A stretch of 64,000 bases of DNA. Source: a virus. Both the position numbers and the translations under genes were made by a program. The stretch is taken from positions 10,679 through 74,678 of IMG/VR virus record IMGVR_UViG_3300027743_000002; one strand, given 5' to 3'. Positions 1-64,000 of the stretch are shown here, piece by piece (positions within the stretch are counted from its first letter, which is position 1; every line of letters starts with the position of its first letter). Under the pieces are notes generated by a model. It did not search any database. It had not been told where the DNA came from and saw nothing but the letters and a program-made list of their open reading frames with translations.

Positions 1-42
1 GGATGCCCGTGGCGCGTCAAGTGTTAAACGAGACTAAAATCG

Positions 43-71
43 TTGCTAAACAGTCGCATGTGACATAAACT
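43..71 (+). promoter_or_regulatory. sigma70-type promoter, probably leaderless
   Basis: TTGCTA (43-48), 17 bp, TAAACT (66-71), then ATG 8 nt downstream at 80; near-palindrome gtcgcatgtgac in the spacer. Confidence 0.5.
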
Positions 72-79
72 GCGCGGTG

Positions 80-253
80 ATGCCTTACCGGAGCGCAAGT
101 CAAAGAAGATTTTTTCATTCTAGTGGAGCGGCAAAAGCAGGGATTACGCTCAAACAAGTGAAAGAATTTGACGCGGCAAGTAAGGACATGAAATTACCAG
201 AAAAGAAGATTAAAAAGCGTGGCTTGAAGCACGTAAAAATTGGGGGAAAATAA
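80..253 (+). CDS. small basic phage protein (57 aa, not in ORF track)
   Basis: Hand translation MPYRSASQRRFFHSSGAAKAGITLKQVKEFDAASKDMKLPEKKIKKRGLKHVKIGGK; ends 2 nt before the next gene. Confidence 0.7.
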   Translation: MPYRSASQRRFFHSSGAAKAGITLKQVKEFDAASKDMKLPEKKIKKRGLKHVKIGGK

Positions 254-255
254 TT

Positions 256-618
256 ATGCCAGGTCTCACGACGTACACCGCAGATAACAGGCAGACAAGC
301 GCATTGGTCGGCTATGCGATTTTGCAGGCGTTTGTGCAGGGATACCTTACGAACAGCAATGTTACGGGAGCAGCGACCGCAGACGAGTTGATTGCCTTTG
401 TGAACGCTGCCGTGGTTAGCCCTGGTGGGGAATCATTTTCACAGCGCAACGCAATTGCGCGAGCACTTGCCGTAGGAAAAGCACTAGGCGATCTCAGCGA
501 CGCACGAGTGGCTGCTGCAACGAGCGCAAATGACCTTGCTGTGACTTACACATGGGTTTCGTCAGACCCCGCAGCGAGTGTGACGGGTCACTTGGGGCCG
601 AACCTCATAACTGGATAA
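256..618 (+). CDS. hypothetical protein, possibly virion-associated
   Basis: Ala/Thr-rich 120-aa ORF, tightly packed in the operon upstream of the portal. Confidence 0.6.
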   Translation: MPGLTTYTADNRQTSALVGYAILQAFVQGYLTNSNVTGAATADELIAFVNAAVVSPGGESFSQRNAIARALAVGKALGDLSDARVAAATSANDLAVTYTWVSSDPAASVTGHLGPNLITG

Positions 619-623
619 TCGCC

Positions 624-1010
624 ATGGGTGAAATAGATAGTCTAGCCCGCGCCGCGTGGGAAGGAACTCGTTCGGAACACGCTGTCCCTTACGACGAGTT
701 GGAGCCTGCGTATCGAGACAACTTACTTAGACGGGCAGAAGCAGTCTTAGGTGGTGCACCTCCTACAGGCCCGTGGGAAGTCTATGAGAAGCAAGTATGT
801 CAACTGGCCTCAACGAATACGGAAGTTGGTGCAGAGATGGCGATGGCGGCAGAGATTCCTGAAGAAGTAAAAGAGGAATTGGTAGAAGAAGTTCAGGAAG
901 AAGCCAAACCCAAGAAGGTGACAAAGAAAGCCGCGCCAAAGAAAGTGGCTACCAAGAAACCCGTTAAGGTAGTCAAGGCTGTAGCCAAACCCGTAGCGAA
1001 GAAAAAGTGA
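624..1010 (+). CDS. protein with acidic middle and histone-H1-like Lys/Ala/Pro C-terminal tail
   Basis: Likely start MGEIDS at 624; C-terminus KPKKVTKKAAPKKVATKKPVKVVKAVAKPVAKKK. Confidence 0.65.
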   Translation: MGEIDSLARAAWEGTRSEHAVPYDELEPAYRDNLLRRAEAVLGGAPPTGPWEVYEKQVCQLASTNTEVGAEMAMAAEIPEEVKEELVEEVQEEAKPKKVTKKAAPKKVATKKPVKVVKAVAKPVAKKK

Positions 1011-1426
1011 AACGACTATTTCGCATCCTACATTGGCAAGCCCGCTGTCGTTTTTGGCGCAAGCAAGCCGAAGCAGCCAAGCGAGAAGTAGCACGCTTAC
1101 AATTATCTCTCTTAGCTGAAAGATATCGAAATCTCACTAGGGAAGATATGTTTGTAAGTGCGAGCGTGATGGGAGCGAGAGGGATGTATGGGGTTGCCCC
1201 GCGTGGTGGGCCTGCATTGGCGGAACCGACTCAACCCAAAGTTCCCGCAGTTGATCCGTATCAGTTAAGTGGAGCGGACTTGATGGAGTTTGAGACGTTC
1301 TGGAAACCGGACGCAGAAGCAGCAGGGATTTCGCTGATTACAGCCAAGCAAAAGTTTATTCATGAAGTAGTGATACCTCGTCGGGCACCATTACAAGACG
1401 ATCCTTTCAATAGTAGGGCTAACTAA
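1007..1426 (+). CDS. hypothetical protein
   Basis: GTGA overlap with the previous stop; 139 aa. Confidence 0.6.
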   Translation: MKRLFRILHWQARCRFWRKQAEAAKREVARLQLSLLAERYRNLTREDMFVSASVMGARGMYGVAPRGGPALAEPTQPKVPAVDPYQLSGADLMEFETFWKPDAEAAGISLITAKQKFIHEVVIPRRAPLQDDPFNSRAN

Positions 1427-1445
1427 GCCAACAAGTGAGCAGTGA

Positions 1446-4064
1446 TTGAACGATTCCCGTGAGTCCCCTAACTTTACCCCGCTCTCGGTCGCCACGGCTC
1501 GTGGTGCTCAGAATTTCGCGCCTGCCAAACCCATCCATGATGTTCTTCAATCTCGTCAGCTAAGTGAAAAGCGCACACCCTCAAAACTTGAAGCAGGCAT
1601 TAAAGAACTTTACTCCCACTATCTGAATCAAGAAAACGCTGCATGGAACTCAATGATTGGGATGGCCCAATTAGTTTCCTTGTTCAGAAAAGGCCAACAA
1701 TTACTACAACGCCGACCCTTTGGTGCCCCAGGATACTACGTTAGACCACTCACCGACAACGATGACACGGTAATGAAGCAGACAGCGATGAACCTGATGG
1801 GGTTCTTTTCGCAAGCATGTGAATCGAAAGTCATTGCTTCTAATCCGAACGTGAACATGCGCCCTGGGGATGATACACCGGAAGCCATTGCTGCCGCGCA
1901 AGCGTGTCGTCCCGTCGTGGATTACTACGAAACTGAGTGGTACACCGTCCCTTTTGTGCGCCGTGAAGCAATTCGCTTTTTGACTGATGGAGTAGTGATT
2001 CATCAGGTGCGGTGGAATCCGTTTCTTGGGGGCTACGAAGTCAATGAGCGAGAAGTTACGCATGAAGATGTGACGATTGACGAAGGTGGTGGTCAATGTC
2101 TTGATTGCCAATTTGAAGGCTCGCACGAAGCGTTTCAAGGCGAGTATTCAGCGCAATGTCCTGAGTGTGAAAGTCCGGCGGTAGATGTAAGAGACCCGAT
2201 AAAGCAGAAGTTGGCAAGGATCGGGATGGGCCAATCGAAGCCCGTAGGTGAGCCGGAAATCGTTTCATCTGCTTTCGCGTCGTGGCGTTGGGACTTGACG
2301 AAGGATTTGGAGTTATCGACGTGGGCGATTAAGCGGCAGTACATCGGACAAGGCGCAATCAAGTTGATGCTTGGGGATGTGACTATCCCTGATTCACAGA
2401 GTTCCGAATCTCACGGTCTGGACGTGATGTACGCCCTCGCTTATTCAGGTCAGGCGTTCGCTGGAACTAGTAGTTCTCAGTACACAAACACATCGTTAGT
2501 TGATAAGAAGCCGACGTTAGCAGAGTTTTGGTTAAGCCCTGAAGACCAAGCCATGATTGAGACTGAAGGGGGCGAGACAATCTGCGGGCAGACGCTTCCC
2601 AAAGGTCGCTTAAGTGAATTCTTTGGTGGCAAACCAATCTGTGTAGTGGGCTTGAACGATATGTCCCTGATTGTCGGGATGTATGCGAACGAGTCTCAGC
2701 AAAAGGAAGTAGTCACCGCTCAGTGGTTCATGGATGCGGATTCAGGTGCAGGGCGCGGCATGGAAGATACCGCAGCCGTACAGCGCAGATTCAACGCAGT
2801 CGATGGTCAGATTTATCAAGGGCTTGCAACTACAGCAACTCCCGCTGTGTTTACGGATATGTCGTTGATTAAGGAAGATCAGGGAAGATACTTGTTTGCC
2901 CCAGGTCATAACATTGATATTTCACTGGCGTTGCTACCGCCGAACATGAAGTTGCAGGATGCGATTTATGTTGGAAATCCTGGGGCGGTGAGTCAACAGT
3001 TTGTTCAGTACGGCTCTCAGTTCTTGCGCGAGATGGCGCAGATTTCCAGTCTTGTCACAGAGTTCACGAATGGCTTGATTGGAGTGGATAACCGCACTGC
3101 AACAGGTGCACAGATTACGGCACAGTTAGCGAACTCGTTGTATGGCCCAATGCTGGCAAGTAAAGGTCAGATGAGAGTTGATATTGCGAAGAAGATCGTT
3201 CGGTTGGTGGCGGAACATGACTTCTCAGGCAGGTACTATCCAGGCAAAGGCGCAGCCAAGGGCAGAATGGTTAGTGGGCAGGATTTGAAGTCGAAAGTGG
3301 TCTTTGAGTTAGTGCCTAACAGCGAGTTGCCTGTAAGTCCCTTTACTGAGCAGACAGACATTAGAGTGTTTGGAGAGTCTTTTGGGGGACTTTTAGGTGC
3401 AGCTCAGTTACAAGCACAGTTTCCACGCTTCTTTAAGGCGGTAGCAAAGCCGTTTAACATTCAATTTGATGATGAGAGTGATGACGATGTGAGCACGTTG
3501 TGTCTCAAGCGACTTGAAAGTATGAGAATGAACCTTGAGTCAGGTGTGACTGACCCTGCGGTGTTAGTGCAGATGGTCAAGCCTCCCGTGAGTAAGGTAG
3601 AGCCGAAACATGCTGAGAAAGCGGAATGGTACAGCGACTATTTAGACTTGGAGAGAGGTCAAACTGCCCCGTTGGAATTACGTGAAGCGATTGAGCAAAT
3701 GTATTGGTCTCATCTAAATCTCCAAGTTGAGAAGTCAATGCCTCAATCCTTTAATCAAGGTTTAATCGGTGCGGCGGGTGCTGCGCCTGCTGCGATTGGT
3801 TCAGCCTTACTGCAAGGTCAAGAGCAGCAAGCAGAACCAGCGGTTGAGGACAAGAGTGAAGAATTGGAAGCGAAAGTTGCGATTGAGGAAATGAAGACAA
3901 AGAAAGACCTCGAACTCAAGCAGATGGAGACGGAGACGCAAAAACAAGTCGCGTTAATTCAGGGACAGAGTGCCCTTGCTAACACAAAACTTGCGGGTGA
4001 GAATCAGTTGAAGGTGGCTAAAGCCAAGCCAAAGGTAAAACCCGCAGCAAGGAAGTCGGCATAG
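1446..4064 (+). CDS. portal protein (P22-like) with Zn-ribbon insertion and coiled-coil C-terminus
   Basis: 872 aa; portal-like segments (NVNMRPGDDTPEAIAAA, RTATGAQI), CLDC...CPEC insert, Q/E/K-rich C-terminal tail; first large gene of the virion module. Confidence 0.75.
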   Translation: MNDSRESPNFTPLSVATARGAQNFAPAKPIHDVLQSRQLSEKRTPSKLEAGIKELYSHYLNQENAAWNSMIGMAQLVSLFRKGQQLLQRRPFGAPGYYVRPLTDNDDTVMKQTAMNLMGFFSQACESKVIASNPNVNMRPGDDTPEAIAAAQACRPVVDYYETEWYTVPFVRREAIRFLTDGVVIHQVRWNPFLGGYEVNEREVTHEDVTIDEGGGQCLDCQFEGSHEAFQGEYSAQCPECESPAVDVRDPIKQKLARIGMGQSKPVGEPEIVSSAFASWRWDLTKDLELSTWAIKRQYIGQGAIKLMLGDVTIPDSQSSESHGLDVMYALAYSGQAFAGTSSSQYTNTSLVDKKPTLAEFWLSPEDQAMIETEGGETICGQTLPKGRLSEFFGGKPICVVGLNDMSLIVGMYANESQQKEVVTAQWFMDADSGAGRGMEDTAAVQRRFNAVDGQIYQGLATTATPAVFTDMSLIKEDQGRYLFAPGHNIDISLALLPPNMKLQDAIYVGNPGAVSQQFVQYGSQFLREMAQISSLVTEFTNGLIGVDNRTATGAQITAQLANSLYGPMLASKGQMRVDIAKKIVRLVAEHDFSGRYYPGKGAAKGRMVSGQDLKSKVVFELVPNSELPVSPFTEQTDIRVFGESFGGLLGAAQLQAQFPRFFKAVAKPFNIQFDDESDDDVSTLCLKRLESMRMNLESGVTDPAVLVQMVKPPVSKVEPKHAEKAEWYSDYLDLERGQTAPLELREAIEQMYWSHLNLQVEKSMPQSFNQGLIGAAGAAPAAIGSALLQGQEQQAEPAVEDKSEELEAKVAIEEMKTKKDLELKQMETETQKQVALIQGQSALANTKLAGENQLKVAKAKPKVKPAARKSA

Positions 4065-4066
4065 TC

Positions 4067-5428
4067 ATGGCCTTTACTGACAGACTACGGAAACGAATCA
4101 GCAGCCCCGTTGGATTTGCGGGCGGCACGTTGGAAGAACAACTTCTGCGAGCCGCGCAAGGGGATCAAGCCACAGCCCCACAACCTGAACGCGGTGGGTT
4201 TATTCGTGAACCACAGCCAACGATGGCTGAGTCTGCAATGGCTCGTGTTGTTGAACCACAACCTGCTCCCGCGTTAGCGCAGCCGATGGCGCGTTCGCGT
4301 TCGTTCAAGGATGCATTATCACGACCAACGCAAGCCCCAACGGGCAGTTTTGAGCCACCACAGCCCACTCAAACAACGGACTTAGGACAAGGAAGGACGT
4401 TTACCGAAGGCGGTACGGACGATGTACGTGGCCGACGCGCTGAACCACGAGACTTCATTGCTGATGATGAAGCGTATTTGCGCGATTTGAGAAACAAACC
4501 CCGCACTTGGCGAGACAAGTTAGTAGACGTGACAGACGCTCTCAATGTGGTAGCAGGGGGACAGAAAAGAATTCTCCCAACCAAGCGAGAGCGAGAAATT
4601 GGAGAGGTAGAGAACAGAATTGGACAAGGGTTGGCGATAGACAGATCACGACTTCCCAAAGCAAGTGAGCGGGGGCAAATATCCACACGGGTTGTGAATG
4701 AAGGTGAGTATCCCGATGTGGAAGCAGGAACAGAGATTCGGGTACGAATTGATCCGCGCACGGGTGAACCTACAGACATGATAGGGGCGAATAAACGCCC
4801 TGTGGTAGCGGGTCTCCCGAAAAAGGGAGCAGAGCGAGCACCCCACTACGATAAGGACGCAGAGGGCTACTTAATCACCGTACAAGATGGTAAGTCGAAG
4901 CGGGTCGTGAATGAAAAGGGTGAACCCGTCCAAGTGAAAAAGAGTGGTGACGAAGAATTCGTGGAAGTGGAAGTCAATGGACGGAAACTGAAGGTCACTC
5001 CTGCACAAGCATTGAACTACTACGGGCAAACGGGAGAGCAGGAAATCAAACGCACGGCAGCACAGCGAGAGGCGTTAGCCAAGCGAACAGCAAAGTTGAA
5101 TGAGTCATCGACACTCTACAAGAAGGCTGACAACTTAGCGGAAGAAGCAAAGAAGTTACATGGACAACCCGATCCCTACGGTGACGTTGCGAAGCGCATC
5201 ATGGAGTACGAGAAGGAAGCGCGAGACTTGCGCGTTAAGGGTGATGCGGCGCGGGCTGACGGAGAAGCGATTCCGGTTGCCACAGAGCAACCACCAGCAG
5301 CGACGGGTGGCAAGTACGCAGGACAGAGAATCGCCACCACGAAACTCGCAGACGCAGCCAAGCGGTTGAACATGACCATCGAGAAGGTCAAAGAATATCT
5401 TCAAAGTGAAGGTGCTGAGATATATTGA
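4067..5428 (+). CDS. putative internal virion/DNA ejection protein
   Basis: 453 aa, charged and low-complexity, immediately upstream of the large SLT-containing protein. Confidence 0.5.
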   Translation: MAFTDRLRKRISSPVGFAGGTLEEQLLRAAQGDQATAPQPERGGFIREPQPTMAESAMARVVEPQPAPALAQPMARSRSFKDALSRPTQAPTGSFEPPQPTQTTDLGQGRTFTEGGTDDVRGRRAEPRDFIADDEAYLRDLRNKPRTWRDKLVDVTDALNVVAGGQKRILPTKREREIGEVENRIGQGLAIDRSRLPKASERGQISTRVVNEGEYPDVEAGTEIRVRIDPRTGEPTDMIGANKRPVVAGLPKKGAERAPHYDKDAEGYLITVQDGKSKRVVNEKGEPVQVKKSGDEEFVEVEVNGRKLKVTPAQALNYYGQTGEQEIKRTAAQREALAKRTAKLNESSTLYKKADNLAEEAKKLHGQPDPYGDVAKRIMEYEKEARDLRVKGDAARADGEAIPVATEQPPAATGGKYAGQRIATTKLADAAKRLNMTIEKVKEYLQSEGAEIY

Positions 5429-5431
5429 GCA

Positions 5432-8400
5432 ATGCCGAACACTCCTGATCTCACCGATCTGTTCGACAAGCCCAACCCACGCACGCGGGTTCATTCCATA
5501 GCGTCTAAAGCAGGACTTCCCCCCGACATTGCCGACGATTACCTACGACTCACCAAGATTGAATCGGGACATAACACTAACGTCCGCGATTCCAGCAAAG
5601 GAGCGCAGGGCTTTGGTCAGGTAATGCCTGACGTGAAGGGCGGCACGACGCGCACGGTTGGCGGGAAACGCTATAACTTGCGGAATGCAGATGAAAACAT
5701 CGAAGCAGGAATTCGCTATTTCGCAGAAGGGGGCAATGACCCCGTAGCGCGACGATTACATTACTTCGGTGGCCCAAAAGCGAAACAGCGTTACGAGCGC
5801 ACGGGCAAGATGCCTAACATCTCTGATGGCAATATGACCGCCGCACAGTATGTGAAAGCAACGGGCGGAAATCAGAAACCGCAGTCGGCATCTCCTGATT
5901 TATCGGACTTGTTCGACAAACCTTCGGGACAGACCCAACCTGCCACGTCAAAGCAAAACCGTGTCAACAACCTACCCCCAACTCCAGCTACAACCCCCGT
6001 TAGTTCACGGCAACAGTCTGTCCCTAAGCAACCAATTCAGCGACGTGGGCCAACGAATCCGTTTGACTTCCAACGTCCCGCGCCAAGATTGGAAGTCGGA
6101 GCAAAAGTAGGCGGCCCACAAGCGTCTCAGGGTGTAGGTGATCTACGCCGCCAAGATGAGCGAGACTTAGCCCGTATGAGCCGTATTCGAGGCCAAGTGA
6201 CTTCAGAGCAGACGGACGCGGAGCAACAGATGGGTCGTGCTCCAAACACTGCTCAAGCGCGTCTATTTGACCCGAAACTGAATGTTGATGAAGAAGTGCT
6301 GAAACGCATCAGTCAAGAGCAAGACACTGAGAAGGCCCAAGCAGACGCGCAAGCCGAACAGCAAAGACTCATTGGACAGTTCACCGATGCAGATCGCGCA
6401 GAAATAGCCGACTTCACGAATCACCTTCAAGGCAAAGGGGGAGTCTATTCAGGAATCCGTGCAGGTATTCGACGTGGTGGTTCATCTGCTCTCTACAAAC
6501 TCGCTGGACTTGCGGAAATTGGGAATCAAGTAGCCAAGAGAACAGTTGGAGAGTCGTGGATACCTGACTATTTGCGGAAGAAGGCTCTCGCGGGAGAGTT
6601 GTCAGTCAACGACATTCCTGAAGACAAACGGAATCAGCTCGCGGAGTTTCTAGCGCAATCAGGAGTGGGGTTAGCCGAACTCGCAGCAGCTCCAGGTTCG
6701 ATTACCACGAAGTTTGCAGGTATGGCGGGAAGCGAAGCGTTGGGTCGAAATCTTCCTGCTAAAGAAGTCGCCCGTGAGACCGCTAAAGGCGCGGCGATGG
6801 GGGCGGTACAGAAGTACGGCGAAGGACTCGCGCCTGCAAGCGCAGGACGATTCAAACGTGCAGCGGTGAGTGCTCCTGCGGTTGGGATCGGAAGTGGTGC
6901 AGTTGAGTTAGCAACGGGAGCTACGCCACGAGAAGCAGCTTTGAGCGCGGTGACGAACGCGGCCTTTCAAGGGGGTGGTGAGATGTTACGCCGAACCCCG
7001 CAAAGGAGATTAAGTGAAGCAGAAGCAGCACCCAAGCAAGAGGTTAATGTCCCTGAGCGTCCAGAAACGATTGCGGCGCAACTAGCAGCCGTACAGCAAG
7101 GCACTAGACCCGCAGTCTTGGTGACGAGAGGTGAGAAACAACCCAACACTCCTAGGGGAATGAGCGCGGTCAGAACAAGTGAAGGAACCTTCTATTACGA
7201 TCCGAAGCAGGTTAGTCGGGAAACCTTACTTGCCAAAGTGAAGGATGGGACTTACGGCGAAGTTCTCGGACACATAGAACCTAAATCAGCAGCGACTACA
7301 GAAGCAGTTGTAGCGCGTGCTGCTGATGGAACTGAAGTACAAGCCTCAGCGGTGTCACCTGAGAACGTAGCGAAGCAAGCTGAAGTGTTACAAGCGCAGC
7401 ATCCTGAAGCCACGATTGAAACGGGTGGTAATGAATTAGCGCAGAAGGTCATTCAGGATCGGGTTGCACCTGAAGTAAGAGGCTTTGATGATGTTCCTTT
7501 AACTGAGCGAGAAAGAGCGGAACTCGACACTTATTTTGATGTGGAATCGAGAATTCCTGAAAGTGAGAGAGTACCACCTAAGCCCGCAAAGATAGACATT
7601 CTGGGAGAGACTGAAGTAGCCCCGAAACCTCTTGCGCGCCGAGAATTATTGGAACTTACGGACGCAGAGTTGGATGTTCGTGAGTCGCCTGTGCCGAAAG
7701 GAATGACACGTTTGTATCGTGGCGGCGTAGAAGGGAATTGGTTTTCGTCGGAGCGTGATACGGCGCGATTTCACTTGGATAATGCGACGGGGCGCAAACC
7801 AACGCTGCGTTATGTGGATGTACCAACTGCTGATTTAGCGAAATACGACGCCTTTGAACATCCCCGCGTAGTATCGGGCCGCGAACAAGCGGAAGCGGGT
7901 GATTACATTTTACCAAAAGAACTAACCGCGCAAGCACGAGACTTGGCGACTGAGACAGCACCTACAGAAGTAGCACCTATTGAGCCAGTAGTAGCTAAAC
8001 CTAAAACTCCAGTTACGGAAACACCTGTTACACCAGAGACACCAAGAGCAGCAACGGAACCACGAGAACCATCCACAACTTCTGCTCGTAAAGCGCAGAT
8101 GGCCCAAGATCGCGCCGAATTAGATTTGCCCGAACTTGACCCAACAGAACGAAAGACTTGGCGCACAACGCTCGACAACGCAAAAGAGCGTGGACTAGAT
8201 AAGCGCGGCGACATGCTGGCCGATGAGGTCTTAAAGAAGCGTCGTGCCCTTGACGATGAAGAAACCGCAGGCGTGGTACTCCGCACGCAAGAACTCAAGA
8301 ACCAACACAACCAACTCCTCAAAGAGATAGCCGAAAGCAAGGATGAAGTAGACATACTTCGTAAAGGCGCAGAGTTGAAACTAATTGAAGATCGCTTTGA

Positions 8401-11128
8401 CCTTAACAGCGAAGCATTGAAGGAATCGGGAGGGCATAAGGGGCGGGCACTTGCTGCGCAAAAACTCACCATCAACCAAGACTACGACTTGATTAGTTTG
8501 GTGAACCGCGCCAAGGCCGCTAAAGGGAGGGATATTACCCCCGCAGAGCGTGAGCGGTACGAAAAGCAGGACGCCGAGATTAAACGACTTACTGAGGAAT
8601 TATCTAAAGCCGAAGAACGAGCCTCAGTTGCTAACTTGCAAAAGCAAGTAGAGCGGGTAGCGCGACGACGCACACGAACTGAGACAAAGGCGACCTTAGA
8701 TGATGAGTTCGTGCTGCTCACCCAAGAGTTTCGCGCCAAGATGCAGGGCGTACAGCCGCTAGGAATTGACCCAACCGCAATTCCTGTGATTGCAAAGATG
8801 GCCCACAACCGCGTGAAGGCGGGAGTTACGGATGTTGCGCAGTTAGTTGACGACATTCACGGAGCAGTGAGCGAGCACTTGCCCGATATAACCAAGCGCG
8901 ATATTCGGGATGCTATCAGCGGTTACGGTATCACCGCTGAACTCAGTCAAGATCAAGTCAAGAAATCGCTGCGTGAGATGAAGTCAATCATGCGGTTAGC
9001 GTCTGCGCTTGAAGATGCGGAAGCAAAACAAAAACCGCTACGGAGTGGCCTGCAACGAGAAGCAGACACGCCGCAAGTTAAGGAACTCCGCCGCCAGTTA
9101 AACGAGAAGTTAAAAGAAGCGGGATTACTTGAACCGCGTGAGCCGTTGCCACCAAAACAAGGGCCAAAACTTTCAGAGGGAACAGGCCCGCGTCAAGGGC
9201 CAACACTCAGAGAAGGAGTTGGGAGAAAACAAGGCCCGCGTGTTACAGACGCACCGCTTCAAGGGCCAAAGGAATCAGATGCACGTCGCTTACCGATGGA
9301 AGGGCCAAAGATTACCGATGCCCCCAAGGTTGGGCCAAAAGAAACGCTTGAGGCAATTAAGAAGCGCGTGAACGTTCAGATTGATGAATACCAACGCCGT
9401 CTTGATGAAGGGGACTTTAGCCCGCGCTCCAAGCAGCCACGACAAGTAATTGACACCCCTGAAACCCGACGACTTAAAGACCAACTCGCAAAGATTAAAA
9501 ACGAGTATGAGCGCGAATTGGAGCGTGATCGGGGGATGTTCTGGCACAACATGTCGGGTATTCGTAAGTCATGGATGCTGAGTGGTATTCGTACTCAAGC
9601 GCGCAATATTGCAGGTACGGCAGGCTATCAAGTGTTTGATGAGATAGCCCGAATGCCCGCAGTGATTGCCGATGCTGCCGTTGCTCCAATCACAGGTCAG
9701 CGTTCGATTGCAATGAGCAATCCGATTGCCATGTTGGACTCGGTAGTAAAGGGAGCGAAGGCGGGAGCAAGAGAATTTAAGGAGACGATGCAATTTGGTG
9801 GAACCCGCGAACAAATGGAGCGGATGCAAATCAAAGAAATTAACACAGGGAGTCAGGCCTTTGACTTGGCTCACAACGTAGTTTTCCGCTTGATGTCGGG
9901 TTCTGACCGCGTGTTCTACAACATTGCTTATGAACGCGCTTTGTTGGATCGCGCCACGGTGCAAGCTAAGAATGAGAAGGCGAGCAACGTACGGGCACGG
10001 GCGAAAGAGATTATGGATACCGCGTCACCGCATGGTGACTTGGTGATGTCGGCAAAGCACGACGCGCTAATCAATACCTTCAACAATAACAACAAGCTGA
10101 GTGACGCTATCAAGCGGGCACGCGGAACTCTTGGCCCCAAGGCGAATTTCGCTATTGATTTGGTGCTTCCCTTTGACCGCACGCCAACAAACGTAGTTAC
10201 GCGCATTCTTGAGGCGGCTCCGGTGAGTGGGCAAGTGATGACTGCGGTACGAGCAGGACAAATGGCGAAAGGGATTATCAATAAATCTCTGACCTTAGAG
10301 CAGCAACGACAGTTTGCGCAAACCTTTGGACGCTCGACAGCGGGCACTGCGTTGGCAGGACTGGGTTGGGCCTTGATGCCAAGCGGAATCATTACCACTG
10401 ACGATTATGGGAACGCTTTCTTGAATGTCGCGGGTAAGCAAATCAATCTGTCTACTATCTCTCCCGCAGGCAATATTATTGCGATGGGCGCAAACATGTG
10501 GAAGGCGGCACACTCGGAAAAAGATCAAGTGCGCAAAGGAATAGGGGCAGTAGCGAAACCTCTCTCTGATATTCCTCTCGTCCGTAGCACAACCGGAATA
10601 ACCGAAGCAGTCAAGAATCCAGCCCGTTCAGGAACTCAATTCGCTGGACATTTAGCAAGTTCTTTTGTTCCCTTTGGCGGACTGCAACGAGACGCGGCAT
10701 TGGTGCTTGACCCTGAAGAATCGCGTAAACCTAAAACCATTGGAGAGACGGTGAAGGCGGGTATCCCGATTCTACGAAACACTCTTGATGTAGATCGTTC
10801 ACCTTTATTTGCGGGGGAAAAGAAAACCACCCCTGCTATTAAAGAGGTACAGCGACTAGGAATGCGGCTTTCGGGGGTGAACCAAAGTCCGAAGGAAAGA
10901 CCGGAACAGTTTGCAGAACGACGTGCTAAGGTTATTCCGGTGATGCAGAAAGAACTCAACACGCTAGTTGAGACTGACGCCTACAAAGCCTTGAACGACA
11001 GAGAAAAGAGAGAAGCCCTACAGAAGAAGTTGGATGATATTCGCAATGACTATGAAAGTCAGCAACCGCGTGGCCCAAGAGAAGCACGCAAACCACGCGA
11101 ACAGAGGGTGCAGAGACAATTCCAATGA
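5432..11128 (+). CDS. large DNA ejection protein with N-terminal lytic transglycosylase (SLT) domain
   Basis: IESG...SSKGAQGFGQVMP...ENIEAGIRYF SLT motifs; 1898 aa, helical, with Gly/Ala-rich hydrophobic segments as in T7/P22 gp16-type proteins. Confidence 0.75.
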   Translation: MPNTPDLTDLFDKPNPRTRVHSIASKAGLPPDIADDYLRLTKIESGHNTNVRDSSKGAQGFGQVMPDVKGGTTRTVGGKRYNLRNADENIEAGIRYFAEGGNDPVARRLHYFGGPKAKQRYERTGKMPNISDGNMTAAQYVKATGGNQKPQSASPDLSDLFDKPSGQTQPATSKQNRVNNLPPTPATTPVSSRQQSVPKQPIQRRGPTNPFDFQRPAPRLEVGAKVGGPQASQGVGDLRRQDERDLARMSRIRGQVTSEQTDAEQQMGRAPNTAQARLFDPKLNVDEEVLKRISQEQDTEKAQADAQAEQQRLIGQFTDADRAEIADFTNHLQGKGGVYSGIRAGIRRGGSSALYKLAGLAEIGNQVAKRTVGESWIPDYLRKKALAGELSVNDIPEDKRNQLAEFLAQSGVGLAELAAAPGSITTKFAGMAGSEALGRNLPAKEVARETAKGAAMGAVQKYGEGLAPASAGRFKRAAVSAPAVGIGSGAVELATGATPREAALSAVTNAAFQGGGEMLRRTPQRRLSEAEAAPKQEVNVPERPETIAAQLAAVQQGTRPAVLVTRGEKQPNTPRGMSAVRTSEGTFYYDPKQVSRETLLAKVKDGTYGEVLGHIEPKSAATTEAVVARAADGTEVQASAVSPENVAKQAEVLQAQHPEATIETGGNELAQKVIQDRVAPEVRGFDDVPLTERERAELDTYFDVESRIPESERVPPKPAKIDILGETEVAPKPLARRELLELTDAELDVRESPVPKGMTRLYRGGVEGNWFSSERDTARFHLDNATGRKPTLRYVDVPTADLAKYDAFEHPRVVSGREQAEAGDYILPKELTAQARDLATETAPTEVAPIEPVVAKPKTPVTETPVTPETPRAATEPREPSTTSARKAQMAQDRAELDLPELDPTERKTWRTTLDNAKERGLDKRGDMLADEVLKKRRALDDEETAGVVLRTQELKNQHNQLLKEIAESKDEVDILRKGAELKLIEDRFDLNSEALKESGGHKGRALAAQKLTINQDYDLISLVNRAKAAKGRDITPAERERYEKQDAEIKRLTEELSKAEERASVANLQKQVERVARRRTRTETKATLDDEFVLLTQEFRAKMQGVQPLGIDPTAIPVIAKMAHNRVKAGVTDVAQLVDDIHGAVSEHLPDITKRDIRDAISGYGITAELSQDQVKKSLREMKSIMRLASALEDAEAKQKPLRSGLQREADTPQVKELRRQLNEKLKEAGLLEPREPLPPKQGPKLSEGTGPRQGPTLREGVGRKQGPRVTDAPLQGPKESDARRLPMEGPKITDAPKVGPKETLEAIKKRVNVQIDEYQRRLDEGDFSPRSKQPRQVIDTPETRRLKDQLAKIKNEYERELERDRGMFWHNMSGIRKSWMLSGIRTQARNIAGTAGYQVFDEIARMPAVIADAAVAPITGQRSIAMSNPIAMLDSVVKGAKAGAREFKETMQFGGTREQMERMQIKEINTGSQAFDLAHNVVFRLMSGSDRVFYNIAYERALLDRATVQAKNEKASNVRARAKEIMDTASPHGDLVMSAKHDALINTFNNNNKLSDAIKRARGTLGPKANFAIDLVLPFDRTPTNVVTRILEAAPVSGQVMTAVRAGQMAKGIINKSLTLEQQRQFAQTFGRSTAGTALAGLGWALMPSGIITTDDYGNAFLNVAGKQINLSTISPAGNIIAMGANMWKAAHSEKDQVRKGIGAVAKPLSDIPLVRSTTGITEAVKNPARSGTQFAGHLASSFVPFGGLQRDAALVLDPEESRKPKTIGETVKAGIPILRNTLDVDRSPLFAGEKKTTPAIKEVQRLGMRLSGVNQSPKERPEQFAERRAKVIPVMQKELNTLVETDAYKALNDREKREALQKKLDDIRNDYESQQPRGPREARKPREQRVQRQFQ

Positions 11129-11253
11129 TGAGGAATTCTGACACAGAAAGTGCGTTCGTTGGTACAATCCGAATGAAATGGCTCACCCGCATCGTTTTGT
11201 CGCTACGCCGTTATACATGGGAATGGGGTGTTCGTAAGGGTCTAGGAGAATAA

Positions 11254-11493
11254 ATGCCGAACAATTACTTTCGTGATCCACAGTCGCCCTTTAGCGCACC
11301 ACAAATGGAGATGCCTGAATGGGTACAGATGCCAGAGTCCGAAACGCCCGACATGAGCGGGGTATTTCAAGGGCTGAAGGAGCGAATGCAAGGTGGCGGT
11401 AAGGCTAATTCCGCGCCTATGACAGTTTCGGGTAAAGCGATGCCTTCAATGTCGGGTAAAGCGGGCGGAAGTGGAGGGGGCGCGTCACTTTGA
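11254..11493 (+). CDS. small Met/Gly-rich virion-region protein
   Basis: RBS aggag upstream; TTGA overlap with next gene. Confidence 0.55.
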   Translation: MPNNYFRDPQSPFSAPQMEMPEWVQMPESETPDMSGVFQGLKERMQGGGKANSAPMTVSGKAMPSMSGKAGGSGGGASL

Positions 11494-12182
11494 GCCTCAC
11501 AAGCAATATCATTGTTCGCCAAGCCTATGTCCGCATCGGGGCGTTTGAAGGGAACGCGTCTCAAATTGCCACAGACTACGCTAGTGATGCCGCGCTTGCC
11601 GATGCGAACACAGAATCCTTTCCACTTCAATCCATGTACGACATCTTGGTTGGAGTAGAGAATGAAATGGCTACGGCGGTAGCAATGAATGTCAATAACA
11701 CCTTGAGAAACGTGCTTGGCGACATAGTTACAGTAACTTCGGGTAGTTTAATTCCCGCAATCAGTGATGCAGACTTGCCGATTATCGGAGAGTGGGGCCA
11801 AGTAAGAACCGCCGCAGGAATCGAACTCACTCCCGCCTTGCATGAGGATGAGATTAGAGCCATTGTCAATGGCCCATCAGGATTATTCAAGACGAATTAT
11901 TACAGTTACGCACTTAGACCACCACGCATTTACGCGACTCAAACAACCCTTGAAATTGATGTTTGTGTGTTTGACATCGACGCGAGACAAACTGCCATTA
12001 ACGCGAACGAAGATTTACTATTCCAGCAGATGCAGAACGCTTATTTCAGTGGAGTGATGGCGAACCTGAAGAATGAAGACCCTGCGTATACGTCATTAAG
12101 CAACGAATATGCGCCTGCTTATCAGGCATGGTTGGTGGCCCAACAGCCACCTCGTGATGTTGTTGGTCAAGCTGCCGCATGA
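11490..12182 (+). CDS. putative head-tail adaptor
   Basis: 230 aa with predicted helix-strand-helix layout, placed before the nozzle-like gene. Confidence 0.5.
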   Translation: MSLTSNIIVRQAYVRIGAFEGNASQIATDYASDAALADANTESFPLQSMYDILVGVENEMATAVAMNVNNTLRNVLGDIVTVTSGSLIPAISDADLPIIGEWGQVRTAAGIELTPALHEDEIRAIVNGPSGLFKTNYYSYALRPPRIYATQTTLEIDVCVFDIDARQTAINANEDLLFQQMQNAYFSGVMANLKNEDPAYTSLSNEYAPAYQAWLVAQQPPRDVVGQAAA

Positions 12183-12733
12183 GCCAAACTTATTCATACA
12201 TCCGTGAACAAGTAGTGCAGGGAGTCATTCGTGGCTCGCTTGCTAACCCGATTTCTCTAGATCGCATTCGCGCCCAATTTGACGCTGCTTTCTTTTCCAT
12301 CAACTCGACTGTGGCTCAGACTTATGCAGCCCAAGAGAGCCGCCGCGAACTCTTACGTGTCGCTACGACTCTGACTTTCACGGCGGGAGATGCAGACCTT
12401 CCCGAAGCAGTGCTTAAGGGCTACATCGAAGATGCAACCTTCACAGTGACGGGAAAGAAGTATTCATATCGCAGGTATCCCGATTGGTTACGTGGTGGCG
12501 ATCCGCGCTTGGGAATGTGGACGCAAATAGGGGAAACACTCAAAGCCAAGACCCCAACTCCGGTGATTGCTTTAACGGGGGACGTGGAATTTAGTTCGAT
12601 TTGCTCTCCTGCAATTCCTTCGACTGAATCGGCTACTTACGTTGCGCCGGATGACTTTTACCCTGATTTTGTGAACGCAATGGTGCAGTACATCATTGGT
12701 CAAACGATGGAAACAGCGGCACAGACCGCGTAG
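12179..12733 (+). CDS. putative head-tail adaptor (second)
   Basis: 184 aa, ATGA overlap, similar layout to the preceding gene. Confidence 0.5.
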   Translation: MSQTYSYIREQVVQGVIRGSLANPISLDRIRAQFDAAFFSINSTVAQTYAAQESRRELLRVATTLTFTAGDADLPEAVLKGYIEDATFTVTGKKYSYRRYPDWLRGGDPRLGMWTQIGETLKAKTPTPVIALTGDVEFSSICSPAIPSTESATYVAPDDFYPDFVNAMVQYIIGQTMETAAQTA

Positions 12734-12740
12734 AAAATGA

Positions 12741-14813
12741 ATGAGCCTAGACCCCATAATTCTCGGCGCGGCACCCTACCATCCAACAAGTCCGCGCAGT
12801 GGTGTGTCAGGACGAACGCTGCTCAGGATGCAAAATCTCATTCTCAGTGGCGCAGACGAGAATATCTACCTGCAAGTCTATAAAGGCTCCCTCGACTTAG
12901 AAGAAACAATCCCAGGTTTAGACATCACAGGCACCGTCAGTGCTGCTGCGGGTGAGACCACCATTGAAGGTGTAGGGACTCTTTTCACTACCGAACTCCA
13001 AACCGGACAAGGTTTTTGGGCTGGTGATAGTCCCTTAGTAGTCAATCGAGTGATTGACGATACTCACCTGACAGTGTGGGTTGGGCCACTAACAACTCTG
13101 GCAGGCGCGACTGCTACCCGAATGCCCGTGCTGTTCACGGTGAACACGCAGCGGGGCACTCTCAGTGCTCGTGGTAACGCCTTAGAATCCGACTCAGGAA
13201 CTATCTTCGCAACGGGTGTGGGAACGCTTTTAATTGACGGACAGCCCTTACAAGGCTCGTCAATGGTGCTCACAGGGAGTCCCGCAGTAGCAATCTTCGA
13301 CCCCACCACAGGAAACTATGCAGTCTATCCGGTAGGCTTTGATGTGCCAACTCCCGCTCCTGTTTTGGGTGATGTGATTGGCGGCGAGCAAGGCATGGTA
13401 GCGGGTGATTACAGCGTTCGCTTGACTGCGGCAAGTTCAATCACTGAAGGAGAAAGTAATCCTGGGGTGAGGGCGAATGTCAGTCTCTCATCGGATGGCG
13501 ATCAAATTGAGGTAGACATTTCGGGAGTTACCTTCGACACGGCAGCAGGGGTAGATCAAGTTAATGCCTACGCGACTCAGTTGAATGTCGTGAACGTCAA
13601 TCAAGGCCCGTGGAACTTTGTGCTGAGTCACTTATTAGCCGATGGTAATACCTTTAACCTTGATTACTTGAACGCCGCTATTGCCCGACAGGGAGAACTT
13701 GAGTTTGATAACGACGCGCCTCCTGATGCGGGCTTTGTGGCTACACTTCAGAGTTACATCCAATGGGTAAGTTGCTATGGCAAGTGGGGTGGGCCTCCTG
13801 GCCCCGTATTAGTTCCTGCGAAGCCAAACAACATCGAAGCGGCTCCTGCTAATTGGGTAGTTACCTCATCGCCTCCCGATACAATTCTTGATGTAGTGAC
13901 TTCTCAAGCAAGACTCTATTTCCCTTGCCACAATTCTCTACAACAAGGTGTGTACGCGCCAACAGGTGATCCATTAGTTCCGCCAACTCAGATTCGCGCC
14001 TTCTGGAGTTTAGGGTTCTCTAGTTTTCAGCAGTTGGTATTTGCCCAAGATTTGTTAGTGGGTTATTCGCATGGTGGGCCAACTCGTTCATCGGCCAATG
14101 TGGAGATTGTCAACACTCAGTTTCTTGGTGCCCAAGTCGCGGAAATTATTCAGAATTGGGAGAGTGCATACGTTAAGGTGGGTTGGGACTCTGACCCGAT
14201 GGTCAATGCCATTTGTTTCTTCCAACCTGCCATTAGACAGAACGACGATGGTTGGTGGGAAACGGATGTTTTGATATGGGGGCTAAATTCTGTGGATTGG
14301 ATTGGGGCTGTAACTCTTACCGATCCAGATCGGGACATGGTTGTTTGCAGCGTGTCTAACGTGAATAACGTGCTCACGTTTCTAGCAGGCGGTAGAGTTG
14401 ATGATGTTGGAACCCTTCGGTTTGATACCTTTGAGTGGAATAAGATTTCAGGAGAAGAAGTGCCATATTATGCCGCTTGGCAACTCAATGCTTGCGGATT
14501 ATTAGATCAAAATAAAACCATTCGAGCAGCGAGGGCGAGCGGCAAGTTTACGAATGGATCGTTAGACCTATACGGTTTTGATAGTGAAACTCCCGTGGAT
14601 TTAAGCATTATAGAGGACGGAACTAATGCTCAAGTATCCATCAATTTAGGAACCACTACCGACGTAGAAACTACGATACGCGCCCGCGTGAATGCGCCTA
14701 GTAACTTCATGGTGACAGCTAGGATTTCCGGAACTTACAACGGTACGGATGAAATAGTTGACCGCATCGGGGGTTGTGTATTAGAGGTCATGCCCCAAGG
14801 CCCGCGCCGTTAA
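12741..14813 (+). CDS. putative tail nozzle/stabilisation protein (P22 gp10/T7 gp12-like)
   Basis: 690 aa, acidic and beta-rich, follows the adaptor-like genes. Confidence 0.55.
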   Translation: MSLDPIILGAAPYHPTSPRSGVSGRTLLRMQNLILSGADENIYLQVYKGSLDLEETIPGLDITGTVSAAAGETTIEGVGTLFTTELQTGQGFWAGDSPLVVNRVIDDTHLTVWVGPLTTLAGATATRMPVLFTVNTQRGTLSARGNALESDSGTIFATGVGTLLIDGQPLQGSSMVLTGSPAVAIFDPTTGNYAVYPVGFDVPTPAPVLGDVIGGEQGMVAGDYSVRLTAASSITEGESNPGVRANVSLSSDGDQIEVDISGVTFDTAAGVDQVNAYATQLNVVNVNQGPWNFVLSHLLADGNTFNLDYLNAAIARQGELEFDNDAPPDAGFVATLQSYIQWVSCYGKWGGPPGPVLVPAKPNNIEAAPANWVVTSSPPDTILDVVTSQARLYFPCHNSLQQGVYAPTGDPLVPPTQIRAFWSLGFSSFQQLVFAQDLLVGYSHGGPTRSSANVEIVNTQFLGAQVAEIIQNWESAYVKVGWDSDPMVNAICFFQPAIRQNDDGWWETDVLIWGLNSVDWIGAVTLTDPDRDMVVCSVSNVNNVLTFLAGGRVDDVGTLRFDTFEWNKISGEEVPYYAAWQLNACGLLDQNKTIRAARASGKFTNGSLDLYGFDSETPVDLSIIEDGTNAQVSINLGTTTDVETTIRARVNAPSNFMVTARISGTYNGTDEIVDRIGGCVLEVMPQGPRR

Positions 14814-15323
14814 TTTTCTTTGATGGTATGCACGTCGAGCATTAGCGTTGATTATTTCACGACGTTCAGTTTCACTTTGTTTAATACAGATGAGACATTG
14901 GCGCATTCCGCGTCGCACTTGTAGATTTCTGCCGCTTAAAGGATGTCCCCTTTTGCAGTGAGTTTTACGAGCATTTTTCGCAGCCGCACCACTACCACGC
15001 AATACATTGATGCGCGTTGACGTAAATTCTAAATGGAGAGGATTGCAGCACGCTCGGCGGCGACACAGATGATCTATTCCATTTGTATTGGCAGGTTGTC
15101 CTTTAGGAATTGCGTGTACAAGCCATGCGAACATAAGTCGATGTACACGTTGTTGATAGCCGTACCATCCCGTAACTCCGTATCCATCGGGGTCACGAGC
15201 CGCGCACCAAATCCAACATGGGGTGTCATCCCAAAGCAAGTCTGGATGGATTGTAATTTTAGAAAAGAGCCGAATTAACTCTTTGGTGGAAAGATGATTA
15301 ACAGTAAGATACTCGACAGGCAT
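14781..15323 (-). CDS. HNH homing endonuclease
   Basis: CWIW...DGYG...HRL...IDHLCRRRACCNPLHL...N core and C-terminal KTHCKRGH...CLIC Zn domain; antisense to the virion operon. Confidence 0.9.
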   Translation of the reverse strand: MPVEYLTVNHLSTKELIRLFSKITIHPDLLWDDTPCWIWCAARDPDGYGVTGWYGYQQRVHRLMFAWLVHAIPKGQPANTNGIDHLCRRRACCNPLHLEFTSTRINVLRGSGAAAKNARKTHCKRGHPLSGRNLQVRRGMRQCLICIKQSETERREIINANARRAYHQRKLTARALGHDL

Positions 15324-15325
15324 GG

Positions 15326-15397
15326 TCTGAACGTCCTTTCAGATTATTGGGTTGGATAGGTGCGACAAACATCTATCCAATTCGCCTAATTATAGCA
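15326..15397 (-). promoter_or_regulatory. extended -10 promoter and structured leader of the HNH gene
   Basis: TGCTATAAT (15397-15389); leader hairpins ttggatag/ctatccaa and tctgaa-aggacg-ttcaga, the second enclosing the AGGA RBS. Confidence 0.6.
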
Positions 15398-15412
15398 TGA
15401 GAGATTGATATT

Positions 15413-15850
15413 ATGGCGACTTTATCAGAAGGCATTGATAGTCCCGCGATAGAGCAAGACCCTAGTATCGCGCAAATACAGGCAGCGCAATATGGTGCTC
15501 AGTTAGCGCAGACGCAAGTGAGTTTGCCCGCTACAGGTTTCGTAGCGGAGATCAACGGTGAAGATGGGGCAGTCACGATCCAGCCTGGGACGAGTTCGAT
15601 CACCACAGGTGCTCCTGATGTAGATGTAGCAGTTACGAATGGACTCGGAACTATCTCAATCGGGGTGGACGTGAAGTTGTATGCAGCCGCGCTTGCCAAG
15701 AGCAATACTGCGATAATTGCGCCGACCGTGAACGACGATTCAGGAGACGGTTTCAGCCTTTTCAGCACTTGGATAGACACAGTGTTAGGGGATGTTTATA
15801 TGGCAGTAGATGTTACCGTAGGCGCAGCCGTGTGGAGAAAACTGAACTGA
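15413..15850 (+). CDS. tail-associated structural protein
   Basis: Fibre-like C-terminal motif APTVNDDSGDGFSLFSTWIDT...GAAVW. Confidence 0.6.
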   Translation: MATLSEGIDSPAIEQDPSIAQIQAAQYGAQLAQTQVSLPATGFVAEINGEDGAVTIQPGTSSITTGAPDVDVAVTNGLGTISIGVDVKLYAAALAKSNTAIIAPTVNDDSGDGFSLFSTWIDTVLGDVYMAVDVTVGAAVWRKLN

Positions 15851-15859
15851 GGTGAACTT

Positions 15860-16189
15860 ATGGTAGGTAACTGGAATCCTTCAATAACTAGGGGCGGTGG
15901 TTGGACGCGCACACTGACGTTCACTCAATCAGGAGCCGTTTTTAGTCTCGTGGACTACGAAGCTGAGATGACCCTAACCCCTGGGACGGGCACGACAGTT
16001 ACGCTCTCGACCGACAACGGGAAACTCACGATTAACGGAGCAGCGGGAACCTTAACGACTGAACTCACTGCTGCTGAAGTTGCTGCTATTGATTGGTCGC
16101 AGGGCGTAGTGCAATCAGTCTTGACCGTCATTTCCCCTGAAGATACAGGTGAAGCAATCGAACTAACTGGAATCGCCAACCTTGTCTGA
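15860..16189 (+). CDS. small beta-sandwich fibre-adaptor-like protein
   Basis: 109 aa, Thr-rich beta pattern (TLSTDNGKLTINGAAGTLTTELTAAE). Confidence 0.55.
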   Translation: MVGNWNPSITRGGGWTRTLTFTQSGAVFSLVDYEAEMTLTPGTGTTVTLSTDNGKLTINGAAGTLTTELTAAEVAAIDWSQGVVQSVLTVISPEDTGEAIELTGIANLV

Positions 16190-16709
16190 ACTTCGCGTCA
16201 CCGTCAACGAGCCTATCGTCAAAGTTACCACTACTGGTGACGAAGTAAATGTACGCATTAACGAAGAACCCATTCGAGTTTTTGAAGGCGTAGTTGGACT
16301 CTCCGGTTACTCCGGTTACTCTGGCGCATCTCCTGGGGTCAGCGGGTTTAGTGGTTATTCCGGCAAGTCGGGATTCTCTGCTTATTCAGGCTACAGTGGA
16401 ACGTCGGGGGCACCTGGGGGTGATTCAGGTTATTCAGGCTATTCGGGCAGGTCGGGGTTTTCAGGTAGGTCAGGCTTCTCAGGTGAAGGGTTTTCTGGTT
16501 ATAGTGGCAAGTCGGGTTTTACAGGCATTTCCGGTTTCTCTGGATACAGTGGGCGCAGTGCATTTTCAGGCTACTCAGGAGCCAACCCTGGAGCGTCAGG
16601 TTTCAGCGGTTATTCCGGTACAACTGCTGGTTTTACTGGCACATTCACGGTAAATGGTGGGGCAAATACCGCCAACGTCACCAATGGTTTAATCACAAGT
16701 GTTACTTAA
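16182..16709 (+). CDS. (Gly-X-Ser)n repeat protein 1
   Basis: About 115 aa of SGYSG/SGFSG repeats between short beta-rich ends. Confidence 0.85.
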   Translation: MSELRVTVNEPIVKVTTTGDEVNVRINEEPIRVFEGVVGLSGYSGYSGASPGVSGFSGYSGKSGFSAYSGYSGTSGAPGGDSGYSGYSGRSGFSGRSGFSGEGFSGYSGKSGFTGISGFSGYSGRSAFSGYSGANPGASGFSGYSGTTAGFTGTFTVNGGANTANVTNGLITSVT

Positions 16710-16745
16710 GGGATTTTGAGAGAGATGAGTATGTCAATTTAATCT

Positions 16746-18116
16746 ATGCCGATTTCTTCTCGCTCCCCCAATCGCGTTACCGTCACCGAAGACTATGCCG
16801 TTAAATACACGGATGATTACGTCACTTTTCAGATAGCCGCCGATAAAACGGCTTCTTTACCTCACGCCTCACAATGTCAGTTAGGTTACTTCCAGAAAAT
16901 CATTATCAATCAATTTGGGCTGAGTAGTTCAGTCGCCATAGTTCCGCAAGATGGTGACACGTTTGAAGGGGTGAGTTCACTCACTTCTGGTCAATGCGTG
17001 ACCTTAACTAGCGATGGTATATCGAAGTGGTCAAGCGTGTTGGGTCTTTATATCGGAACGACGATGGTGGGCATTTCTGGCTTCTCTGGCCCACAAGGAA
17101 TGAGTGGTTGGAGTGGTTATTCCGGCGCGTCAGGCGCAGGCGGTACGGGGCCAGCGGGCGTCTCAGGCTACTCCGGTTTTAGTGGTGGAGGGGTCAGCGG
17201 CTTTAGTGGATTCTCTGGCGCGGGAAGCAGTGGGTTTTCAGGCTACAGCGGCACATCGGGGTTCTCTGGATATTCTGGAAGGTCAGGATTTAGTGGTACG
17301 AATGGTTCCAATGGAGTGAGTGGTTTCAGCGGCTATTCAGCAGTTGGTACATCGGGATTTTCGGGCTTCTCAGGTAGTGCAGGTAGCACGGGGAACACGG
17401 GGACTTCTGGATTCAGTGGATACTCAGGATATTCTGGCTTCTCTGGCTTGAACGGTTCAACGGGACAAACTGGATCGGCAGGCACGAGCGGTTTCAGCGG
17501 GTATAGTGGCAATAACGGCGCAGCAGGAGCAGGAGGCGCATCGGGCTTCAGTGGTTACAGCGCAGTCGGTTCATCTGGTTTTAGCGGTTATAGCGGACTA
17601 CCAAGCGCAAGTGGCTTTAGCGGTTATTCGGGGGTGAGCGGATTTTCCGGTTACAGCGGAATCAGCGGAGTCAATGGCACATCGCCTGCTTATGCTCGCG
17701 TGACGGTGGCAGATGCAACCACAACGGGCCAAGCGTTAGTAGACATTGCGGGGCTTTCCATTGCGTTGTCTGCGAATGCGGTTTATGAGTATCAAGCCGT
17801 GCTTTCAGTGCTCACATCTGCTGTTACTACGGGTGTGCAATATGGAGTAAACTACAGTGTCGCAGGTGGCGCGGTTGAAGGACAACTTATTGGATCATCG
17901 ACTGCCACAGCGACTAAATCAGAGCGAGTGAGCGCGTTGAATACCGCATCAGGGACTTATCTAACGACTTCGGGGCAAAATGGTCAAGTGTTGATGAAAG
18001 GGATCGTGACCACGGGAGTCAATGCGGGGAATTTGACCATCAAGCATTTGAAAGTTTCGAGCGGAACCGCAACTTGTAGAATCAATTCATTCTTAAAGGT
18101 GACAAGAATCAGTTAA
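16746..18116 (+). CDS. (Gly-X-Ser)n repeat fibre protein 2
   Basis: N-terminal SLP...GDT..G...SDG..W module, about 200 aa of SGFSGYSG repeats, C-terminal beta-sandwich-like tip. Confidence 0.85.
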   Translation: MPISSRSPNRVTVTEDYAVKYTDDYVTFQIAADKTASLPHASQCQLGYFQKIIINQFGLSSSVAIVPQDGDTFEGVSSLTSGQCVTLTSDGISKWSSVLGLYIGTTMVGISGFSGPQGMSGWSGYSGASGAGGTGPAGVSGYSGFSGGGVSGFSGFSGAGSSGFSGYSGTSGFSGYSGRSGFSGTNGSNGVSGFSGYSAVGTSGFSGFSGSAGSTGNTGTSGFSGYSGYSGFSGLNGSTGQTGSAGTSGFSGYSGNNGAAGAGGASGFSGYSAVGSSGFSGYSGLPSASGFSGYSGVSGFSGYSGISGVNGTSPAYARVTVADATTTGQALVDIAGLSIALSANAVYEYQAVLSVLTSAVTTGVQYGVNYSVAGGAVEGQLIGSSTATATKSERVSALNTASGTYLTTSGQNGQVLMKGIVTTGVNAGNLTIKHLKVSSGTATCRINSFLKVTRIS

Positions 18117-18119
18117 TTT

Positions 18120-21100
18120 ATGAAGCCACGTTACAGTATTGTTATTCCGACGCACAAACACCTCACCGACGCGCTTATTCCCTGCCTCCAAAGTATCCAA
18201 AAATACACTGACCTTTCTGACTGTGAAATTCTTGTCGTGGCAAATGGTTGTGGCAACGACTTCACGCGAGAGTACGTGCAGACGCTAGGCGCACCCTTCA
18301 AACTCATCTGGATAGATGAACAAGCAGGCTATACAAAATCCGTGAATGCGGGCATCAGAGCCGCGCAAGGCGAGTTCGTCTTACTGCTCAACAATGACTG
18401 TCAGATACTTGAAAGTCCTCGCGGTGAGTGGTTGGAAACTTTGGTTGCTCCGATGGCTGACCCGCAAATAGGGATGGTCGGGATTCACGAACTTTGGAGC
18501 GCAGAAATCAACAGCAACTTCATCGTGTTTTATTGTGCGCTCATTCGTCGCTCAGTGTTTGATGTTGTCGGTTTACCTGATGAACTGTTCAGCCCTGGTT
18601 TCGGTGAGGACATAGACTTCTGTGCGCGGCTGATGAGAGCAGGATACAAATACGCTAATGTTGATCCAACTGCTAACCAAGCAGGAGAGTTGTGTATCGG
18701 TACTTTTCCTTTGTATCACGCGGGCGGCAAGACCTTTCACGACTCAGCGCATGACGCGGGTTACAAAATAATAGTGGAGCGCAACTTGAAGATTCTGCGC
18801 AATCGGTATCAGCCCGTGAAGTTGTTGGCTGTCTTAGTCAACTTTGGAGTTGAAGGTTTATCGCACTTATATCAGACCATCGACAGTCTCAAGAGTTTCG
18901 ATTCTCGTTATACAGTGGACATTGTTGTCCATTCCAACGTGGCTGTTGGCAGAGACGACATCCGAGAGATTATTCACGCGGAAGCCCCGTGGGGTGATTG
19001 GCTCAACTTGCCGTGGAAGTGTCGGGAAACACTTCACCAAGAACGCGAGAACTACGACCTCTATCTTTATGCCGAACATGACCATCTTTTCACGCAAAGA
19101 AACATAGATGCGTTTCTGGAAATAACACCCTTTCTGTCGGATGCTGAGATTGCGGGATTTATCGAGTGGGAACATTCCCCTCAAGGGCGATTTTACCCCG
19201 CATGGCACGCTGATTATGGATGGGGTGAATCATTCACGAACGATGCAGGGACATTCGCCAAGTTCACTAATCTACATCAAGGCAGTTTCTTAGCTACCCG
19301 TAGGCAATTAGCACGGGCTATCGCGGTTGGTAAAGAAGCGTTTCTTGACCCACAGCGACGTTTGTTTTCGAGTCCGTATGGCATTCGTGAACGGTGTAAC
19401 ACCGACTTTTACGATACAGGCTTCAAGAAGGTTATTCCGGTTTCGCGGTTTGAGGACTTTCTGATTCACCATCTGAGCGATCATTACTACGGTGTGTACG
19501 GTACGAAGTGCGATTCAGAGATGAACAAGGCGTTGGCGGAACTAATTGAGCGTCCCGAAGTCTCCATCATCATTCCTACCTACAATCATTGTGACGATCT
19601 ACTCCGTCCGTGTCTGGAAAGTCTGCGGGTTAATACTGACTTGACGCAGACAGAAATCTTAGTGATTTCAAATGGCTGTACCGATGGAACGGATGCTTAC
19701 GTTAAATCGCTGGGCCATCCCTTTAAACTGATTAGCCACAGAGCACAACTCGGATTTACGAAAGCAACGAACATCGGGTTACGCGCAGCTCGTGGAAAGT
19801 ATCTTGTCTTACTCAACAACGACACCATCATTCAAGGAAGTGATTGGATTGACTTGATGAAGGCTCCATTCCTTGATCGGAAAGGCGTCGGCATGAGCGG
19901 GCCTATGCGCTTCGTGGGAGAACCTGACAAGTCCAACGACTTCGTAATGATGTTCTGTTGTTGCACGACAAGGGCAGTTGTGGATGACATTGGCCTCCTT
20001 GATGAGCGATTCGCCCCTGGTGGTGTCGAAGACGTTGACTACGGACTCCGGCTCTTATTAGCCGGATATGAGTTAGTACAAGTACCGGAAAATCACGCAG
20101 TCGCATTTGAGCCTGATTTGTCTACGGGAGCCTTCCCAATCTTCCACAGTGGCAATGCTACTTATCGAGATGAAGCGGGTTGGCACGCGAACTTGATTCG
20201 CAACAATGGCCGACTCAAAGCTAAGTTCCCTGAATACTTCAAGGGCTTAACGTGGATTGAAGAAATGGCCGTGAGTGAACCGCAGCCACTTGATTTTGCG
20301 GCTCTCCATGAGCAAATGAAAGAAGCAGACAGTTGGCTGCATTGGGAAATGTTTGACGTAGACGTGAATCAGGCCAAGCGAGAAGAATTAGCAGGCAAGA
20401 CCGTCATCGACATTGGGGCCAACAAGGGCTTCTTTGCTATTCACGCGTTGGAGTTGGGAGCCAAAGAAGTTTATTGCTTTGAGCCAGTCCATGAAATCTA
20501 CGAACAGCAGCTTCAACTCGTGGGTGATATTCCGCAAGTTCATTCCTTTAATTTGGCCGTGTTAGATGGTTCGGTGTCAGAAGTCCACATGCACGAAGCA
20601 GGTGTGGTATCGAACATTTGGGGCGACCCAACTACTTCTCCAACTCCGTGCGTTTCGTTGGTCACAGCGTTGAGTCATGTGCCTGACCATTCCAACATGG
20701 TCTTGAAGATTGACTGTGAAGGCTCAGAGTTTGAAATCCTGTTTCATACGCCTGCCAACGTGATTCGGCAATTCTCAACCATCTACGTTGAGATGCACGA
20801 CGAAATGAATCCCAACTTTCAACACAAGACTCCTGAGTTGTTGAGTTATCTACACTCATTGGGATTCACGAGCGAGCAAGGGCCACAAGCATCAACTTGG
20901 TTGGAAGATGGTTCATCCGAAGAATCTCCCGTGCGTATTTACAAGATGAGACGAAGTGAACAACCGCGTGTGACGGTAATCATTCCTACTTATCAACGCT
21001 ATGGACTGTTGCGGGAAGCGTTGAACTCCGTGCAGGCGCAGACTTATCGAAACATCTGTGCGCTCGTAATAGCTGATGGCCCCGATGCGGAAGTAGAACA

Positions 21101-23489
21101 AATCGTGGCTGAGTATCAAGCACAGAGTTCAGATATTACCTACGCCTACGCAGACGTGCCCCACGAAGGATTTATCAGTGCGCGTTCCAAGATGCGCGGG
21201 ATTGACTTGCTACCTCTACATGGTTACGTGTGCTTTCTCGATGATGACAATGTTCTCTTGCCTCAGTATGTCGAGAAGATGGTTGGAGTGCTTGCTGAAG
21301 GGAAAGAAGTGGCGATTGGGCAGATTCTACTCCAGCGCGTCATCGACGGAGAGAATATGGTTAAGACTGCCCCGCCCGATGCAAACTCGTTGGGGTTCTC
21401 AGATATTGATGCGCTGAACATTTTAGTGCAGAACGACATTGCTCGATTGTGTCGGGACGAATGGCACCAAGACAGAGATAAGCCCATCGACCACGACTAC
21501 CGCTTTATTCAGAAGTGCTTGACGCATACGGGCTATGGTTTTGTACCCGAAGTGGTTGCTTTCCATCGGGACATGACTCGCGAGACAGCCAAAGTATTTG
21601 ATTGTTTCCCCTTCTTTAATGAGTTGGACTTGTTGGAAATGAGGCTGAGTGAACTCGACAGCGTAGTGGATTACTTCGTGATTGTAGAAGCAAACCAGAC
21701 CCACAGTGGACAGCCGAAACCGTTGTACTTAGCAGAGAACATGGAGCGGTTCAAGAAGTGGGAAAAGAAGATTGTGATTCAGGTAGTTGACCTGAGCACG
21801 ATAGAGTTTGCCAACTTTGACTTCGACCCTTGTTGGGTGCGTGAACATCTACAGCGAGATTCAGGGCGTGACGTTGTTAATCGAATGGCTAAAAAGGGAG
21901 ACTTCTGCATCGTCTCGGATGTAGATGAGATTCCCCGCGCTTCAGCGATACAAGAGTACATCGTGAGTGGACAGTACGAAGTTGGAGTGTTAGCCCTTGA
22001 GAGATTTATGTACTTTTTGAACTATCGGAATGTGACCACCGATGAGCCACAGTTGAATGCCAAGATTACTCCTTGCGATAAGTTGCAAACTTACAATCTG
22101 AATGACATTCGCTTTGCCGATAAAGAGAACGTGTTACCAACTCGTCGCATTGAATCGGCGGGATGGCATTTTACAATGATGGGCGGATTAGAGAAGGTCA
22201 TTGAAAAGGTGAAAGCGTTCGCACATCAGGAATATGCTGCGCCCGACAAGATAGACCACGAGCGCATGGAGAAGTTGTTTCGTGAAGGCAAGGATGTGTA
22301 CTCAGCGAACACGACTTGGGAGACAGTTGAGATTGACGAAACATTTCCGCAGTACGTGAGAGAACACGAAGATGAGTTGCGGGCAAAGGGTTGGATTAAA
22401 CCGCAGGAGACGGGAACGGTCATCAAGTTACAGGATTGGAAGCAATCTCGGTTGACCGTTACCGCCGAAATCTCTACCAAAGACCGTTATCAAACCACTT
22501 TGCCACTAACTATTAGCGCGATAATCAATCAGACTCACAAGCCTGAGAAACTAAAAATCTACGATGATGGTGAACAAGCGAATCTCTTTGAACTTGCACC
22601 CTTCAGTGGTTTATTGCAGATGGCAATGGACAAGGGCATTGAAGTAGAAGTGCTGACCACGCCGCGCAAGGGCCAAGTCACTAATCATCAACATTGCCTT
22701 GAAAGCGCGACTACAGATGTGATTTGGCGTTGCGACGATGACAATATTCCTGAACCTGATTGCCTACACAATCTGCTTGCGGAAATGAAAGAGGGGGTAG
22801 GAGCTGTAGGAGGATTGGTTCATCATCCAGGCGGTATTAGCCCATTACCCAAAGGCGTTGATGGCTCGTTAAATGATTTAGCGATGGGATTAAATATTGC
22901 GTGGTTTGATTGGAACAGCGGCCCCAAAGAGTGCGAACACTTGTACTCGACTTTCGTGTACAGAGTTTCGTCAGCACGAGAGGTTGGTGGCTATCCTCTT
23001 GATTTAAGCCCTTGCGGACACCGTGAGGAAAGCTGGCTCACCCATAAAATCCATCGAGCAGGGTACAAGGTAATTTGTACGCCCTACGCTCGTACCGCTC
23101 ACTTGAGAGAAGCAACGGGCGGCATCCGTACTTATACTGACCCTGCTATGTGGGAGCATGATGAGGGCTTGTTTCAAGCGTATCTACGAGCGATTGGGAA
23201 GGTAAGTCCGAAATCCAAAATGATGATTCTGGACATGGGCTTAGGTGATCATCTTGTGGCAAAGGCCGTGTTATCAGAGATTCGGAAACGCAACAACAAT
23301 CAGCATCTCGTCATGGCGGTTTGTTTCCCAAGTGTGTTTGAAGAAGAACCCAACGTGACGTTGATTTCCATTGCGGACGCTAAGGCAATCGTGGGCCATG
23401 GCTACCAACAACATAGTCTGTATGCTTGGATGTGGGATAATAATTGGGATGCACCGTTGGCTGACGCCATGATAAAATTCTGGGGATGA
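18120..23489 (+). CDS. multidomain glycosyltransferase/methyltransferase (GT2 x4, GT-A-like domain, FkbM-type MTase, GT17-like, GT9 N-half)
   Basis: SIVIPT..LLNND; LYLYAEHDH; SIIIPTYN..LLNNDT; VIDIGANKG..FEP..LKIDCEGSE; VIIPTYQR..FLDDDN; DCFPFFNELDLLEMRL..VSDVDEIP..GWHFT; ISTKDR..RCDDD; C-terminal MGLGDHL. Confidence 0.9.
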   Translation: MKPRYSIVIPTHKHLTDALIPCLQSIQKYTDLSDCEILVVANGCGNDFTREYVQTLGAPFKLIWIDEQAGYTKSVNAGIRAAQGEFVLLLNNDCQILESPRGEWLETLVAPMADPQIGMVGIHELWSAEINSNFIVFYCALIRRSVFDVVGLPDELFSPGFGEDIDFCARLMRAGYKYANVDPTANQAGELCIGTFPLYHAGGKTFHDSAHDAGYKIIVERNLKILRNRYQPVKLLAVLVNFGVEGLSHLYQTIDSLKSFDSRYTVDIVVHSNVAVGRDDIREIIHAEAPWGDWLNLPWKCRETLHQERENYDLYLYAEHDHLFTQRNIDAFLEITPFLSDAEIAGFIEWEHSPQGRFYPAWHADYGWGESFTNDAGTFAKFTNLHQGSFLATRRQLARAIAVGKEAFLDPQRRLFSSPYGIRERCNTDFYDTGFKKVIPVSRFEDFLIHHLSDHYYGVYGTKCDSEMNKALAELIERPEVSIIIPTYNHCDDLLRPCLESLRVNTDLTQTEILVISNGCTDGTDAYVKSLGHPFKLISHRAQLGFTKATNIGLRAARGKYLVLLNNDTIIQGSDWIDLMKAPFLDRKGVGMSGPMRFVGEPDKSNDFVMMFCCCTTRAVVDDIGLLDERFAPGGVEDVDYGLRLLLAGYELVQVPENHAVAFEPDLSTGAFPIFHSGNATYRDEAGWHANLIRNNGRLKAKFPEYFKGLTWIEEMAVSEPQPLDFAALHEQMKEADSWLHWEMFDVDVNQAKREELAGKTVIDIGANKGFFAIHALELGAKEVYCFEPVHEIYEQQLQLVGDIPQVHSFNLAVLDGSVSEVHMHEAGVVSNIWGDPTTSPTPCVSLVTALSHVPDHSNMVLKIDCEGSEFEILFHTPANVIRQFSTIYVEMHDEMNPNFQHKTPELLSYLHSLGFTSEQGPQASTWLEDGSSEESPVRIYKMRRSEQPRVTVIIPTYQRYGLLREALNSVQAQTYRNICALVIADGPDAEVEQIVAEYQAQSSDITYAYADVPHEGFISARSKMRGIDLLPLHGYVCFLDDDNVLLPQYVEKMVGVLAEGKEVAIGQILLQRVIDGENMVKTAPPDANSLGFSDIDALNILVQNDIARLCRDEWHQDRDKPIDHDYRFIQKCLTHTGYGFVPEVVAFHRDMTRETAKVFDCFPFFNELDLLEMRLSELDSVVDYFVIVEANQTHSGQPKPLYLAENMERFKKWEKKIVIQVVDLSTIEFANFDFDPCWVREHLQRDSGRDVVNRMAKKGDFCIVSDVDEIPRASAIQEYIVSGQYEVGVLALERFMYFLNYRNVTTDEPQLNAKITPCDKLQTYNLNDIRFADKENVLPTRRIESAGWHFTMMGGLEKVIEKVKAFAHQEYAAPDKIDHERMEKLFREGKDVYSANTTWETVEIDETFPQYVREHEDELRAKGWIKPQETGTVIKLQDWKQSRLTVTAEISTKDRYQTTLPLTISAIINQTHKPEKLKIYDDGEQANLFELAPFSGLLQMAMDKGIEVEVLTTPRKGQVTNHQHCLESATTDVIWRCDDDNIPEPDCLHNLLAEMKEGVGAVGGLVHHPGGISPLPKGVDGSLNDLAMGLNIAWFDWNSGPKECEHLYSTFVYRVSSAREVGGYPLDLSPCGHREESWLTHKIHRAGYKVICTPYARTAHLREATGGIRTYTDPAMWEHDEGLFQAYLRAIGKVSPKSKMMILDMGLGDHLVAKAVLSEIRKRNNNQHLVMAVCFPSVFEEEPNVTLISIADAKAIVGHGYQQHSLYAWMWDNNWDAPLADAMIKFWG

Positions 23490-24295
23490 AAGTCGCCAAA
23501 TTGATAGGAATTTACTGTTTCCGCAATAACGTAACAAATAAAGTTTATGTGGGAAGCTCTATAGATATTTCCTACCGCAAGCGCAAGCATCTAGAAACAC
23601 TTCGCGCTAATCGACACCGTAATCAATTTTTCCAACGTGCATTTATTAAGTATGGGGAAATTGCGTTTTCATTCTCAGTCCTTGAGACGTGTTTACGGGA
23701 AGAATTGCAATTGCGGGAAGATTATTGGATCGTCACGCTGAACTCTCTAAATAAAAAATATGGCTACAACTTGGTTAGTGCAGATCGCAGGGAAATATCA
23801 CCGTCTACCAAAAGAAAAATCAGTGCAGGGCAAAAACGGAGTTATGAGAATGGGCGTATCCCGTTCAACAAAGGCAGACTGTTTTCTGAAGAACATAAAG
23901 CCAATATTAAGCGCGGAATAAGACGAACATTTGAAGGTGGTCGTATTTCTGCATTTAAGGGGAAACACGTAGCAGAAGCTACGAAGGTAAAGTTCGCATG
24001 GGCATATACGGGACAAAAGGTATCTCTAGAAACCCGTCTCAAGATGTCAGAGTCGTCCAAGGGAAACAAGGCATCCTTGGGCCATAAGCAGAGCGCAGCC
24101 AGAGTTGAGCATCGTGCGTGGTTGAACCAAAAGCCTGTTGTGCAATTTCGTAAAGACGGAGTGCTATTGGGTTATTACTGCTCTATTCAACATGCTGCCA
24201 AAATGCATGGTATGTCTCCAACAACGGTATCTAAGCGTGTACATGGTCATCGAGCAACGGCAGGTGGCTTTGTGTGGAGATTTAGCGGTCAATGA
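23486..24295 (+). CDS. GIY-YIG homing endonuclease with NUMOD-type DNA-binding repeats
   Basis: GIYCFRN..KVYVGSS..R..H..E..GYN; repeats such as SEEHKANI and SLETRLKMS; C-terminal KPVVQF..TAGGFVWRF. Confidence 0.9.
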   Translation: MKVAKLIGIYCFRNNVTNKVYVGSSIDISYRKRKHLETLRANRHRNQFFQRAFIKYGEIAFSFSVLETCLREELQLREDYWIVTLNSLNKKYGYNLVSADRREISPSTKRKISAGQKRSYENGRIPFNKGRLFSEEHKANIKRGIRRTFEGGRISAFKGKHVAEATKVKFAWAYTGQKVSLETRLKMSESSKGNKASLGHKQSAARVEHRAWLNQKPVVQFRKDGVLLGYYCSIQHAAKMHGMSPTTVSKRVHGHRATAGGFVWRFSGQ

Positions 24296-24777
24296 GAATT
24301 TTAATTTCGCCGTACGCCGCAAGGCTTCCAAGCGGCAATCGCAATCCAAAGAATTTTCCGTATTGGGCTGAGTTGGTCAAGATGCTCAACGCCAATGGTC
24401 ATCACGTTATTCAAATCGGCGTCAAAGGGGAAGCCCGCATAGACGGGGTAGCAGAATTTCTTCAAGACATACCGTTAAAGGATTTGGTGAATGTTATTAA
24501 CGGTATTGATGTGTGGTGTTCTGTAGACAGTTTCCTTCCCCATTTCTGCGCGACTAATCATCTCAAATCAGGCGTCGTAATTTGGTCGCAGGCTTCGCCC
24601 AAAATATGGGGCTACCCACACAATACAAATCTCTTAAAGGATGAGAAATTTTTGCGAGAGTTTCAGTACGCACCGTGGTGGGACGCGGAATACAACGAAG
24701 ATGCTTTTGTTGAACCTCAAGTAGTAATGGATGCACTGCATGGCCGACTCTTTAATAATGCGCCCGCTAAATCCTGA
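24292..24777 (+). CDS. GT9 (heptosyltransferase-like) C-terminal half
   Basis: ILISPY..KNFPYWAEL..VIQIG..LKDLVNVI..VDSFLPH..VVIW..PKIWGY. Confidence 0.75.
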   Translation: MRILISPYAARLPSGNRNPKNFPYWAELVKMLNANGHHVIQIGVKGEARIDGVAEFLQDIPLKDLVNVINGIDVWCSVDSFLPHFCATNHLKSGVVIWSQASPKIWGYPHNTNLLKDEKFLREFQYAPWWDAEYNEDAFVEPQVVMDALHGRLFNNAPAKS

Positions 24778-25222
24778 AACCGAACAAGACCTATTTCGGC
24801 TTTCATATTCGTGGCGGATGAAACAGAAGCGACACACTCAAGGTGAGCGCATGGCCTTTGAGGAGTTTTCCGCCAACGATCCGACACAGATAGTGCTTGG
24901 ACTGTTCAACGGTGAACTACAAGCGGTCTACTTGATTAAGGAGTGGGCACCTGCGCACTATGAAACTCATTTTACCTCAAGCAAAAATGCGCCACGAGAG
25001 AACGTGGTAGCGGGAGCAAGGAAGATTTTGACGTGGTTAATGGAGAATGGGGCAGAGGAAGTAAGTGCTTTTGTTAGGCCAAGAAATAAGCCAGTGTGTC
25101 GTTTCGTCGAGGAAGTGGGTTTTAAGCGTGAGAGTTTGTGTCTTTTTGGTAGACAAGAAGATTTAGATACATGTAGTATGCCCAACAAGTTTGTGAAGTA
25201 TGTTTGTCAAAGAGGCAACTAG
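24740..25222 (+). CDS. GNAT-fold acetyltransferase-like virion assembly protein (P22 gp14/T7 gp13 position)
   Basis: C-terminal SAFVRPRNKPVCRFVEEVGFKRE GNAT motif; precedes a pilot-like protein. Confidence 0.65.
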   Translation: MADSLIMRPLNPETEQDLFRLSYSWRMKQKRHTQGERMAFEEFSANDPTQIVLGLFNGELQAVYLIKEWAPAHYETHFTSSKNAPRENVVAGARKILTWLMENGAEEVSAFVRPRNKPVCRFVEEVGFKRESLCLFGRQEDLDTCSMPNKFVKYVCQRGN

Positions 25223-25263
25223 CCACTCATGGAGTTATCCACATTCGCTCTGTCTGACATAAG

Positions 25264-25755
25264 GTGTGTGCAATCATTGGGTTGAGCGATCAAAAACAGA
25301 AGTCGAACCAGACACAACAAAGCCAATCCACCGCGCAATACGGTTGGCAAGCACCTCCGACGACAGCCTCATTAGATAAACTCCGCAACGAAAAGTTTGA
25401 AATTGATCCAGGTCTTGCGGCTCAATACGGTCAGCAACGCCAAGCATTAGAATCTAGTTTTAACCAACCCACACGGGCATACCTGCCCAAGCAAGTAGAA
25501 CAACAGCAACTACAATCCGGTCGAGAGCGATTAGGTCGTGACGAAGCCCAAGCCATGCGCGAGGGTCAGCATGACGTTAATCGACTTAATTACGGGCGTG
25601 ATCTAGCTGTGGCGGGAATGGAAGCTCCAACCCTTACCCAAACAGGCAGTACCGGAAGTGGAACATCATCAGGCACTACAGTTCAAAGTGAGTCGCCGTG
25701 GAAGATAGGCGCACAAATCGCAGGACAAGCAGCACCAGCAATGGCTAGTCTTTAG
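25264..25755 (+). CDS. putative small ejection/pilot protein
   Basis: Gln/Ser/Thr-rich, with Gly/Ala hydrophobic C-terminus; follows the GNAT gene; exact start uncertain. Confidence 0.5.
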   Translation: MCAIIGLSDQKQKSNQTQQSQSTAQYGWQAPPTTASLDKLRNEKFEIDPGLAAQYGQQRQALESSFNQPTRAYLPKQVEQQQLQSGRERLGRDEAQAMREGQHDVNRLNYGRDLAVAGMEAPTLTQTGSTGSGTSSGTTVQSESPWKIGAQIAGQAAPAMASL

Positions 25756-25765
25756 GAGACTCTTA

Positions 25766-26287
25766 ATGTCACCACCAATTAACAGCGCATACGCCAAGCA
25801 GCAATTCAAGACTGATAGCTACACGATCACCGTATCCGACGATATTATACGGTTCACACTTGCGGCTCCTGGTACTGCTACGTTGCCCTTTTCTCGCAAC
25901 TGCTCGATAGTATCAGGGCAGAACCAAAAGATTATTGCTAACGGTGATTCAGGTGGTAATGACCTGACAATCGCTGTGGGCGCAGGCGACACGCTCGTTG
26001 GGGAAACAACCTTGAGCGCGGGTGAGACAGCCTTTATTACTGGCGATGGAGTCTTGATCTGGAATTCCATTGGCGCATCGGGCGTCACGGGCAATTCTGG
26101 TTTCTCAGGGTACTCGGCGTTTTCGGGGTACTCAGGTAAGAGTGGATTTAGTGGTATCTCTGGATTCTCTGGCTTCAGCGGCATCAGTGGCGCGAGCGGC
26201 AAGAGCGGATTCAGCGGTTACACCGGAATCTCTGGATTCAGCGGTTACTCAGGCACTAGCGGTAGGTCAGGCTATTCCAAAGCCTAA
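25766..26287 (+). CDS. (Gly-X-Ser)n repeat protein 3
   Basis: N-terminal TLP module plus 23 C-terminal G-x-S/T triplets (one G replaced by A). Confidence 0.85.
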   Translation: MSPPINSAYAKQQFKTDSYTITVSDDIIRFTLAAPGTATLPFSRNCSIVSGQNQKIIANGDSGGNDLTIAVGAGDTLVGETTLSAGETAFITGDGVLIWNSIGASGVTGNSGFSGYSAFSGYSGKSGFSGISGFSGFSGISGASGKSGFSGYTGISGFSGYSGTSGRSGYSKA

Positions 26288-26305
26288 CTAGGAGAGATTA
26301 AAACA

Positions 26306-26824
26306 ATGGCTCCACCAATTAATTCGATATACGCAAAGTATGTCACCAAGACAGATAACTATACGCTCACCTTCTCGGATGATGTGGCGACTTTTACCAT
26401 TGCGACCGCAAAGACCGCCACGTTGCCGAAAGCGGGAACGTGTACGGTGATGTCGGGGCAGAACCAGAAGCAGATTATTAACTCTGCAAACTCCAGCGAC
26501 ACGCTCACGATAGCAGTGCAGAGCGGGGATACGTTGGTGGGTATCGGCTCACTGGCGGTAGGTCAGGAAACCATTGTTACGTCCAACGGCACGACTACAT
26601 GGACAGGCTTTGGCGGCGGTGGTGCAGCAGGCACATCGGGCTATTCAGGGCCAAGTGGATTCAGCGGCTACAGTGGGCCTTCTGGTTACAGTGGCTACAC
26701 AGGAGTCAGCGGCTTCTCCGGTTACACGGGAGTCAGCGGATTCTCTGGCTACAGTGGAGCGAGCGGATTTAGTGGCTACTCTGGATACTCTGGCAAGTCT
26801 GGATTCTCTGGATTCAGTGCGTAG
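26306..26824 (+). CDS. (Gly-X-Ser)n repeat protein 4, paralog of 25766
   Basis: Shared PPINS.YAK..KTD.YT..SDD..SGQNQK.I..GDTLVG; 22 uninterrupted G-x-x triplets at the C-terminus. Confidence 0.85.
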   Translation: MAPPINSIYAKYVTKTDNYTLTFSDDVATFTIATAKTATLPKAGTCTVMSGQNQKQIINSANSSDTLTIAVQSGDTLVGIGSLAVGQETIVTSNGTTTWTGFGGGGAAGTSGYSGPSGFSGYSGPSGYSGYTGVSGFSGYTGVSGFSGYSGASGFSGYSGYSGKSGFSGFSA

Positions 26825-26834
26825 AGCGGTGAAC

Positions 26835-26864
26835 GCGGGGTGGTTTCACACACTGCCACCCCGC
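26835..26864 (+). other. intergenic GC-rich hairpin (no U tract)
   Basis: gcggggtgg / ccaccccgc perfect 9-bp stem. Confidence 0.5.
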
Positions 26865-26887
26865 ACTAATACTCGGAGGTCACTCCT

Positions 26888-27205
26888 ATGGCGACAAGCG
26901 CAGCTCCATTTGGTACAGCACTAGAGATAATTCGTTCCGTTACAACCACCACTATCATTACTGATGGGGCAACTAACCTTGTGACATCTCCGTCAGGCGG
27001 AGCGAAGACCGTCACGCTCCCATCTATTGCCAACATGATTGCCAGTCAAAACCTGCTAATTTTTATTAACAACGCATCGGGTGGAGGCGGCAACATTACC
27101 GTGGCGGCAGCAGGGAGTGATGTCATCATCGGGCAAACAGCCGTAGCGGTAGCAACGGGCGTAACCTACAGACATGATGGCCGTTCGACTTGGTATTCCA
27201 CATAA
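26888..27205 (+). CDS. stand-alone TLP-module protein, paralog without repeat tract
   Basis: TVTLPS..ITVAAAGSDVIIG..HDG..W; RBS ggagg. Confidence 0.7.
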   Translation: MATSAAPFGTALEIIRSVTTTTIITDGATNLVTSPSGGAKTVTLPSIANMIASQNLLIFINNASGGGGNITVAAAGSDVIIGQTAVAVATGVTYRHDGRSTWYST

Positions 27206-27214
27206 GGCAACGAT

Positions 27215-27601
27215 ATGACCTCGACATCGCAGAAGTTTTTCAGCGAAGTTTGTTCATTAACAGAGCGCACGCCGACAAGCGTAGCGTCGTTGATGATTGC
27301 CGCAGGCTATGGCAGGGAGAAAGATGCAAACAACGACATCACGACCCAACCGTCATTAGATGGATTCATTGGTTCACAGTGTTTCATTATCCCGCAGACT
27401 GCAGGCATTTATATAGGCCACGATCAGTATGTCTCGAACACGGCGTTGAGTGGGCCACCAAGAATGTATAAAGGGGTTCCCGTAGCAAGTGGCGATTCCT
27501 ACAACGTGGTGAATCCTATGCGTGGGATAGTGGATGCGAATGCTATTTGGTTATTCTCGACCACGACGCAGGAAATTGGGATCGTCTTTGTGGCAACGTA
27601 A
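27215..27601 (+). CDS. hypothetical structural protein
   Basis: 128 aa, beta-rich, in tail operon. Confidence 0.55.
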   Translation: MTSTSQKFFSEVCSLTERTPTSVASLMIAAGYGREKDANNDITTQPSLDGFIGSQCFIIPQTAGIYIGHDQYVSNTALSGPPRMYKGVPVASGDSYNVVNPMRGIVDANAIWLFSTTTQEIGIVFVAT

Positions 27602-27630
27602 TTTTCAAGGGCGCACAACAGCCCCATGAT

Positions 27631-27670
27631 GGCGCGGTATGCGGTCTTTCGTTCCGTGACCGCGCCTTTT
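27631..27670 (+). terminator. intrinsic terminator-like hairpin
   Basis: ggcgcggt...accgcgcc followed by tttt. Confidence 0.55.
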
Positions 27671-27684
27671 AGTTTAATTAGCTC

Positions 27685-30051
27685 ATGTCACAGCAAATAA
27701 TTGAAGCAATAAATACACCGAGTGTCTTTCAGTTTGAAGGCGACACTGCGGAGTTGCGGCTATATCCCACGCAGTCCTTCCTTACTTCAACAGGGCAAAT
27801 GATGGGGCAAGGCTCTCCTTGGAATACCGAGAGTTGGTATCTACCTGTTACTTGTGATGTTCAACCTACGGGCATCCTCTACGTTCCTTCGTTTGAGATT
27901 CCCTCAACCACTGACGGACAACCACGAACTTCTAAGTATGTCGCGGCGTTGTTTGATGAAGGCGGGGCGTACGTCGGGCCGTTCCCGTTGATGAACCCGA
28001 ATGGGTTTGCCGTTCCCCCAACGAGTCTGATGCCTTCCCCGACTTGGGGACAGTTACAGATTTACAACCGACTCCCGACCCTACTTTATCCACCACAGAC
28101 ATTTCCTACACGAGATGAGATGTACGCGGCGATTGCAGAAGCAATTAGCGATGAGTGGGTGCGTTCATCTGCAACAGTAGTCGGAGCAACGGCTTTAAGT
28201 GTCGATCCTACGTCTCCTGTCTTTCCCATTGCGTTAGGGATTAACGATCCGAGCTGGTTGGAGCTGTTAGCGACAATTCTCGGTGGCAGGGGGTTCTATT
28301 TTCTATCAAACTATGCGAGTCTAGCAGCGGCGGTGACAGACATTGGGGTAACGCGGGCCACCCTTCTTATTGACTCAGTGGCGGCAGTTGCTTTAAATCT
28401 CACTATCCCCGCAAACATTACATTGTTCTTTACTAACGCGGGAGGAATACAACCTGCTAACAGCGTTACTGTAACGGTTCTTGGGTCAGTTACCGCGCCA
28501 CCCTTCAAGATTTTCTATAATGCTCTCAGCGGGCAAGGCACAATCGCCTTTACCGCCAACAAGGTTTTGACTGATTTCTACCCTGAGTGGTGGGGAGCAG
28601 GGATTGGACTCGTGGCGGCGACCAACGCAACAGCGATGAACGCCTGCCTAACCGCCATTGCTACTGGAATTAGTGGCACGATGCACCTTGCTACAGGCAC
28701 TTACTCCTTTGACGCTACTCTGGTAGTTGGGTCAACCACGGGTGGAGGCGATGGTTTAGGCAGCTTTACCACCATAAATATAGCGGGTACGAGTGGGCTT
28801 GTTGGTACTAGCTTGTCGTGGGCAGGCGCAACCAATCTTCCGGTTATTAAGATAACGCGAGGACGTTTCAATCACTTCACTGATTTCCGTTTGACCAATG
28901 CTGGAGTAAGAGGTACGACAGTTGGTGTTCTGGAAACTGGCCCCGCTGTTTCGATGCAGACTCACGGCACTCATTATGAGCGAGTATCTATCAATGGATT
29001 TGGGAAGGGTATCGAATCGGGTGACGCGAGTTTCCCTGGGGGAACAGCCAGTGAGATGATGCTCGCGGAACGGGTTGAATTTGTTGATTGTACCTATGGT
29101 TGGTATGCAAGTTCAAACTTCAATTCGCTTGGTTTTACTTTCATTAGTTGTGTTTTCCAAGGTTCTGATTACGGTATTTATACAACTACGGGCTACCAAG
29201 TCACGCTAACCAGTTGTGGGGGTGGACAAAACGACGTTGATATTCATGTTAGCGGCAATGGCAATGTCCTTAACGTGAATGGGTGGGATTCAGAGCAAAG
29301 TGTAGTGTTTCTAGAACTCGCTAACGACGCTACGGCTAGGATTAGTTCTGTAACATTGCGGAGCTACACGCAGACAACCGCTAACAGCACCGGCATTATC
29401 TACCCAGGGACAAGTTTTCTATCTATTGATGGACTGTATCAAGGGCCGAACGGTACGAGTTCGGGATCGACCGGCCCACACTTAATCATTCTGCAAAACG
29501 CGCCTCCTAAATTAGTTCTAAAAGATATTTACACGACAGATGCTTATCCGTTCTTTCTAAACCCTGGAGACAGCGGTGGGGATGGAACCTATTACAGCGT
29601 AGAAAATTGTCGGGTAATAGATAACACCAGCGCAGCGGTACTAAACACCATTAACTATGAACGTGGGCGCGTAGTTTGGCCTGGTAAGTTATCAAATGAA
29701 ATATTGTTGCAATCCACAAAAACGGTGGACATGAATACCGCAACGGCGACGACGCTATTCACTAATTCCACGGGCCGAACTTGCGTAATCACCAAAGTAA
29801 TTGTTCGCAATGCTTCCACGTCACTGACGACTGCGAGTTATTCCTTTGGTTGGAACTCGGCGGCGTTTGACGATGTGATTGCTAACGCTACTCACACCGA
29901 ATTAACAGGTAGTACGCTACAAACAATCTTGCTTCCCAAAGCTGGACAGAAGCTAGGGGCATCGGCGGGAACTTTCAAGGTGCTAATGAATACACTTCAG
30001 GGCGGAGCAGCAACCGCCACAATGGATGTCTATGGATACTTCGCTTCATAG
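27685..30051 (+). CDS. tailspike with right-handed beta-helix and C-terminal tip domain
   Basis: PEWWGAG..NATAMNA..LATGTY beta-helix entry motif; Gly/Asn/Thr-rich rungs; no signal peptide. Confidence 0.75.
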   Translation: MSQQIIEAINTPSVFQFEGDTAELRLYPTQSFLTSTGQMMGQGSPWNTESWYLPVTCDVQPTGILYVPSFEIPSTTDGQPRTSKYVAALFDEGGAYVGPFPLMNPNGFAVPPTSLMPSPTWGQLQIYNRLPTLLYPPQTFPTRDEMYAAIAEAISDEWVRSSATVVGATALSVDPTSPVFPIALGINDPSWLELLATILGGRGFYFLSNYASLAAAVTDIGVTRATLLIDSVAAVALNLTIPANITLFFTNAGGIQPANSVTVTVLGSVTAPPFKIFYNALSGQGTIAFTANKVLTDFYPEWWGAGIGLVAATNATAMNACLTAIATGISGTMHLATGTYSFDATLVVGSTTGGGDGLGSFTTINIAGTSGLVGTSLSWAGATNLPVIKITRGRFNHFTDFRLTNAGVRGTTVGVLETGPAVSMQTHGTHYERVSINGFGKGIESGDASFPGGTASEMMLAERVEFVDCTYGWYASSNFNSLGFTFISCVFQGSDYGIYTTTGYQVTLTSCGGGQNDVDIHVSGNGNVLNVNGWDSEQSVVFLELANDATARISSVTLRSYTQTTANSTGIIYPGTSFLSIDGLYQGPNGTSSGSTGPHLIILQNAPPKLVLKDIYTTDAYPFFLNPGDSGGDGTYYSVENCRVIDNTSAAVLNTINYERGRVVWPGKLSNEILLQSTKTVDMNTATATTLFTNSTGRTCVITKVIVRNASTSLTTASYSFGWNSAAFDDVIANATHTELTGSTLQTILLPKAGQKLGASAGTFKVLMNTLQGGAATATMDVYGYFAS

Positions 30052-30074
30052 GAATGACTCGGAGAATAACTGAA

Positions 30075-31175
30075 ATGAAAAAGTTCTTAGTGTTACTATT
30101 TGCGATCCTTACGAGCGTTTCCGCAAGTGCCCAAACGTCTGGTATCAACGCTAAACGTATTTTCTCCGGTACAGCAGTGCCAACGATGAACTGCTCACCT
30201 GGGCCGTCCTATCGAGATGTGTATATTCGTACCACCACAAATGTTGTGTATCAATGTACGGCCGCACCTGCTACGTGGACTGCGGTAACAACAGGTGGCT
30301 CTCCAGGTACAGTCACGAGTGTTACAGGTACGGCGAATCAGATTGACGTGGCTACCGGAACGACCACGCCTGTCTTGTCGCTGCCTTCTGCGGTAACGAT
30401 GCCTGGCACGCTGACGATGACAGGTCAGATTTTTAGCGGAGACGGAACTAATACTGCCCCTACTTTTGCCAATTCAGTACGAACAAATTCAGGTCTTAGA
30501 ATTTCCACTTACTATCCGGTGCTCACCGTCAATGGCACGGACATAATGGGTATTTCCAACTCAGCCGGAGCAATTCTAAAAAGCGACCAACCGTTTGGGT
30601 GGTCAGACGTTGGTGGCGCATTAGCAGGGGGCGCAGCGGACACTAGAATAAGTAGAAACGCCGCAGGCATCGTGCAAGTTGGCACGACTGCCAACAACGC
30701 TTCTGGTTCTCTACTAGCTACTAACGCAACCTTTAGTGGGACGCTTACTAACTCAGGAATTGCGTCTGACGCGGCAACTACTAACAACACAGTCTGCACG
30801 ACCACAACCACGAATGTCTTTACGAAGGGCAGTGGAACTGCGGGTATTTGCCTCGGCACGTCAGGAGCTAAATTCAAGCAGAACATGTTGCCACTGAACA
30901 TGGGACTGAATCAGGTCATGGACTTACGCCCGATTAGCTACAACTACAAGTCGGGGTACGGTTACGATCCGAATAAGACCTACTATGGCTTCACTGCTGA
31001 ATCAGTTGCTCCCGTGATTCCCAACCTTGCCCCTAAAGACGTGAATGGCGCACCGCAGAGCGTTGACCTTGTGGGCATGATTCCCGTTTTGGTTCACGCA
31101 ATTCAAGAACAACAAGCACAGATTACAGTCTTAAAACAGCAAGTAGAAACCTTAAAGCACAAACGTAAGCATTGA
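30075..31175 (+). CDS. signal-peptide fibre protein with C-terminal S74-type intramolecular chaperone
   Basis: RBS ggag at 30061; MKKFLVLLFAILTSVSASA-Q; TSGAKFKQN..LRPISYNYK..GFTAE..IPVLVHAIQEQQAQI coiled coil. Confidence 0.8.
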   Translation: MKKFLVLLFAILTSVSASAQTSGINAKRIFSGTAVPTMNCSPGPSYRDVYIRTTTNVVYQCTAAPATWTAVTTGGSPGTVTSVTGTANQIDVATGTTTPVLSLPSAVTMPGTLTMTGQIFSGDGTNTAPTFANSVRTNSGLRISTYYPVLTVNGTDIMGISNSAGAILKSDQPFGWSDVGGALAGGAADTRISRNAAGIVQVGTTANNASGSLLATNATFSGTLTNSGIASDAATTNNTVCTTTTTNVFTKGSGTAGICLGTSGAKFKQNMLPLNMGLNQVMDLRPISYNYKSGYGYDPNKTYYGFTAESVAPVIPNLAPKDVNGAPQSVDLVGMIPVLVHAIQEQQAQITVLKQQVETLKHKRKH

Positions 31176-31200
31176 CACCCTATAGGCGTAGGCGTAGCAT
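31172..31200 (+). promoter_or_regulatory. sigma70 promoter inside the tail region
   Basis: TTGACA, 17 bp, TAGCAT. Confidence 0.7.
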
Positions 31201-31211
31201 GGTTGGCGAAA

Positions 31212-31382
31212 ATGTCCTATTCAAGTAAAACCATCTCGCTTCACGACGACACTTGGGCGGCTCTAGAGCGTCTTAAAAAAGAGTTCGGTTCGTATAACAA
31301 GGTTTTGAAGGTAGTGTTAGTGCTCTTTGAGACAGGTTCAAAGGTTAGCAAGCGAGACAAAAAGAAAGAGGAATTAAAATGA
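31212..31382 (+). CDS. ribbon-helix-helix-like regulator (56 aa, not in ORF track)
   Basis: MSYSSKTISLHDDTWAALERLKKEFGSYNKVLK...; ATGA overlap with next gene; similar to the N-terminus of 61284. Confidence 0.7.
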   Translation: MSYSSKTISLHDDTWAALERLKKEFGSYNKVLKVVLVLFETGSKVSKRDKKKEELK

Positions 31383-31978
31383 AGGCTCTTTTGCTCGTAC
31401 TCGCACTTGCTACTCCAATCTTTGCGCAAGAATCCAACGTCCACGTATCCGGCGTTATCGGAACGAACGCCAATCTTGGCTTTGCTAATCCGATGTATGG
31501 AGTCTCAGGTGGCGGAGACTTCCGCGTTAGTAATAAAGTAGTTCTCTCTGCTGATGGTTCTGTCCTACGGTTAAAGAAGAACGTAGGAGGCTCAGGCTAC
31601 CAAGTTACCGCTAAGGAGACAGTAAGAGTCTACCTGACGAGAAAAGCCTTTGTGCAAGCCGCTACGCGTCAATGGAAGTATGACGTGCGAGACTTTGGCA
31701 AGTCAGGGATTGAGATAGGTGGCGGTGGTGGGTTCATGTGGGAAGGTGAGGATCAGGCGGGAGTCTTTGCAGTAAACTATCTTCACAATGTTTATGAGGT
31801 ACAGCGACCGAGCGGGGTAGATTCCAAGCAGCAGATTGTGGATGGAGAGTTGAGGTTCTATTTTAAGAAGCACATCTTTCTCTCTCCGCGAGTGGCGGTC
31901 TCAAGGTTCAAGTCGGGGGGCACGAGCATGACGGGAGCAAGTTTTACGTTGCAGATTGGACTGTGGAAGAAGCTGTGA
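31379..31978 (+). CDS. outer-membrane beta-barrel protein with signal peptide
   Basis: MKALLLVLALATPIFA-Q; alternating Gly/aromatic amphipathic strands; terminal strand FTLQIGLW. Confidence 0.7.
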   Translation: MKALLLVLALATPIFAQESNVHVSGVIGTNANLGFANPMYGVSGGGDFRVSNKVVLSADGSVLRLKKNVGGSGYQVTAKETVRVYLTRKAFVQAATRQWKYDVRDFGKSGIEIGGGGGFMWEGEDQAGVFAVNYLHNVYEVQRPSGVDSKQQIVDGELRFYFKKHIFLSPRVAVSRFKSGGTSMTGASFTLQIGLWKKL

Positions 31979-32376
31979 GAACACTTTTAATCTTCATCAG
32001 CATCATCCTCTTGTTAGGGGTTGGAGTTTATGCCCAACAACAAGGAACGCTCGTTTGGGACTCAAAAGGGGCGAACACCACGATTGCTGCCCCTGCAACG
32101 GGAACCTTTACGTTTCAGCTACCTGCTAAGTCAGGGACGTTTGCGTTAGTATCAGATATTCCCGCCCCGCAGCCTCCGACTACACCTGCTCAGACGCAAT
32201 ACTTCGGCACCGTAACGCTGGTGAATGGCTCAGGGTCGGTAACTTTCGCCACGGCGATAAGTGGTTGTCGGGTTTCAGACCGTAGTGGAAACTCGGTGAA
32301 GTACGGGCCTACCGCTAATGCAACCATTTGGCAATTCTCTGGTGTAGGGCCAACTATTGATTACGAATGTCGGTGA
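31975..32376 (+). CDS. signal-peptide protein with fibre-like motif
   Basis: GTG start overlapping the previous stop; MRTLLIFISIILLLGVGVYA-Q; TFQLPAKSGTFALVSDIP. Confidence 0.7.
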   Translation: MRTLLIFISIILLLGVGVYAQQQGTLVWDSKGANTTIAAPATGTFTFQLPAKSGTFALVSDIPAPQPPTTPAQTQYFGTVTLVNGSGSVTFATAISGCRVSDRSGNSVKYGPTANATIWQFSGVGPTIDYECR

Positions 32377-33482
32377 TGCAAATGAAGAAGCTAATTCTAG
32401 TTCTCGTACTTCTGTGTGCTTGCGTAGGGAGTGCTTATTCTCAGGCCAGAACTGCTAGTAATTATCAAACCGCCCCGTTTTCGCAACTAACATCTGACCT
32501 TCCTTCCGCCACCGTTCGTGTCTGTATTAACTGCCAAGCAAATGCGGCTACGGGTGTGTGTGAAAGTGGCGTGTACCAGATGGTTGCCACAAGACTAGAT
32601 AACGCGTGGAAGTGTACGAAGTACGATCCGAACGAGAACGGCGGTGGTATTTGGGGTTCAATTACGGGAACGCTCTCTAATCAAACCGACCTGCAAACCG
32701 CCTTAGACCTGAAGACGCCTACATCGCGCACTGTTTCCACGTCTAGTCCACTTGGGGGCGGTGGGGCTTTATCGGGCAATCTTACGCTAACTTGTGCTAC
32801 GTGCGTCACCAGTGCTGCTAGCTTGACCTCTACGGCGTTAGTAACGGGAGCAGGAAGTCAGGGGTCACAGACTCCTGCGGCGACCACCACGCTCGATTCT
32901 AGTGGGAATATTTCAACGGCAGGTACGTTAGCGACGGGCGTTGGCGGGGCAGTGGCAGGAAATATCGGATTAGGCGAAGGTACGTCCACCTCAGTAGCGG
33001 CTGACACTGTGCAGTTACAGGGTGCGGCAGCAATTACGGGCTACAACGTAGTGCTCCCTGCCGCTGCGGGTGACGGACTAACTTTCAATACTAATTCATC
33101 CAATGTTGTCACACAGACCTTTGTAACCGCAGAAACAGTCTTAGCATCGGCGGCTAGTGTTGACCTGAATACCGCAACCGCTCAAACCTTATATACGTGC
33201 CCAACGGGTAAGACGTGTGTGATTACTCGTGTTGTTGTTCGGGGTGCTTCTGCTTCCCTGTCCACGGTTAGTTTTTCGATTGGGTGGAATAGTGCGTCGT
33301 TCAATAACGTGGTGGCGGACGCTACTCATACGGAACTAACGGGTAACACCCTTTACACGATTCTTCCGGCCAAAGCGGGAGCAACTTTGGGCACTTCGAC
33401 GGGCATCCTCAAGCTCTTGAATAACGTCCAGCAAGGCGGGGCGGCGACCTGTACCGTGGACGTAATTGGTTGGTGGTTCTAA
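32376..33482 (+). CDS. signal-peptide fibre protein sharing its tip domain with the tailspike
   Basis: MKKLILVLVLLCACVGSAYS-Q; WGSITGTLSNQTDLQTALDLK and LGGGGALSGN fibre motifs; C-terminal 113 aa paralogous to 27685. Confidence 0.8.
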   Translation: MQMKKLILVLVLLCACVGSAYSQARTASNYQTAPFSQLTSDLPSATVRVCINCQANAATGVCESGVYQMVATRLDNAWKCTKYDPNENGGGIWGSITGTLSNQTDLQTALDLKTPTSRTVSTSSPLGGGGALSGNLTLTCATCVTSAASLTSTALVTGAGSQGSQTPAATTTLDSSGNISTAGTLATGVGGAVAGNIGLGEGTSTSVAADTVQLQGAAAITGYNVVLPAAAGDGLTFNTNSSNVVTQTFVTAETVLASAASVDLNTATAQTLYTCPTGKTCVITRVVVRGASASLSTVSFSIGWNSASFNNVVADATHTELTGNTLYTILPAKAGATLGTSTGILKLLNNVQQGGAATCTVDVIGWWF

Positions 33483-33489
33483 TTCCCCT

Positions 33490-35664
33490 ATGACAACTCG
33501 CATCGCGCTACTGACACTCTCGTTGCTCATTGTGGTGGGAGCTATCGGCAATGGTCGGTATCTCTACGCGAAGGCTTATTATGCCGTGTTTGTACCTCAA
33601 ACTTATTATGTACGGCCCGCAGGGGGAACTTCAGTACAGTGCACTGGAAAAACTGACGTGGACTATGACGGTTCAGGAACCGGAGAAGCGTGCGCTTACG
33701 CTGCTCTCAGTACCGCAGTCTCAGCCATGACCTTTGGCGACATCACCAAGATGCAAAAGGGAGTGACGCATCAAGGTACGGTGGGACACTTTGGGGAACT
33801 CAGTCTCTCGGATAAAGGCACTCCACCCACGGGGACAGATGCGGATTACATGACCATCACTACCAATGATGAGTCAGGAACACCCGCAGCCCTATCTACC
33901 TATCCAGCAGCCAGAACCAGAATCACTACCGCAATGGCAGCAGACATGCCCAAGGTTATCTGTAACGGCAGCACTCCTTTATTTCGGGTCGCCAACGGTA
34001 GTGAATACTGGAAGGTTGAACGGCTTAATATCACTAATGATGCAGCTAACGGCTGGCAAACGATTGTTTTTGTCAACAATGATGACCCTGGGCCAGCGAC
34101 TTTAGCTGCGGTTCCCGATCATATTATCTTTCAATACAACTGGATTCATCCGGCAGAAGAAACAGGAACGGATTTAGATATATCAAACGATGATCGTAGT
34201 GCTGAGAACGCTCTCTATCTGATAGCAGAAGACCTGACTATTCAGTACAACGCAATTCAGGGATTTGTCGGTAAGGTTCGGTATGGTGGAGATGCTGGAA
34301 CGCGCATGACCTCGGCAGGCTTATTGATTACTGCCTACGCCGCGAATGTGTTGATGCAGTATAACCTCGTGGAAGCGTGGACGTATGCCTTCTTTGCGGG
34401 TGGCTCCAGTATGCCTAGTTGGGCAGTCACAGAGAGCAGTACTATCTCATCTTGCGCTTCCCAAACAGTCTGCACCTTTAACAGTGTAACTGGTCTTAAT
34501 GTGGGCGATCCCGTAGCTGTGCGAGTGAATAGTGTAAGCACTTGGGGTGCAGCTTATGTGAAGACTATCGTGGGTAACATAGTTACTTTTGAGGGTGATG
34601 GACTTTGCCACTCTTATGACGGCAATAATACCTGCGTGCAGATAACAACGAATCCAATTCCGGCCAGTGGAGACTTAATTTGGTGGAACGGAACACAGCC
34701 ACACGACATACTTGTTCGGCGCAACGTCTTTGCTCATTACCCTTCGTGGACAACGATAATGACTGACTGTGGAGGTAAGGGGTACATGGAAGTCAAAGCC
34801 TGCGTGGACTGTGTGTTTGATGGCAACATCTTCACGGGCTGCACGGGGCCAACCGTGACCGTCAGAAACCAAGGAGGAGATTTTGTTTGGGCGAGTCTGG
34901 ATGGCCTGACCTTCAGCAATAACATCTGGGAAGACACAAACCGAGTTTTTACTACCTTTCTCCGAGATACTTCTCCGACTCCTAAATCTCAAGACGTGAC
35001 CTTTACGAACAACTTGTACTTGGGAGTTGTCGGCAATACTGACTTCTTTCCAGGGGGTGAGTTGTCAGGGAACACGGGTGGAGGTATCAACACTATCTTC
35101 ACTCATAACACGGTCGCTTGGAATAAAGACCATCAACCAGGGATGGGTTTGAGTGCGTGGCACGACTACATTAACTTCAAGCAGGGAACGGTGAATGGGT
35201 ATGTTTACTCAAACACGATGGATGGGTTGATTATTCGAGACAACATCATTCCTATCGGGCAGAATTCTTGCTTCATAGATGGGGGTGGTATCGGGACTAC
35301 AATTACTCAGTGTTGGCCGGACGCGACGGTCACGAATAATGTCTTTCTGAATGTCGATGGGTGGTCAACGGAGAATGTCAATTCGTTTTGGGCAACCTTC
35401 TACCCCTCAAATACCTACATTACTTCGTATAGCACGGTGAGCTTTATCAATCCTTCTTCGACTTTGGATTCTACAGGAAACTACAAGCTGTCGAATTCGA
35501 GTCCTTACAAGAACGCGGCAAGTGACGGAACGGATATCGGAGTGAACTGTGGGCCACTAGCTAGTGCTTTGGGCTTCACTCCCACTCAATGTACGGGGAC
35601 TGACAGCCGTACTGCTATCGTCAGTGGGAAGGTCACGGTCGGGGGAAAAGTAATTCTTCATTGA
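33490..35664 (+). CDS. exported or membrane-anchored beta-helix protein (polysaccharide lyase/adhesin-like)
   Basis: N-terminal hydrophobic RIALLTLSLLIVVGAIG; TYYVRPAGG; repeated ..F.NN.F rungs; NYKLSNSSPYKNAASDGTDIG. Confidence 0.7.
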   Translation: MTTRIALLTLSLLIVVGAIGNGRYLYAKAYYAVFVPQTYYVRPAGGTSVQCTGKTDVDYDGSGTGEACAYAALSTAVSAMTFGDITKMQKGVTHQGTVGHFGELSLSDKGTPPTGTDADYMTITTNDESGTPAALSTYPAARTRITTAMAADMPKVICNGSTPLFRVANGSEYWKVERLNITNDAANGWQTIVFVNNDDPGPATLAAVPDHIIFQYNWIHPAEETGTDLDISNDDRSAENALYLIAEDLTIQYNAIQGFVGKVRYGGDAGTRMTSAGLLITAYAANVLMQYNLVEAWTYAFFAGGSSMPSWAVTESSTISSCASQTVCTFNSVTGLNVGDPVAVRVNSVSTWGAAYVKTIVGNIVTFEGDGLCHSYDGNNTCVQITTNPIPASGDLIWWNGTQPHDILVRRNVFAHYPSWTTIMTDCGGKGYMEVKACVDCVFDGNIFTGCTGPTVTVRNQGGDFVWASLDGLTFSNNIWEDTNRVFTTFLRDTSPTPKSQDVTFTNNLYLGVVGNTDFFPGGELSGNTGGGINTIFTHNTVAWNKDHQPGMGLSAWHDYINFKQGTVNGYVYSNTMDGLIIRDNIIPIGQNSCFIDGGGIGTTITQCWPDATVTNNVFLNVDGWSTENVNSFWATFYPSNTYITSYSTVSFINPSSTLDSTGNYKLSNSSPYKNAASDGTDIGVNCGPLASALGFTPTQCTGTDSRTAIVSGKVTVGGKVILH

Positions 35665-35679
35665 GTGTTATAATTCATT

Positions 35680-35757
35680 TAGGGCTGTGTGATTCGGGGG
35701 AGACCTTGTAGTGCTAGAGGTAACACTACGGGGCTTGGAGAGCGCGGCCCTACTTTT
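35680..35757 (+). ncRNA. candidate small hairpin RNA (or large terminator) at the convergent junction
   Basis: TGTTATAAT at 35666-35674; tagggctgtg/cgcggcccta closing stem, ccttgtagtg/cactacgggg inner stem, U tract. Confidence 0.45.
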
Positions 35758-36109
35758 ACGTTTCTTTGATGGTTATATCGTGTAAGGCTCGCATGAGTTT
35801 CGCTTTCAGTTTGTACGCGGGAGTTTTCACGCCTTTGCAGTCCTCAACCACAACCACGTCGTTCTCCCAATACATGAAGTCGGCAAAATAGTTGCAGATG
35901 TGGTAGCCGTTAATGTCGAGTGAAAACTTGACTTGGGTTTGCAGACCCTTGATTGCTTTGCCGCGCTCAAGGAGTTTGAGTTCTGAGTAACGCCGCGCTT
36001 CCTTGCGAGAAGCAAAGATAATTCCATCAACTTCCGTCTTGATTGCGCTGTATTTGTTGAAGGACGAGGGGCGGGACGAGAAGCCCGCGCTTTTCGATGA
36101 TGTTTTCAA
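35756..36109 (-). CDS. DUF1064-like PD-(D/E)xK nuclease
   Basis: NKYSAIKTEVDGIIFASRKEARRY..YFADFMY..VVEDCKG. Confidence 0.8.
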   Translation of the reverse strand: MKTSSKSAGFSSRPSSFNKYSAIKTEVDGIIFASRKEARRYSELKLLERGKAIKGLQTQVKFSLDINGYHICNYFADFMYWENDVVVVEDCKGVKTPAYKLKAKLMRALHDITIKET

Positions 36110-36479
36110 CCGTTTGCTCCATTTCTTCGTGGCTCATTTTTTCATCTAAAATTCCGTGACAATGAAGACAACCAAGACAGACGCGCCAAATGTCTAAGTC
36201 TTGCATCTTGCGACGTTTCTTGGAGTGACAGAACGAGAGTCCATCATTGAACCAACAGCCGCGCATCTTGAGTTCGCAGGTCGTGATTCCCGCCCACTCG
36301 AAACGCTTCTTTAACTCCTTACGAACCTTAATCCACGCACTGCCCTTCTTACCTATCGCCCGCAAGGTCGATTTCGGGCGTTCAGCGGCGGCTACAGACG
36401 TTTTCAGCACAGATCGTGAGCGCAAGGGCGTGTTTCGGCTCAAAGGCGTTTGAGAGCGTTTAATGGGGCTGCGTTTCAA
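36027..36479 (-). CDS. NinG/Ref-like Cys-His nuclease
   Basis: Basic N-terminus; CE....C...H.K.R...C..CH. Confidence 0.55.
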   Translation of the reverse strand: MKRSPIKRSQTPLSRNTPLRSRSVLKTSVAAAERPKSTLRAIGKKGSAWIKVRKELKKRFEWAGITTCELKMRGCWFNDGLSFCHSKKRRKMQDLDIWRVCLGCLHCHGILDEKMSHEEMEQTVENIIEKRGLLVPPLVLQQIQRNQDGS

Positions 36480-36661
36480 ATCTAAACTCTCCTTCCATTA
36501 GGTAAGCTAACTCTGTGTCTCCCGTATCAACTCAATAGCGGCTACTGCCCCTGCATACGACCATGAGTAGCAAAGAAATTCGTGGTGGAAGTACACCGCC
36601 CACGATAATACTGAAGTTCCATCGTGGTAAGGGTAGTTCTGAGGTCTGATGGTGAAGTAGT

Positions 36662-36874
36662 TCATGCGGTTTTAGGGATGTAGTATTCAGCGTAGCGTTC
36701 GCCGCGCTTCTCAATCATTTCGGTTTTGATCGTCCAACCCGCTTTCCGCAATTCAAAAACTGCGCCCCCAACATTCCAAAGCCGAAATCTACGGAGAGCA
36801 CACTGTTTACTCAAGCGGTCGCCCGCAAGTAGCGCGGCGAGAAACTTTTGTCTCTTAGCTTTCTTATCACTCAT
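36662..36874 (-). CDS. small winged-helix protein
   Basis: AVFELRKAGWTIKTEMI..YAEY. Confidence 0.6.
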   Translation of the reverse strand: MSDKKAKRQKFLAALLAGDRLSKQCALRRFRLWNVGGAVFELRKAGWTIKTEMIEKRGERYAEYYIPKTA

Positions 36875-37427
36875 TCCCCAATCTCCTTTGCATCTAAAAT
36901 GCTGTCTTCTACTTCACAAGGTTCTATCTCGCACTGTAGGTCTAACCATGACTCCGCGATATGCCCCAAATCACTCAACTCAAGTCCGAGATAGCCCATT
37001 AAACAAGCCACCATGTACCACCGATTAGAAATACACGAACCTTCGTGAGCGTCGGTACACGTCTCATCGTGTCGGTCAGCGTCCTCCGCGAGCGCGGTCA
37101 TGTGGTCTATGATTGGTTTCATTGGCATCCTCATTCAAAGATTTAACGGAAGGGGCGATCAATCGGCCTTGTCAAGAGAGCCTTGGGATACCCCTTCCGC
37201 TCAGACCGTCTTTTCACGGTCAGAGTTCATTTCTTTCCTAATCCCGCGCCTTCGCTCTTTCTCAAAATATCATCGACTCTCAACGCGGGGCGAATAACTT
37301 CAAGATGTTGATTGACTAGCGGCTGAGATATGCCCTTTGCGAGCGCGGATTTGACCGCTGAACGCGCTATGTCTCGTGGATGGGGCTTCTCACTATCAAC
37401 GACTCTTAATCTTGGTTTAGCGGGCAT
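36871..37427 (-). CDS. two small hypothetical genes (36871-37134, 37227-37427)
   Basis: Co-oriented and tightly packed with neighbours. Confidence 0.5.
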
Positions 37428-37430
37428 CTG

Positions 37431-38243
37431 TTACTCCTTCTCTGCTGAACGAGCAGCGGCCAACTTACAAACACAGCAAACGGTTGATCCGAGACATAGG
37501 CCACAAGGAATGTGCAATAGCATTTCGCACTTCACACACTTGCTGCTGGCTGAGTCAGGCTGAGACGCTGCTGGTAGTAATGCCATAGCACGAACGAGTC
37601 GAAAGGCATCCATGATAATGTCCGCACTTGGACAATCGCCGCCCTTAGCTGTTTCGGTGCAAATGGCATCCCACGTTGCTTGAGCCAAACGAAAATCTCC
37701 ACGCTCACTAACTAAACAGTTTTGATGCACCCCAAAGATTCCGCTGGTTATTGATTCTGGTAATGGCTTACCACAAATTGAACAGTCGTCCGCTACTTCA
37801 GTTAGTGGCACTTGGTGTTCATCAATGGCCCTTTCAGCGACTTGGGCTATATCATCACAAAGCATAACTAACTGTGGGCCAGTCAACGGCTGTAATCCAT
37901 CAATGATGCCAATTCTAATTGCAGCATTCGCTATCGCCTCACCGAGTTTGGCTGAGTCAGCGGGAGCGGGTGTATTAGCGACAACGACTGGAGCGGTTCC
38001 GCCTAGAAGGTTCCGAAGCGCATCAATCTCATCCCACGGGATGCTAATTGCTTTTCGCGCATCGTCCCGATTGATTAGCCGGATGCTGTGACCTTCGTTC
38101 CGGAGCATCACGAAAGAGCGCGTCAAGAACTTGGATGGGTCGTTGGCGTCAATGGTGTTAATTGCGTTCATCACCTGTCGGCCTTTATCAGCGTCGGTGG
38201 TGGCGTCGTCGTCGTTCATTGGTGGCAGTTGTTCACTCGGCAT
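37431..38243 (-). CDS. mosaic hypothetical protein
   Basis: 270 aa patchwork with Cys clusters; abuts neighbours. Confidence 0.55.
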   Translation of the reverse strand: MPSEQLPPMNDDDATTDADKGRQVMNAINTIDANDPSKFLTRSFVMLRNEGHSIRLINRDDARKAISIPWDEIDALRNLLGGTAPVVVANTPAPADSAKLGEAIANAAIRIGIIDGLQPLTGPQLVMLCDDIAQVAERAIDEHQVPLTEVADDCSICGKPLPESITSGIFGVHQNCLVSERGDFRLAQATWDAICTETAKGGDCPSADIIMDAFRLVRAMALLPAASQPDSASSKCVKCEMLLHIPCGLCLGSTVCCVCKLAAARSAEKE

Positions 38244-39110
38244 TTACTTCTCCTTTTCGGCTGCAAGGGTAATGGACTCAAGGTTCTTTCCACAGAAGGG
38301 GCAGAATGAGCTACCCGCATAGGGCGGGTTTAGATTATTTCTTCCGCACTCAGTCGCCCAAAACTCCAACACTCGGTTGCGTGGCCCACAGTCACCGTCA
38401 CATTCATGTTCACCAAGCTGAGTCCAGGTACACCGCTTCATTGCTTCTCCTGCACCAGCGGGAGCGGCTGCTAGGTGGCGGGAGAGAATCGCTTCTGCGT
38501 TACGCGCTAAGTTTCCAATCTTCAACAACGCTTCATACCGCACCTGCGGGTCGGGGTTTTCCTCGCACGAATAGCAGGCAAAGTCATTGATACGCTGTAA
38601 GGCTTTCAGTACCTCTGCGGGAGCGTCTACTGTAGTTGCTGGTACAGGGGGAAGGGTGGCGAGTGCGCGCTGAGTGTTATCGAGTTTTTGCCGAGCTTCC
38701 CATTCAGGGATTTCAACGTAGCTATAACCATCCGTGTAAGTTGGCCCAATGGTTCCGGCCTTAGTTTTAATGGCATTGGCGAGCCGAAAGGAAAGCCACG
38801 CCTCGAAATCCCGTAAAGTCGATAACGGCGAGTCTTCTCTACTAATCACGTCTCCTGCTACTGGGGAGCGGGCGAGAAACGATTGCTCTAACTCCCACGC
38901 GACACAGGCGGCGCGGCGCAAGATGTTTAGCAAGTGCGTGTCGCAGCGGAAGCCTCTCGATTCTTCGTCCATGAAGTACCTCAGACCGCGAAGAAACTCG
39001 ACAAGTGAACAATCAAGGCGTCCTATCGCGCACGTTCCTGCCATAACCGACTCGACTGTTTCCCGCTCCGGTGCTGGTTGGTTATCTGTATGAGATTCTT
39101 TGGCTTTCAT
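38244..39110 (-). CDS. mosaic hypothetical protein whose start appears supplied by the TnpB element
   Basis: 288 aa; C-terminal FCPFCG; probable original start MTTDN left at 40234. Confidence 0.6.
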   Translation of the reverse strand: MKAKESHTDNQPAPERETVESVMAGTCAIGRLDCSLVEFLRGLRYFMDEESRGFRCDTHLLNILRRAACVAWELEQSFLARSPVAGDVISREDSPLSTLRDFEAWLSFRLANAIKTKAGTIGPTYTDGYSYVEIPEWEARQKLDNTQRALATLPPVPATTVDAPAEVLKALQRINDFACYSCEENPDPQVRYEALLKIGNLARNAEAILSRHLAAAPAGAGEAMKRCTWTQLGEHECDGDCGPRNRVLEFWATECGRNNLNPPYAGSSFCPFCGKNLESITLAAEKEK

Positions 39111-40229
39111 AAATTAAAGATTTCAGATGGCAATCGCTTGCCTCTCGTGGCTTCCTCCAAGCCCGACAATGAGCGTGTTAATCGCGGCATTGATGTCGCG
39201 GTCGTGCTCAGTTCCACATTGAGCGCACTCCCACTCTCTTACCTTCAAGCCTGCCAGTCCGGTAGGCCCAGATAAGCACCCACAAGCCGAACAAGTCTTG
39301 GTGGAATTTCTGGAATCAACTTCGACGTAAACCCCAAGGCCGTCTGTACGACGCTTGCTCTTGTAGGAAAGCATTTGTCGAAGTTGAGCGTGTCCTGAAC
39401 TAGCTACACTCTTACCGAAGCGTTTTGCTATTGATTTGTGTCTGTCTGCGCTAAAGGCAATGAGCTGATTCTCGGCAATCAATCTGCGCGACAGTTTGTG
39501 ATTACGATCTTTACGTTGGTTCGCTATGCGCTCTTGAAGTCGAGATGTGAACTTCCTGTTACGCCCACGCTGCGACTGAGACAAACGCTTAGCGGACGCT
39601 TCCAGTTCTCGCGGATGCTCTACGACCTCACCGTCTGACAGCGTGAGCAGCGAACTAAAGCCTGGATCAATTCCAACGCAGCCATCGGCGGTTGCAAAAA
39701 TAGCGTCACCGTCTGCCTTGATGAATAAACAGGCGTACCACCCCGATGCCCTTTTCACCAAACGAAATTGACTAATCTGCCCTTCGGGTATCTCTTGCTT
39801 GTGAAAGCGAATCCGGCCTAACCGGACAACGCTCAATCGGCCATCTATAACCTTCACCCCGTGAGCAAACGGAATCGAGTTAAACCTATTCCGTCGCCCC
39901 TTCAGTCGGGGCTTACGTGAAACCTTCTTGAAGCAACGCCGCCAAGATGTGTGGGCAGACCAGAGAGTTCCGCAGATCGCGTCTTGCGCTACGTCCATCT
40001 TTGGCCCATGACTGTTTAGCAGGTTTCTAAAGTCCAGCGACGAGTAGTAAATACAGTCCCGCGAATCGTGCTCAATCTTCTTGATGGCCCAGTTCCAGAC
40101 CGAACCCAAGTGACGTAGCCAATGGCCTAGTCGTCGCTCTTGGCGTGGGGTGGGTCTAAGCTTTAACTGAATCTGAATCATGGTGCGTGATTATCTCAAA
40201 AAGATTTTCGTTCCTGATGGTTATCTGTA
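39079..40229 (-). mobile_element. TnpB-only insertion bounded by a 12-bp direct repeat
   Basis: TGGTTATCTGTA at 39079-39090 and 40218-40229; no tnpA. Confidence 0.7.
39123..40181 (-). CDS. tnpB: TnpB-family RNA-guided nuclease homolog
   Basis: QLKLRPT N-terminus, VGIDPG (RuvC-I), CSACG..CAQCG Zn finger, HDRDINAAIN (RuvC-III); RuvC-II region reads LIAFSAD. Confidence 0.92.
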   Translation of the reverse strand: MIQIQLKLRPTPRQERRLGHWLRHLGSVWNWAIKKIEHDSRDCIYYSSLDFRNLLNSHGPKMDVAQDAICGTLWSAHTSWRRCFKKVSRKPRLKGRRNRFNSIPFAHGVKVIDGRLSVVRLGRIRFHKQEIPEGQISQFRLVKRASGWYACLFIKADGDAIFATADGCVGIDPGFSSLLTLSDGEVVEHPRELEASAKRLSQSQRGRNRKFTSRLQERIANQRKDRNHKLSRRLIAENQLIAFSADRHKSIAKRFGKSVASSGHAQLRQMLSYKSKRRTDGLGVYVEVDSRNSTKTCSACGCLSGPTGLAGLKVREWECAQCGTEHDRDINAAINTLIVGLGGSHERQAIAI

Positions 40230-40230
40230 G

Positions 40231-40404
40231 TCATTTAGTAGGTGTCCTTTCACCGACTGGCAACTTAGGACGCGAATCAACGCGTTTGTACGGCTTTCGT
40301 CTGCGATTTTGGCGACAAAAGTCTTGGGTGTGCCGAATTACCATCAAGCGATTATCGCTATCGTAAACCTCTCCACATTTCCAACACTTCACCTGTTCAC
40401 TCAT
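40231..40404 (-). CDS. small Cys-containing basic protein (57 aa, not in ORF track)
   Basis: MSEQVKCWKCGEVYDSDNRLMVIRHTQDFCRQ...TPTK; its stop overlaps the ATG at 40234. Confidence 0.55.
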   Translation of the reverse strand: MSEQVKCWKCGEVYDSDNRLMVIRHTQDFCRQNRRRKPYKRVDSRPKLPVGERTPTK

Positions 40405-41558
40405 CTACTTTTCCTTTCCTGCTGCTGCGGTTTCAAGTTCAGCTAACACCCTGTTAATTACTTCAGTTGCGTTTGGCCCCCATGCTCGGTCATGTATCTG
40501 CTTTTTGAACTTCAACGCGAAGGCTTGCAACCGCTTCTGTTCCTTTGCTCGCTCTGCTGCTAGAGCGGCTGAGATAGCGTCGATTAAGTCGGTCGCGCAC
40601 TGACCGTTCGGATTTAACCGTGCGAGATAACGATAGCCCTCGTGCCAGTTCTCCACTATTGCTTTCGCTGTTGCTCTATCTTCATCGTTAGGTGTAGCCA
40701 TTAGCGTCTTGCCTCCCATTCTTCTTTCGGATTGTCGTAATTGACACCGTGTCGACTAGCTGTCTCTCTGCGCTTGCCGTCCAACTCTCTCATCAATAAT
40801 TGAGTCGCTTTCCAAGTCGGAGCATTTGAATCAATGGTGCGTACTCACTGAGCAACGATTTGGTCAGACGCGCATAAGTCCCCGCTTTTAACTCGGATGG
40901 TTTCAATTCTCAATCCTCCCTGTAATCTGTTCCACCAAGCGGATGTTCTTATTCCCTATGTACTCTTGAGCCTGGACAAGTAGCTCGCGGAGTTCGTCAT
41001 TTTCCTTCGCTACTTCTGCCAGCATTTCCTTTTCTCGCTCCGCACGAGTTTCTAAAGTTCTCACTAGGTCGTCACGCTGCTTGCGGAGTTCGGCGTTCTC
41101 AGCACGTTGGCGGCGTATCTCTGCTATGAGAGCGGGAACGTCAGATTCGATTAAGGTTCGAGCCGCAAGTTCCGGCAAGTCCATTTCCACCTTTGATTGC
41201 CGCCCTTCAATAGCATCTAGGTCTAGTGCTGCTATAGACTCTGCATTGATGGTGGTCACGATTGAGACTCCTTCACGAGTTCGAGAATGTGTTTGGGCTT
41301 ATCGTGCATATCGAGGTTGAAACAAAGCCCTTGCGTGGCAAACTTATTTCTCAGCATGAACCGATAAAGTTCGTCTTGGGTTATGTCTGCGACCGTCACG
41401 CCAAATCGGTATTCGTGAATCTCATCTGAGCCATCTTCAAATACAGCATTGGGCCACTGACTACGCAAGCGGGCGATCAGATCGTCGTAGTCGGCCTTGT
41501 CTTCGCAGTAAATAAGATCGTGCGCCCGCGCTTCTTCCACTGTTACCTGCTCGCTCAT
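40405..41558 (-). CDS. three hypothetical genes (40405-40701, 40903-41259 coiled-coil, 41256-41558)
   Basis: Co-oriented; 40903 has Ea22-like DVPALIAEIRR; RBS ggagagg before 41558. Confidence 0.55.
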
Positions 41559-41582
41559 TCCCTCTCCTTCGGCTTGTAGAGT

Positions 41583-41798
41583 TCAGCCTAAGTCCTTTAA
41601 CGCGGACTGAAATTTATCCACAAGGGTTGCGTTCCAATCCCATCGTCCGGTTTCCAGCGATGAGAGCCGTGCCTTGCTGATGCCCATGCGGGCGGCAACC
41701 TCAGTCAGCGTTTTCTTGGCCCGCTCCCGCTTGGCCCTGAGTTCTTGTGGACAAGGAAGCGAGCCTTTGCCCCCGCAGTATTTACAAGTAATTCTCAT
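41583..41798 (-). CDS. XRE-family HTH protein
   Basis: LRAKRERAKKTLTEVAARMGISKARLSSLETG. Confidence 0.8.
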   Translation of the reverse strand: MRITCKYCGGKGSLPCPQELRAKRERAKKTLTEVAARMGISKARLSSLETGRWDWNATLVDKFQSALKDLG

Positions 41799-42205
41799 TT
41801 TGCTTTTGGCCCCGCAGCGGCGACGGTTTTGTACTCAAGTCCCCATCCGTACTTAGCCGCGTCTCCGTGCCATGCTTCCGCAACCTCATACAAAGTTTCG
41901 ATGAACAGTGGCCCATGCGGACGACGCGCACCGCTCCGCGTGCGTCCGTAACCATTGCGTTTGAAGTTCAGCAAGTGAGCGAACTCATGCAAGAGCAAGT
42001 TAGTTGTGCCAATCCACGAACGCGCACCCGCAAAGATTGTCCATTGTTCTAACTTCGCGTGTCCCCGAACTCCGTCGATAGACCATGCCAAGTTGGGCAT
42101 TGGGACATTGAAGTGAACCGCGAGTATCGCTAACAACTCTAAGGCCTCCGTCTTGAGTAAGCGGTCTCCCGTGCGCTTGAATTCCCGTTCTTGTTGTCGT
42201 GTCAT
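41795..42205 (-). CDS. SprT-like zinc metallopeptidase
   Basis: LLHEFAH...PHGPLF. Confidence 0.7.
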   Translation of the reverse strand: MTRQQEREFKRTGDRLLKTEALELLAILAVHFNVPMPNLAWSIDGVRGHAKLEQWTIFAGARSWIGTTNLLLHEFAHLLNFKRNGYGRTRSGARRPHGPLFIETLYEVAEAWHGDAAKYGWGLEYKTVAAAGPKAK

Positions 42206-42346
42206 TTATCTTTCCTTCTCTGAAAGATTGTTTCAATGTTCACAGATAGTATAACACGGCTGTCAATACCCCTTGCGCTGAAAGTGGCTGAATTAAGAGT
42301 GGAAAGTGTAAATTCATTGAGCAAAGTTGCATTGAAAATAAATTTC

Positions 42347-43404
42347 TCACCAACATTTCCAAGCGAACGTGCGCTCTGCTTTTTTCCAGTATGGAAGTAT
42401 CAACAGCGGGAGTTCCTTGAATTCAACTTGCTGCTCTCGTTCTGCTTCACGGTCATACACGTCTTGTTTGGCTCGTAGCAGAGAGAGTTGATAGTCATGC
42501 TCATAGCGGGCTAAGAGGCTGTGACTTTGTAGATCGTCTGTGCCCCTGGGAGTGGCGCGTTTATTTAGTGGCTCACCACACTCACGGCAGTTGGCTTCAT
42601 TGGGGGTGGGGACGTGACAGTCCTTGCATAGCACTAGCATCGGGTTTCTTCTCCTTTGTTGCGGCATCTTTCTTCCAAGCGAGCGCGTAGTACATCTCCG
42701 TAGCGTCTTTGGCCGACGACCTTGTTCTCGCCCAATTCATGCTCATGCAAGGCGATTAGCTGAGTCGTGGCGCGACGGACGTTGGTAGGGGAGCCAAAAC
42801 AGACTCGCGGGCCTACGTCGATGCGGGCTAAGTAGATACTCTGACCACAGACGCGACAGATGTAGGGGTAGTGTGATTTACGGTGTGTCATAGAGGTCTC
42901 ACTTCCGCAGGGAGTCCACAACATTTCGGCCACTTGAGCGCGTACTTGCTCATCTGCTCCGGTGTCTTAGTGCTGGTACGGAAACAGATCGGGCAACTAA
43001 GAACTGCGCCTTTGGGCCACGCTAGTTTCTCAATGTTCTTGAGAGCCTTAGCAGATAAAGCAATGGTCTTTAATGATTCAGGGTTGTTGTTCATATCTTT
43101 AGTCAACACGTAACTGTCCGGTTGCCCGTGCGTAATCATCAATCAGCCTAAGAGTGCTTGTCACAGCAAACGTAACCGCTGCGTGAAAAGTTGGATCGTA
43201 TTCCCACAACCAATGAAATCGGTTTTGTTGGCCGTCTGGTGCTTGTGGCCCACTTGGGTAACACGCTGCGATTCCTAACCCTATGGCGTAAATCAAATAG
43301 CCTTCTAACTCGCGGCGGTTGGTCGGTGCTTCCGCTCGTTGCTTATCTCGTGCTGCGTTTACTAAGGCTTGCGCGGCTTTTAGATCAAATGGCTCATTGC
43401 TCAT
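42347..43404 (-). CDS. four small hypothetical genes, several with Cys pairs
   Basis: Overlapping ORFs ending at 42347, 42634, 42888 and 43099. Confidence 0.5.
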
Positions 43405-43739
43405 CTTCCATACCCCGCTATCTCTCGCGCTTCAGCACTCTCAGCGAGCCTTTGATACTCCGCAAGTTGATGGTCTACTTTCAAGGGGTTGAATGGTTTC
43501 CATTTCCCCGACCGCTGCCGATAGCCCCAATGCTTCAACACGAAGGCCCAAAGAGTTAAGTCCTTCACGGTCATGTTAATGTCGTAGCGTCTGCCCGCGT
43601 TCAAATTTAAGCGGAAGGTGTCCCGCCAGATTTCCACAGCCTCACTTGAACCGCAGAGGTCGTTAAGGATTTCTTGTTCTTCGTTACGTTGTTCTTGGAG
43701 TAGTGATGTTTGCATTTCGTCGCTGCCTTTCTGCTTCAT
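43401..43739 (-). CDS. hypothetical protein, possibly an isolated replication-initiator C-terminal-like domain
   Basis: AVEIWRDTF..VKDLTLW..VL..W..FNP..V...L..Y helical pattern; family assignment is tentative. Confidence 0.4.
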   Translation of the reverse strand: MKQKGSDEMQTSLLQEQRNEEQEILNDLCGSSEAVEIWRDTFRLNLNAGRRYDINMTVKDLTLWAFVLKHWGYRQRSGKWKPFNPLKVDHQLAEYQRLAESAEAREIAGYGR

Positions 43740-43939
43740 CGTTTACGTGGTTTCGGCCCCGTTTTTGTATTGCGGTCTTTCATCTTCTGAAACTGCATTG
43801 GGGTGAACGTCATGGCTCGCCCAATCCAGCTTGGCTTAATTCGCAACTGCTTGGCGATTTCTCTTACGCGCTTCTGCGTTAGCCCAAGACTGTGAGCAAT
43901 CATCTGCGTGGTTAAAGACACTTCGGTATTATAGGACAT
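43736..43939 (-). CDS. excisionase/MerR-like HTH protein
   Basis: LTTQMIAHSLGLTQKRVR..IKPSWIGR; paralog of 57275. Confidence 0.65.
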   Translation of the reverse strand: MSYNTEVSLTTQMIAHSLGLTQKRVREIAKQLRIKPSWIGRAMTFTPMQFQKMKDRNTKTGPKPRKR

Positions 43940-44008
43940 TGGCGCACCTAATCCAAGAGGTTATTTAGAATTACCTTGCGTTGAGTTCGAGAAACTTTGT
44001 AAAATGCG

Positions 44009-44585
44009 GGGATTGAAAAGCAGTAGGGCCGAAATGTAGGTTTATTTACACTCGGCCCCAAGATACCGCCAACGGCAGCGACGCTGTAGCGATGTCCCAA
44101 TCCTAGCACGACACGGGCATCGCTACAAGGTTCTTTTAAGTCCCGTGAGCACCTAATATGGCAATGACTAAAATTGCCAGCGTAAAAATCACGGACAAAG
44201 TTGAAGGCGGCAACTGATTCACTAGCTGAAAAGCAAGCGAGAAACAAAGCGTCTCGCAGAAGGGCAGCGCAGTCAGAACAACCACTTCCTATGCTGATTA
44301 AATTCTTCATAGTCTTGCTAGGCAATCGCCGACGAACCGTGAACCTAGTCCCAAACGTGCAGAGACGCGAGCAATCGTGTCTCTATGGTAAAGAAGGTGG
44401 TGTACTCGCACGGTGCATCTTCAGGGTAAATTCTGACGACGTGAATCGCAAAGAATAAGGCTCCCGTTAAGCAACTACAGTTACCTCTCCTAACTAATCC
44501 CGCGCACAAGGGATAAGGGTTCGGTGCGCTCTCTTGAACTGACTGCCCGCCCTTCTTAACGGAGGAGCGGGTAGTCTTGTTTTAT
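44009..44585 (+). ncRNA. candidate large structured non-coding RNA (~570 nt)
   Basis: TTGCGT-18 bp-TAAAAT upstream; at least ten stems, with G-U pairs on the + strand; terminal hairpin plus U-rich tract. Confidence 0.6.
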
Positions 44586-44588
44586 GCG

Positions 44589-45143
44589 TTAGGTAAATTG
44601 CCCATCTCGCGGCATTTTAACTTCTAAGCCTTCGGACGTTAGTTGAGTAACCATTGACATAGCAAATTCGGTTTCAACAAATCGCTCGGCGTTTTCACGG
44701 TTCCAGCCACCGTCCCCGCGATATTGATCCCAAAAGTCTCCATTGGTCACGAGGTAGTCAACTATCTCGGCTTTTGTGGCAAAGGCTGGTGTAACAGGCG
44801 TACCCTCAGAAACCGTTTCGTACATCTGAAACCAAGTGGCTTCTTCTTCAGTCCACTTTGGACGGTAACCATCTCGCTCTGGTGGTGAGCCGTTCCATTC
44901 CCAATAGTAGCGGGTTTCACCGTCGCCGTATTCAGCGCGATCCGGATCGTCTCCGGCCTCCCATGCTACAAGCCCCGCGATCCATTCTTCTGCGGTTGAC
45001 TCATAATCTCGGTCATAGAGCGGGCGAAGACACATACCTCCATTTTTCTTAGCGTCGTCACATCCTCCAGTCCACGGAGAATGTTCGCACTGTTGGCGGG
45101 GATGTTCCCAATTCGGTATAACCTTGCGGATTTCTCGTCCCAT
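44589..45143 (-). CDS. hypothetical phage protein
   Basis: RBS aggagg; MGREIRKV..WEHP..FQMYETVSEGTPVTP. Confidence 0.75.
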   Translation of the reverse strand: MGREIRKVIPNWEHPRQQCEHSPWTGGCDDAKKNGGMCLRPLYDRDYESTAEEWIAGLVAWEAGDDPDRAEYGDGETRYYWEWNGSPPERDGYRPKWTEEEATWFQMYETVSEGTPVTPAFATKAEIVDYLVTNGDFWDQYRGDGGWNRENAERFVETEFAMSMVTQLTSEGLEVKMPRDGQFT

Positions 45144-45210
45144 AACTACCTCCTAATTTGTGATACATAAAGGTTTAACGGAGAGCGGGCTGTCGAGTCT
45201 CTAGGGGATT

Positions 45211-45275
45211 GCGCGGGGTTGAGTTCTCACCCCAACTAGCGACCGCGAGGTCATTAACGAGACAGTCTCCCGCGC
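45211..45275 (-). ncRNA. tRNA-like cloverleaf element (not a canonical tRNA)
   Basis: GCGCGGG/CCCGCGC closing stem, two internal hairpins, GUUGGG-GUGAGAA-CUCAAC arm. Confidence 0.4.
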
Positions 45276-45282
45276 AAACTTG

Positions 45283-45984
45283 TCAAAACGGAGCATCCTC
45301 CAAATCATCAGGTGGCTCACTTAAAGCCGGATCGGGAGCGTCACGATATGGATCATTATCTTCTAAGCCTTTATTTCCGCTAGGGTCGGTATCTACTTGC
45401 TGGTTTCTCAGCGGTCTCAGGGCTTGTGCCGCGTCGATAGTAGGAATGACGACATCTAGCATTCGCTGACACAGAAAGTCTTCCTGTGCCCCGTAATCCC
45501 ACTTGCCGCTTGCCCGCTGAATTGGTTCCGGCAAGTCGTGAGGGTTCTCACGGGTGTATTTCTGAGGAACCGAGACTCCATCCTGTTGCACGTTGAACGC
45601 GGTCGTGTCAGTCTTACGATCTGTCCAAGCAGAGAAACGAACAGGCTTACGGAAGTCCACATTTTCTGCCACCTTCATCCAGCGGGAGTTGATGCGTGAG
45701 TCAAACGCAATATCAAGAGAACAGGGCGTACCGTCGGCATCAATGTGAATATTCCACCCCCTGAATTTCCGACCATTGTATTCACGGTCGTACCACTCCA
45801 TTTTGGTGACGTAGCCGGAAACGGCTTTGTAGGGCTTGATCCACTTGGTGTACTCCGTACCGTCACGGAGAGTCCCGTCAATCCGCTTGTATCCATCGCG
45901 TTCGGTCTTGCTGGTTTGGCATATTTGGCCGTGAGAAATCTTAAGAAAGATCGCTCCAGTATCGTCGTAAGTTTCGAGTCCCAT
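45283..45984 (-). CDS. putative single-stranded DNA-binding protein
   Basis: Aromatic beta-rich body, acidic tail ending DDLEDAPF, next to an exonuclease gene. Confidence 0.6.
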   Translation of the reverse strand: MGLETYDDTGAIFLKISHGQICQTSKTERDGYKRIDGTLRDGTEYTKWIKPYKAVSGYVTKMEWYDREYNGRKFRGWNIHIDADGTPCSLDIAFDSRINSRWMKVAENVDFRKPVRFSAWTDRKTDTTAFNVQQDGVSVPQKYTRENPHDLPEPIQRASGKWDYGAQEDFLCQRMLDVVIPTIDAAQALRPLRNQQVDTDPSGNKGLEDNDPYRDAPDPALSEPPDDLEDAPF

Positions 45985-46017
45985 TTGAGTTCCTTTCGTT
46001 GGTTAAGGCGAGCAGTC

Positions 46018-46815
46018 TTACTTAGTCTCGCTTGGGTTAAAGGGAATAGTCTGAGCTGGTAGTTTTTGGCATTTATCCAAGAACCCGCAGTAAAGACACG
46101 GCCATTTCTTCGACTTCGGATCAAGGATAACCTCACCCTCAAATTCTCGTGCGGGTAATTGGTCGTTCTCCACGCTCCGAACTATCCATCTCAGACGTTC
46201 AATTTCAGCTTGTATTTTATCATCTAAATCCTTGATTTTGAACCGGAATTCAGCGAAAATAGGCTCATCCTTTGCCGCTGTTTTACGAGCGTAAATGATG
46301 TGTAGATACGTGGCCCCAAGAGCCTTTGCGGAAATTCCAACTTGTAAAATATTTTCCGGCTTGGCTCCTTCAGCCACCATGTCTTTCTTGTTCCATTGAC
46401 CGTTTGATTTCAACTTCTTTCCGGTGATTAGTTTGAACGCAAAGTCAGAGACAGACTTGATTTCGCCGCAGACCAATTCACCGTCTTCGGCGTGGTAGAG
46501 CAAGTCGGCGCGAACGGTAATGAAGTCTTCGTACGCGCCACTGATTTCTTTCTCGCCGTGGGTGGCCGCGAGCATAGTGGCTTGGATAATGTCGTGAACA
46601 TGATCACCAAGCGAGAAGTTAAAGAGCGCGTCTCCGGTAATTGGGTTGGACGCTTCGACGCCCATAACTCGAAAGGCAATCTGTCGAGCGCACGCTCCTG
46701 CTGATGATGCGTTGGCATGGAGTTTATCAGCGAGCAAAGAGGGCGCACGTTCTTCTGCGGCTTTCTTGGCTTCCAGATGTTTGAAAACTAAATCTTCAAT
46801 TTTCGGTAGGGTCAT
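46018..46815 (-). CDS. Cas4-like PD-(D/E)xK exonuclease
   Basis: ASSAGACARQ..GDHVHDIIQ..RADL..EIKS..Q..WPCLYCGFLDKC (Fe-S cysteines). Confidence 0.8.
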   Translation of the reverse strand: MTLPKIEDLVFKHLEAKKAAEERAPSLLADKLHANASSAGACARQIAFRVMGVEASNPITGDALFNFSLGDHVHDIIQATMLAATHGEKEISGAYEDFITVRADLLYHAEDGELVCGEIKSVSDFAFKLITGKKLKSNGQWNKKDMVAEGAKPENILQVGISAKALGATYLHIIYARKTAAKDEPIFAEFRFKIKDLDDKIQAEIERLRWIVRSVENDQLPAREFEGEVILDPKSKKWPCLYCGFLDKCQKLPAQTIPFNPSETK

Positions 46816-46824
46816 TTGATTCCT

Positions 46825-48246
46825 TTAGAAGTTACTAGGTAGAGTTTCCTCAAGGTGGCGCAACATACTCTGTTGCACGCTAATGGTTGTTTGAATCGCC
46901 CGTAAACGCTCTCTATAGGCATCCCGCGTTGCTTCTGCGATACGAGCCTCACGCATGAATTGAGCGACGATTAACACGGCTTCTGATTCACGCTGCTTCT
47001 GAGTTCCTTCACCGACCGAGAGAAAGGCTTTAGCCCACTCTACATCGTAGGTGCTACGCTTCTCAGCGGCATCTTTAATGGCTGATTCATAGCCGACGAT
47101 AGCGGCACGAAGCGCGGAGATAAGGCGCGTTAGTTCGTTGTTGATAGTGATTAACTCGTTAGCCATTTAATCCTCGTCAGCGGCGGCACACTCAGCACAA
47201 GGTTCTAGTGCGGAACAAAGTCCATTAGGCCACACACCGAGCGCAAACACGTCTTCATAGACTCGATACGCTTCATCCACATCACCGTATTGAGAGGTTT
47301 CAACCTCACGGCGGGATAGATCGTCAACAAGGGATTTAGTTGATTGGTACATTATTCGGCGTCTCCTTTTACCTCGATACATTTCCTCCCCTCACACCCC
47401 TCAAGCGCGTCGAACATCTCTTGAATCTTGATAACTCGCCGCTGGCCGTTCCACTCTACGGTTATCGTCTCAGCCACGTTAAGCACCAAGAGAAAGTCCG
47501 ATTGTGGCGCAGGGGGAGCAGTGATCGTAATGGTGTCAGCCTTTAGTTTCTGCGCTTGAACGGCCATGCTTCCGACCATCACGGCAAATAACGCTTGTAC
47601 TGCGGTTCTTCGATTCATCGGTAATACTCCTCCAGACTAATTCCCAACCCTTGCGCATCCGCTACTCCAAAGCAATCCTGGCACACGAGCTTTCCACCTT
47701 CCATTACTCCACAGTAAACATCTGTACATCTGAACCATCCTTCATGCTCAGGACAGAAATGACGTTGAGTTGGAAAGATTGCTGAATGTAGGACAGCAGC
47801 GCGTGTTTGTTCTGAGGGCATTTCAATCTCCTACTTGAGTCTATGGGTTAGGGGATCGTCCAACATCGCGGATACTTCTCTGACAGCTTCGTTAAAGCCC
47901 GCTCGATAGCCTGAGACATCCCCGATAACGAAGCCTACAAGCCCTGCGGCGATAGTAATCAAGATGTAGGTTGTCATTAGATTCTCTCAAATACGTGAAA
48001 GACTAAACCTTCAAATGTTAGTTGATAAGTACCGATGTATTTGCGACTTGTGAGCGGGCGCATTTCGTGACCCGTTCCGTAGATTTCGATATGCCGATCT
48101 TCCTTCGGGCGGGCATCATCAACAACGGCCCACAAGCAAGGAATGTCATATTGGATTTGCACCGTCAGAATCTCTGCGCCTATCGGCATTGACAAGTCTT
48201 GCCCGTCAATGGTTCGCAGCGGGTACTTCCAAATCGTTTTAGCCAT
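46825..48246 (-). CDS. cluster of small genes (46825-47166 coiled-coil, 47167-47382, 47352-47618, 47615-47821, 47977-48246)
   Basis: Co-oriented and abutting; 47352 has a signal-peptide-like N-terminus. Confidence 0.55.
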
Positions 48247-48360
48247 ACCTTCTCCTTATGAAACCGCCCACAGTAAAGCCGCATAAGCGACTACAATTAA
48301 AATCACTACTGCTAGCCCAAAGCAGTCTTGTTGAAAGTTACTTTTGTCCATTTTGCCCCC

Positions 48361-48942
48361 TTAGTATCGTCGTTCCCGCGTGTTGCGCTCACACCACGCA
48401 GACGTTCGACCGCCGACAGCCAATGACTTGCGGTATCGCTTCTTTAGCGCGGCTATCTCAGCCGCTTGGTCGCTATTCGGCACGTCCGGCCAAATGTCGA
48501 AGTAAACAAAGTGATACTTCTTGGCGGGCGGTTCCCATGTATGTACGTCAGCCTCAACAATGGTCAGTTTGGGATTGTCGTATAATGGCCCAATGAGCGC
48601 GATAACGTCAGCAGAACGCTCCAGCACTGTAACGCTGGCAACGTCAGACTGTTTCAGCAAAGGTTCAATGATTAACCCAAGACCTAAACCCGCAATCAAG
48701 ACGTGTCCGAAGGCTCTGTTCACAAAGTCTTGGTTGGTGTAGATTTCAAACTCCGCGTCAGTCATCCACAAACGCCCGTCGATGAACAAGCGCGTGTAAG
48801 TCTTGGCGGTGAGCGGTTGACCGTCTCTCGCCGCCCTCATGCGGGTTAGCATGTCGGGGGAATCGTGAACTACCTTTGCCGCGCCAAATGACGCCGCAGG
48901 GACTCGCTTATGTAAAGTTCCAGCTCTCATTGTTTTCTCCAA
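48361..48942 (-). CDS. spermidine-synthase-like SAM-dependent methyltransferase
   Basis: LWMTD..E; VLIAGLGLG; VTVLE; YFDIW. Confidence 0.75.
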   Translation of the reverse strand: MEKTMRAGTLHKRVPAASFGAAKVVHDSPDMLTRMRAARDGQPLTAKTYTRLFIDGRLWMTDAEFEIYTNQDFVNRAFGHVLIAGLGLGLIIEPLLKQSDVASVTVLERSADVIALIGPLYDNPKLTIVEADVHTWEPPAKKYHFVYFDIWPDVPNSDQAAEIAALKKRYRKSLAVGGRTSAWCERNTRERRY

Positions 48943-49066
48943 TCAAAGGTGATTTACCAAACCTCCCGCAGGATATTAAACCCCACCACCATGAACCAGA
49001 GGATGACTAGCACGATGCCCACGCGGGCAACGGTAGGTAAGTTGAAGAAGCTATCTAGTAAGCGGT

Positions 49067-49306
49067 TCATTCTTCGTAATCTCCTCTCACTATTCTTGGT
49101 TCATCATCTACCTCAGTAGCCCGCTGCTTCCACTTATCTATGGCTTTGTCTCGGTTGTAGTCCGTAGGGCCAGCAGCTTCACAGCGGTCACAAGTGACGT
49201 AGAAGAACTCGCGGCCAGAAAAAGTAGCTATCCCCCGCTCACGCTCTCGTGCTACATCTAGGTCAGGTGAGCCGCAAAAGGCGCAGAATCCTAGTTCATT
49301 AGGCAT
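49067..49306 (-). CDS. Lar-like restriction alleviation protein
   Basis: CAFCG...C..CEAAGP....AIDKW. Confidence 0.65.
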   Translation of the reverse strand: MPNELGFCAFCGSPDLDVARERERGIATFSGREFFYVTCDRCEAAGPTDYNRDKAIDKWKQRATEVDDEPRIVRGDYEE

Positions 49307-49471
49307 CCCTATTCTCCTTCATCTTCCAAGTCGTCAGCTCCATAAACTCGATTACATAACTCACAGTAGTAGCCCGATTCCCAATAGGATTCGCGTCCAC
49401 CATCAGGAGCCACAACCCCCGTGTCATACTGCCCGCTGACGGGTTCCAAGTCGGCGTGACCTTTGGGACAT

Positions 49472-49702
49472 TTACTCATTGCTCACATCCTTTGGTTCCC
49501 ACAAAGCCCCTTCTAGGCCGCAAGGGTAGACCGCCGAAGAATTACTTCCTTGCCGCATACTTGAGCAGTAGGGCATCGTGGACACTCCGCTGACTAGATC
49601 AACAGCGGCAACGGTCGGCTGCGAGCATTGCGGCGCGTCATAAAAAGCCGCCGCACTTGGCACGCACCACTTACAGTCTTTACAGAATTTAAGTTCAGCC
49701 AT
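49472..49702 (-). CDS. Cys-rich hypothetical protein
   Basis: Likely start MAELKFCKDCKWC at 49702, RBS gaaagga. Confidence 0.6.
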   Translation of the reverse strand: MAELKFCKDCKWCVPSAAAFYDAPQCSQPTVAAVDLVSGVSTMPYCSSMRQGSNSSAVYPCGLEGALWEPKDVSNE

Positions 49703-49732
49703 GTTTGTTTTCCTTTCAATCGAAGCAAGCGA

Positions 49733-49822
49733 ACAGTAGCACGGATAGGAAAGACATGTCAAGCATCGTTTACAAGAAATAGTAATCTTGCGTTGACAAG
49801 ACAGGACGTGACGTGCTAGGGT
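49733..49822. promoter_or_regulatory. divergent sigma70 promoter pair
   Basis: Leftward TTGACA (49762-49757), 18 bp, TACTGT with TGn; rightward TTGACA (49793-49798), 18 bp, TAGGGT with TGn. Confidence 0.7.
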
Positions 49823-49829
49823 TGGGCCT

Positions 49830-50045
49830 ATGTTCATCAGCGAAATCAAGATAGACGCAGGGAAGCTGAAGGGGGCACGCGGTTTACGCAAGCCTTCTGA
49901 GGTGGCGCGGGAGATCGGGATTACCCGTCAGCACTTGTGGCAAATAGAATCTGGACGGGCGAAACCTTCGGGAGAGATTCTAGCCAAGCTCTGCTGGCTC
50001 TACGGAAAGCCCATTCAGGAGTTCACTTCTAACGAGTCTAAGTGA
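49830..50045 (+). CDS. Cro/XRE HTH regulator, leaderless
   Basis: EVAREIGITRQHLWQIESGRAKPSGEIL; ATG 7 nt after the -10. Confidence 0.85.
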   Translation: MFISEIKIDAGKLKGARGLRKPSEVAREIGITRQHLWQIESGRAKPSGEILAKLCWLYGKPIQEFTSNESK

Positions 50046-50075
50046 AGGTTAGCGAGACTAAGAAAGGTGGCGTAG

Positions 50076-52703
50076 ATGGATAAGACAGAGTTGTTGCGAT
50101 ACGAACTTGCGGGGAGTGATTGGTGGGTGTCGCTGATTTCGTGGGGTTGGGCGCAGACGCTCGTTGCTCGTTATTTCGCGTGGAAGATAAACCGAAAGTT
50201 CGCGGCATTGGAGAGAGTGCGGCAGCGATCCATCTTGGTCGGCGCGGCTATCCGGCGGGGAGTGGTAGTTCGCGGCATGAGCGATTCAGACATGGACTAT
50301 CTCAACTCAGCCATCCGGCGCGAGTGGAATACGCCAGAAGAAGACAAGGCGTGGAAACATCTATGAAACATCTACTAACACTAACTTCTATTCCTCTGTT
50401 GGTACTTTTAGTTTCGGTGGTGAATCTGATTACCCCAAAGGAGTGGGAATGAAGGCATTTGCTGACTTAGCCGATCTTCCAGAAGATGATCGAATTGCGA
50501 TCATTGGTAAAACCGCAGAGGGCGGGCAGCGAGTCGCATTTGTGGTTGAGGATCACGCTAAAGCTGATCGCTATGTTGAGAAGCTAACAAAACGATTTCG
50601 GGTGTCAGTCGCCAAGCGATTAAATGGGCCAGTTAAGAACACAATTAGCGTGATTGTTACGAGACGATCTGAAGCGAAGGAGAACCTATGAGCGGGAACG
50701 TAAAGGTCTGCACAACAAGTGGCGAGCCTGTCGATAAGGTGCGCGCCGAACAGACAGAAACCGAGGGTCAGCACAAAGCCTACTTAGTGCTCTGCGCCGA
50801 AGAACGGGAGAAAGGGTTTGTTCGGCCCTACCGTGATAGGTACAGACATGTGGGCCGTTCTATCTGTGGAAAGATGGCCGATAGTTCCCCGTTGCTTGGC
50901 GGGCCGCGTTCTATTTGTAGCGATGACTTCGAGCACGATGGCGAGCACGGCATACAAACCCGAACAGTTACCCAACCAGAGCACGCGCAAATAGAGAACA
51001 CTCACAGACTGGGCGGTTGCGGTTCTGTTACCACAATGGGTCGCGCCCTAAGTGAAACTTATGCACGTGACCCGAAGTTCTACGGCGCAACCTTTTGCTG
51101 TCACTGCAATCAGCATTTACCTGTGGCTGAATTTGTTTGGGACGTTGACGGCGAAGTGGTTGGTTCTTAGTTTCTCTGGTGGCCTTAAACCAGCAGAGAC
51201 GGAGATAGAAATGGGTGAGTCGGAACACTATAAGGAGATTCTGAAAGCCGCTAAGAGTGGCCGGATCGCCGCTTGGCTGGTCTACATGGTGATGTTGCTG
51301 CTTTTTATTGTTACGTGGGTTGGAATATCCACGATGGAGCAGCGAATAGTTGATCGACTAGACCGCATTGAAAGGAAACTGCCGTGACTAATCCAGAGGG
51401 GGAGCGGGAGAAACTGTTGAACTGCCCGTTTTGCGGATCGGCAGCGGGTAAGGCTTTTGTGCCGTCAAGTGATCCGCGAACAAACGGGCGCGGCGATCTG
51501 TGGATCATCGGTTGTCAAGATGCGGAGTGCGCCACTGGTTTCGTGTCGTCCAATATCGATGATTCAATCAAGCGTTGGAATGCACGATCAGACATGCAGG
51601 AGCAGCAGAAGTAAATGGAAACCAAACCAAAAACTGAGAGCGCAACGACTGTTCAATTCGTTGGGGGCTACGCAGATGGGCGTATCGTTGAGTTATTCGG
51701 GCCATTGCCTGACATGTATAGATGTCCCGTTCCTGACCGCACCAGAGGGTTCACGGCTCCCTTAGTTTTCGATCCAGCACGACTGCCGCAAGAGGATGAT
51801 TATGTACTTATTCCGCTATTTGGCAAGAAGTTCTACGTCGAAAGACGTTTACTGCAAATGGCGAACGACACAGCACGAACAACCGATAATCCCTTGATAG
51901 GACACTTGGCAGAACTAAAATGAAATGAAACGCAATCCCAATAACTCTCAACGCCTGGAAGAATCTCTCACAGTTGCTTGTCCGTACTGTCGCGCTAGGA
52001 TTGGAGAGTCATGTTGGGGAATCAGCAGTTTCAGCGGCAAGCCCGTAAAGAAACCACACGTGCCCCACAAGGGGAGGGTATTGGCTTTAGTAGCACAGAG
52101 GTTGAAGGAGAAGGAATGACATTGACGTTGTGGGTAATTTGGGTAGCTACGGCGATGGTGGCTGCAATTATGAATGTTTCCATTTGGGAGCGATATGGAA
52201 TGCGGATAGCCGCCCGTTCAGTCCTAGCAACCCTCTGTGGCCTCATTGCGGGTATTATCTGCATGACGTTGGAGGCGAAATGAGCAAGGAGCTAATTTCT
52301 CACACGCGCATCGTGAACGATTTAGAAATCTACGTTGATGATGAAGTTGCAGATGACGAGGTTGAGGTTGATTTCTTTCTTCCGCGCCATAAGCATCGAG
52401 TGACAGTTAAACTAAAAACCAAAGACGTACTACCTGAACTATGGGCGCGACTTCAGGAACAACCATGAACAGAAGAAGGTTTCTTGAACTACTAGCCTTA
52501 GCAAGTGCGGGGAGTGTGGAATGACTGACGTTAAGGAGCCACTTAAACAAGTTTGCCCGCGCTGTGAAACAACCTTCTGGAGTTATCGCCCGTGGCCGAG
52601 CTGCGGAGCGTGTCTGACTGAGAAAGAACACGATCATCTTATCGCTACTGCTCCGTTTCAACCCGTCCCTCTGCTTATCTGGCTACAACAACATCAGAAC
52701 TAA
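50076..52703 (+). CDS. cluster of small genes including a Cys/His-rich protein (50688-51170) and a Lar-like protein (51384-51614)
   Basis: Co-oriented overlapping ORFs; LLNCPFCG..C..C..IKRWNAR in 51384. Confidence 0.55.
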
Positions 52704-52743
52704 ATCCCTTCGTTTGAAGGGCTTCAATGGTAAAATGCAGGCA

Positions 52744-53193
52744 ATGAAAAAGCTCGCTAGCCACGTTCTTATTGACCGTCGCAAGACGCTAAACCTCAAA
52801 ACCACCTTAGCTGAAAAGCAGTTTCAGTCGCGCTTGCGGAGACATGGCATCAGGCATTACGCGCAGGTTGTAATCGGGCCGTTCATCGCTGACTTTGTAA
52901 TACCAGACCGTTTGCTGGTCATCGAGATCGATGGCGGGATTCATTCGAGCGTGGCGGCGAGAGCGTATGACGCGCAGCGTACCGAATACCTCAGAGATAA
53001 AGGATTCTCGGTCGTTCGTGTGGTCAACGAGAATGTCAAGACTTGGCCGCTACAGACCATTGATCAATACCCCGTCATCATGGGCAAACGATTGAAAGAG
53101 TACAAGCGTATCATTGGCGAGTTAAGCAACGAGCGGCAAGAGCCAAGCGTTGCGATGTCGGCCAATCCAACACTCATAGACTGTCCGTTCTAG
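52744..53193 (+). CDS. DUF559/Vsr-like endonuclease
   Basis: TLAEK..QVVIGPFIADF..LVIEIDGGIH..YDAQRTEYL..GFSVVR; TGGTAAAAT 7 nt before the ATG. Confidence 0.85.
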   Translation: MKKLASHVLIDRRKTLNLKTTLAEKQFQSRLRRHGIRHYAQVVIGPFIADFVIPDRLLVIEIDGGIHSSVAARAYDAQRTEYLRDKGFSVVRVVNENVKTWPLQTIDQYPVIMGKRLKEYKRIIGELSNERQEPSVAMSANPTLIDCPF

Positions 53194-53248
53194 ATCGGTT
53201 AGCCGCTTGGCGGTCTCCCGTGTGTTTGGCGGTAATGTCACAAAACCA

Positions 53249-53277
53249 TTGCCAATTAGACCACCTACGGTCATAAT
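53249..53277 (+). promoter_or_regulatory. promoter of the lysis cluster
   Basis: TTGCCA, 17 bp, CATAAT. Confidence 0.6.
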
Positions 53278-53320
53278 GCGCGGCGAAACGTAGGACTCAG
53301 CCCTCAAGGAGACTAACGAC

Positions 53321-53599
53321 TTGTTCACACTTCCCTCAACGGCAACGCAGTGGCTACAAGGTTTAATTGCTGCTGTAATCGGCGGCGGCGCATCGGCGGG
53401 GCAATCATGGTTAGCGATGAGTACCGCACATGCCATTGGTATTGACGTTCCCGTGCTTAATTTTAAGGCGTTAGGAATAATCATGCTGAGTGCCGCGCTC
53501 GCATCCATGTTGGCTTTTCTCGCCAAGTCACCAATACCCACCACCACGAAGTCAACGACTTTAACGGTGACGCAAGAAACTATTGATGGAAGGACTTAA
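53321..53599 (+). CDS. holin-like membrane protein
   Basis: Two hydrophobic segments, ..FLAKSPIP; RBS aaggag. Confidence 0.6.
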   Translation: MFTLPSTATQWLQGLIAAVIGGGASAGQSWLAMSTAHAIGIDVPVLNFKALGIIMLSAALASMLAFLAKSPIPTTTKSTTLTVTQETIDGRT

Positions 53600-54142
53600 A
53601 TGAACAGACGCCAACTTCTTAAACGCGGAGCGATGTCAGCGGGCGTTTTAATTGCTACTCCCACCCTTTTACTTCAAACAGCTTGTGGCAGCACTAAACA
53701 ATTAGTTAAGTGGACAGCGGTACTTATCGGAGTCTTGCGTGATGTCTCACCGATACTGACGGACATAGGCGCACCCAACATCGTTGCTCTCATCGCCAAA
53801 GCATTACCTATTGCGGAACGACTCAAGAAAGCCTTTGAAGACAACGACAACGTAGCCACGCTCGACCTACTCGACAATCTCATCAATCCACAAACCGGAG
53901 TCATCGTAGAAATTGCTAACGCAGTCGGCGCATTAGCTAATGATGGGCGCAAGAAACTTGTGCTTGGGCTGTTAGCCATTGGGCAAGTAGCGTTACACTT
54001 GATTGCCGCCCAAATTCAGAACGATGTTCCAGCAACGGCAGTATCAGGAGCGCGGCGAGCGCGTCCACGAGCCACGAACGCGGTTGAGAGAGCAGCAAAT
54101 AGTAAGGCGTTAGAGAACGCATTTAACGGCACTAGGTTCTAA
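53600..54142 (+). CDS. putative Tat-exported lipoprotein
   Basis: MNRRQLLK twin-arginine motif, hydrophobic stretch, QTAC-G lipobox-like site. Confidence 0.55.
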   Translation: MNRRQLLKRGAMSAGVLIATPTLLLQTACGSTKQLVKWTAVLIGVLRDVSPILTDIGAPNIVALIAKALPIAERLKKAFEDNDNVATLDLLDNLINPQTGVIVEIANAVGALANDGRKKLVLGLLAIGQVALHLIAAQIQNDVPATAVSGARRARPRATNAVERAANSKALENAFNGTRF

Positions 54143-54146
54143 AGCC

Positions 54147-55254
54147 ATGACGATTTTACTAGACATCCCCGCAAAGGGAACGCTCCAATACTTACTGTCA
54201 GCCTTTCTCGGTGCATATAACCGCAGGTCAGACATAATGGAGCGAGCGGTCAGAGTAGACGAACGTATTCGAGCACAGATAGAGAAGCTAGACACGGCAG
54301 GTGAAGCCCTCAAGGAAACAGTAGAAAACAATCAACCGAACATAGGAGAATAAAATGGCAAATCAGGACATAACCGCACTCGAAACCGAAGTCTCTGAAA
54401 CAGTTGGCATCATGGAATCAGCGAAGGCTTTGATTGATGGATTTGCGGCACGACTCGCAGAAGCGGGCGTTGATCCGGCAAAGCTGGAAGCATTGAGAAC
54501 CGACCTTGACTCCCATTCAACAGCCCTAGCCGAGGCAGTTGCGAACAACGCTCCGTCTGTCTAACGACTTTTGCAGGGATTGGCGGCTTGCCACTTTTCG
54601 GAGACGATAGCCAGAACTAAACTTGGTACGTTCGATTCCTGCAAATACCTTCAACTAATGTCTGAAACTGTGCAGATAGCTTTAATAGTATCAATCGCCC
54701 CGACCGTAGCAGCGATAGCGGGTTTGATTGTCTCGTTCAGAAACACGCAGAAGCTAAACACGATGCACATTGACATTAACTCACGCCTTTCCGCAGCATT
54801 GAAAAGTGAGCGAGCGTTAGGAGTAGAAGAAGGCCGAAGATTTCAGACCGAAGACAACGACGTAAAAGCGTAAACAAGATTCACGGGACGTTTGGTGATC
54901 CGAAACGCAGTTACCGTTTAAAGAGAGCGGTAACAGCAAAAGATTAACCTGAAGAGAGCGTCCCGTGAGTAACTTAAAGCCCCAATGTTCAAAATCAACC
55001 TTGAAAGATTTGACGCTAGAGAACTTGGAGCGTTACTCGCTCTCTGTACTGCATGTGCAGTTGTCACGATAGCGATCATCGGCATGATCTTCAGACCACC
55101 ACAGCCAGAAGGTCGCGAGGCCGTTTATCACATAGTTAGTTCCCTGGTAGGACTTGCCGCAGGGTTATTAGGTGGTGGCGCAGCCGGATTTGCGCTCGCG
55201 TCCAAGAAAGAGCAAGCGAAGAAAGAGGAAGTCAATGGAACTGACGCTAAATAA
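54147..55254 (+). CDS. four small lysis-region genes (54147, 54355 coiled-coil, 54658 one TM, 54985 two TM)
   Basis: Co-oriented; hydrophobic segments in the last two. Confidence 0.55.
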
Positions 55255-55762
55255 TCTTGCCAACATAATGACTGGATGTTCAGTGTCGAAGCTGGAGACC
55301 TATCTTCCGTTTCTCAATGCCGCAATGGAAGAAGGCGAGATAGACACACCCTTACGACAAGCAATGTTCCTCGCCCAGCTAGGCCACGAAAGCATGAGTT
55401 TCCGCTACATGGAAGAAATAGCATCCGGCGCAGCCTATGAAGGGCGTAAGGACTTAGGAAATACTCACACCGGAGACGGTAAGAGATTCAAGGGCCGAGG
55501 CCCAATCCAACTAACAGGCAGAGCGAACTACAAGGCCGCAGGGGACGCGTTAGGCGTGGACTTTATCAACAGTCCTGAGATAGCAGCATTCCCTGAATAC
55601 GGCTTTAGAACGGCTGTTTGGTTCTGGGGTACACGTAACCTGAACGTCCCGTCGGACGCAGGGGACATCAAGACTGTGACTAAGAAGATCAACGGGGGAT
55701 TAACGGGTTTTGATGATCGCAAGGCGCGATATGCAAAGGCAAAGAAAGAGTTAGGAGTCTAA
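55235..55762 (+). CDS. GH19 (chitinase-class) endolysin
   Basis: AMFLAQLGHES..EE..YEGRKDLGN..GDG.RFKGRGPIQLTGRANY..TKKINGG. Confidence 0.92.
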   Translation: MELTLNNLANIMTGCSVSKLETYLPFLNAAMEEGEIDTPLRQAMFLAQLGHESMSFRYMEEIASGAAYEGRKDLGNTHTGDGKRFKGRGPIQLTGRANYKAAGDALGVDFINSPEIAAFPEYGFRTAVWFWGTRNLNVPSDAGDIKTVTKKINGGLTGFDDRKARYAKAKKELGV

Positions 55763-56279
55763 TATGGCAACATTCGCATATTCATGGCTATTTCCGTTAA
55801 TGCAAGTGAGAGAAGCAATGCAGCATCAGCACTCATTCGCGCTTGAAAGCGAAGGCAAACCAACTTGTTACTGTGGAACTAATACCATCGAAGCAAGCAG
55901 GGAAGTTGACTGCATTGTGTTCGAGTTACCGATTATGTTTGTAGGGTAAAAGTCAACGCGACGACACCAGATAAAGCGTTCTCACCCCTGAGAATTATCC
56001 GATGCCGCCCCGATTAGGTTGCCAATGTATACAGTGTGCGAGTAAAACCTAACTTAGAAAAGGTTACGAAATCAAGTAGAAAGCGTACAAAGTAACAACG
56101 AATTTGAAACGATCTAGCTAACTCTGAAAGCCTATGATGAGGGAATGAGACCGCAAATTAAACTACATGAAGTCGCAAACCCCCTACAGTCCAGCACCAT
56201 TGCCGCCCCTCAACCGTTGCATGGTTCATTGGATGGGGCATTGGCGCGGTGGTTCCTGCCTCGCAAGGAGACACGTGTA

Positions 56280-57026
56280 ATGGCTGAAGAATCGACTAGA
56301 GGTGGCTTATTCATACCTTACCCGCTTCTAGCTATCATGCTCACGCTCACGTTGGCTTTAAGCGGCGGAATCATTGGTTTGTACACGCAGTTATCAGCAA
56401 TGAATACAACGATGATCTTGCGGGACGCTGACTATCAGCGACAAGTGAGAGAGTTGAAAGAAAAAGCCGATCAAATGGAAGTTTATCTGCATAACGACCG
56501 CGAACGAATCGCAAGACTCGAAGCGGTTAAACAGCGTAACTAGGAGATTCCCCCAATGGGCGGATTAGCTTGTAAAACAAAAGTGATCATCAACGGTGGG
56601 GCAGTCCAGGATTTAGCTAACCGACTGTGCTATCAAGTAGAAGAAGCCGAGTACTCATCGCTTACAGATGAGCAATGGACAAACGTAATCAAGCACCTCA
56701 ACGCGGCAGAAGAATCAATGTGCAGAGCACAGCGATCCTACCTTGAAGCGTTAGGATTTACAGGGCCGTGGCCTAAATCGCTTTCATAAAGGAGTAACCC
56801 GATCATGTTGCTATTACTCGCAGTCGGCGCAGGTACTTTACTAACGCTGGCGATCTATCTAATCATCTTTTTACTAATCTTCTGGCTGTTCTATTATATC
56901 ATCAATAACCTTGCACCGGAGCCGTTCCGCAAGATTCTCAACGTGGTGCTGATAGTGATCTTCGTAATCGTGCTCTGCTATTTCCTGTTGGGCTTGGTTG
57001 GCGGCGCACCGAGCTTGAGGCTATAG
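56280..57026 (+). CDS. three small genes: TM plus coiled-coil (56280-56543), 56556-56789, hydrophobic membrane protein (56805-57026)
   Basis: Each preceded by an aggag RBS. Confidence 0.6.
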
Positions 57027-57038
57027 CAGAGCAGTTTG

Positions 57039-60000
57039 TTAGAGCGTTTTTAAGCGAGCCAAAACAGCATCCACAAAGCGCATTCTCATTTCTGTTTGTT
57101 CGTCGCTTTCATCATCCCAAAAGAGATAGCAAGCCTTATCCCCTGTTTTAGTCTTCCAGCCCGCGTCAATAACGCCTAGGATCGCGCCACTAACCGCGCC
57201 GGATGAGTACACGCGATCCTTATTGCCCTCAAGAATGCTAATAACTGCGTCCAAGTCGTCAAGGATAGCGTGACTCATGTTGTTACCGCCTTTCTCGGTC
57301 TCCCTAAAGCCCTGGGATAGTTCCTTACCAGTTCAGCTTGTTTCTCAGTCAAGACAAAGACTCTCCCGATCTGTTTCGGTTTAATGTTCAAGAGTCTAAT
57401 CCTATTGGTTAGTTGTCGTTGTTTAACCTTTAGTTCAGCTTCTAGGTCTTTTGTTGTGATATAATTCATTCGTGTCCTTTCGGTGTAACTTGCTTATAAT
57501 TGCTCAGTAGTTCTTTGAATTACGCTCTTTGCTCCCCGTCGTCAGGTTCTTTCCATTCGTTGCAGTTGTCACAGTCAAAGCACTCGGTGTTGCCGTCGCT
57601 TGCATCGTGTCGTCCGCAAGGATGGTTGCAAGAGGCGCAACGAAGATCGCAGTCGGACGGATCGCCCCAATGTCGGCAAAACGGGCCGCTCTCGTAGTTT
57701 TCCCAGTCAGCCATTTTCAATTCACCTCCGTTCTGCCACTTCTTCTAGTACAGCGTCTAAGTCTGCTAGAATCTCGTTGTCGTCGTCACAGTCAGCGTTC
57801 TTTGAGTCCACGACGCCCTGAGAGACGTTTTCAGGTATTGGTTGAGGGTTAGTACCATTCAGAGCAGCCCGCGCTATATTGCCCGCGCAACGATGACCGT
57901 CAGCAACATCAACGCTGCTTACTTCGTAGGACTGATGCGGATGTTCGGCAATCTCGCGTAAGGCGGATTCTAGTTCACTAATACGTGCTAGTAGTTGCTC
58001 TCTGTCGTTTGGTTCTTTAGTGACAGCGGCGTGTCCGTCGCGGTGAAAGCCGCATCTCACACAGAATAATTGTGGTGCGCGGAAACTGTCGCAACCCTCA
58101 GTAATCGTAGTCATAACTACTCTTTCTCCTTCTTCGTCGTCATAGTTTAAGGTTACAAAGCGGCTGAATTGATAACCGTAGCAGCCGCTACTACGGACTT
58201 GAAGAACTAGAGCGATAGTTTACGTGTACCGCTAACACGACAAGCGGGATCAGACGCTCGCTTGTATTTCCTCAAGAGTTTGGCACTCATACTTGGCGCA
58301 ACACTCATCACAAGATTTACAGTGGTCACAAGTTGCTGGCTTAAAGCACGTCTCACATTCGTCGTCTTCGTCGTCGCTTTTTTCTTCCTCTTTGTCCACT
58401 TCTTCGATATAATGCTCAGCAATTTCATAGAAGTTGACTTCAGAGATAGCCGCACCAAGCAAGTCAGCGAACATGGAAGCGGATTGATTAGCCGAGTCCA
58501 GCATTTCTTGTGCGGACTCCTCAATTTGTTCTTTGATTAGCGCGGCCAACGTATTGATAGCGGCTTGCTCGCGTGTCTGATAGGATTCGGCTTCAGCTTC
58601 GTTGTAAACCTCTTGCGCGGCTTCCTGCCAATAGGCTTGCGATCCTTCGTCGTTATCGAGCCACAAGTTGACGTTCCAGGTTTCGTAATTAGTCCATCCG
58701 TTGTAAGTTTTATCGTTTGACATGAGCTGATCCTCTCATCTAGTTTTGTACTCTCTCAGAGTAAATAAAGGGTTTAGGCGTTCTTTTCGTTAAGGCTTGG
58801 ATGTCGGCGTAGAGAGTTTGCCAATGCTTTTGTCGAATGCGTTTAATTCGGCATTAACCTCTTTTTGAGCCTTTAGCGCGTCACGCTTATTGCCCGATGT
58901 CCACCGTTTTCAATACCCAATGCGAAGCGCGATATGGACGCAATCGCGTGCTTACTTCGATATTCCAGCCTCCGTTTTGGTCCTTGGATATTCTGGTGTC
59001 TGTTCGTTTACGCATTGAAATAACCTCGTGGTAAGATTGAAACGATCGCTTGAGGCTTTAATTCAGGCTTGAAGGTTGAGCTATTAGCCAACGACATATA
59101 CGGAGCATCCTTGTCGTTGGTGAGCCAAACAGTTTGCGGCAAGCGCGACGAATCAGCTTCGACATGAGCGAGCACTAAAGCATCGCAGTAAATCTCTTGT
59201 CGCTTAGTTCTCTTGCTTGAAAACCGCTTACCTGTTGTGAATTGCGTGTGCATGGTAACTATTTCTCCTTCTTTCAATTAGGGTTAGATAACTCAATAAG
59301 AAGCAATCGCGGTTAAGTGGTTAATTCCCAAGCGCGTTACATGCTGCGCTTGCGCTTTCGAAGCTGGTAAAGTCAAAGCCGAACCAGCATTTTTGTTTCG
59401 GATCGTACAAGTCGAATTTGCCGTCTGACTCGCATATCCAATAGCCGTTGACTTCTGTGCAATTACTTGGCATTTTGTCTCCTAGAAGTAGATGTGATCG
59501 TAGGCTAACAAGCCCTTGATTGTTTCTTCGTCGCCTTTGTCGAGTGCCTTAATCAAGTCAGTCATTTCATCGGAGACGAAGCACTGTGAACGACCTTTGG
59601 TAACATGTCCACGAGACGCCATGTTTTCAAGGACTTTGTAGGCTTTGGAGTAGCAATGCTGTGCTCCTGACCATTCTGGAAGGTTACTCATAAAATGATG
59701 CCTTTCTGCGATTGCTTTCTTATTCGGTTATCAAACAACTATTTAGCCTCATCAGTGACTGCATTACAGTCAGAACGTGGTATAATCACCACGTTTTCGG
59801 CTTAGACTAGATTGTGAATATGCGGCAAACGACGCGTAAAGTTCTTAGGATCACTCGAATCTCCACCGAGCCATTCTTGTTGCGGATGAGACATATAAGC
59901 CAATGATCCAAGCGACTGTTGAATGTCTACAATATCGCGGCCTAAGCGAAATGCTTCGTTATCCCAAGCGAGCGTGAACATCGCATCCAGTCGCGTTTTC

Positions 60001-60325
60001 ATCTCGCGCAATTCGCTCTCAATTGCGTCATATTGTTCAATGGTTAGTGTGTTGGTCATTGGTTATCTAACTCCTTTGTTGTTTCAATTCTCGAACTGGT
60101 TTAGCTCAGTGAAGTTGCTACATGACGCGAGATGTAAGCCATTGCCTCATCCAGCGTAACGCCGAAAGAAAGGCTATTTGCATAAGTGATGCGGATTAAA
60201 TTGCCGCTAAGTGGCGTAACAGTAAAAGACTTCGCCCAATCCGGTCTCTGTGAAAGCGCGACATCAAAACGATGTGCTAGATTAGGAACGGGGCAAGACG
60301 TGGTAATAGTTGAACGAGTATCCAT
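57039..60325 (-). CDS. early-type small gene array (57039, 57520, 57722, 58250, 59008, 59321-59473, 59482, 59802, 60101)
   Basis: Co-oriented short ORFs with strong RBS; 58250 begins YNGWTNYETWNVNLW. Confidence 0.65.
57275..57469 (-). CDS. HTH protein with AT-hook-like GRPRK
   Basis: ITTKDLEAELKVKQRQL..IKPKQIGR..GRPRK. Confidence 0.65.
   Translation of the reverse strand: MNYITTKDLEAELKVKQRQLTNRIRLLNIKPKQIGRVFVLTEKQAELVRNYPRALGRPRKAVTT
59745..59802 (-). ncRNA. type II hammerhead ribozyme
   Basis: AGCC-GAAA-ACGUGGU[gauuau]ACCACGU-UC-UGACUG[uaaug]CAGUCA-CUGAUGA-GGCU: full catalytic core and three perfect stems. Confidence 0.9.
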
Positions 60326-60363
60326 GAAATCTCCTTTATCAAGTAAGCATCGAACAAGTACGC

Positions 60364-60395
60364 TTATACTCTCATCGGTATTGATACGTCAATAC
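60364..60395 (-). promoter_or_regulatory. early promoter with palindromic operator-like site
   Basis: TTGACG, 18 bp, TATAAG; gtattga-tacg-tcaatac inverted repeat overlaps the -35. Confidence 0.55.
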
Positions 60396-60498
60396 AATTC
60401 TTCTCTCAAGAGCATTATTAAAGCGCGATACTGTTCGCCCTTTGTACGCCAATAAAAGAACTTGCTAAAACATTGAGTAAATTGCTAAGGTTTAGCGC

Positions 60499-60960
60499 AT
60501 GAGTGCAGTACTTGAGCAAGAACGGCCAACAAACGCGCTACAACGCCGACCTCACGAGTACTACTCACCCGAACGCAAAGCTGAAGTCCTAAGCCTCCTA
60601 GACGCAAACCAGGGCAACCTCAGACTCACAGCAAAAGATACTGGCGTTGACAAGGAAACTATCCGCTATTGGATTCAAAACCGCCACAAATACGCCGAAC
60701 TTCAACCTAAAAAGCTAATTGATCTTGCTCAAATTGCTGAAGATAACGCCCGTAAACTCGGAATTAACATCTCCACAATGGACTTGTCAGAAGTACCATT
60801 GAACCATCAGGCAACAGCATTCGGGATAATGATCGACAAAATGCAGCTTTTACGGGGTTTACCGACCAATATCACCGAATCGGTAGAACGCCAAGATGTA
60901 ACCGTGATCCTTCAGACAGCTCTCAGCGATGCAATCGACATAACACCTGAACGTGAGTAG
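60499..60960 (+). CDS. terminase small subunit-like HTH protein, leaderless
   Basis: YSPERKAEVL..TAKDTGVDKETIRYW; ATAFGIMIDKMQLLRGLPT; upstream TTGCTA-18 bp-TAAGGT. Confidence 0.55.
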   Translation: MSAVLEQERPTNALQRRPHEYYSPERKAEVLSLLDANQGNLRLTAKDTGVDKETIRYWIQNRHKYAELQPKKLIDLAQIAEDNARKLGINISTMDLSEVPLNHQATAFGIMIDKMQLLRGLPTNITESVERQDVTVILQTALSDAIDITPERE

Positions 60961-61245
60961 ATACTAGATGTTGTGGTTTCAACACATCTGCCTTGATTCG
61001 TAAGTTATGTTGCCTCATGTAATACCGCTAACACCTACGCTTACACACACTTAGCACGTTTAACACAGTTAACATAATGACAATTATCAGACGCGTTCTT
61101 GGTTGAACGGGGTGGGTGGGAGATCGATCTTTCCGGCTGGATTGCCAGGACGACCCGCCTCCTTTCGCGACCCACGCGTCGATCTAACGGTCGCCTTTAG
61201 CGTATTGCGAGAGGTTCGTTTGGGGAAGCCTTTCAAAGAAACATG

Positions 61246-61274
61246 TTGACGGTGGGCGGTGGACGGAGTACGAT
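61246..61274 (+). promoter_or_regulatory. sigma70 promoter
   Basis: TTGACG, 17 bp, TACGAT; ATG 9 nt downstream. Confidence 0.65.
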
Positions 61275-61283
61275 ACACGGCAT

Positions 61284-61706
61284 ATGGAATACCAAAGTAA
61301 GAGTTACCGATTGGATGAAGAAGTGGTGAATTGGCTGGAGAGCTTAAAACTGCTTCATGGGAGCGTGAACAAGGCGTTGCGGGATGTAATGGAGCGGGTT
61401 GGGGCGCGGGGGGCAGTTGGAACGATAACGGTTAATTCTGAGAAGAAGACCGCGACTGTTAATTTGCTGACTGAGGACTTTGATCCGCGCTCGATTGAGG
61501 GAGTTTCCACTGGCTTCCCGCCGAAAAAGGTATCTGCGGGCTATTCCTGCGAGTGTAAGCACAATGCGGTGCATCACACGGGGCGGAGGTTCCTGTCGGA
61601 GCGGCGGGGAGATACGCTTTGTCCCGATTGCATTGAGAGTGGACACGATGGGGAGCCGCGAGATTGTCGAGAATGTCCAAATGGAGAAGGAACAGGAGCG
61701 TTATGA
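61284..61706 (+). CDS. RHH-like N-terminus plus Cys-rich C-terminus
   Basis: SKSYRLDEEVVNWLESLKLLHGSVNKALR; CEC..CPDC..CREC. Confidence 0.6.
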   Translation: MEYQSKSYRLDEEVVNWLESLKLLHGSVNKALRDVMERVGARGAVGTITVNSEKKTATVNLLTEDFDPRSIEGVSTGFPPKKVSAGYSCECKHNAVHHTGRRFLSERRGDTLCPDCIESGHDGEPRDCRECPNGEGTGAL

Positions 61707-63851
61707 TGTCAAATAGCGAGTTAACCACCGCAATTTTAGCAAAAATCGAAGAAACAAGCACGTTTATTCACGATTCTGACCAAAGATCAGCGTTGGGGAT
61801 GGCGCGGTCGTGGATTAATCACGGGAAGTTGGATACGTGGAATCCAGAGCGGCACAAGGACATGATTGAGTACCCAAAGCGCGACCAGTTGGCGAAGGAT
61901 TTAGTGGCGATTCTGGAGGAGAGCGGAGCCGAGGAAGAAGAAATGGTGGCCGCGCTAAAAGAGACCCGTGACAAGATCAATGCGCCGTATTTTGACCCGA
62001 ACTCAAATGGGGCGCAGGGCAAAAACCCGAATTTCAAGAAGAAGAAGGGTGAAAATGGATAGTGACGACGTTGACGCCTTGAGCAGTTTATTTGGCTGCA
62101 TATTTCAGTTAGTTTTGGCGATTGTGATTTTGGTAGTGGCGATCCATTTTGCGGCGAAGTATTGGTAGGGAAGGACGTAAACAAGAAAGGATAAAATCAT
62201 GGGCTGGTGTAGTGGTACAGAAGTGTTTGACCAGATTGCGGCCATCGTGTTGAGCGATAAACCGCTTGATAAAAAGGCCACGCTCAAGGCGGTGATTGAG
62301 TCACTTGAAAACAGTGATTGGGACTGTCAATCGGATAGCTGGTATTGGGATAATCCCGTTGTGCAGGAAATTATGCGCGAGCTGCATCCCGCTTGGTTTG
62401 AAGATGAGGTAGACAGCAATTAAGTGTTAGGGGGAGCGTAAAATGCTGAAGAATGCAGGACTTTATCGAATCCATTGGGAAGAATCTGCGGGAGGCGGCA
62501 CATCTTTGGCCGCTGTGGGGGTTCAATCCTGATGGTTCACAGTGGATTGCGCCGACGAATTGGGTGAACGGGCCGTTGCCGCTCGATAAAATCGTGGATA
62601 TTCGGTACATGGAGAAGATTGTTACCGAAGTGGACGAAGCTGAATTTCCGGTGGCAGTGCTTGGAGAGCGTCCGGTGGTGGAAATCGACTTGTGTTTCTC
62701 CGTTATTGATCAAGGAGTGATTGACTTGGCCTATCGAGAGGTCTTGCAGCAGTTCAAGCAGAACCGCATGGGCGTAGACATCTTGATTAAGCGGGTGCCA
62801 ACCACGATTGGGCCACCACGTCTAATTTGCGACTACGGGCAAATTTATGAAGCGTTGGTCGATGTTTTGCAGATGTCAAAGAACGCTGAAATTACTGAGC
62901 ATATTAGCATAAAAGAGGGATAAATGCCGTTAATATCGGATGGTAGAAGCCGTGGAGATTTGGCAACGGGGGAGTGGAATAAGCACAGCCCGCTTCCCGT
63001 TTGTAAAGGTTGCGGCCAAGTCATTGAAACGATGTGGGCGATCCCTGCTCATATAGATCATCGTCCGTTTGAGGTAATTTACCCTGAGCGCGATGGCCGA
63101 ATGAATTTCAAGATTTACGGTAATGACACGTCAGGAGAGTGAGGGCAAGTGAAAATTATTATCCGACAAGGTAAAACGAGTCGCTGGCTAGAGTGGCCCT
63201 TTAATCTGGTGGGGAGTCGTGCTGATTTACGCCAACTTGCGGAGATGATTTTAGAGCAAACCCGCGATGAGAACTTTAGCTACGGAACGCTCTACATTCA
63301 GCCACGCTACATCTTTGGCGAACCCAATACCGCGCCTTCGCCGTGGGAGCCTGAATTGTCAAACAACTAGTGAGCATTTTACCACGTAACAGAGATGTAA
63401 GTGGGTATTAATAAGGAGAGCGGATGAGCGAAGAATTACCCTTAGTTCCACCCAAAAGAACCATTGAATGCCCGCACTTGATTTCGGCCACCTTGGGCAA
63501 CGTAGCCTTCTGTACGATGTGCGGAGTGAAATGGCGAGCGCGAGACACCTGCGACCACGGAGTCTCGTTGCGTGACCGTTGTTATGAATGCGCACCGCGT
63601 CAGATGGCTTGGTGGCAGCGATTTTTGGCGCGACTGTCAAATAGCAAGTAGGAGAGTAATTTGTGACCAAGAAACCCAAGCGAAGCCGAACGTCACGGCG
63701 CAACCTGAAGCGGTTGAGTCAGCCACAGTTGGTCGAACGTCGCCTACGTCGCAGGTGGAGACAGCGGAAGTGTCTCGGCCACTTGATAGACCAATTCTGG
63801 AATCAACCGAGTGGATGGGAGTGGTTGACTCGTTCTTTTCCTAATCCATAA
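61703..63851 (+). CDS. cluster of small hypothetical genes
   Basis: Co-oriented packed ORFs at 61703, 62199, 62453, 62924, 63149, 63424 and 63663. Confidence 0.55.
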
Positions 63852-63918
63852 TGGCTTTATCATCCTAAAATCAGAAAGGACTGCTGCTTAGAGTAAAATT
63901 GTACGGAAAAGTTGGAGA

Positions 63919-63942
63919 TGAGGGCCGCTTTCGGGTGGCTCT
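63919..63942 (+). other. hairpin with UUCG loop
   Basis: gagggccgct-ttcg-ggtggctctc with G-U pairs on +; no U tract. Confidence 0.4.
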
Positions 63943-64000
63943 CGTCGTCTATGGAGAGCACTAAAGCAAAACTTGTTGATTTAATCTGGCACACGCATTA

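Follow-up and report, generated by a model that had tools for sequence, protein, structure and literature searches.

A giant modular glycosyltransferase and a split GT2-GT9 cassette that co-occur with proline-free Gly-X-Ser proteins in phages

Introduction

To our knowledge, virus-encoded glycosylation of a virus's own structural proteins is established in few systems, namely chloroviruses, mimiviruses and some mycobacteriophages, and the most complex enzyme of viral self-glycosylation characterised so far has three transferase domains. In mycobacteriophages, virion glycosylation reportedly relies on separate small glycosyltransferase (GT) genes and concerns the C-terminal tails of capsid and tail-tube subunits.

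Protein A064R of chlorovirus PBCV-1 consists of two GT domains and a SAM methyltransferase, which act in their encoded order to build and methylate the glycan of the capsid protein; with its three transferase domains, it is described as one of few known enzymes with so many (PMC9614988). Mimivirus L230 is a viral GT that modifies a collagen-like repeat protein of the same virus (PMC9614988). TibC, one of the bacterial autotransporter heptosyltransferases (GT9-like protein Ser-O-glycosyltransferases), in turn hyperglycosylates serines of a repetitive adhesin (PMC4358343).

Here we describe a locus from a complete phage genome of 75 kb, placed in a window of 64,000 nucleotides (the whole stretch of DNA that was analysed). 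Like A064R, it encodes a soluble GT and methyltransferase polypeptide, predicted here to decorate a structural protein of the virus with host nucleotide sugars; in both, a methyltransferase follows an orphan domain in the middle of the chain. The two are likened by description, not by sequence: the phage enzyme has at least six assignable transferase domains and a split seventh, whereas the target of A064R is an N-linked glycan on the capsid protein of a eukaryotic virus. With mycobacteriophages of the Che8/Corndog type it would share tailed-phage GTs that glycosylate virion proteins (cited in PMC12619734); it differs in that a single giant modular protein and a split GT2-GT9 core go with Gly-X-Ser fibres. 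Unlike L230, which hydroxylates lysine and adds one glucose, it comes with repeats that carry serine at Y and an aromatic residue at X, show no Pro or Lys pattern and have no hydroxylase.

Results

The giant open reading frame P0001 sits within a tail-fibre block and is flanked by Gly-X-Ser proteins on either side (Table 1). Its modules include four GT2 domains, a GT17 and an FkbM domain, all scoring above the curated Pfam cut-offs, and the GT2 model PF00535 finds nothing else in the whole genome. A sequence-only reading had called it a sugar-transfer protein of eight domains. Its multi-domain nature is borne out: the protein holds five GT-A domains and an FkbM methyltransferase, whose motifs are intact and conserved within their families. 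Six of the eight domain calls stand (the four GT2, GT17 and FkbM); those for the second domain and the last 92 residues do not. Catalytic motifs are conserved in every assignable domain; in the GT2 domains, the acidic metal/nucleotide-binding motif of the DxD type is kept in at least 85% of family segments (212 segments in the case of D1). The same collinear ORF occurs on independent contigs at 94% identity, and at about 50% identity with one extra GT2 module, which rules out an assembly chimera. The 1789-residue protein has no convincing transmembrane segment; its highest KD19 window (1.64) lies inside the core of D1.

Table 1 Features of the locus, in coordinates of the window
Feature	Coordinates	Strand	Extent and evidence
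Gly-X-Ser repeat protein, candidate substrate	16182..16709	+	Collagen/tail-fibre matches
Gly-X-Ser fibre protein, globular at both termini, candidate substrate	16746..18116	+	PF01391, tail-fibre PHROGs
P0001, giant multi-module glycosyltransferase/methyltransferase ORF	18120..23489	+	1789 aa, ATG start; ORF list, translation, Pfam
D1, GT2 domain (GT-A)	18120..18812	+	aa 1-231; PF00535, 60 bits (cut-off 23.3)
D2, conserved domain	18813..19547	+	aa 232-476; family of 410 representatives at E<=1e-3
D3, GT2 domain (GT-A)	19548..20279	+	aa 477-720; PF00535, 71 bits (cut-off 23.3)
D4, FkbM-family SAM methyltransferase	20280..20957	+	aa 721-946; PF05050 and TIGR01444
D5, GT2 domain (GT-A)	20958..21581	+	aa 947-1154; PF00535, 68 bits (cut-off 23.3)
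D6, GT17 domain	21582..22439	+	aa 1155-1440; PF04724, 105 bits (cut-off 26)
D7, GT2 domain, first part of core cassette	22440..23210	+	aa 1441-1697; PF00535, 48 bits (cut-off 23.3)
D8, small Rossmann-like domain	23211..23486	+	92 aa, always at the C-terminal end of D7
Free-standing GIY-YIG/NUMOD homing endonuclease	23486..24295	+	PF01541, 34.2 bits (cut-off 22.6)
D9, separate protein, GT9-type GT-B donor-binding C-lobe	24292..24777	+	161 aa; structural and profile matches
Possible GNAT acyltransferase, weak assignment	24731..25222	+	PHROG 4470, E 2e-4
Small Gly-X-Ser protein ending in the repeat, candidate substrate	25766..26287	+	Tail-fibre PHROGs
Small Gly-X-Ser protein ending in the repeat, candidate substrate	26306..26824	+	Tail-fibre PHROGs

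So many catalytic modules in one phage ORF had been taken as unusual. This remains true with respect to characterised enzymes, none of which is comparable, and a literature search returned no published description of the protein family; among metagenomic sequences, at least 213 proteins of 983-3131 aa have the same modular build, with the non-core modules shuffled. Modules are duplicated and reordered between these relatives, yet D7-D8, where present, is always the C-terminal unit, so that module order is not free at this end. The sequence-only reading had suggested that domain order may set the glycan sequence, for which A064R, with its domains acting as encoded, is a precedent. A megablast search for near-identical isolated phages gave none, and in 50,697 phage records there is no relative of a neighbouring 872-aa protein.

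Two of the GT2 modules, D1 and D3, are paralogs, as the sequence-only reading had held (41% identity, E 2e-56). The conserved residues are N91, D93, E163, D164, D166 and H200 in D1, and D568, D638-x-D640 and H676 in D3. In D5 the pair D1041-D1043 is conserved to the same degree; the closest named models, PglI and AglG, score far under their cut-offs. The methyltransferase D4 matches PF05050 with 46 bits (cut-off 22.7) and TIGR01444 with 70 bits (cut-off 37.7). Its SAM-binding motif is intact (D764-x-G766-x-N768-x-G770 and E788), with D865, E867, G868 and E870 conserved as well. For the GT17 module D6, 109 segments share D1267-V-D1269-E1270 and W1349/H1350; a sequence search gave no solved relative. 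The activity associated with GT17 is beta-1,4-GlcNAc transfer to a mannose acceptor.

D2 is a real, mostly viral conserved family, whose members are found standalone (about 250 aa) as well as fused. Its earlier description as a GT-A-like domain with an EHD motif failed to find any link to a GT in Pfam, NCBIfam, the PDB or profile-profile comparison: hhalign against the GT-A profile of D7-D8 gave a probability of 0.1, and the D2 profile had no match in the PDB. Pfam searches with 28 family members and two ESM Atlas look-ups returned no fold or family, and the cluster names are uninformative. The Atlas clusters are mostly viral, with structural neighbours limited to D2's own family and to fusions of D2 with a SAM methyltransferase.

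D7-D8 and D9 together are the conserved core of the enzyme: a cassette that is almost only viral, usually encoded by two adjacent ORFs and occasionally fused. The AF2 model of D7 (pLDDT 94.9) has a GT-A fold, with D1539-D1541 invariant. Its best Foldseek matches are polypeptide GalNAc-transferases (E ~1e-10, TM ~0.5), which is weak evidence of a protein acceptor, because GT-A folds are mutually alike. D8 is confidently modelled as beta-alpha-beta, with an invariant G-x-G-D-H loop (G1707, G1709, D1710, H1711). For the designation of aa 1698-1789 as the N-terminal half of a GT9, we found no backing: there is no Pfam match, and a D8-only profile found nothing in the PDB.

Past a homing endonuclease, the giant enzyme appears to continue into a separate ORF, D9. 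Two natural in-frame fusions of D8 to D9 exist (L052 and L055). In the AF2 model of L052, D7 and D9 are well modelled, whereas residues 233-364 have a pLDDT below 50. Its D9 part superposes on the heptosyltransferase WaaF (1psw) with a VIA Z of 15.9 and rmsd of 2.8 over 142 aligned residues, and further on WaaC (2h1f, Z 15.3), TibC (4rap, Z 15.2) and 3tov (Z 13.8). The D9 family profile matches WaaC (E 8e-5), and the conserved Lys, S-V-D and S-D-P positions line up; the Pfam GT9 score (PF01075) is 19.6 bits, under the cut-off of 22. By model and profile, D9 is clearly a GT9-type donor-binding lobe.

D7-D8 has at least 299 homologs, many of them standalone proteins of about 345 aa. A locus search with a single D7-D8 sequence recovered near-identical contigs only; the wider set, 237 stretches in viral contigs, needed a profile. 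D9 is present in 75 of 80 D7-D8 loci, mostly starting 0-40 nt downstream of the D7-D8 ORF, and both parts retain 35-60% identity between many phages. Among about 185,000 cellular species genomes, the cassette occurs at only 10 loci, all in MAG or metagenome-assembly records.

The proteins flanking the giant ORF are the candidate substrates. Two of them score 75.5 (16746..18116) and 41.1 bits with the collagen model PF01391 (cut-off 27.2). Collagen typically is Pro-rich at the X and Y positions; in these repeats Pro is about zero, Y is mostly Ser and X mostly aromatic. The protein at 16746..18116 has 54 G-X-Y triplets, with Ser at Y in 38 and mostly Phe or Tyr at X, and shares its N-terminal domain of about 100 aa with the protein at 25766..26287; the one at 26306..26824 has 23 triplets, 19 of them with Ser at Y. 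The possible acyltransferase in the same block reaches E 0.04 with Pfam GNAT, under the cut-off, and has homologs in the closest relatives only. In the complete genome, PF02397, PF00953, PF01943 and PF01370 are absent; it has neither an initiating phosphoglycosyl transferase nor a flippase, and an NDP-sugar epimerase is missing too. By these four families, no lipid-linked route is encoded by this phage; host genes could substitute.

The cassette and proline-free (Gly-X-Ser/Thr)n proteins co-occur, whichever of the two is taken as the starting point. By raw count, an ORF with at least 12 G-X-Y triplets lies in 38 of the 80 cassette loci; in all 38, Y is Ser or Thr in 69-100% of triplets and Pro is about zero. 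By a separate criterion (at least 10 G-X-[S/T] triplets, in loci with at least 3 kb downstream), the repeat ORF starts within 1.5 kb after D9 in 14 of 42 non-redundant loci. Fifteen cassette records have no repeat ORF in their flanks: six carry repeats elsewhere, including all three that are at least 90% complete, and the remaining nine are all fragments and hence uninformative. In this search, a control with the reversed pattern gave 0 matches. In the reverse direction, 72 loci were picked by a Gly-[Phe/Tyr]-Ser DNA pattern; D7 and D9 lie within the short flanks of 21, and wherever any other module occurs, these two occur too. One complete record that is positive for the repeats holds a divergent D7-D8 match at another place.

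The minimal case is the cultured Methylophilaceae phage P19250A, which has the cassette plus one giant repeat protein only. Its gp25 and gp26 correspond to D7-D8 and D9 (40% identity between D9 and gp26) and closely follow, on the downstream side, a 1203-aa protein; of its 281 triplets, 225 have Ser at Y. The association spans loci that are only 35-55% identical. Adjacency nevertheless overstates functional linkage, because the synteny of structural modules in phages is inherited.

At the D8|D9 boundary, a GIY-YIG gene has been inserted exactly between the two genes. It fills the whole insert, overlaps its neighbours through ATGA at both ends, and has further NUMOD-like matches under the cut-off. 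In the approximately 90%-identical phage L003, the 801-bp insert is missing and window positions 23486-24286 correspond to a single base; in other phages, unrelated GIY-YIG genes occupy the same junction. The two-ORF arrangement is therefore older than the endonuclease. As the insert reuses the last two codons of the GT gene, its stop and the ATGA overlap, translational coupling is kept. A group I intron or an intein appears unlikely: the surrounding sequence has no Rfam match for a group I intron RNA at E<=1, the endonuclease has its own ORF, and the two-ORF state also occurs without the insert.

Discussion

Judging from gene neighbourhood and co-occurrence, we lean towards a soluble cytoplasmic assembly line that O-glycosylates the phage's own proline-free (Gly-X-Ser)n virion fibres. 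Since the conserved end module is tightly linked to Gly-X-Ser fibre proteins, these fibres are most likely coated with a methylated glycan. The enzyme would be made late in infection, alongside the tail-fibre genes. D7-D8/D9 would recognise the repeat protein and add the first sugar or sugars to serine; D1, D3, D5, D6 and perhaps D2 would lengthen the chain from host nucleotide sugars, and D4 would methylate a sugar hydroxyl, possibly as a cap. Shuffling of modules among phages would then diversify the glycan.

Protein-directed precedents are found among the structural matches, in the polypeptide GalNAc-transferases for D7 and the Ser-heptosyltransferase TibC for D9. The likeness to the TibC/AAH type lies in the superposition of D9 on the C-lobe of TibC. 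However, TibC has both lobes in one chain, the N-lobe being complete, forms an iron-binding dodecameric ring and uses ADP-heptose as donor, whereas in the phage the donor lobe is made as a protein of its own and a GT2 domain carries the putative N-lobe as an appendage. GT-B lobes on separate polypeptides, one donor-binding and one on the acceptor side, are known from Alg13/Alg14, which D8 and D9 would resemble, the role of D8 being putative; that pair is GT1-like and this one GT9-like, and in the phage a second, complete glycosyltransferase is joined to the N-side piece.

More tentatively, these observations may describe a previously unrecognised system of many environmental phages. In it, a virus-specific split GT2-GT9 would prime Ser O-glycosylation on (Gly-aromatic-Ser)n fibres of up to hundreds of triplets, and giant, shuffling GT2/GT17/methyltransferase proteins would write lineage-specific methylated glycans, giving mucin-like bottle-brush virion fibres. 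The data suggest that the system is widespread among phages, being represented by hundreds of viral contigs and, in culture, by P19250A. Its conserved core is defined, and so is its candidate substrate, which offers dozens to hundreds of potential sites; its enzymes comprise up to about 10 modules. If confirmed, it would call for a new interpretation of fibre and receptor-binding structures in environmental phages, supply glyco-engineering with a natural library of modular glycosyltransferases and provide a testable case of whether module order in one polypeptide encodes glycan sequence.

Glycosylation of other virion proteins (capsid, tail tube), or a non-covalent polysaccharide coat, with the repeat proteins as mere neighbours, seems unlikely to us. 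Capsid and tail-tube C-termini are reported to be glycosylated in mycobacteriophages (Freeman 2023, cited in PMC12619734), giant viruses coat their fibrils with polysaccharide (PMC9614988), and the late structural setting would fit equally well. This explanation nonetheless leaves unaccounted for the bidirectional link of D7-D8/D9 to Ser-rich repeats, which holds between distant loci, P19250A included.

We regard it as somewhat more improbable still that the enzyme builds or remodels a host surface polysaccharide during infection (LPS O-antigen, core or capsule), for instance to mask receptors. It would then be akin to the multi-domain polymerases and the methyl-capping terminators found in O-antigen pathways that depend on an ABC transporter. 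GT2, GT9 and FkbM are typical of LPS and polysaccharide loci, and that GT9 and FkbM domains are classically enzymes of these pathways counts against the fibre reading. The nearest named models of the GT2 modules (EpsD, PglI, AglG and NodC, all far under their cut-offs) are polysaccharide or lipid-linked, D9 matches LPS heptosyltransferases, and missing steps could still come from host enzymes. Yet the gene belongs to the fibre block and not to an early or lysogeny region; the genome is devoid of the initiating transferase, flippase and epimerase, and the giant GT of a membrane segment. Moreover, the core cassette is nearly missing from cellular genomes and tracks Gly-X-Ser proteins both ways.

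That the modules are partly decayed, with the D8/D9 split marking a disrupted gene instead of a two-subunit enzyme, is very improbable. D8 indeed falls far short of the size of a normal GT9 N-lobe and matches none in sequence, and D9 falls under the Pfam GT9 cut-off. However, catalytic motifs are among the best conserved columns of every module, 75 of 80 loci have the split form as a rule with tight gene overlap, and both halves persist in many phages despite their divergence. Finally, hypermodification of phage DNA with sugars against restriction can practically be discarded: DNA-glycosylating GTs of phages are well known (cited in PMC12619734), but the genome has no gene of the thymidylate-synthase/hydroxymethylase family, the gene is located in the fibre module, and GT17, FkbM and the repeat-protein link would have no place.

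Returning to the fibre-directed enzyme and its split core, the endonuclease at the junction resembles the GIY-YIG seg/mob genes of T4-like phages in being intergenic, apparently intron-less and polymorphic in presence between close relatives. It differs from them in that it separates the two ORFs of a split enzyme and reuses the last codons of the upstream gene, at a junction that unrelated GIY-YIG genes target in other phages.

Domain content and integrity of the giant ORF

The giant ORF belongs to a complete viral record of 74,678 bp with direct terminal repeats, whose bases 10679-74678 form the window. Scanned segment by segment against Pfam and NCBIfam, with only matches above curated cut-offs accepted, it bears out six of the eight domains proposed by the sequence-only reading: four GT2, one FkbM methyltransferase and one GT17. 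The other two proposals, a GT-A-like D2 and a GT9 N-half in D8, match neither database. D1 and D3 are indeed paralogs (41% identity). No convincing membrane segment was found in the 1789 aa.

Features of the glycosylation island and its surroundings
Feature	Window position	Strand	Residues	Remarks
Giant GT/methyltransferase ORF	18120-23489	+	1789 aa	
GT2 domains D1, D3, D5, D7			1-231, 477-720, 947-1154, 1441-1697	above curated cut-offs
D2	18813-19547		232-476	genuine family
FkbM methyltransferase D4			721-946	above curated cut-offs
GT17 domain D6			1155-1440	above curated cut-offs
D8			1698-1789	small beta-alpha-beta unit, confident model; G-x-G-D-H loop invariant
GIY-YIG/NUMOD endonuclease gene	23486-24295			start overlaps giant-ORF stop (ATGA)
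D9 ORF	24292-24777		161 aa	start overlaps endonuclease stop (ATGA)
Repeat proteins ending in the repeat	25766-26287, 26306-26824			no C-terminal globular domain
Second homing-endonuclease-like ORF	14781-15323	-		weak His-Me/HNH matches below cut-off; just upstream of fibre block
Large ORF	5432-11128		1898 aa	marginal N-terminal SLT transglycosylase match (21.8 bits, cut-off 21.3)
Fibre protein	30054-31175			Peptidase_S74 intramolecular chaperone domain

Motif conservation was computed for each module over 20-212 homologous segments. The expected catalytic positions rank among the most conserved columns of the assignable modules: N-x-D and E-D-x-D in D1 and D3, DDD in D5 and D7, D-V-D-E in D6, and the SAM loop D-x-G-x-N-x-G in D4. 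The objection that the domains might have lost their catalytic residues therefore fails. An assembly chimera is ruled out by relatives with the same domain order: a 1793-aa protein (94% identity), five proteins about 50% identical that carry one additional GT2, and a 72.5-kb viral contig with ~90% nucleotide identity. Relatives reach ~3000 aa; one set (P0008, P0009, P0010-P0015; 2400-3000 aa) runs to about ten modules at most, among them several GT17 copies and a tandem of three or four FkbM-like methyltransferases.

The D2 family counts 410 representatives at E≤1e-3, in mainly viral clusters that include Nucleocytoviricota. It occurs standalone (~250 aa), fused to glycosyltransferases, or, often, as the N-terminal part of ~470-495-aa proteins of bacteria and viruses (P0137/P0152-type), with a class I SAM methyltransferase making up the other half. 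In architecture these last proteins resemble chlorovirus A064R, where an orphan GT domain precedes a methyltransferase as domains 2-3 (PMC9614988), a parallel that may offer a lead. Pfam, NCBIfam, profile and structure comparisons connected D2 with no known fold or family; its description as GT-A-like is therefore unverified.

A split GT2-GT9 core encoded by viruses

Homologs of D7-D8 number at least 299 and range from 191 to 611 aa; many are standalone proteins (~345 aa) that cover 97-99% of the query. In viral contigs the D7-D8 profile retrieved 237 stretches. D9 follows D7-D8 in 75 of 80 fetched loci, usually starting 0-40 nt past the D7-D8 ORF, and in two loci (L052 and L055) D7-D8 and D9 are fused in frame; the two parts, split but coupled, therefore belong together. 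In giant relatives D7-D8, where present, is always C-terminal; none of them carries D9 in the same chain. The cassette is largely restricted to viruses, with 10 loci in ~185,000 species genomes, all of them in records that are MAGs or metagenome assemblies and belong to scattered phyla. In one complete 160-kb repeat-bearing phage (G017:C1:113521-114488), D7 and D8 are matched in separate open frames with ~140 nt between them, which may reflect a further split or a frameshift.

The D7-D8 model adopts a GT-A fold (pLDDT 94.9), and polypeptide GalNAc-transferases rank highest among its Foldseek matches, a likeness that is suggestive only. The D8 loop is reminiscent of the loop that bears the catalytic Asp in GT9 N-lobes; a profile of D8 alone found no relative among solved structures. 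D9 is the lobe of a GT9-type GT-B enzyme that binds the donor. Its part of a natural-fusion model (pLDDT ~97) aligns with WaaF (Z 15.9, rmsd 2.8, 142 residues), WaaC (Z 15.3), TibC (Z 15.2) and another GT9 (Z 13.8), and the family profile matches WaaC (E 8e-5) in an alignment that pairs the Lys, S-V-D and S-D-P positions.

The endonuclease gene did not split this enzyme: its insertion is secondary, because in phage P19250A gp25 (D7-D8) and gp26 (D9, 40% identity) adjoin as overlapping ORFs with nothing in between, and the ~90%-identical contig (L003) has a single base in place of the 801-bp insert. Within the window, the last two codons and stop that the GT originally had now close the endonuclease ORF, so that the ATGA coupling is preserved. 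Rfam detected no intron around it. Across phages the D8|D9 boundary is a recurrent insertion site: it holds unrelated GIY-YIG genes 30% identical to that of the window (L017:1558-2367, L019:5832-6641), one not detectably similar to it (L086:10461-11042), and other ORFs of 223-662 aa (L033:11017-11685, L036:2820-3722, L064:10975-12960).

Association with Gly-X-Ser repeat proteins

Four proteins with proline-free Gly-X-Ser triplets, X being mostly Phe or Tyr, flank the GT island, and all match collagen-like or tail-fibre families. The 25766 protein shares its N-terminal ~100-aa domain with a 456-aa fibre protein at 16746; that of the 26306 protein looks similar by eye. Termination in the repeat itself, as in these two, is unusual for trimeric fibres.

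The cassette is associated with Gly-X-Ser/Thr repeat proteins. An ORF with at least 12 G-X-Y triplets (up to 551 in a single ORF) occurs in 38 of 80 cassette loci, with Ser/Thr at 69-100% of Y positions and Pro at about 0 in every case. By a separate criterion, at least 10 G-X-[S/T] triplets, 23 of 42 non-redundant loci with at least 3 kb downstream have a repeat ORF, which in 14 lies on the D9 strand and begins no more than 1.5 kb past D9. Six of 15 cassette records lacking a flanking repeat ORF, including all three that are at least 90% complete, have repeats elsewhere (12-491 pattern matches, against 0 for a reversed-pattern control); the nine repeat-negative records are fragments (7-77% completeness). 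In P19250A a bare cassette follows closely downstream of a 1203-aa protein that has Ser at Y in 225 of its 281 triplets. This protein (gp23 of KX815270; L001:1744-5352) is annotated 'tail length tape-measure protein', probably wrongly.

Conversely, 80 viral loci were retrieved with a DNA pattern encoding four triplets of the Gly-[Phe/Tyr]-Ser type, and repeat ORFs were verified in 72 of them. D7 and D9 lie within short flanks of 21 of the 72, against a background of some 237 cassettes in 2.9 million contigs, and in 21/21 repeat loci with any GT or MT module. In one complete record with repeats, a divergent match to D7-D8 lies elsewhere. Seven giant-virus MAG contigs (GVMAG; L095, L097, L105, L109, L132, L171, L173) also contain Gly-X-Ser/Thr repeat ORFs; the cassette was not found in their fetched stretches.

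Proposed glycosylation pathway

We propose that the D7-D8/D9 core would recognise the repeat protein and prime Ser O-glycosylation. D1, D3, D5, D6 and perhaps D2 would lengthen the chain with host nucleotide sugars as donors, D4 would methylate a sugar, and module shuffling among relatives could diversify the product; the order of the modules may also govern that of the sugars. Other virion proteins are possible targets. A self-contained surface-polysaccharide route is argued against by the complete genome, which lacks an initiating phosphoglycosyl transferase, a flippase and an NDP-sugar epimerase, steps that host enzymes could nonetheless supply; no GT2 domain was found in it outside the giant ORF. 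DNA glycosylation is disfavoured by the absence of any hydroxymethylase-family gene from the same genome.

Among characterised systems, the nearest analogues are chlorovirus A064R, whose three transferase domains act on the capsid glycan (PMC9614988), Mimivirus L230, whose target is a collagen-like protein (PMC9614988), mycobacteriophage virion glycosylation (as cited in PMC12619734) and TibC-type Ser-heptosyltransferases (PMC4358343). In none of the four is a split GT2-GT9 core found together with a giant modular enzyme and Gly-X-Ser fibres, and our literature search returned no description of such a system.

Elsewhere in the window, the 1898-aa ORF probably encodes an ejection or internal virion protein.

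Follow-up and report, generated by a model that had tools for sequence, protein, structure and literature searches.

The locus and its genome

The locus lies in an uncultured freshwater phage represented by a complete IMG/VR record of 74,678 bp with direct terminal repeats. We analyzed bases 10679 to 74678 of that record, a 64-kb stretch that is called the window below; coordinates are window positions unless stated otherwise. The phage appears to have no cultured relatives, since its 453-aa structural protein has no protein match in GenBank phages. Leftward (minus-strand) genes occupy the stretch between about 49.9 and 35.7 kb, and the recognizable ones are DNA related: a methyltransferase (48361-48942), a Cas4-like PD-(D/E)XK exonuclease (46018-46815), a SprT-like protein, and a Holliday-junction resolvase. 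The same strand encodes a 233-aa protein (45283-45984) with an Atlas model similar to a viral DUF669 cluster (TM 0.69). Given that its gene adjoins that of the exonuclease, this protein may be the single-strand DNA-binding or annealing partner of the enzyme. A six-frame search of the whole genome gave no match to RVT_1, DNA_pol_A, DnaB_C, or Prim-Pol, and ARAGORN found no tRNA or tmRNA across the 64-kb window.

The operon has one sizeable gap, of about 650 bp (43940-44588). On one side is a 67-aa helix-turn-helix gene (43736-43939, minus) with a weak Sigma70_r4 match; on the other is a 184-aa gene, here called gene A (44589-45143, minus). Gene A belongs to a widespread phage family of 1,684 homologues with conserved Cys and His residues. 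The family has no Pfam, PHROG, or NCBIfam name, and the AlphaFold model of the protein, in spite of a pLDDT of 91, matched no PDB fold in a Foldseek search at an E value of 0.001 or better. The gap holds a candidate structured noncoding RNA (ncRNA) of about 575 nt (44009-44585, plus), which diverges from the helix-turn-helix gene and on whose terminator gene A converges. Judged from the gene order, the RNA gene sits head-on within a leftward early operon of DNA-metabolism genes. The stretch is single copy in the genome and has no similarity to any other part of it.

Two further features of the region were seen in passing. A tnpB gene (39123-40181, minus; Pfam Cas12f1-like_TNB, E value of 3.7e-19, plus OrfB_IS605) is inserted in the operon. 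Its relatives are about 60% identical and come from several phyla. The element as a whole (39079-40234) is absent from the sister phage described below, where about 0.3 kb corresponds to about 1.3 kb of the window, an absence that fits a recent insertion. At 49850-50045 (plus) we recognized by eye the C-terminal part of an XRE-type helix-turn-helix protein (…GITRQHLWQIESG…); this reading ends just 5′ of a rightward gene at 50076, so the strand switch there would be more complex than a divergent promoter pair.

Boundaries and fold of the candidate RNA

An earlier note, made from the letters of the sequence, had proposed a large plus-strand structured RNA at this position, preceded by TTGCGT-18-TAAAAT and closed by a stem with a U-rich tract. 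Of these two boundaries, both on one strand, the 3′ one is a clear terminator and the promoter-like site is weak. At the 3′ end, a 15-bp bulged hairpin (44541-55/44561-76; pair probability [P] of 0.95 to 1.0), followed by UUGUUUUAU, makes up a predicted intrinsic terminator at 44541-44585 (plus; -28.5 kcal/mol, z of -6.0). Its minus-strand version is less stable (-19.8) and lacks the U tract. The closure that had been drawn there, gactgcccgc/gcgggtagtc with a U-rich tract, corresponds to this strong terminator, predicted for the plus strand only. The end of the U tract and the stop codon of the converging gene A are 3 nt apart. For transcripts coming the other way, the first minus-strand terminator-like signal past gene A is a weak hairpin at 44058-44015 that carries a U-run.

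At the 5′ end, the promoter-like TTGCGT-18-TAAAAT is where it had been placed (43976-44005, plus), with a predicted start near 44011 to 44013, but it is weak: it matches the sigma-70 consensus, which may not be that of the host, at five of six positions in the -10 element and three of six in the -35 element, and a promoter scanner did not list it. Between this site and the divergent helix-turn-helix gene, an imperfect palindrome, GGTTATT-TAG-AATTACC (43959-43975), was seen by eye and is a candidate operator.

The plus strand of 44009-44585 folds at -199.1 kcal/mol, compared with -166.3 ± 6.4 for 100 dinucleotide shuffles (z of -5.17; 0 of 100 as good). The minus strand of the same stretch reaches a z of only -3.05 despite a similar energy, because its shuffles fold better. 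Some individual hairpins are equally or more stable on the minus strand. By partition function, nearly every plus-strand helix has a mean pair probability of 0.6 to 1.0, the long-range ones included, whereas on the minus strand the long-range helices have a P of only 0.05 to 0.15. When the whole 74.7-kb genome was scanned in 240-nt segments, the plus-strand segments starting at 43963 and 44043, which cover the 5′ half of the RNA, ranked 3rd and 9th of 1,866. The same scan gave other strong folds at genome positions 3201-3520, before the window (residual z of -4.6), and on the plus strand of the window at 54843-55082 and 58043-58282 (residual z of -3.1 and -3.0).

All stems listed in the earlier note are present, most of them in the minimum-free-energy fold and with high pairing probability. 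The proposed pairing of the 5′ gggatt with aatccc corresponds to a closing helix, GGGAUUG/UAAUCCC (44009-15/44495-501; P of 0.75), that encloses a multibranched body and would be shortened if transcription starts at 44011 to 44013. Within the body, a first stem (44026-32/44052-58; P of 0.98) is followed by a 5′ domain (44066-44210). This contains a hairpin at 44085-44127 with a 13-bp stem (44085-97/44115-27; P of 0.96) and a nested hairpin at 44140-44196, in which 44145-48/44189-92 (P of 1.0) encloses 44159-65/44173-79 (P of 0.99), the latter forming the peripheral hairpin UGGCAAU-GACUAAA-AUUGCCA (44159-44179). A further stem (44237-42/44252-57; P of 0.97) precedes a central domain (44259-44422) that is closed by GAAGG/UCUUC and carries a stem at 44317-22/44344-49 (P of 0.87) and a 10-bp hairpin with a GCAA tetraloop (44361-70/44375-84; P of 0.98). 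Outside the closing helix are a 3′ hairpin, GCGCAC...GUGCGC (44502-44529; P of 0.82), and the terminator hairpin.

Positions 44102-44112, in the 17-nt loop of the 13-bp hairpin, are complementary at 10 of 11 positions to 44312-44322, 200 nt downstream. This complementarity could reflect a pseudoknot or an alternative pairing, and a natural variant, A44111G, would keep the possible 11-bp interaction as a G·U pair.

Coding potential of the gap

The gap contains internal open reading frames (ORFs), among them one of 125 aa on the minus strand and one of 85 aa on the plus strand. Codon log-odds, trained on the long genes of the phage, were 0.004, 0.034, and -0.004 for three internal ORFs, compared with 0.11 to 0.20 for most neighboring genes. 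Among 5.8 billion proteins, the minus-strand ORF had one near-identical match (P0121), a 120-aa gene call on a 1,131-bp NCBI contig that differs at one residue. When 1.84 billion representatives were searched in full with HMMER, the sole further matches (P0123 and P0124) were rejected as repeat-protein artifacts. No protein relatives were found for the plus-strand ORF, and Pfam and PHROGs gave nothing meaningful in the gap, the single match having an E value of 0.0046. These results, together with the frameshifting indels in natural variants described below, agree with the claim of the earlier note that the gap holds no credible ORF.

Natural variants of the RNA

Twenty-one public sequencing runs from 21 studies contain 8 to 47% of the 31-mers of the region. 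Most are labeled freshwater, and soil, root, groundwater, and marine labels also occur; no RNA run was listed among the sequencing runs that contain the stretch. Four of them (X2, X4, X5, and X12) were compared with the window over 43300-45300. The runs were selected by the RNA's own words, and the variants are single contigs at a depth of 2 to 4 from mixed strains. X4, X5, and X12 each gave one short RNA-only contig, and because of the mode of selection the missing flanks are uninformative.

The marine run X12 (44322-44537) differs from the window at four positions, all of them inside the GCAA hairpin (44361-44384). A44363G and A44365G turn A-U pairs into G·U pairs on the plus strand and would be C-A mismatches on the minus strand, and C44366U with G44379A forms a compensatory pair. 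The energy of the hairpin changes from -16.1 to -13.1 kcal/mol on the plus strand, where the fold is kept, and from -12.2 to -2.4 on the minus strand, where it collapses. Among random sets of four transitions, 1.3% fall entirely at paired positions with no pair broken, and 0.6% include a hit partner pair without a break. Read as codons of the plus-strand ORF, the X12 changes alter three, and all three are nonsynonymous.

The soil run X5 has a 24-nt deletion at 44157 that removes exactly the peripheral hairpin 44159-44179 without touching the stem around it; its contig is otherwise identical across 151 nt. In X2, the two arms of the upper terminator stem carry matched 1-nt deletions, at 44554 and 44564, and an A is inserted just 3′ of the GCAA hairpin. 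The 1-nt indels disrupt both of the longer ORFs. Two other changes, A44111G (X2 and X4) and G44180A (deduced from P0121), fall in unpaired stretches.

X2 also provides flanking sequence: its RNA pieces show 5 differences in 545 nt, compared with 31 in 437 nt for the flanking pieces. The 67-aa helix-turn-helix gene and the RNA co-occur in its contigs, one of which diverges from the window directly after 44584, at the end of the terminator. Conservation of the RNA is as strong at unpaired as at paired nucleotides, and at the unpaired ones it exceeds that of the flanking genes. The covariation-type signal, which comes from near-identical variants only, amounts to one compensatory pair, two G·U-creating changes, the clean loss of one hairpin, and one pair of deletions matched between the arms of a stem. 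These few differences among near-identical copies fit a plus-strand RNA fold.

The fold statistics, the terminator confined to the plus strand, the lack of a coding signal, and the structure-preserving variants all agree with the large structured plus-strand ncRNA that the earlier note had suggested. We consider it probable that 44009-44585 is a real ncRNA gene on this strand with a selected structure, an assessment that concerns the gene itself and not its mode of action.

Searches for homologues and relation to known RNA families

With blastn, nhmmer, and covariance models, no homologue of the RNA was found at 160 gene A loci from IMG/VR and JGI; the two models were built from single sequences, one from 44066-44210 (R1) and the other from 44259-44422 (R2). 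None was present in 35 whole viral records, and GenBank phages gave no DNA match. Of two exact words taken from the RNA, a 22-mer and a 25-mer, IMG/VR had neither, and GTDB genomes lacked the 25-mer; searches of this kind would miss relatives below about 90% identity. The closest relatives of gene A (P0001 and P0003 to P0005) are 77 to 79% identical in amino acid sequence, and the closest gene A locus fetched (L083, 69%) is not syntenic. In GenBank phages, gene A had one weak match, in a Burkholderia jumbo phage. IMG/VR searches with the 112-aa gene near the RNA, with P0004, and with the helix-turn-helix gene returned nothing useful. An 800-nt gap after gene A at another locus (L055) was considered as a counterpart and rejected, being unstructured (z of -0.64).

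Rfam 15 gave no match at gathering thresholds anywhere in the window, with models that include GOLLD, ROOL, OLE, HEARO, and raiA as well as group I and II introns, RNase P, 6S RNA, and tmRNA. Permissive searches gave only a chance tfoR match over 43700-44900 at E values up to 10 (12.3 bits against a threshold of 70) and no match over 35000-64000 at E values up to 1. GOLLD, ROOL, and OLE had been named in the earlier note as families to compare with; neither these nor any other family matched, even permissively.

GOLLD and ROOL form homo-oligomeric, RNA-only assemblies (nanocages). They are large "ornate" RNAs of phages and prophages, often found beside tRNA gene clusters, and ROOL env-120 has 659 nt (PMC12286853). 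Like them, the candidate is phage-borne and several hundred nucleotides long, with a dense multihelix fold, a gene of its own, and no known partner or function (PMC12286853). Unlike them, it has no tRNA neighbors in the window and is known from a single phage lineage; it also fails both Rfam models even at E values up to 10. Because it resembles GOLLD and ROOL in kind but fails their models and lacks the tRNA neighborhood, we class it as a new family. Most likely it belongs to no family described so far, being set apart by the Rfam models.

A catalogue of structured RNAs from viruses and phages (Fremin, Bhatt and Kyrpides 2023, PMC10690425) consists, by the description in its abstract, mostly of tRNA-like elements, terminators, and cis-regulatory leaders. 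Its candidates share with ours an intergenic position, the comparative-genomics type of evidence, and IMG/VR-like source data. Two specific assignments were rejected. An omega RNA or IS200-605 end of the TnpB element does not fit, since tnpB is on the minus strand 4 kb away and the RNA does not resemble that element. A retron or other reverse transcriptase-associated ncRNA does not fit either, since RVT_1 had no match in any of the six frames of the complete genome.

A sister phage with a different cassette

The closest relative found, G036 (IMGVR_UViG_3300012038_000181; 72.5 kb, 97% complete), was identified with an 872-aa structural protein as the query, in which the two phages are 95% identical in amino acid sequence. 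Their early regions are collinear, at 66 to 96% nucleotide identity, on both sides of a 3.3-kb cassette (42668-46017) that is replaced by unrelated DNA in G036 and contains the RNA gene. The cassette is bounded by a shared 106-aa gene (42347-42667) and by the exonuclease gene. In the window phage it comprises genes of 99, 101, 112, and 67 aa, the RNA, and the 184-aa and 233-aa genes. In G036 it is a densely coding block (L195:1134-4014, equivalent to G036:C1:26633-29513) that encodes an NGO0469-family replication initiator (L195:3012-3632; NCBIfam NF046043, E value of 4.7e-59, 199 bits against a cutoff of 75) and a primosomal/DUF1376-type protein (L195:1674-2519; phrog_3992, E value of 1.8e-26). 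Six-frame searches confirmed both replication families in G036 and found neither in the complete genome of the window phage. From this comparison, replication initiation looks to have been exchanged as a whole module between the two phages. Among the 160 gene A loci, just one has an NGO0469 initiator nearby. G036 has no homologue of the RNA, which is therefore not a core gene of the phage group.

Possible roles of the RNA

We tentatively favor a main role as a folded RNA acting in trans. Host RNA polymerase would start near 44011 from the weak sigma-70-like site, and the product would work chiefly as a folded particle that binds a protein or itself in the manner of GOLLD and ROOL. We lean toward this reading because the fold is closed and multidomain and because conservation does not distinguish unpaired from paired nucleotides, two features that simple antisense action does not need. 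In this reading, the RNA would also hinder read-through of the operon by transcriptional collision and duplex formation, since it is fully complementary to any read-through transcript from the upstream genes.

Another role, the targeting of ribosome binding sites through two loops resembling anti-Shine-Dalgarno sequences, had been put forward in the earlier note and is not supported here. The CCUCUCC loop is largely exposed as proposed (P unpaired of 0.73), but CUUCCU (44285-90) is mostly paired (P unpaired of 0.21), and the genome contains each of the corresponding words, GGAGAGG, AGGAGG, and GGAGG, less often than expected. Counted over both strands of the whole genome, AGGAGG reaches 13 occurrences where about 36 would be expected, and GGAGG 54 where about 146 would be, a scarcity of Shine-Dalgarno words that may bear on translation initiation in the host.

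Replication is the next most likely sphere after the trans-acting particle, a live alternative although we regard it as an unlikely one. Here the RNA would be a preprimer, an origin-activating transcript, or a copy-control countertranscript that takes the place of the protein initiator of the sister phage. The collinear G036 encodes its initiator and primosomal/DUF1376 protein in the very slot that holds the RNA, and both families, like RVT_1, DNA_pol_A, DnaB_C, and Prim-Pol, are absent from this complete genome. The surrounding operon, with its methyltransferase, Cas4-like exonuclease, DUF669-like protein, and Holliday-junction resolvase, would suit such a function. ColE1 RNA II offers the obvious parallel. 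It is a highly folded transcript of about 550 nt, a length close to that of the candidate, and both lie in a replicon region without a recognizable initiator protein; RNA II has a promoter of its own, and the candidate a weak promoter-like site. Unlike RNA II, however, the candidate ends at a strong terminator, which should free the RNA rather than leave a hybrid; it lacks a G-rich hybrid-forming tract, and it has no sequence similarity to anything in Rfam. An antisense promoter like that of RNA I was not found by the promoter scan. That terminator, a GC skew of -0.003, and the lack of runs of more than three G's argue against a ColE1-type primer or R-loop origin. Other results argue against a classical phage or plasmid origin: repeats are limited to trivial two-copy ones, no 30-mer of at least 80% AT occurs in 43900-44700, neither iterons nor DnaA boxes occur in the region or next to it, and the closest DnaA-box-like sites lie at 41614 and 41746. 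Any of the six uncharacterized cassette proteins could, moreover, be the initiator. The replication primer suggested in the earlier note thus gains indirectly from the replacement of the sister's initiator module, but the terminator and the lack of skew and of origin signals speak against it. That the RNA itself starts or licenses genome replication, following a swap of the protein-based initiation module, is more doubtful still.

A serious rival follows from the head-on position of the gene, which means that the RNA must collide and pair with read-through from gene A. It could then be purely a cis-antisense regulator or transcriptional insulator, similar to oop RNA or a countertranscript, with a fold that matters only for stability. 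Head-on transcription and RNA duplexes would cut or block read-through from gene A into the helix-turn-helix gene and beyond. The gene does face the operon, its terminator is unidirectional, and past gene A there is no minus-strand terminator before the weak hairpin at 44058-44015; a switch region is suggested by the divergent helix-turn-helix gene together with the palindrome at 43959-75. The arrangement predicted for the candidate is also that of lambda oop RNA and plasmid countertranscripts, promoter-to-terminator units that run against an early operon, are complementary to its transcript, and sit beside or within a replication region. The candidate is about seven times longer than oop. It overlaps no coding sequence, the gap offering no target of that kind, and unlike either type of RNA it has a closed multidomain fold with structure-preserving variation. 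A regulator of this kind needs neither 575 nt nor such a fold, and the conservation of unpaired nucleotides, above that of the flanking genes, also argues against it. We judge a purely antisense role unlikely.

It seems improbable that the stretch works only at the level of DNA and yields no functional RNA, whether as an origin, as a region bound by proteins, or through single-strand DNA hairpins such as priming signals. Its place in a replication-module slot and its several long perfect inverted repeats, which can fold on either strand, would be in keeping with such an element. Against this, iterons, an AT-rich tract, and DnaA boxes are lacking, the long-range helices are well defined only on the plus strand, and the A-to-G changes that keep G·U pairs on one strand, like the plus-strand terminator, point to RNA. 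An unrecognized or decayed protein-coding gene is very improbable: the 125-aa and 85-aa ORFs exist and a gene caller accepted the 120-aa form elsewhere, but codon scores are near zero, relatives are limited to one near-identical copy and two artifacts, and the variants carry frameshifting indels and, in X12, codon changes that are all nonsynonymous.

Implications

GOLLD and ROOL are still without a known job, and new families from other genomic settings add a handle on function. The RNA described here has useful traits for such work, being compact, apparently bounded by a promoter and a terminator, and nearly unchanged in runs labeled freshwater, soil, and marine. Its context in a replication slot is a distinctive and testable feature. 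Since the cassette replaces the initiator and primosomal genes of a near-identical sister, the two phages offer a direct experimental contrast and a testable hypothesis of RNA-dependent replication or its control. Should the RNA itself start or license replication, it would represent an RNA-centered origin in a tailed phage, unlike that of ColE1 in that the RNA is terminated and released. If instead it acts in trans on host machinery, it would be a candidate for a new RNA-protein or RNA-only particle.
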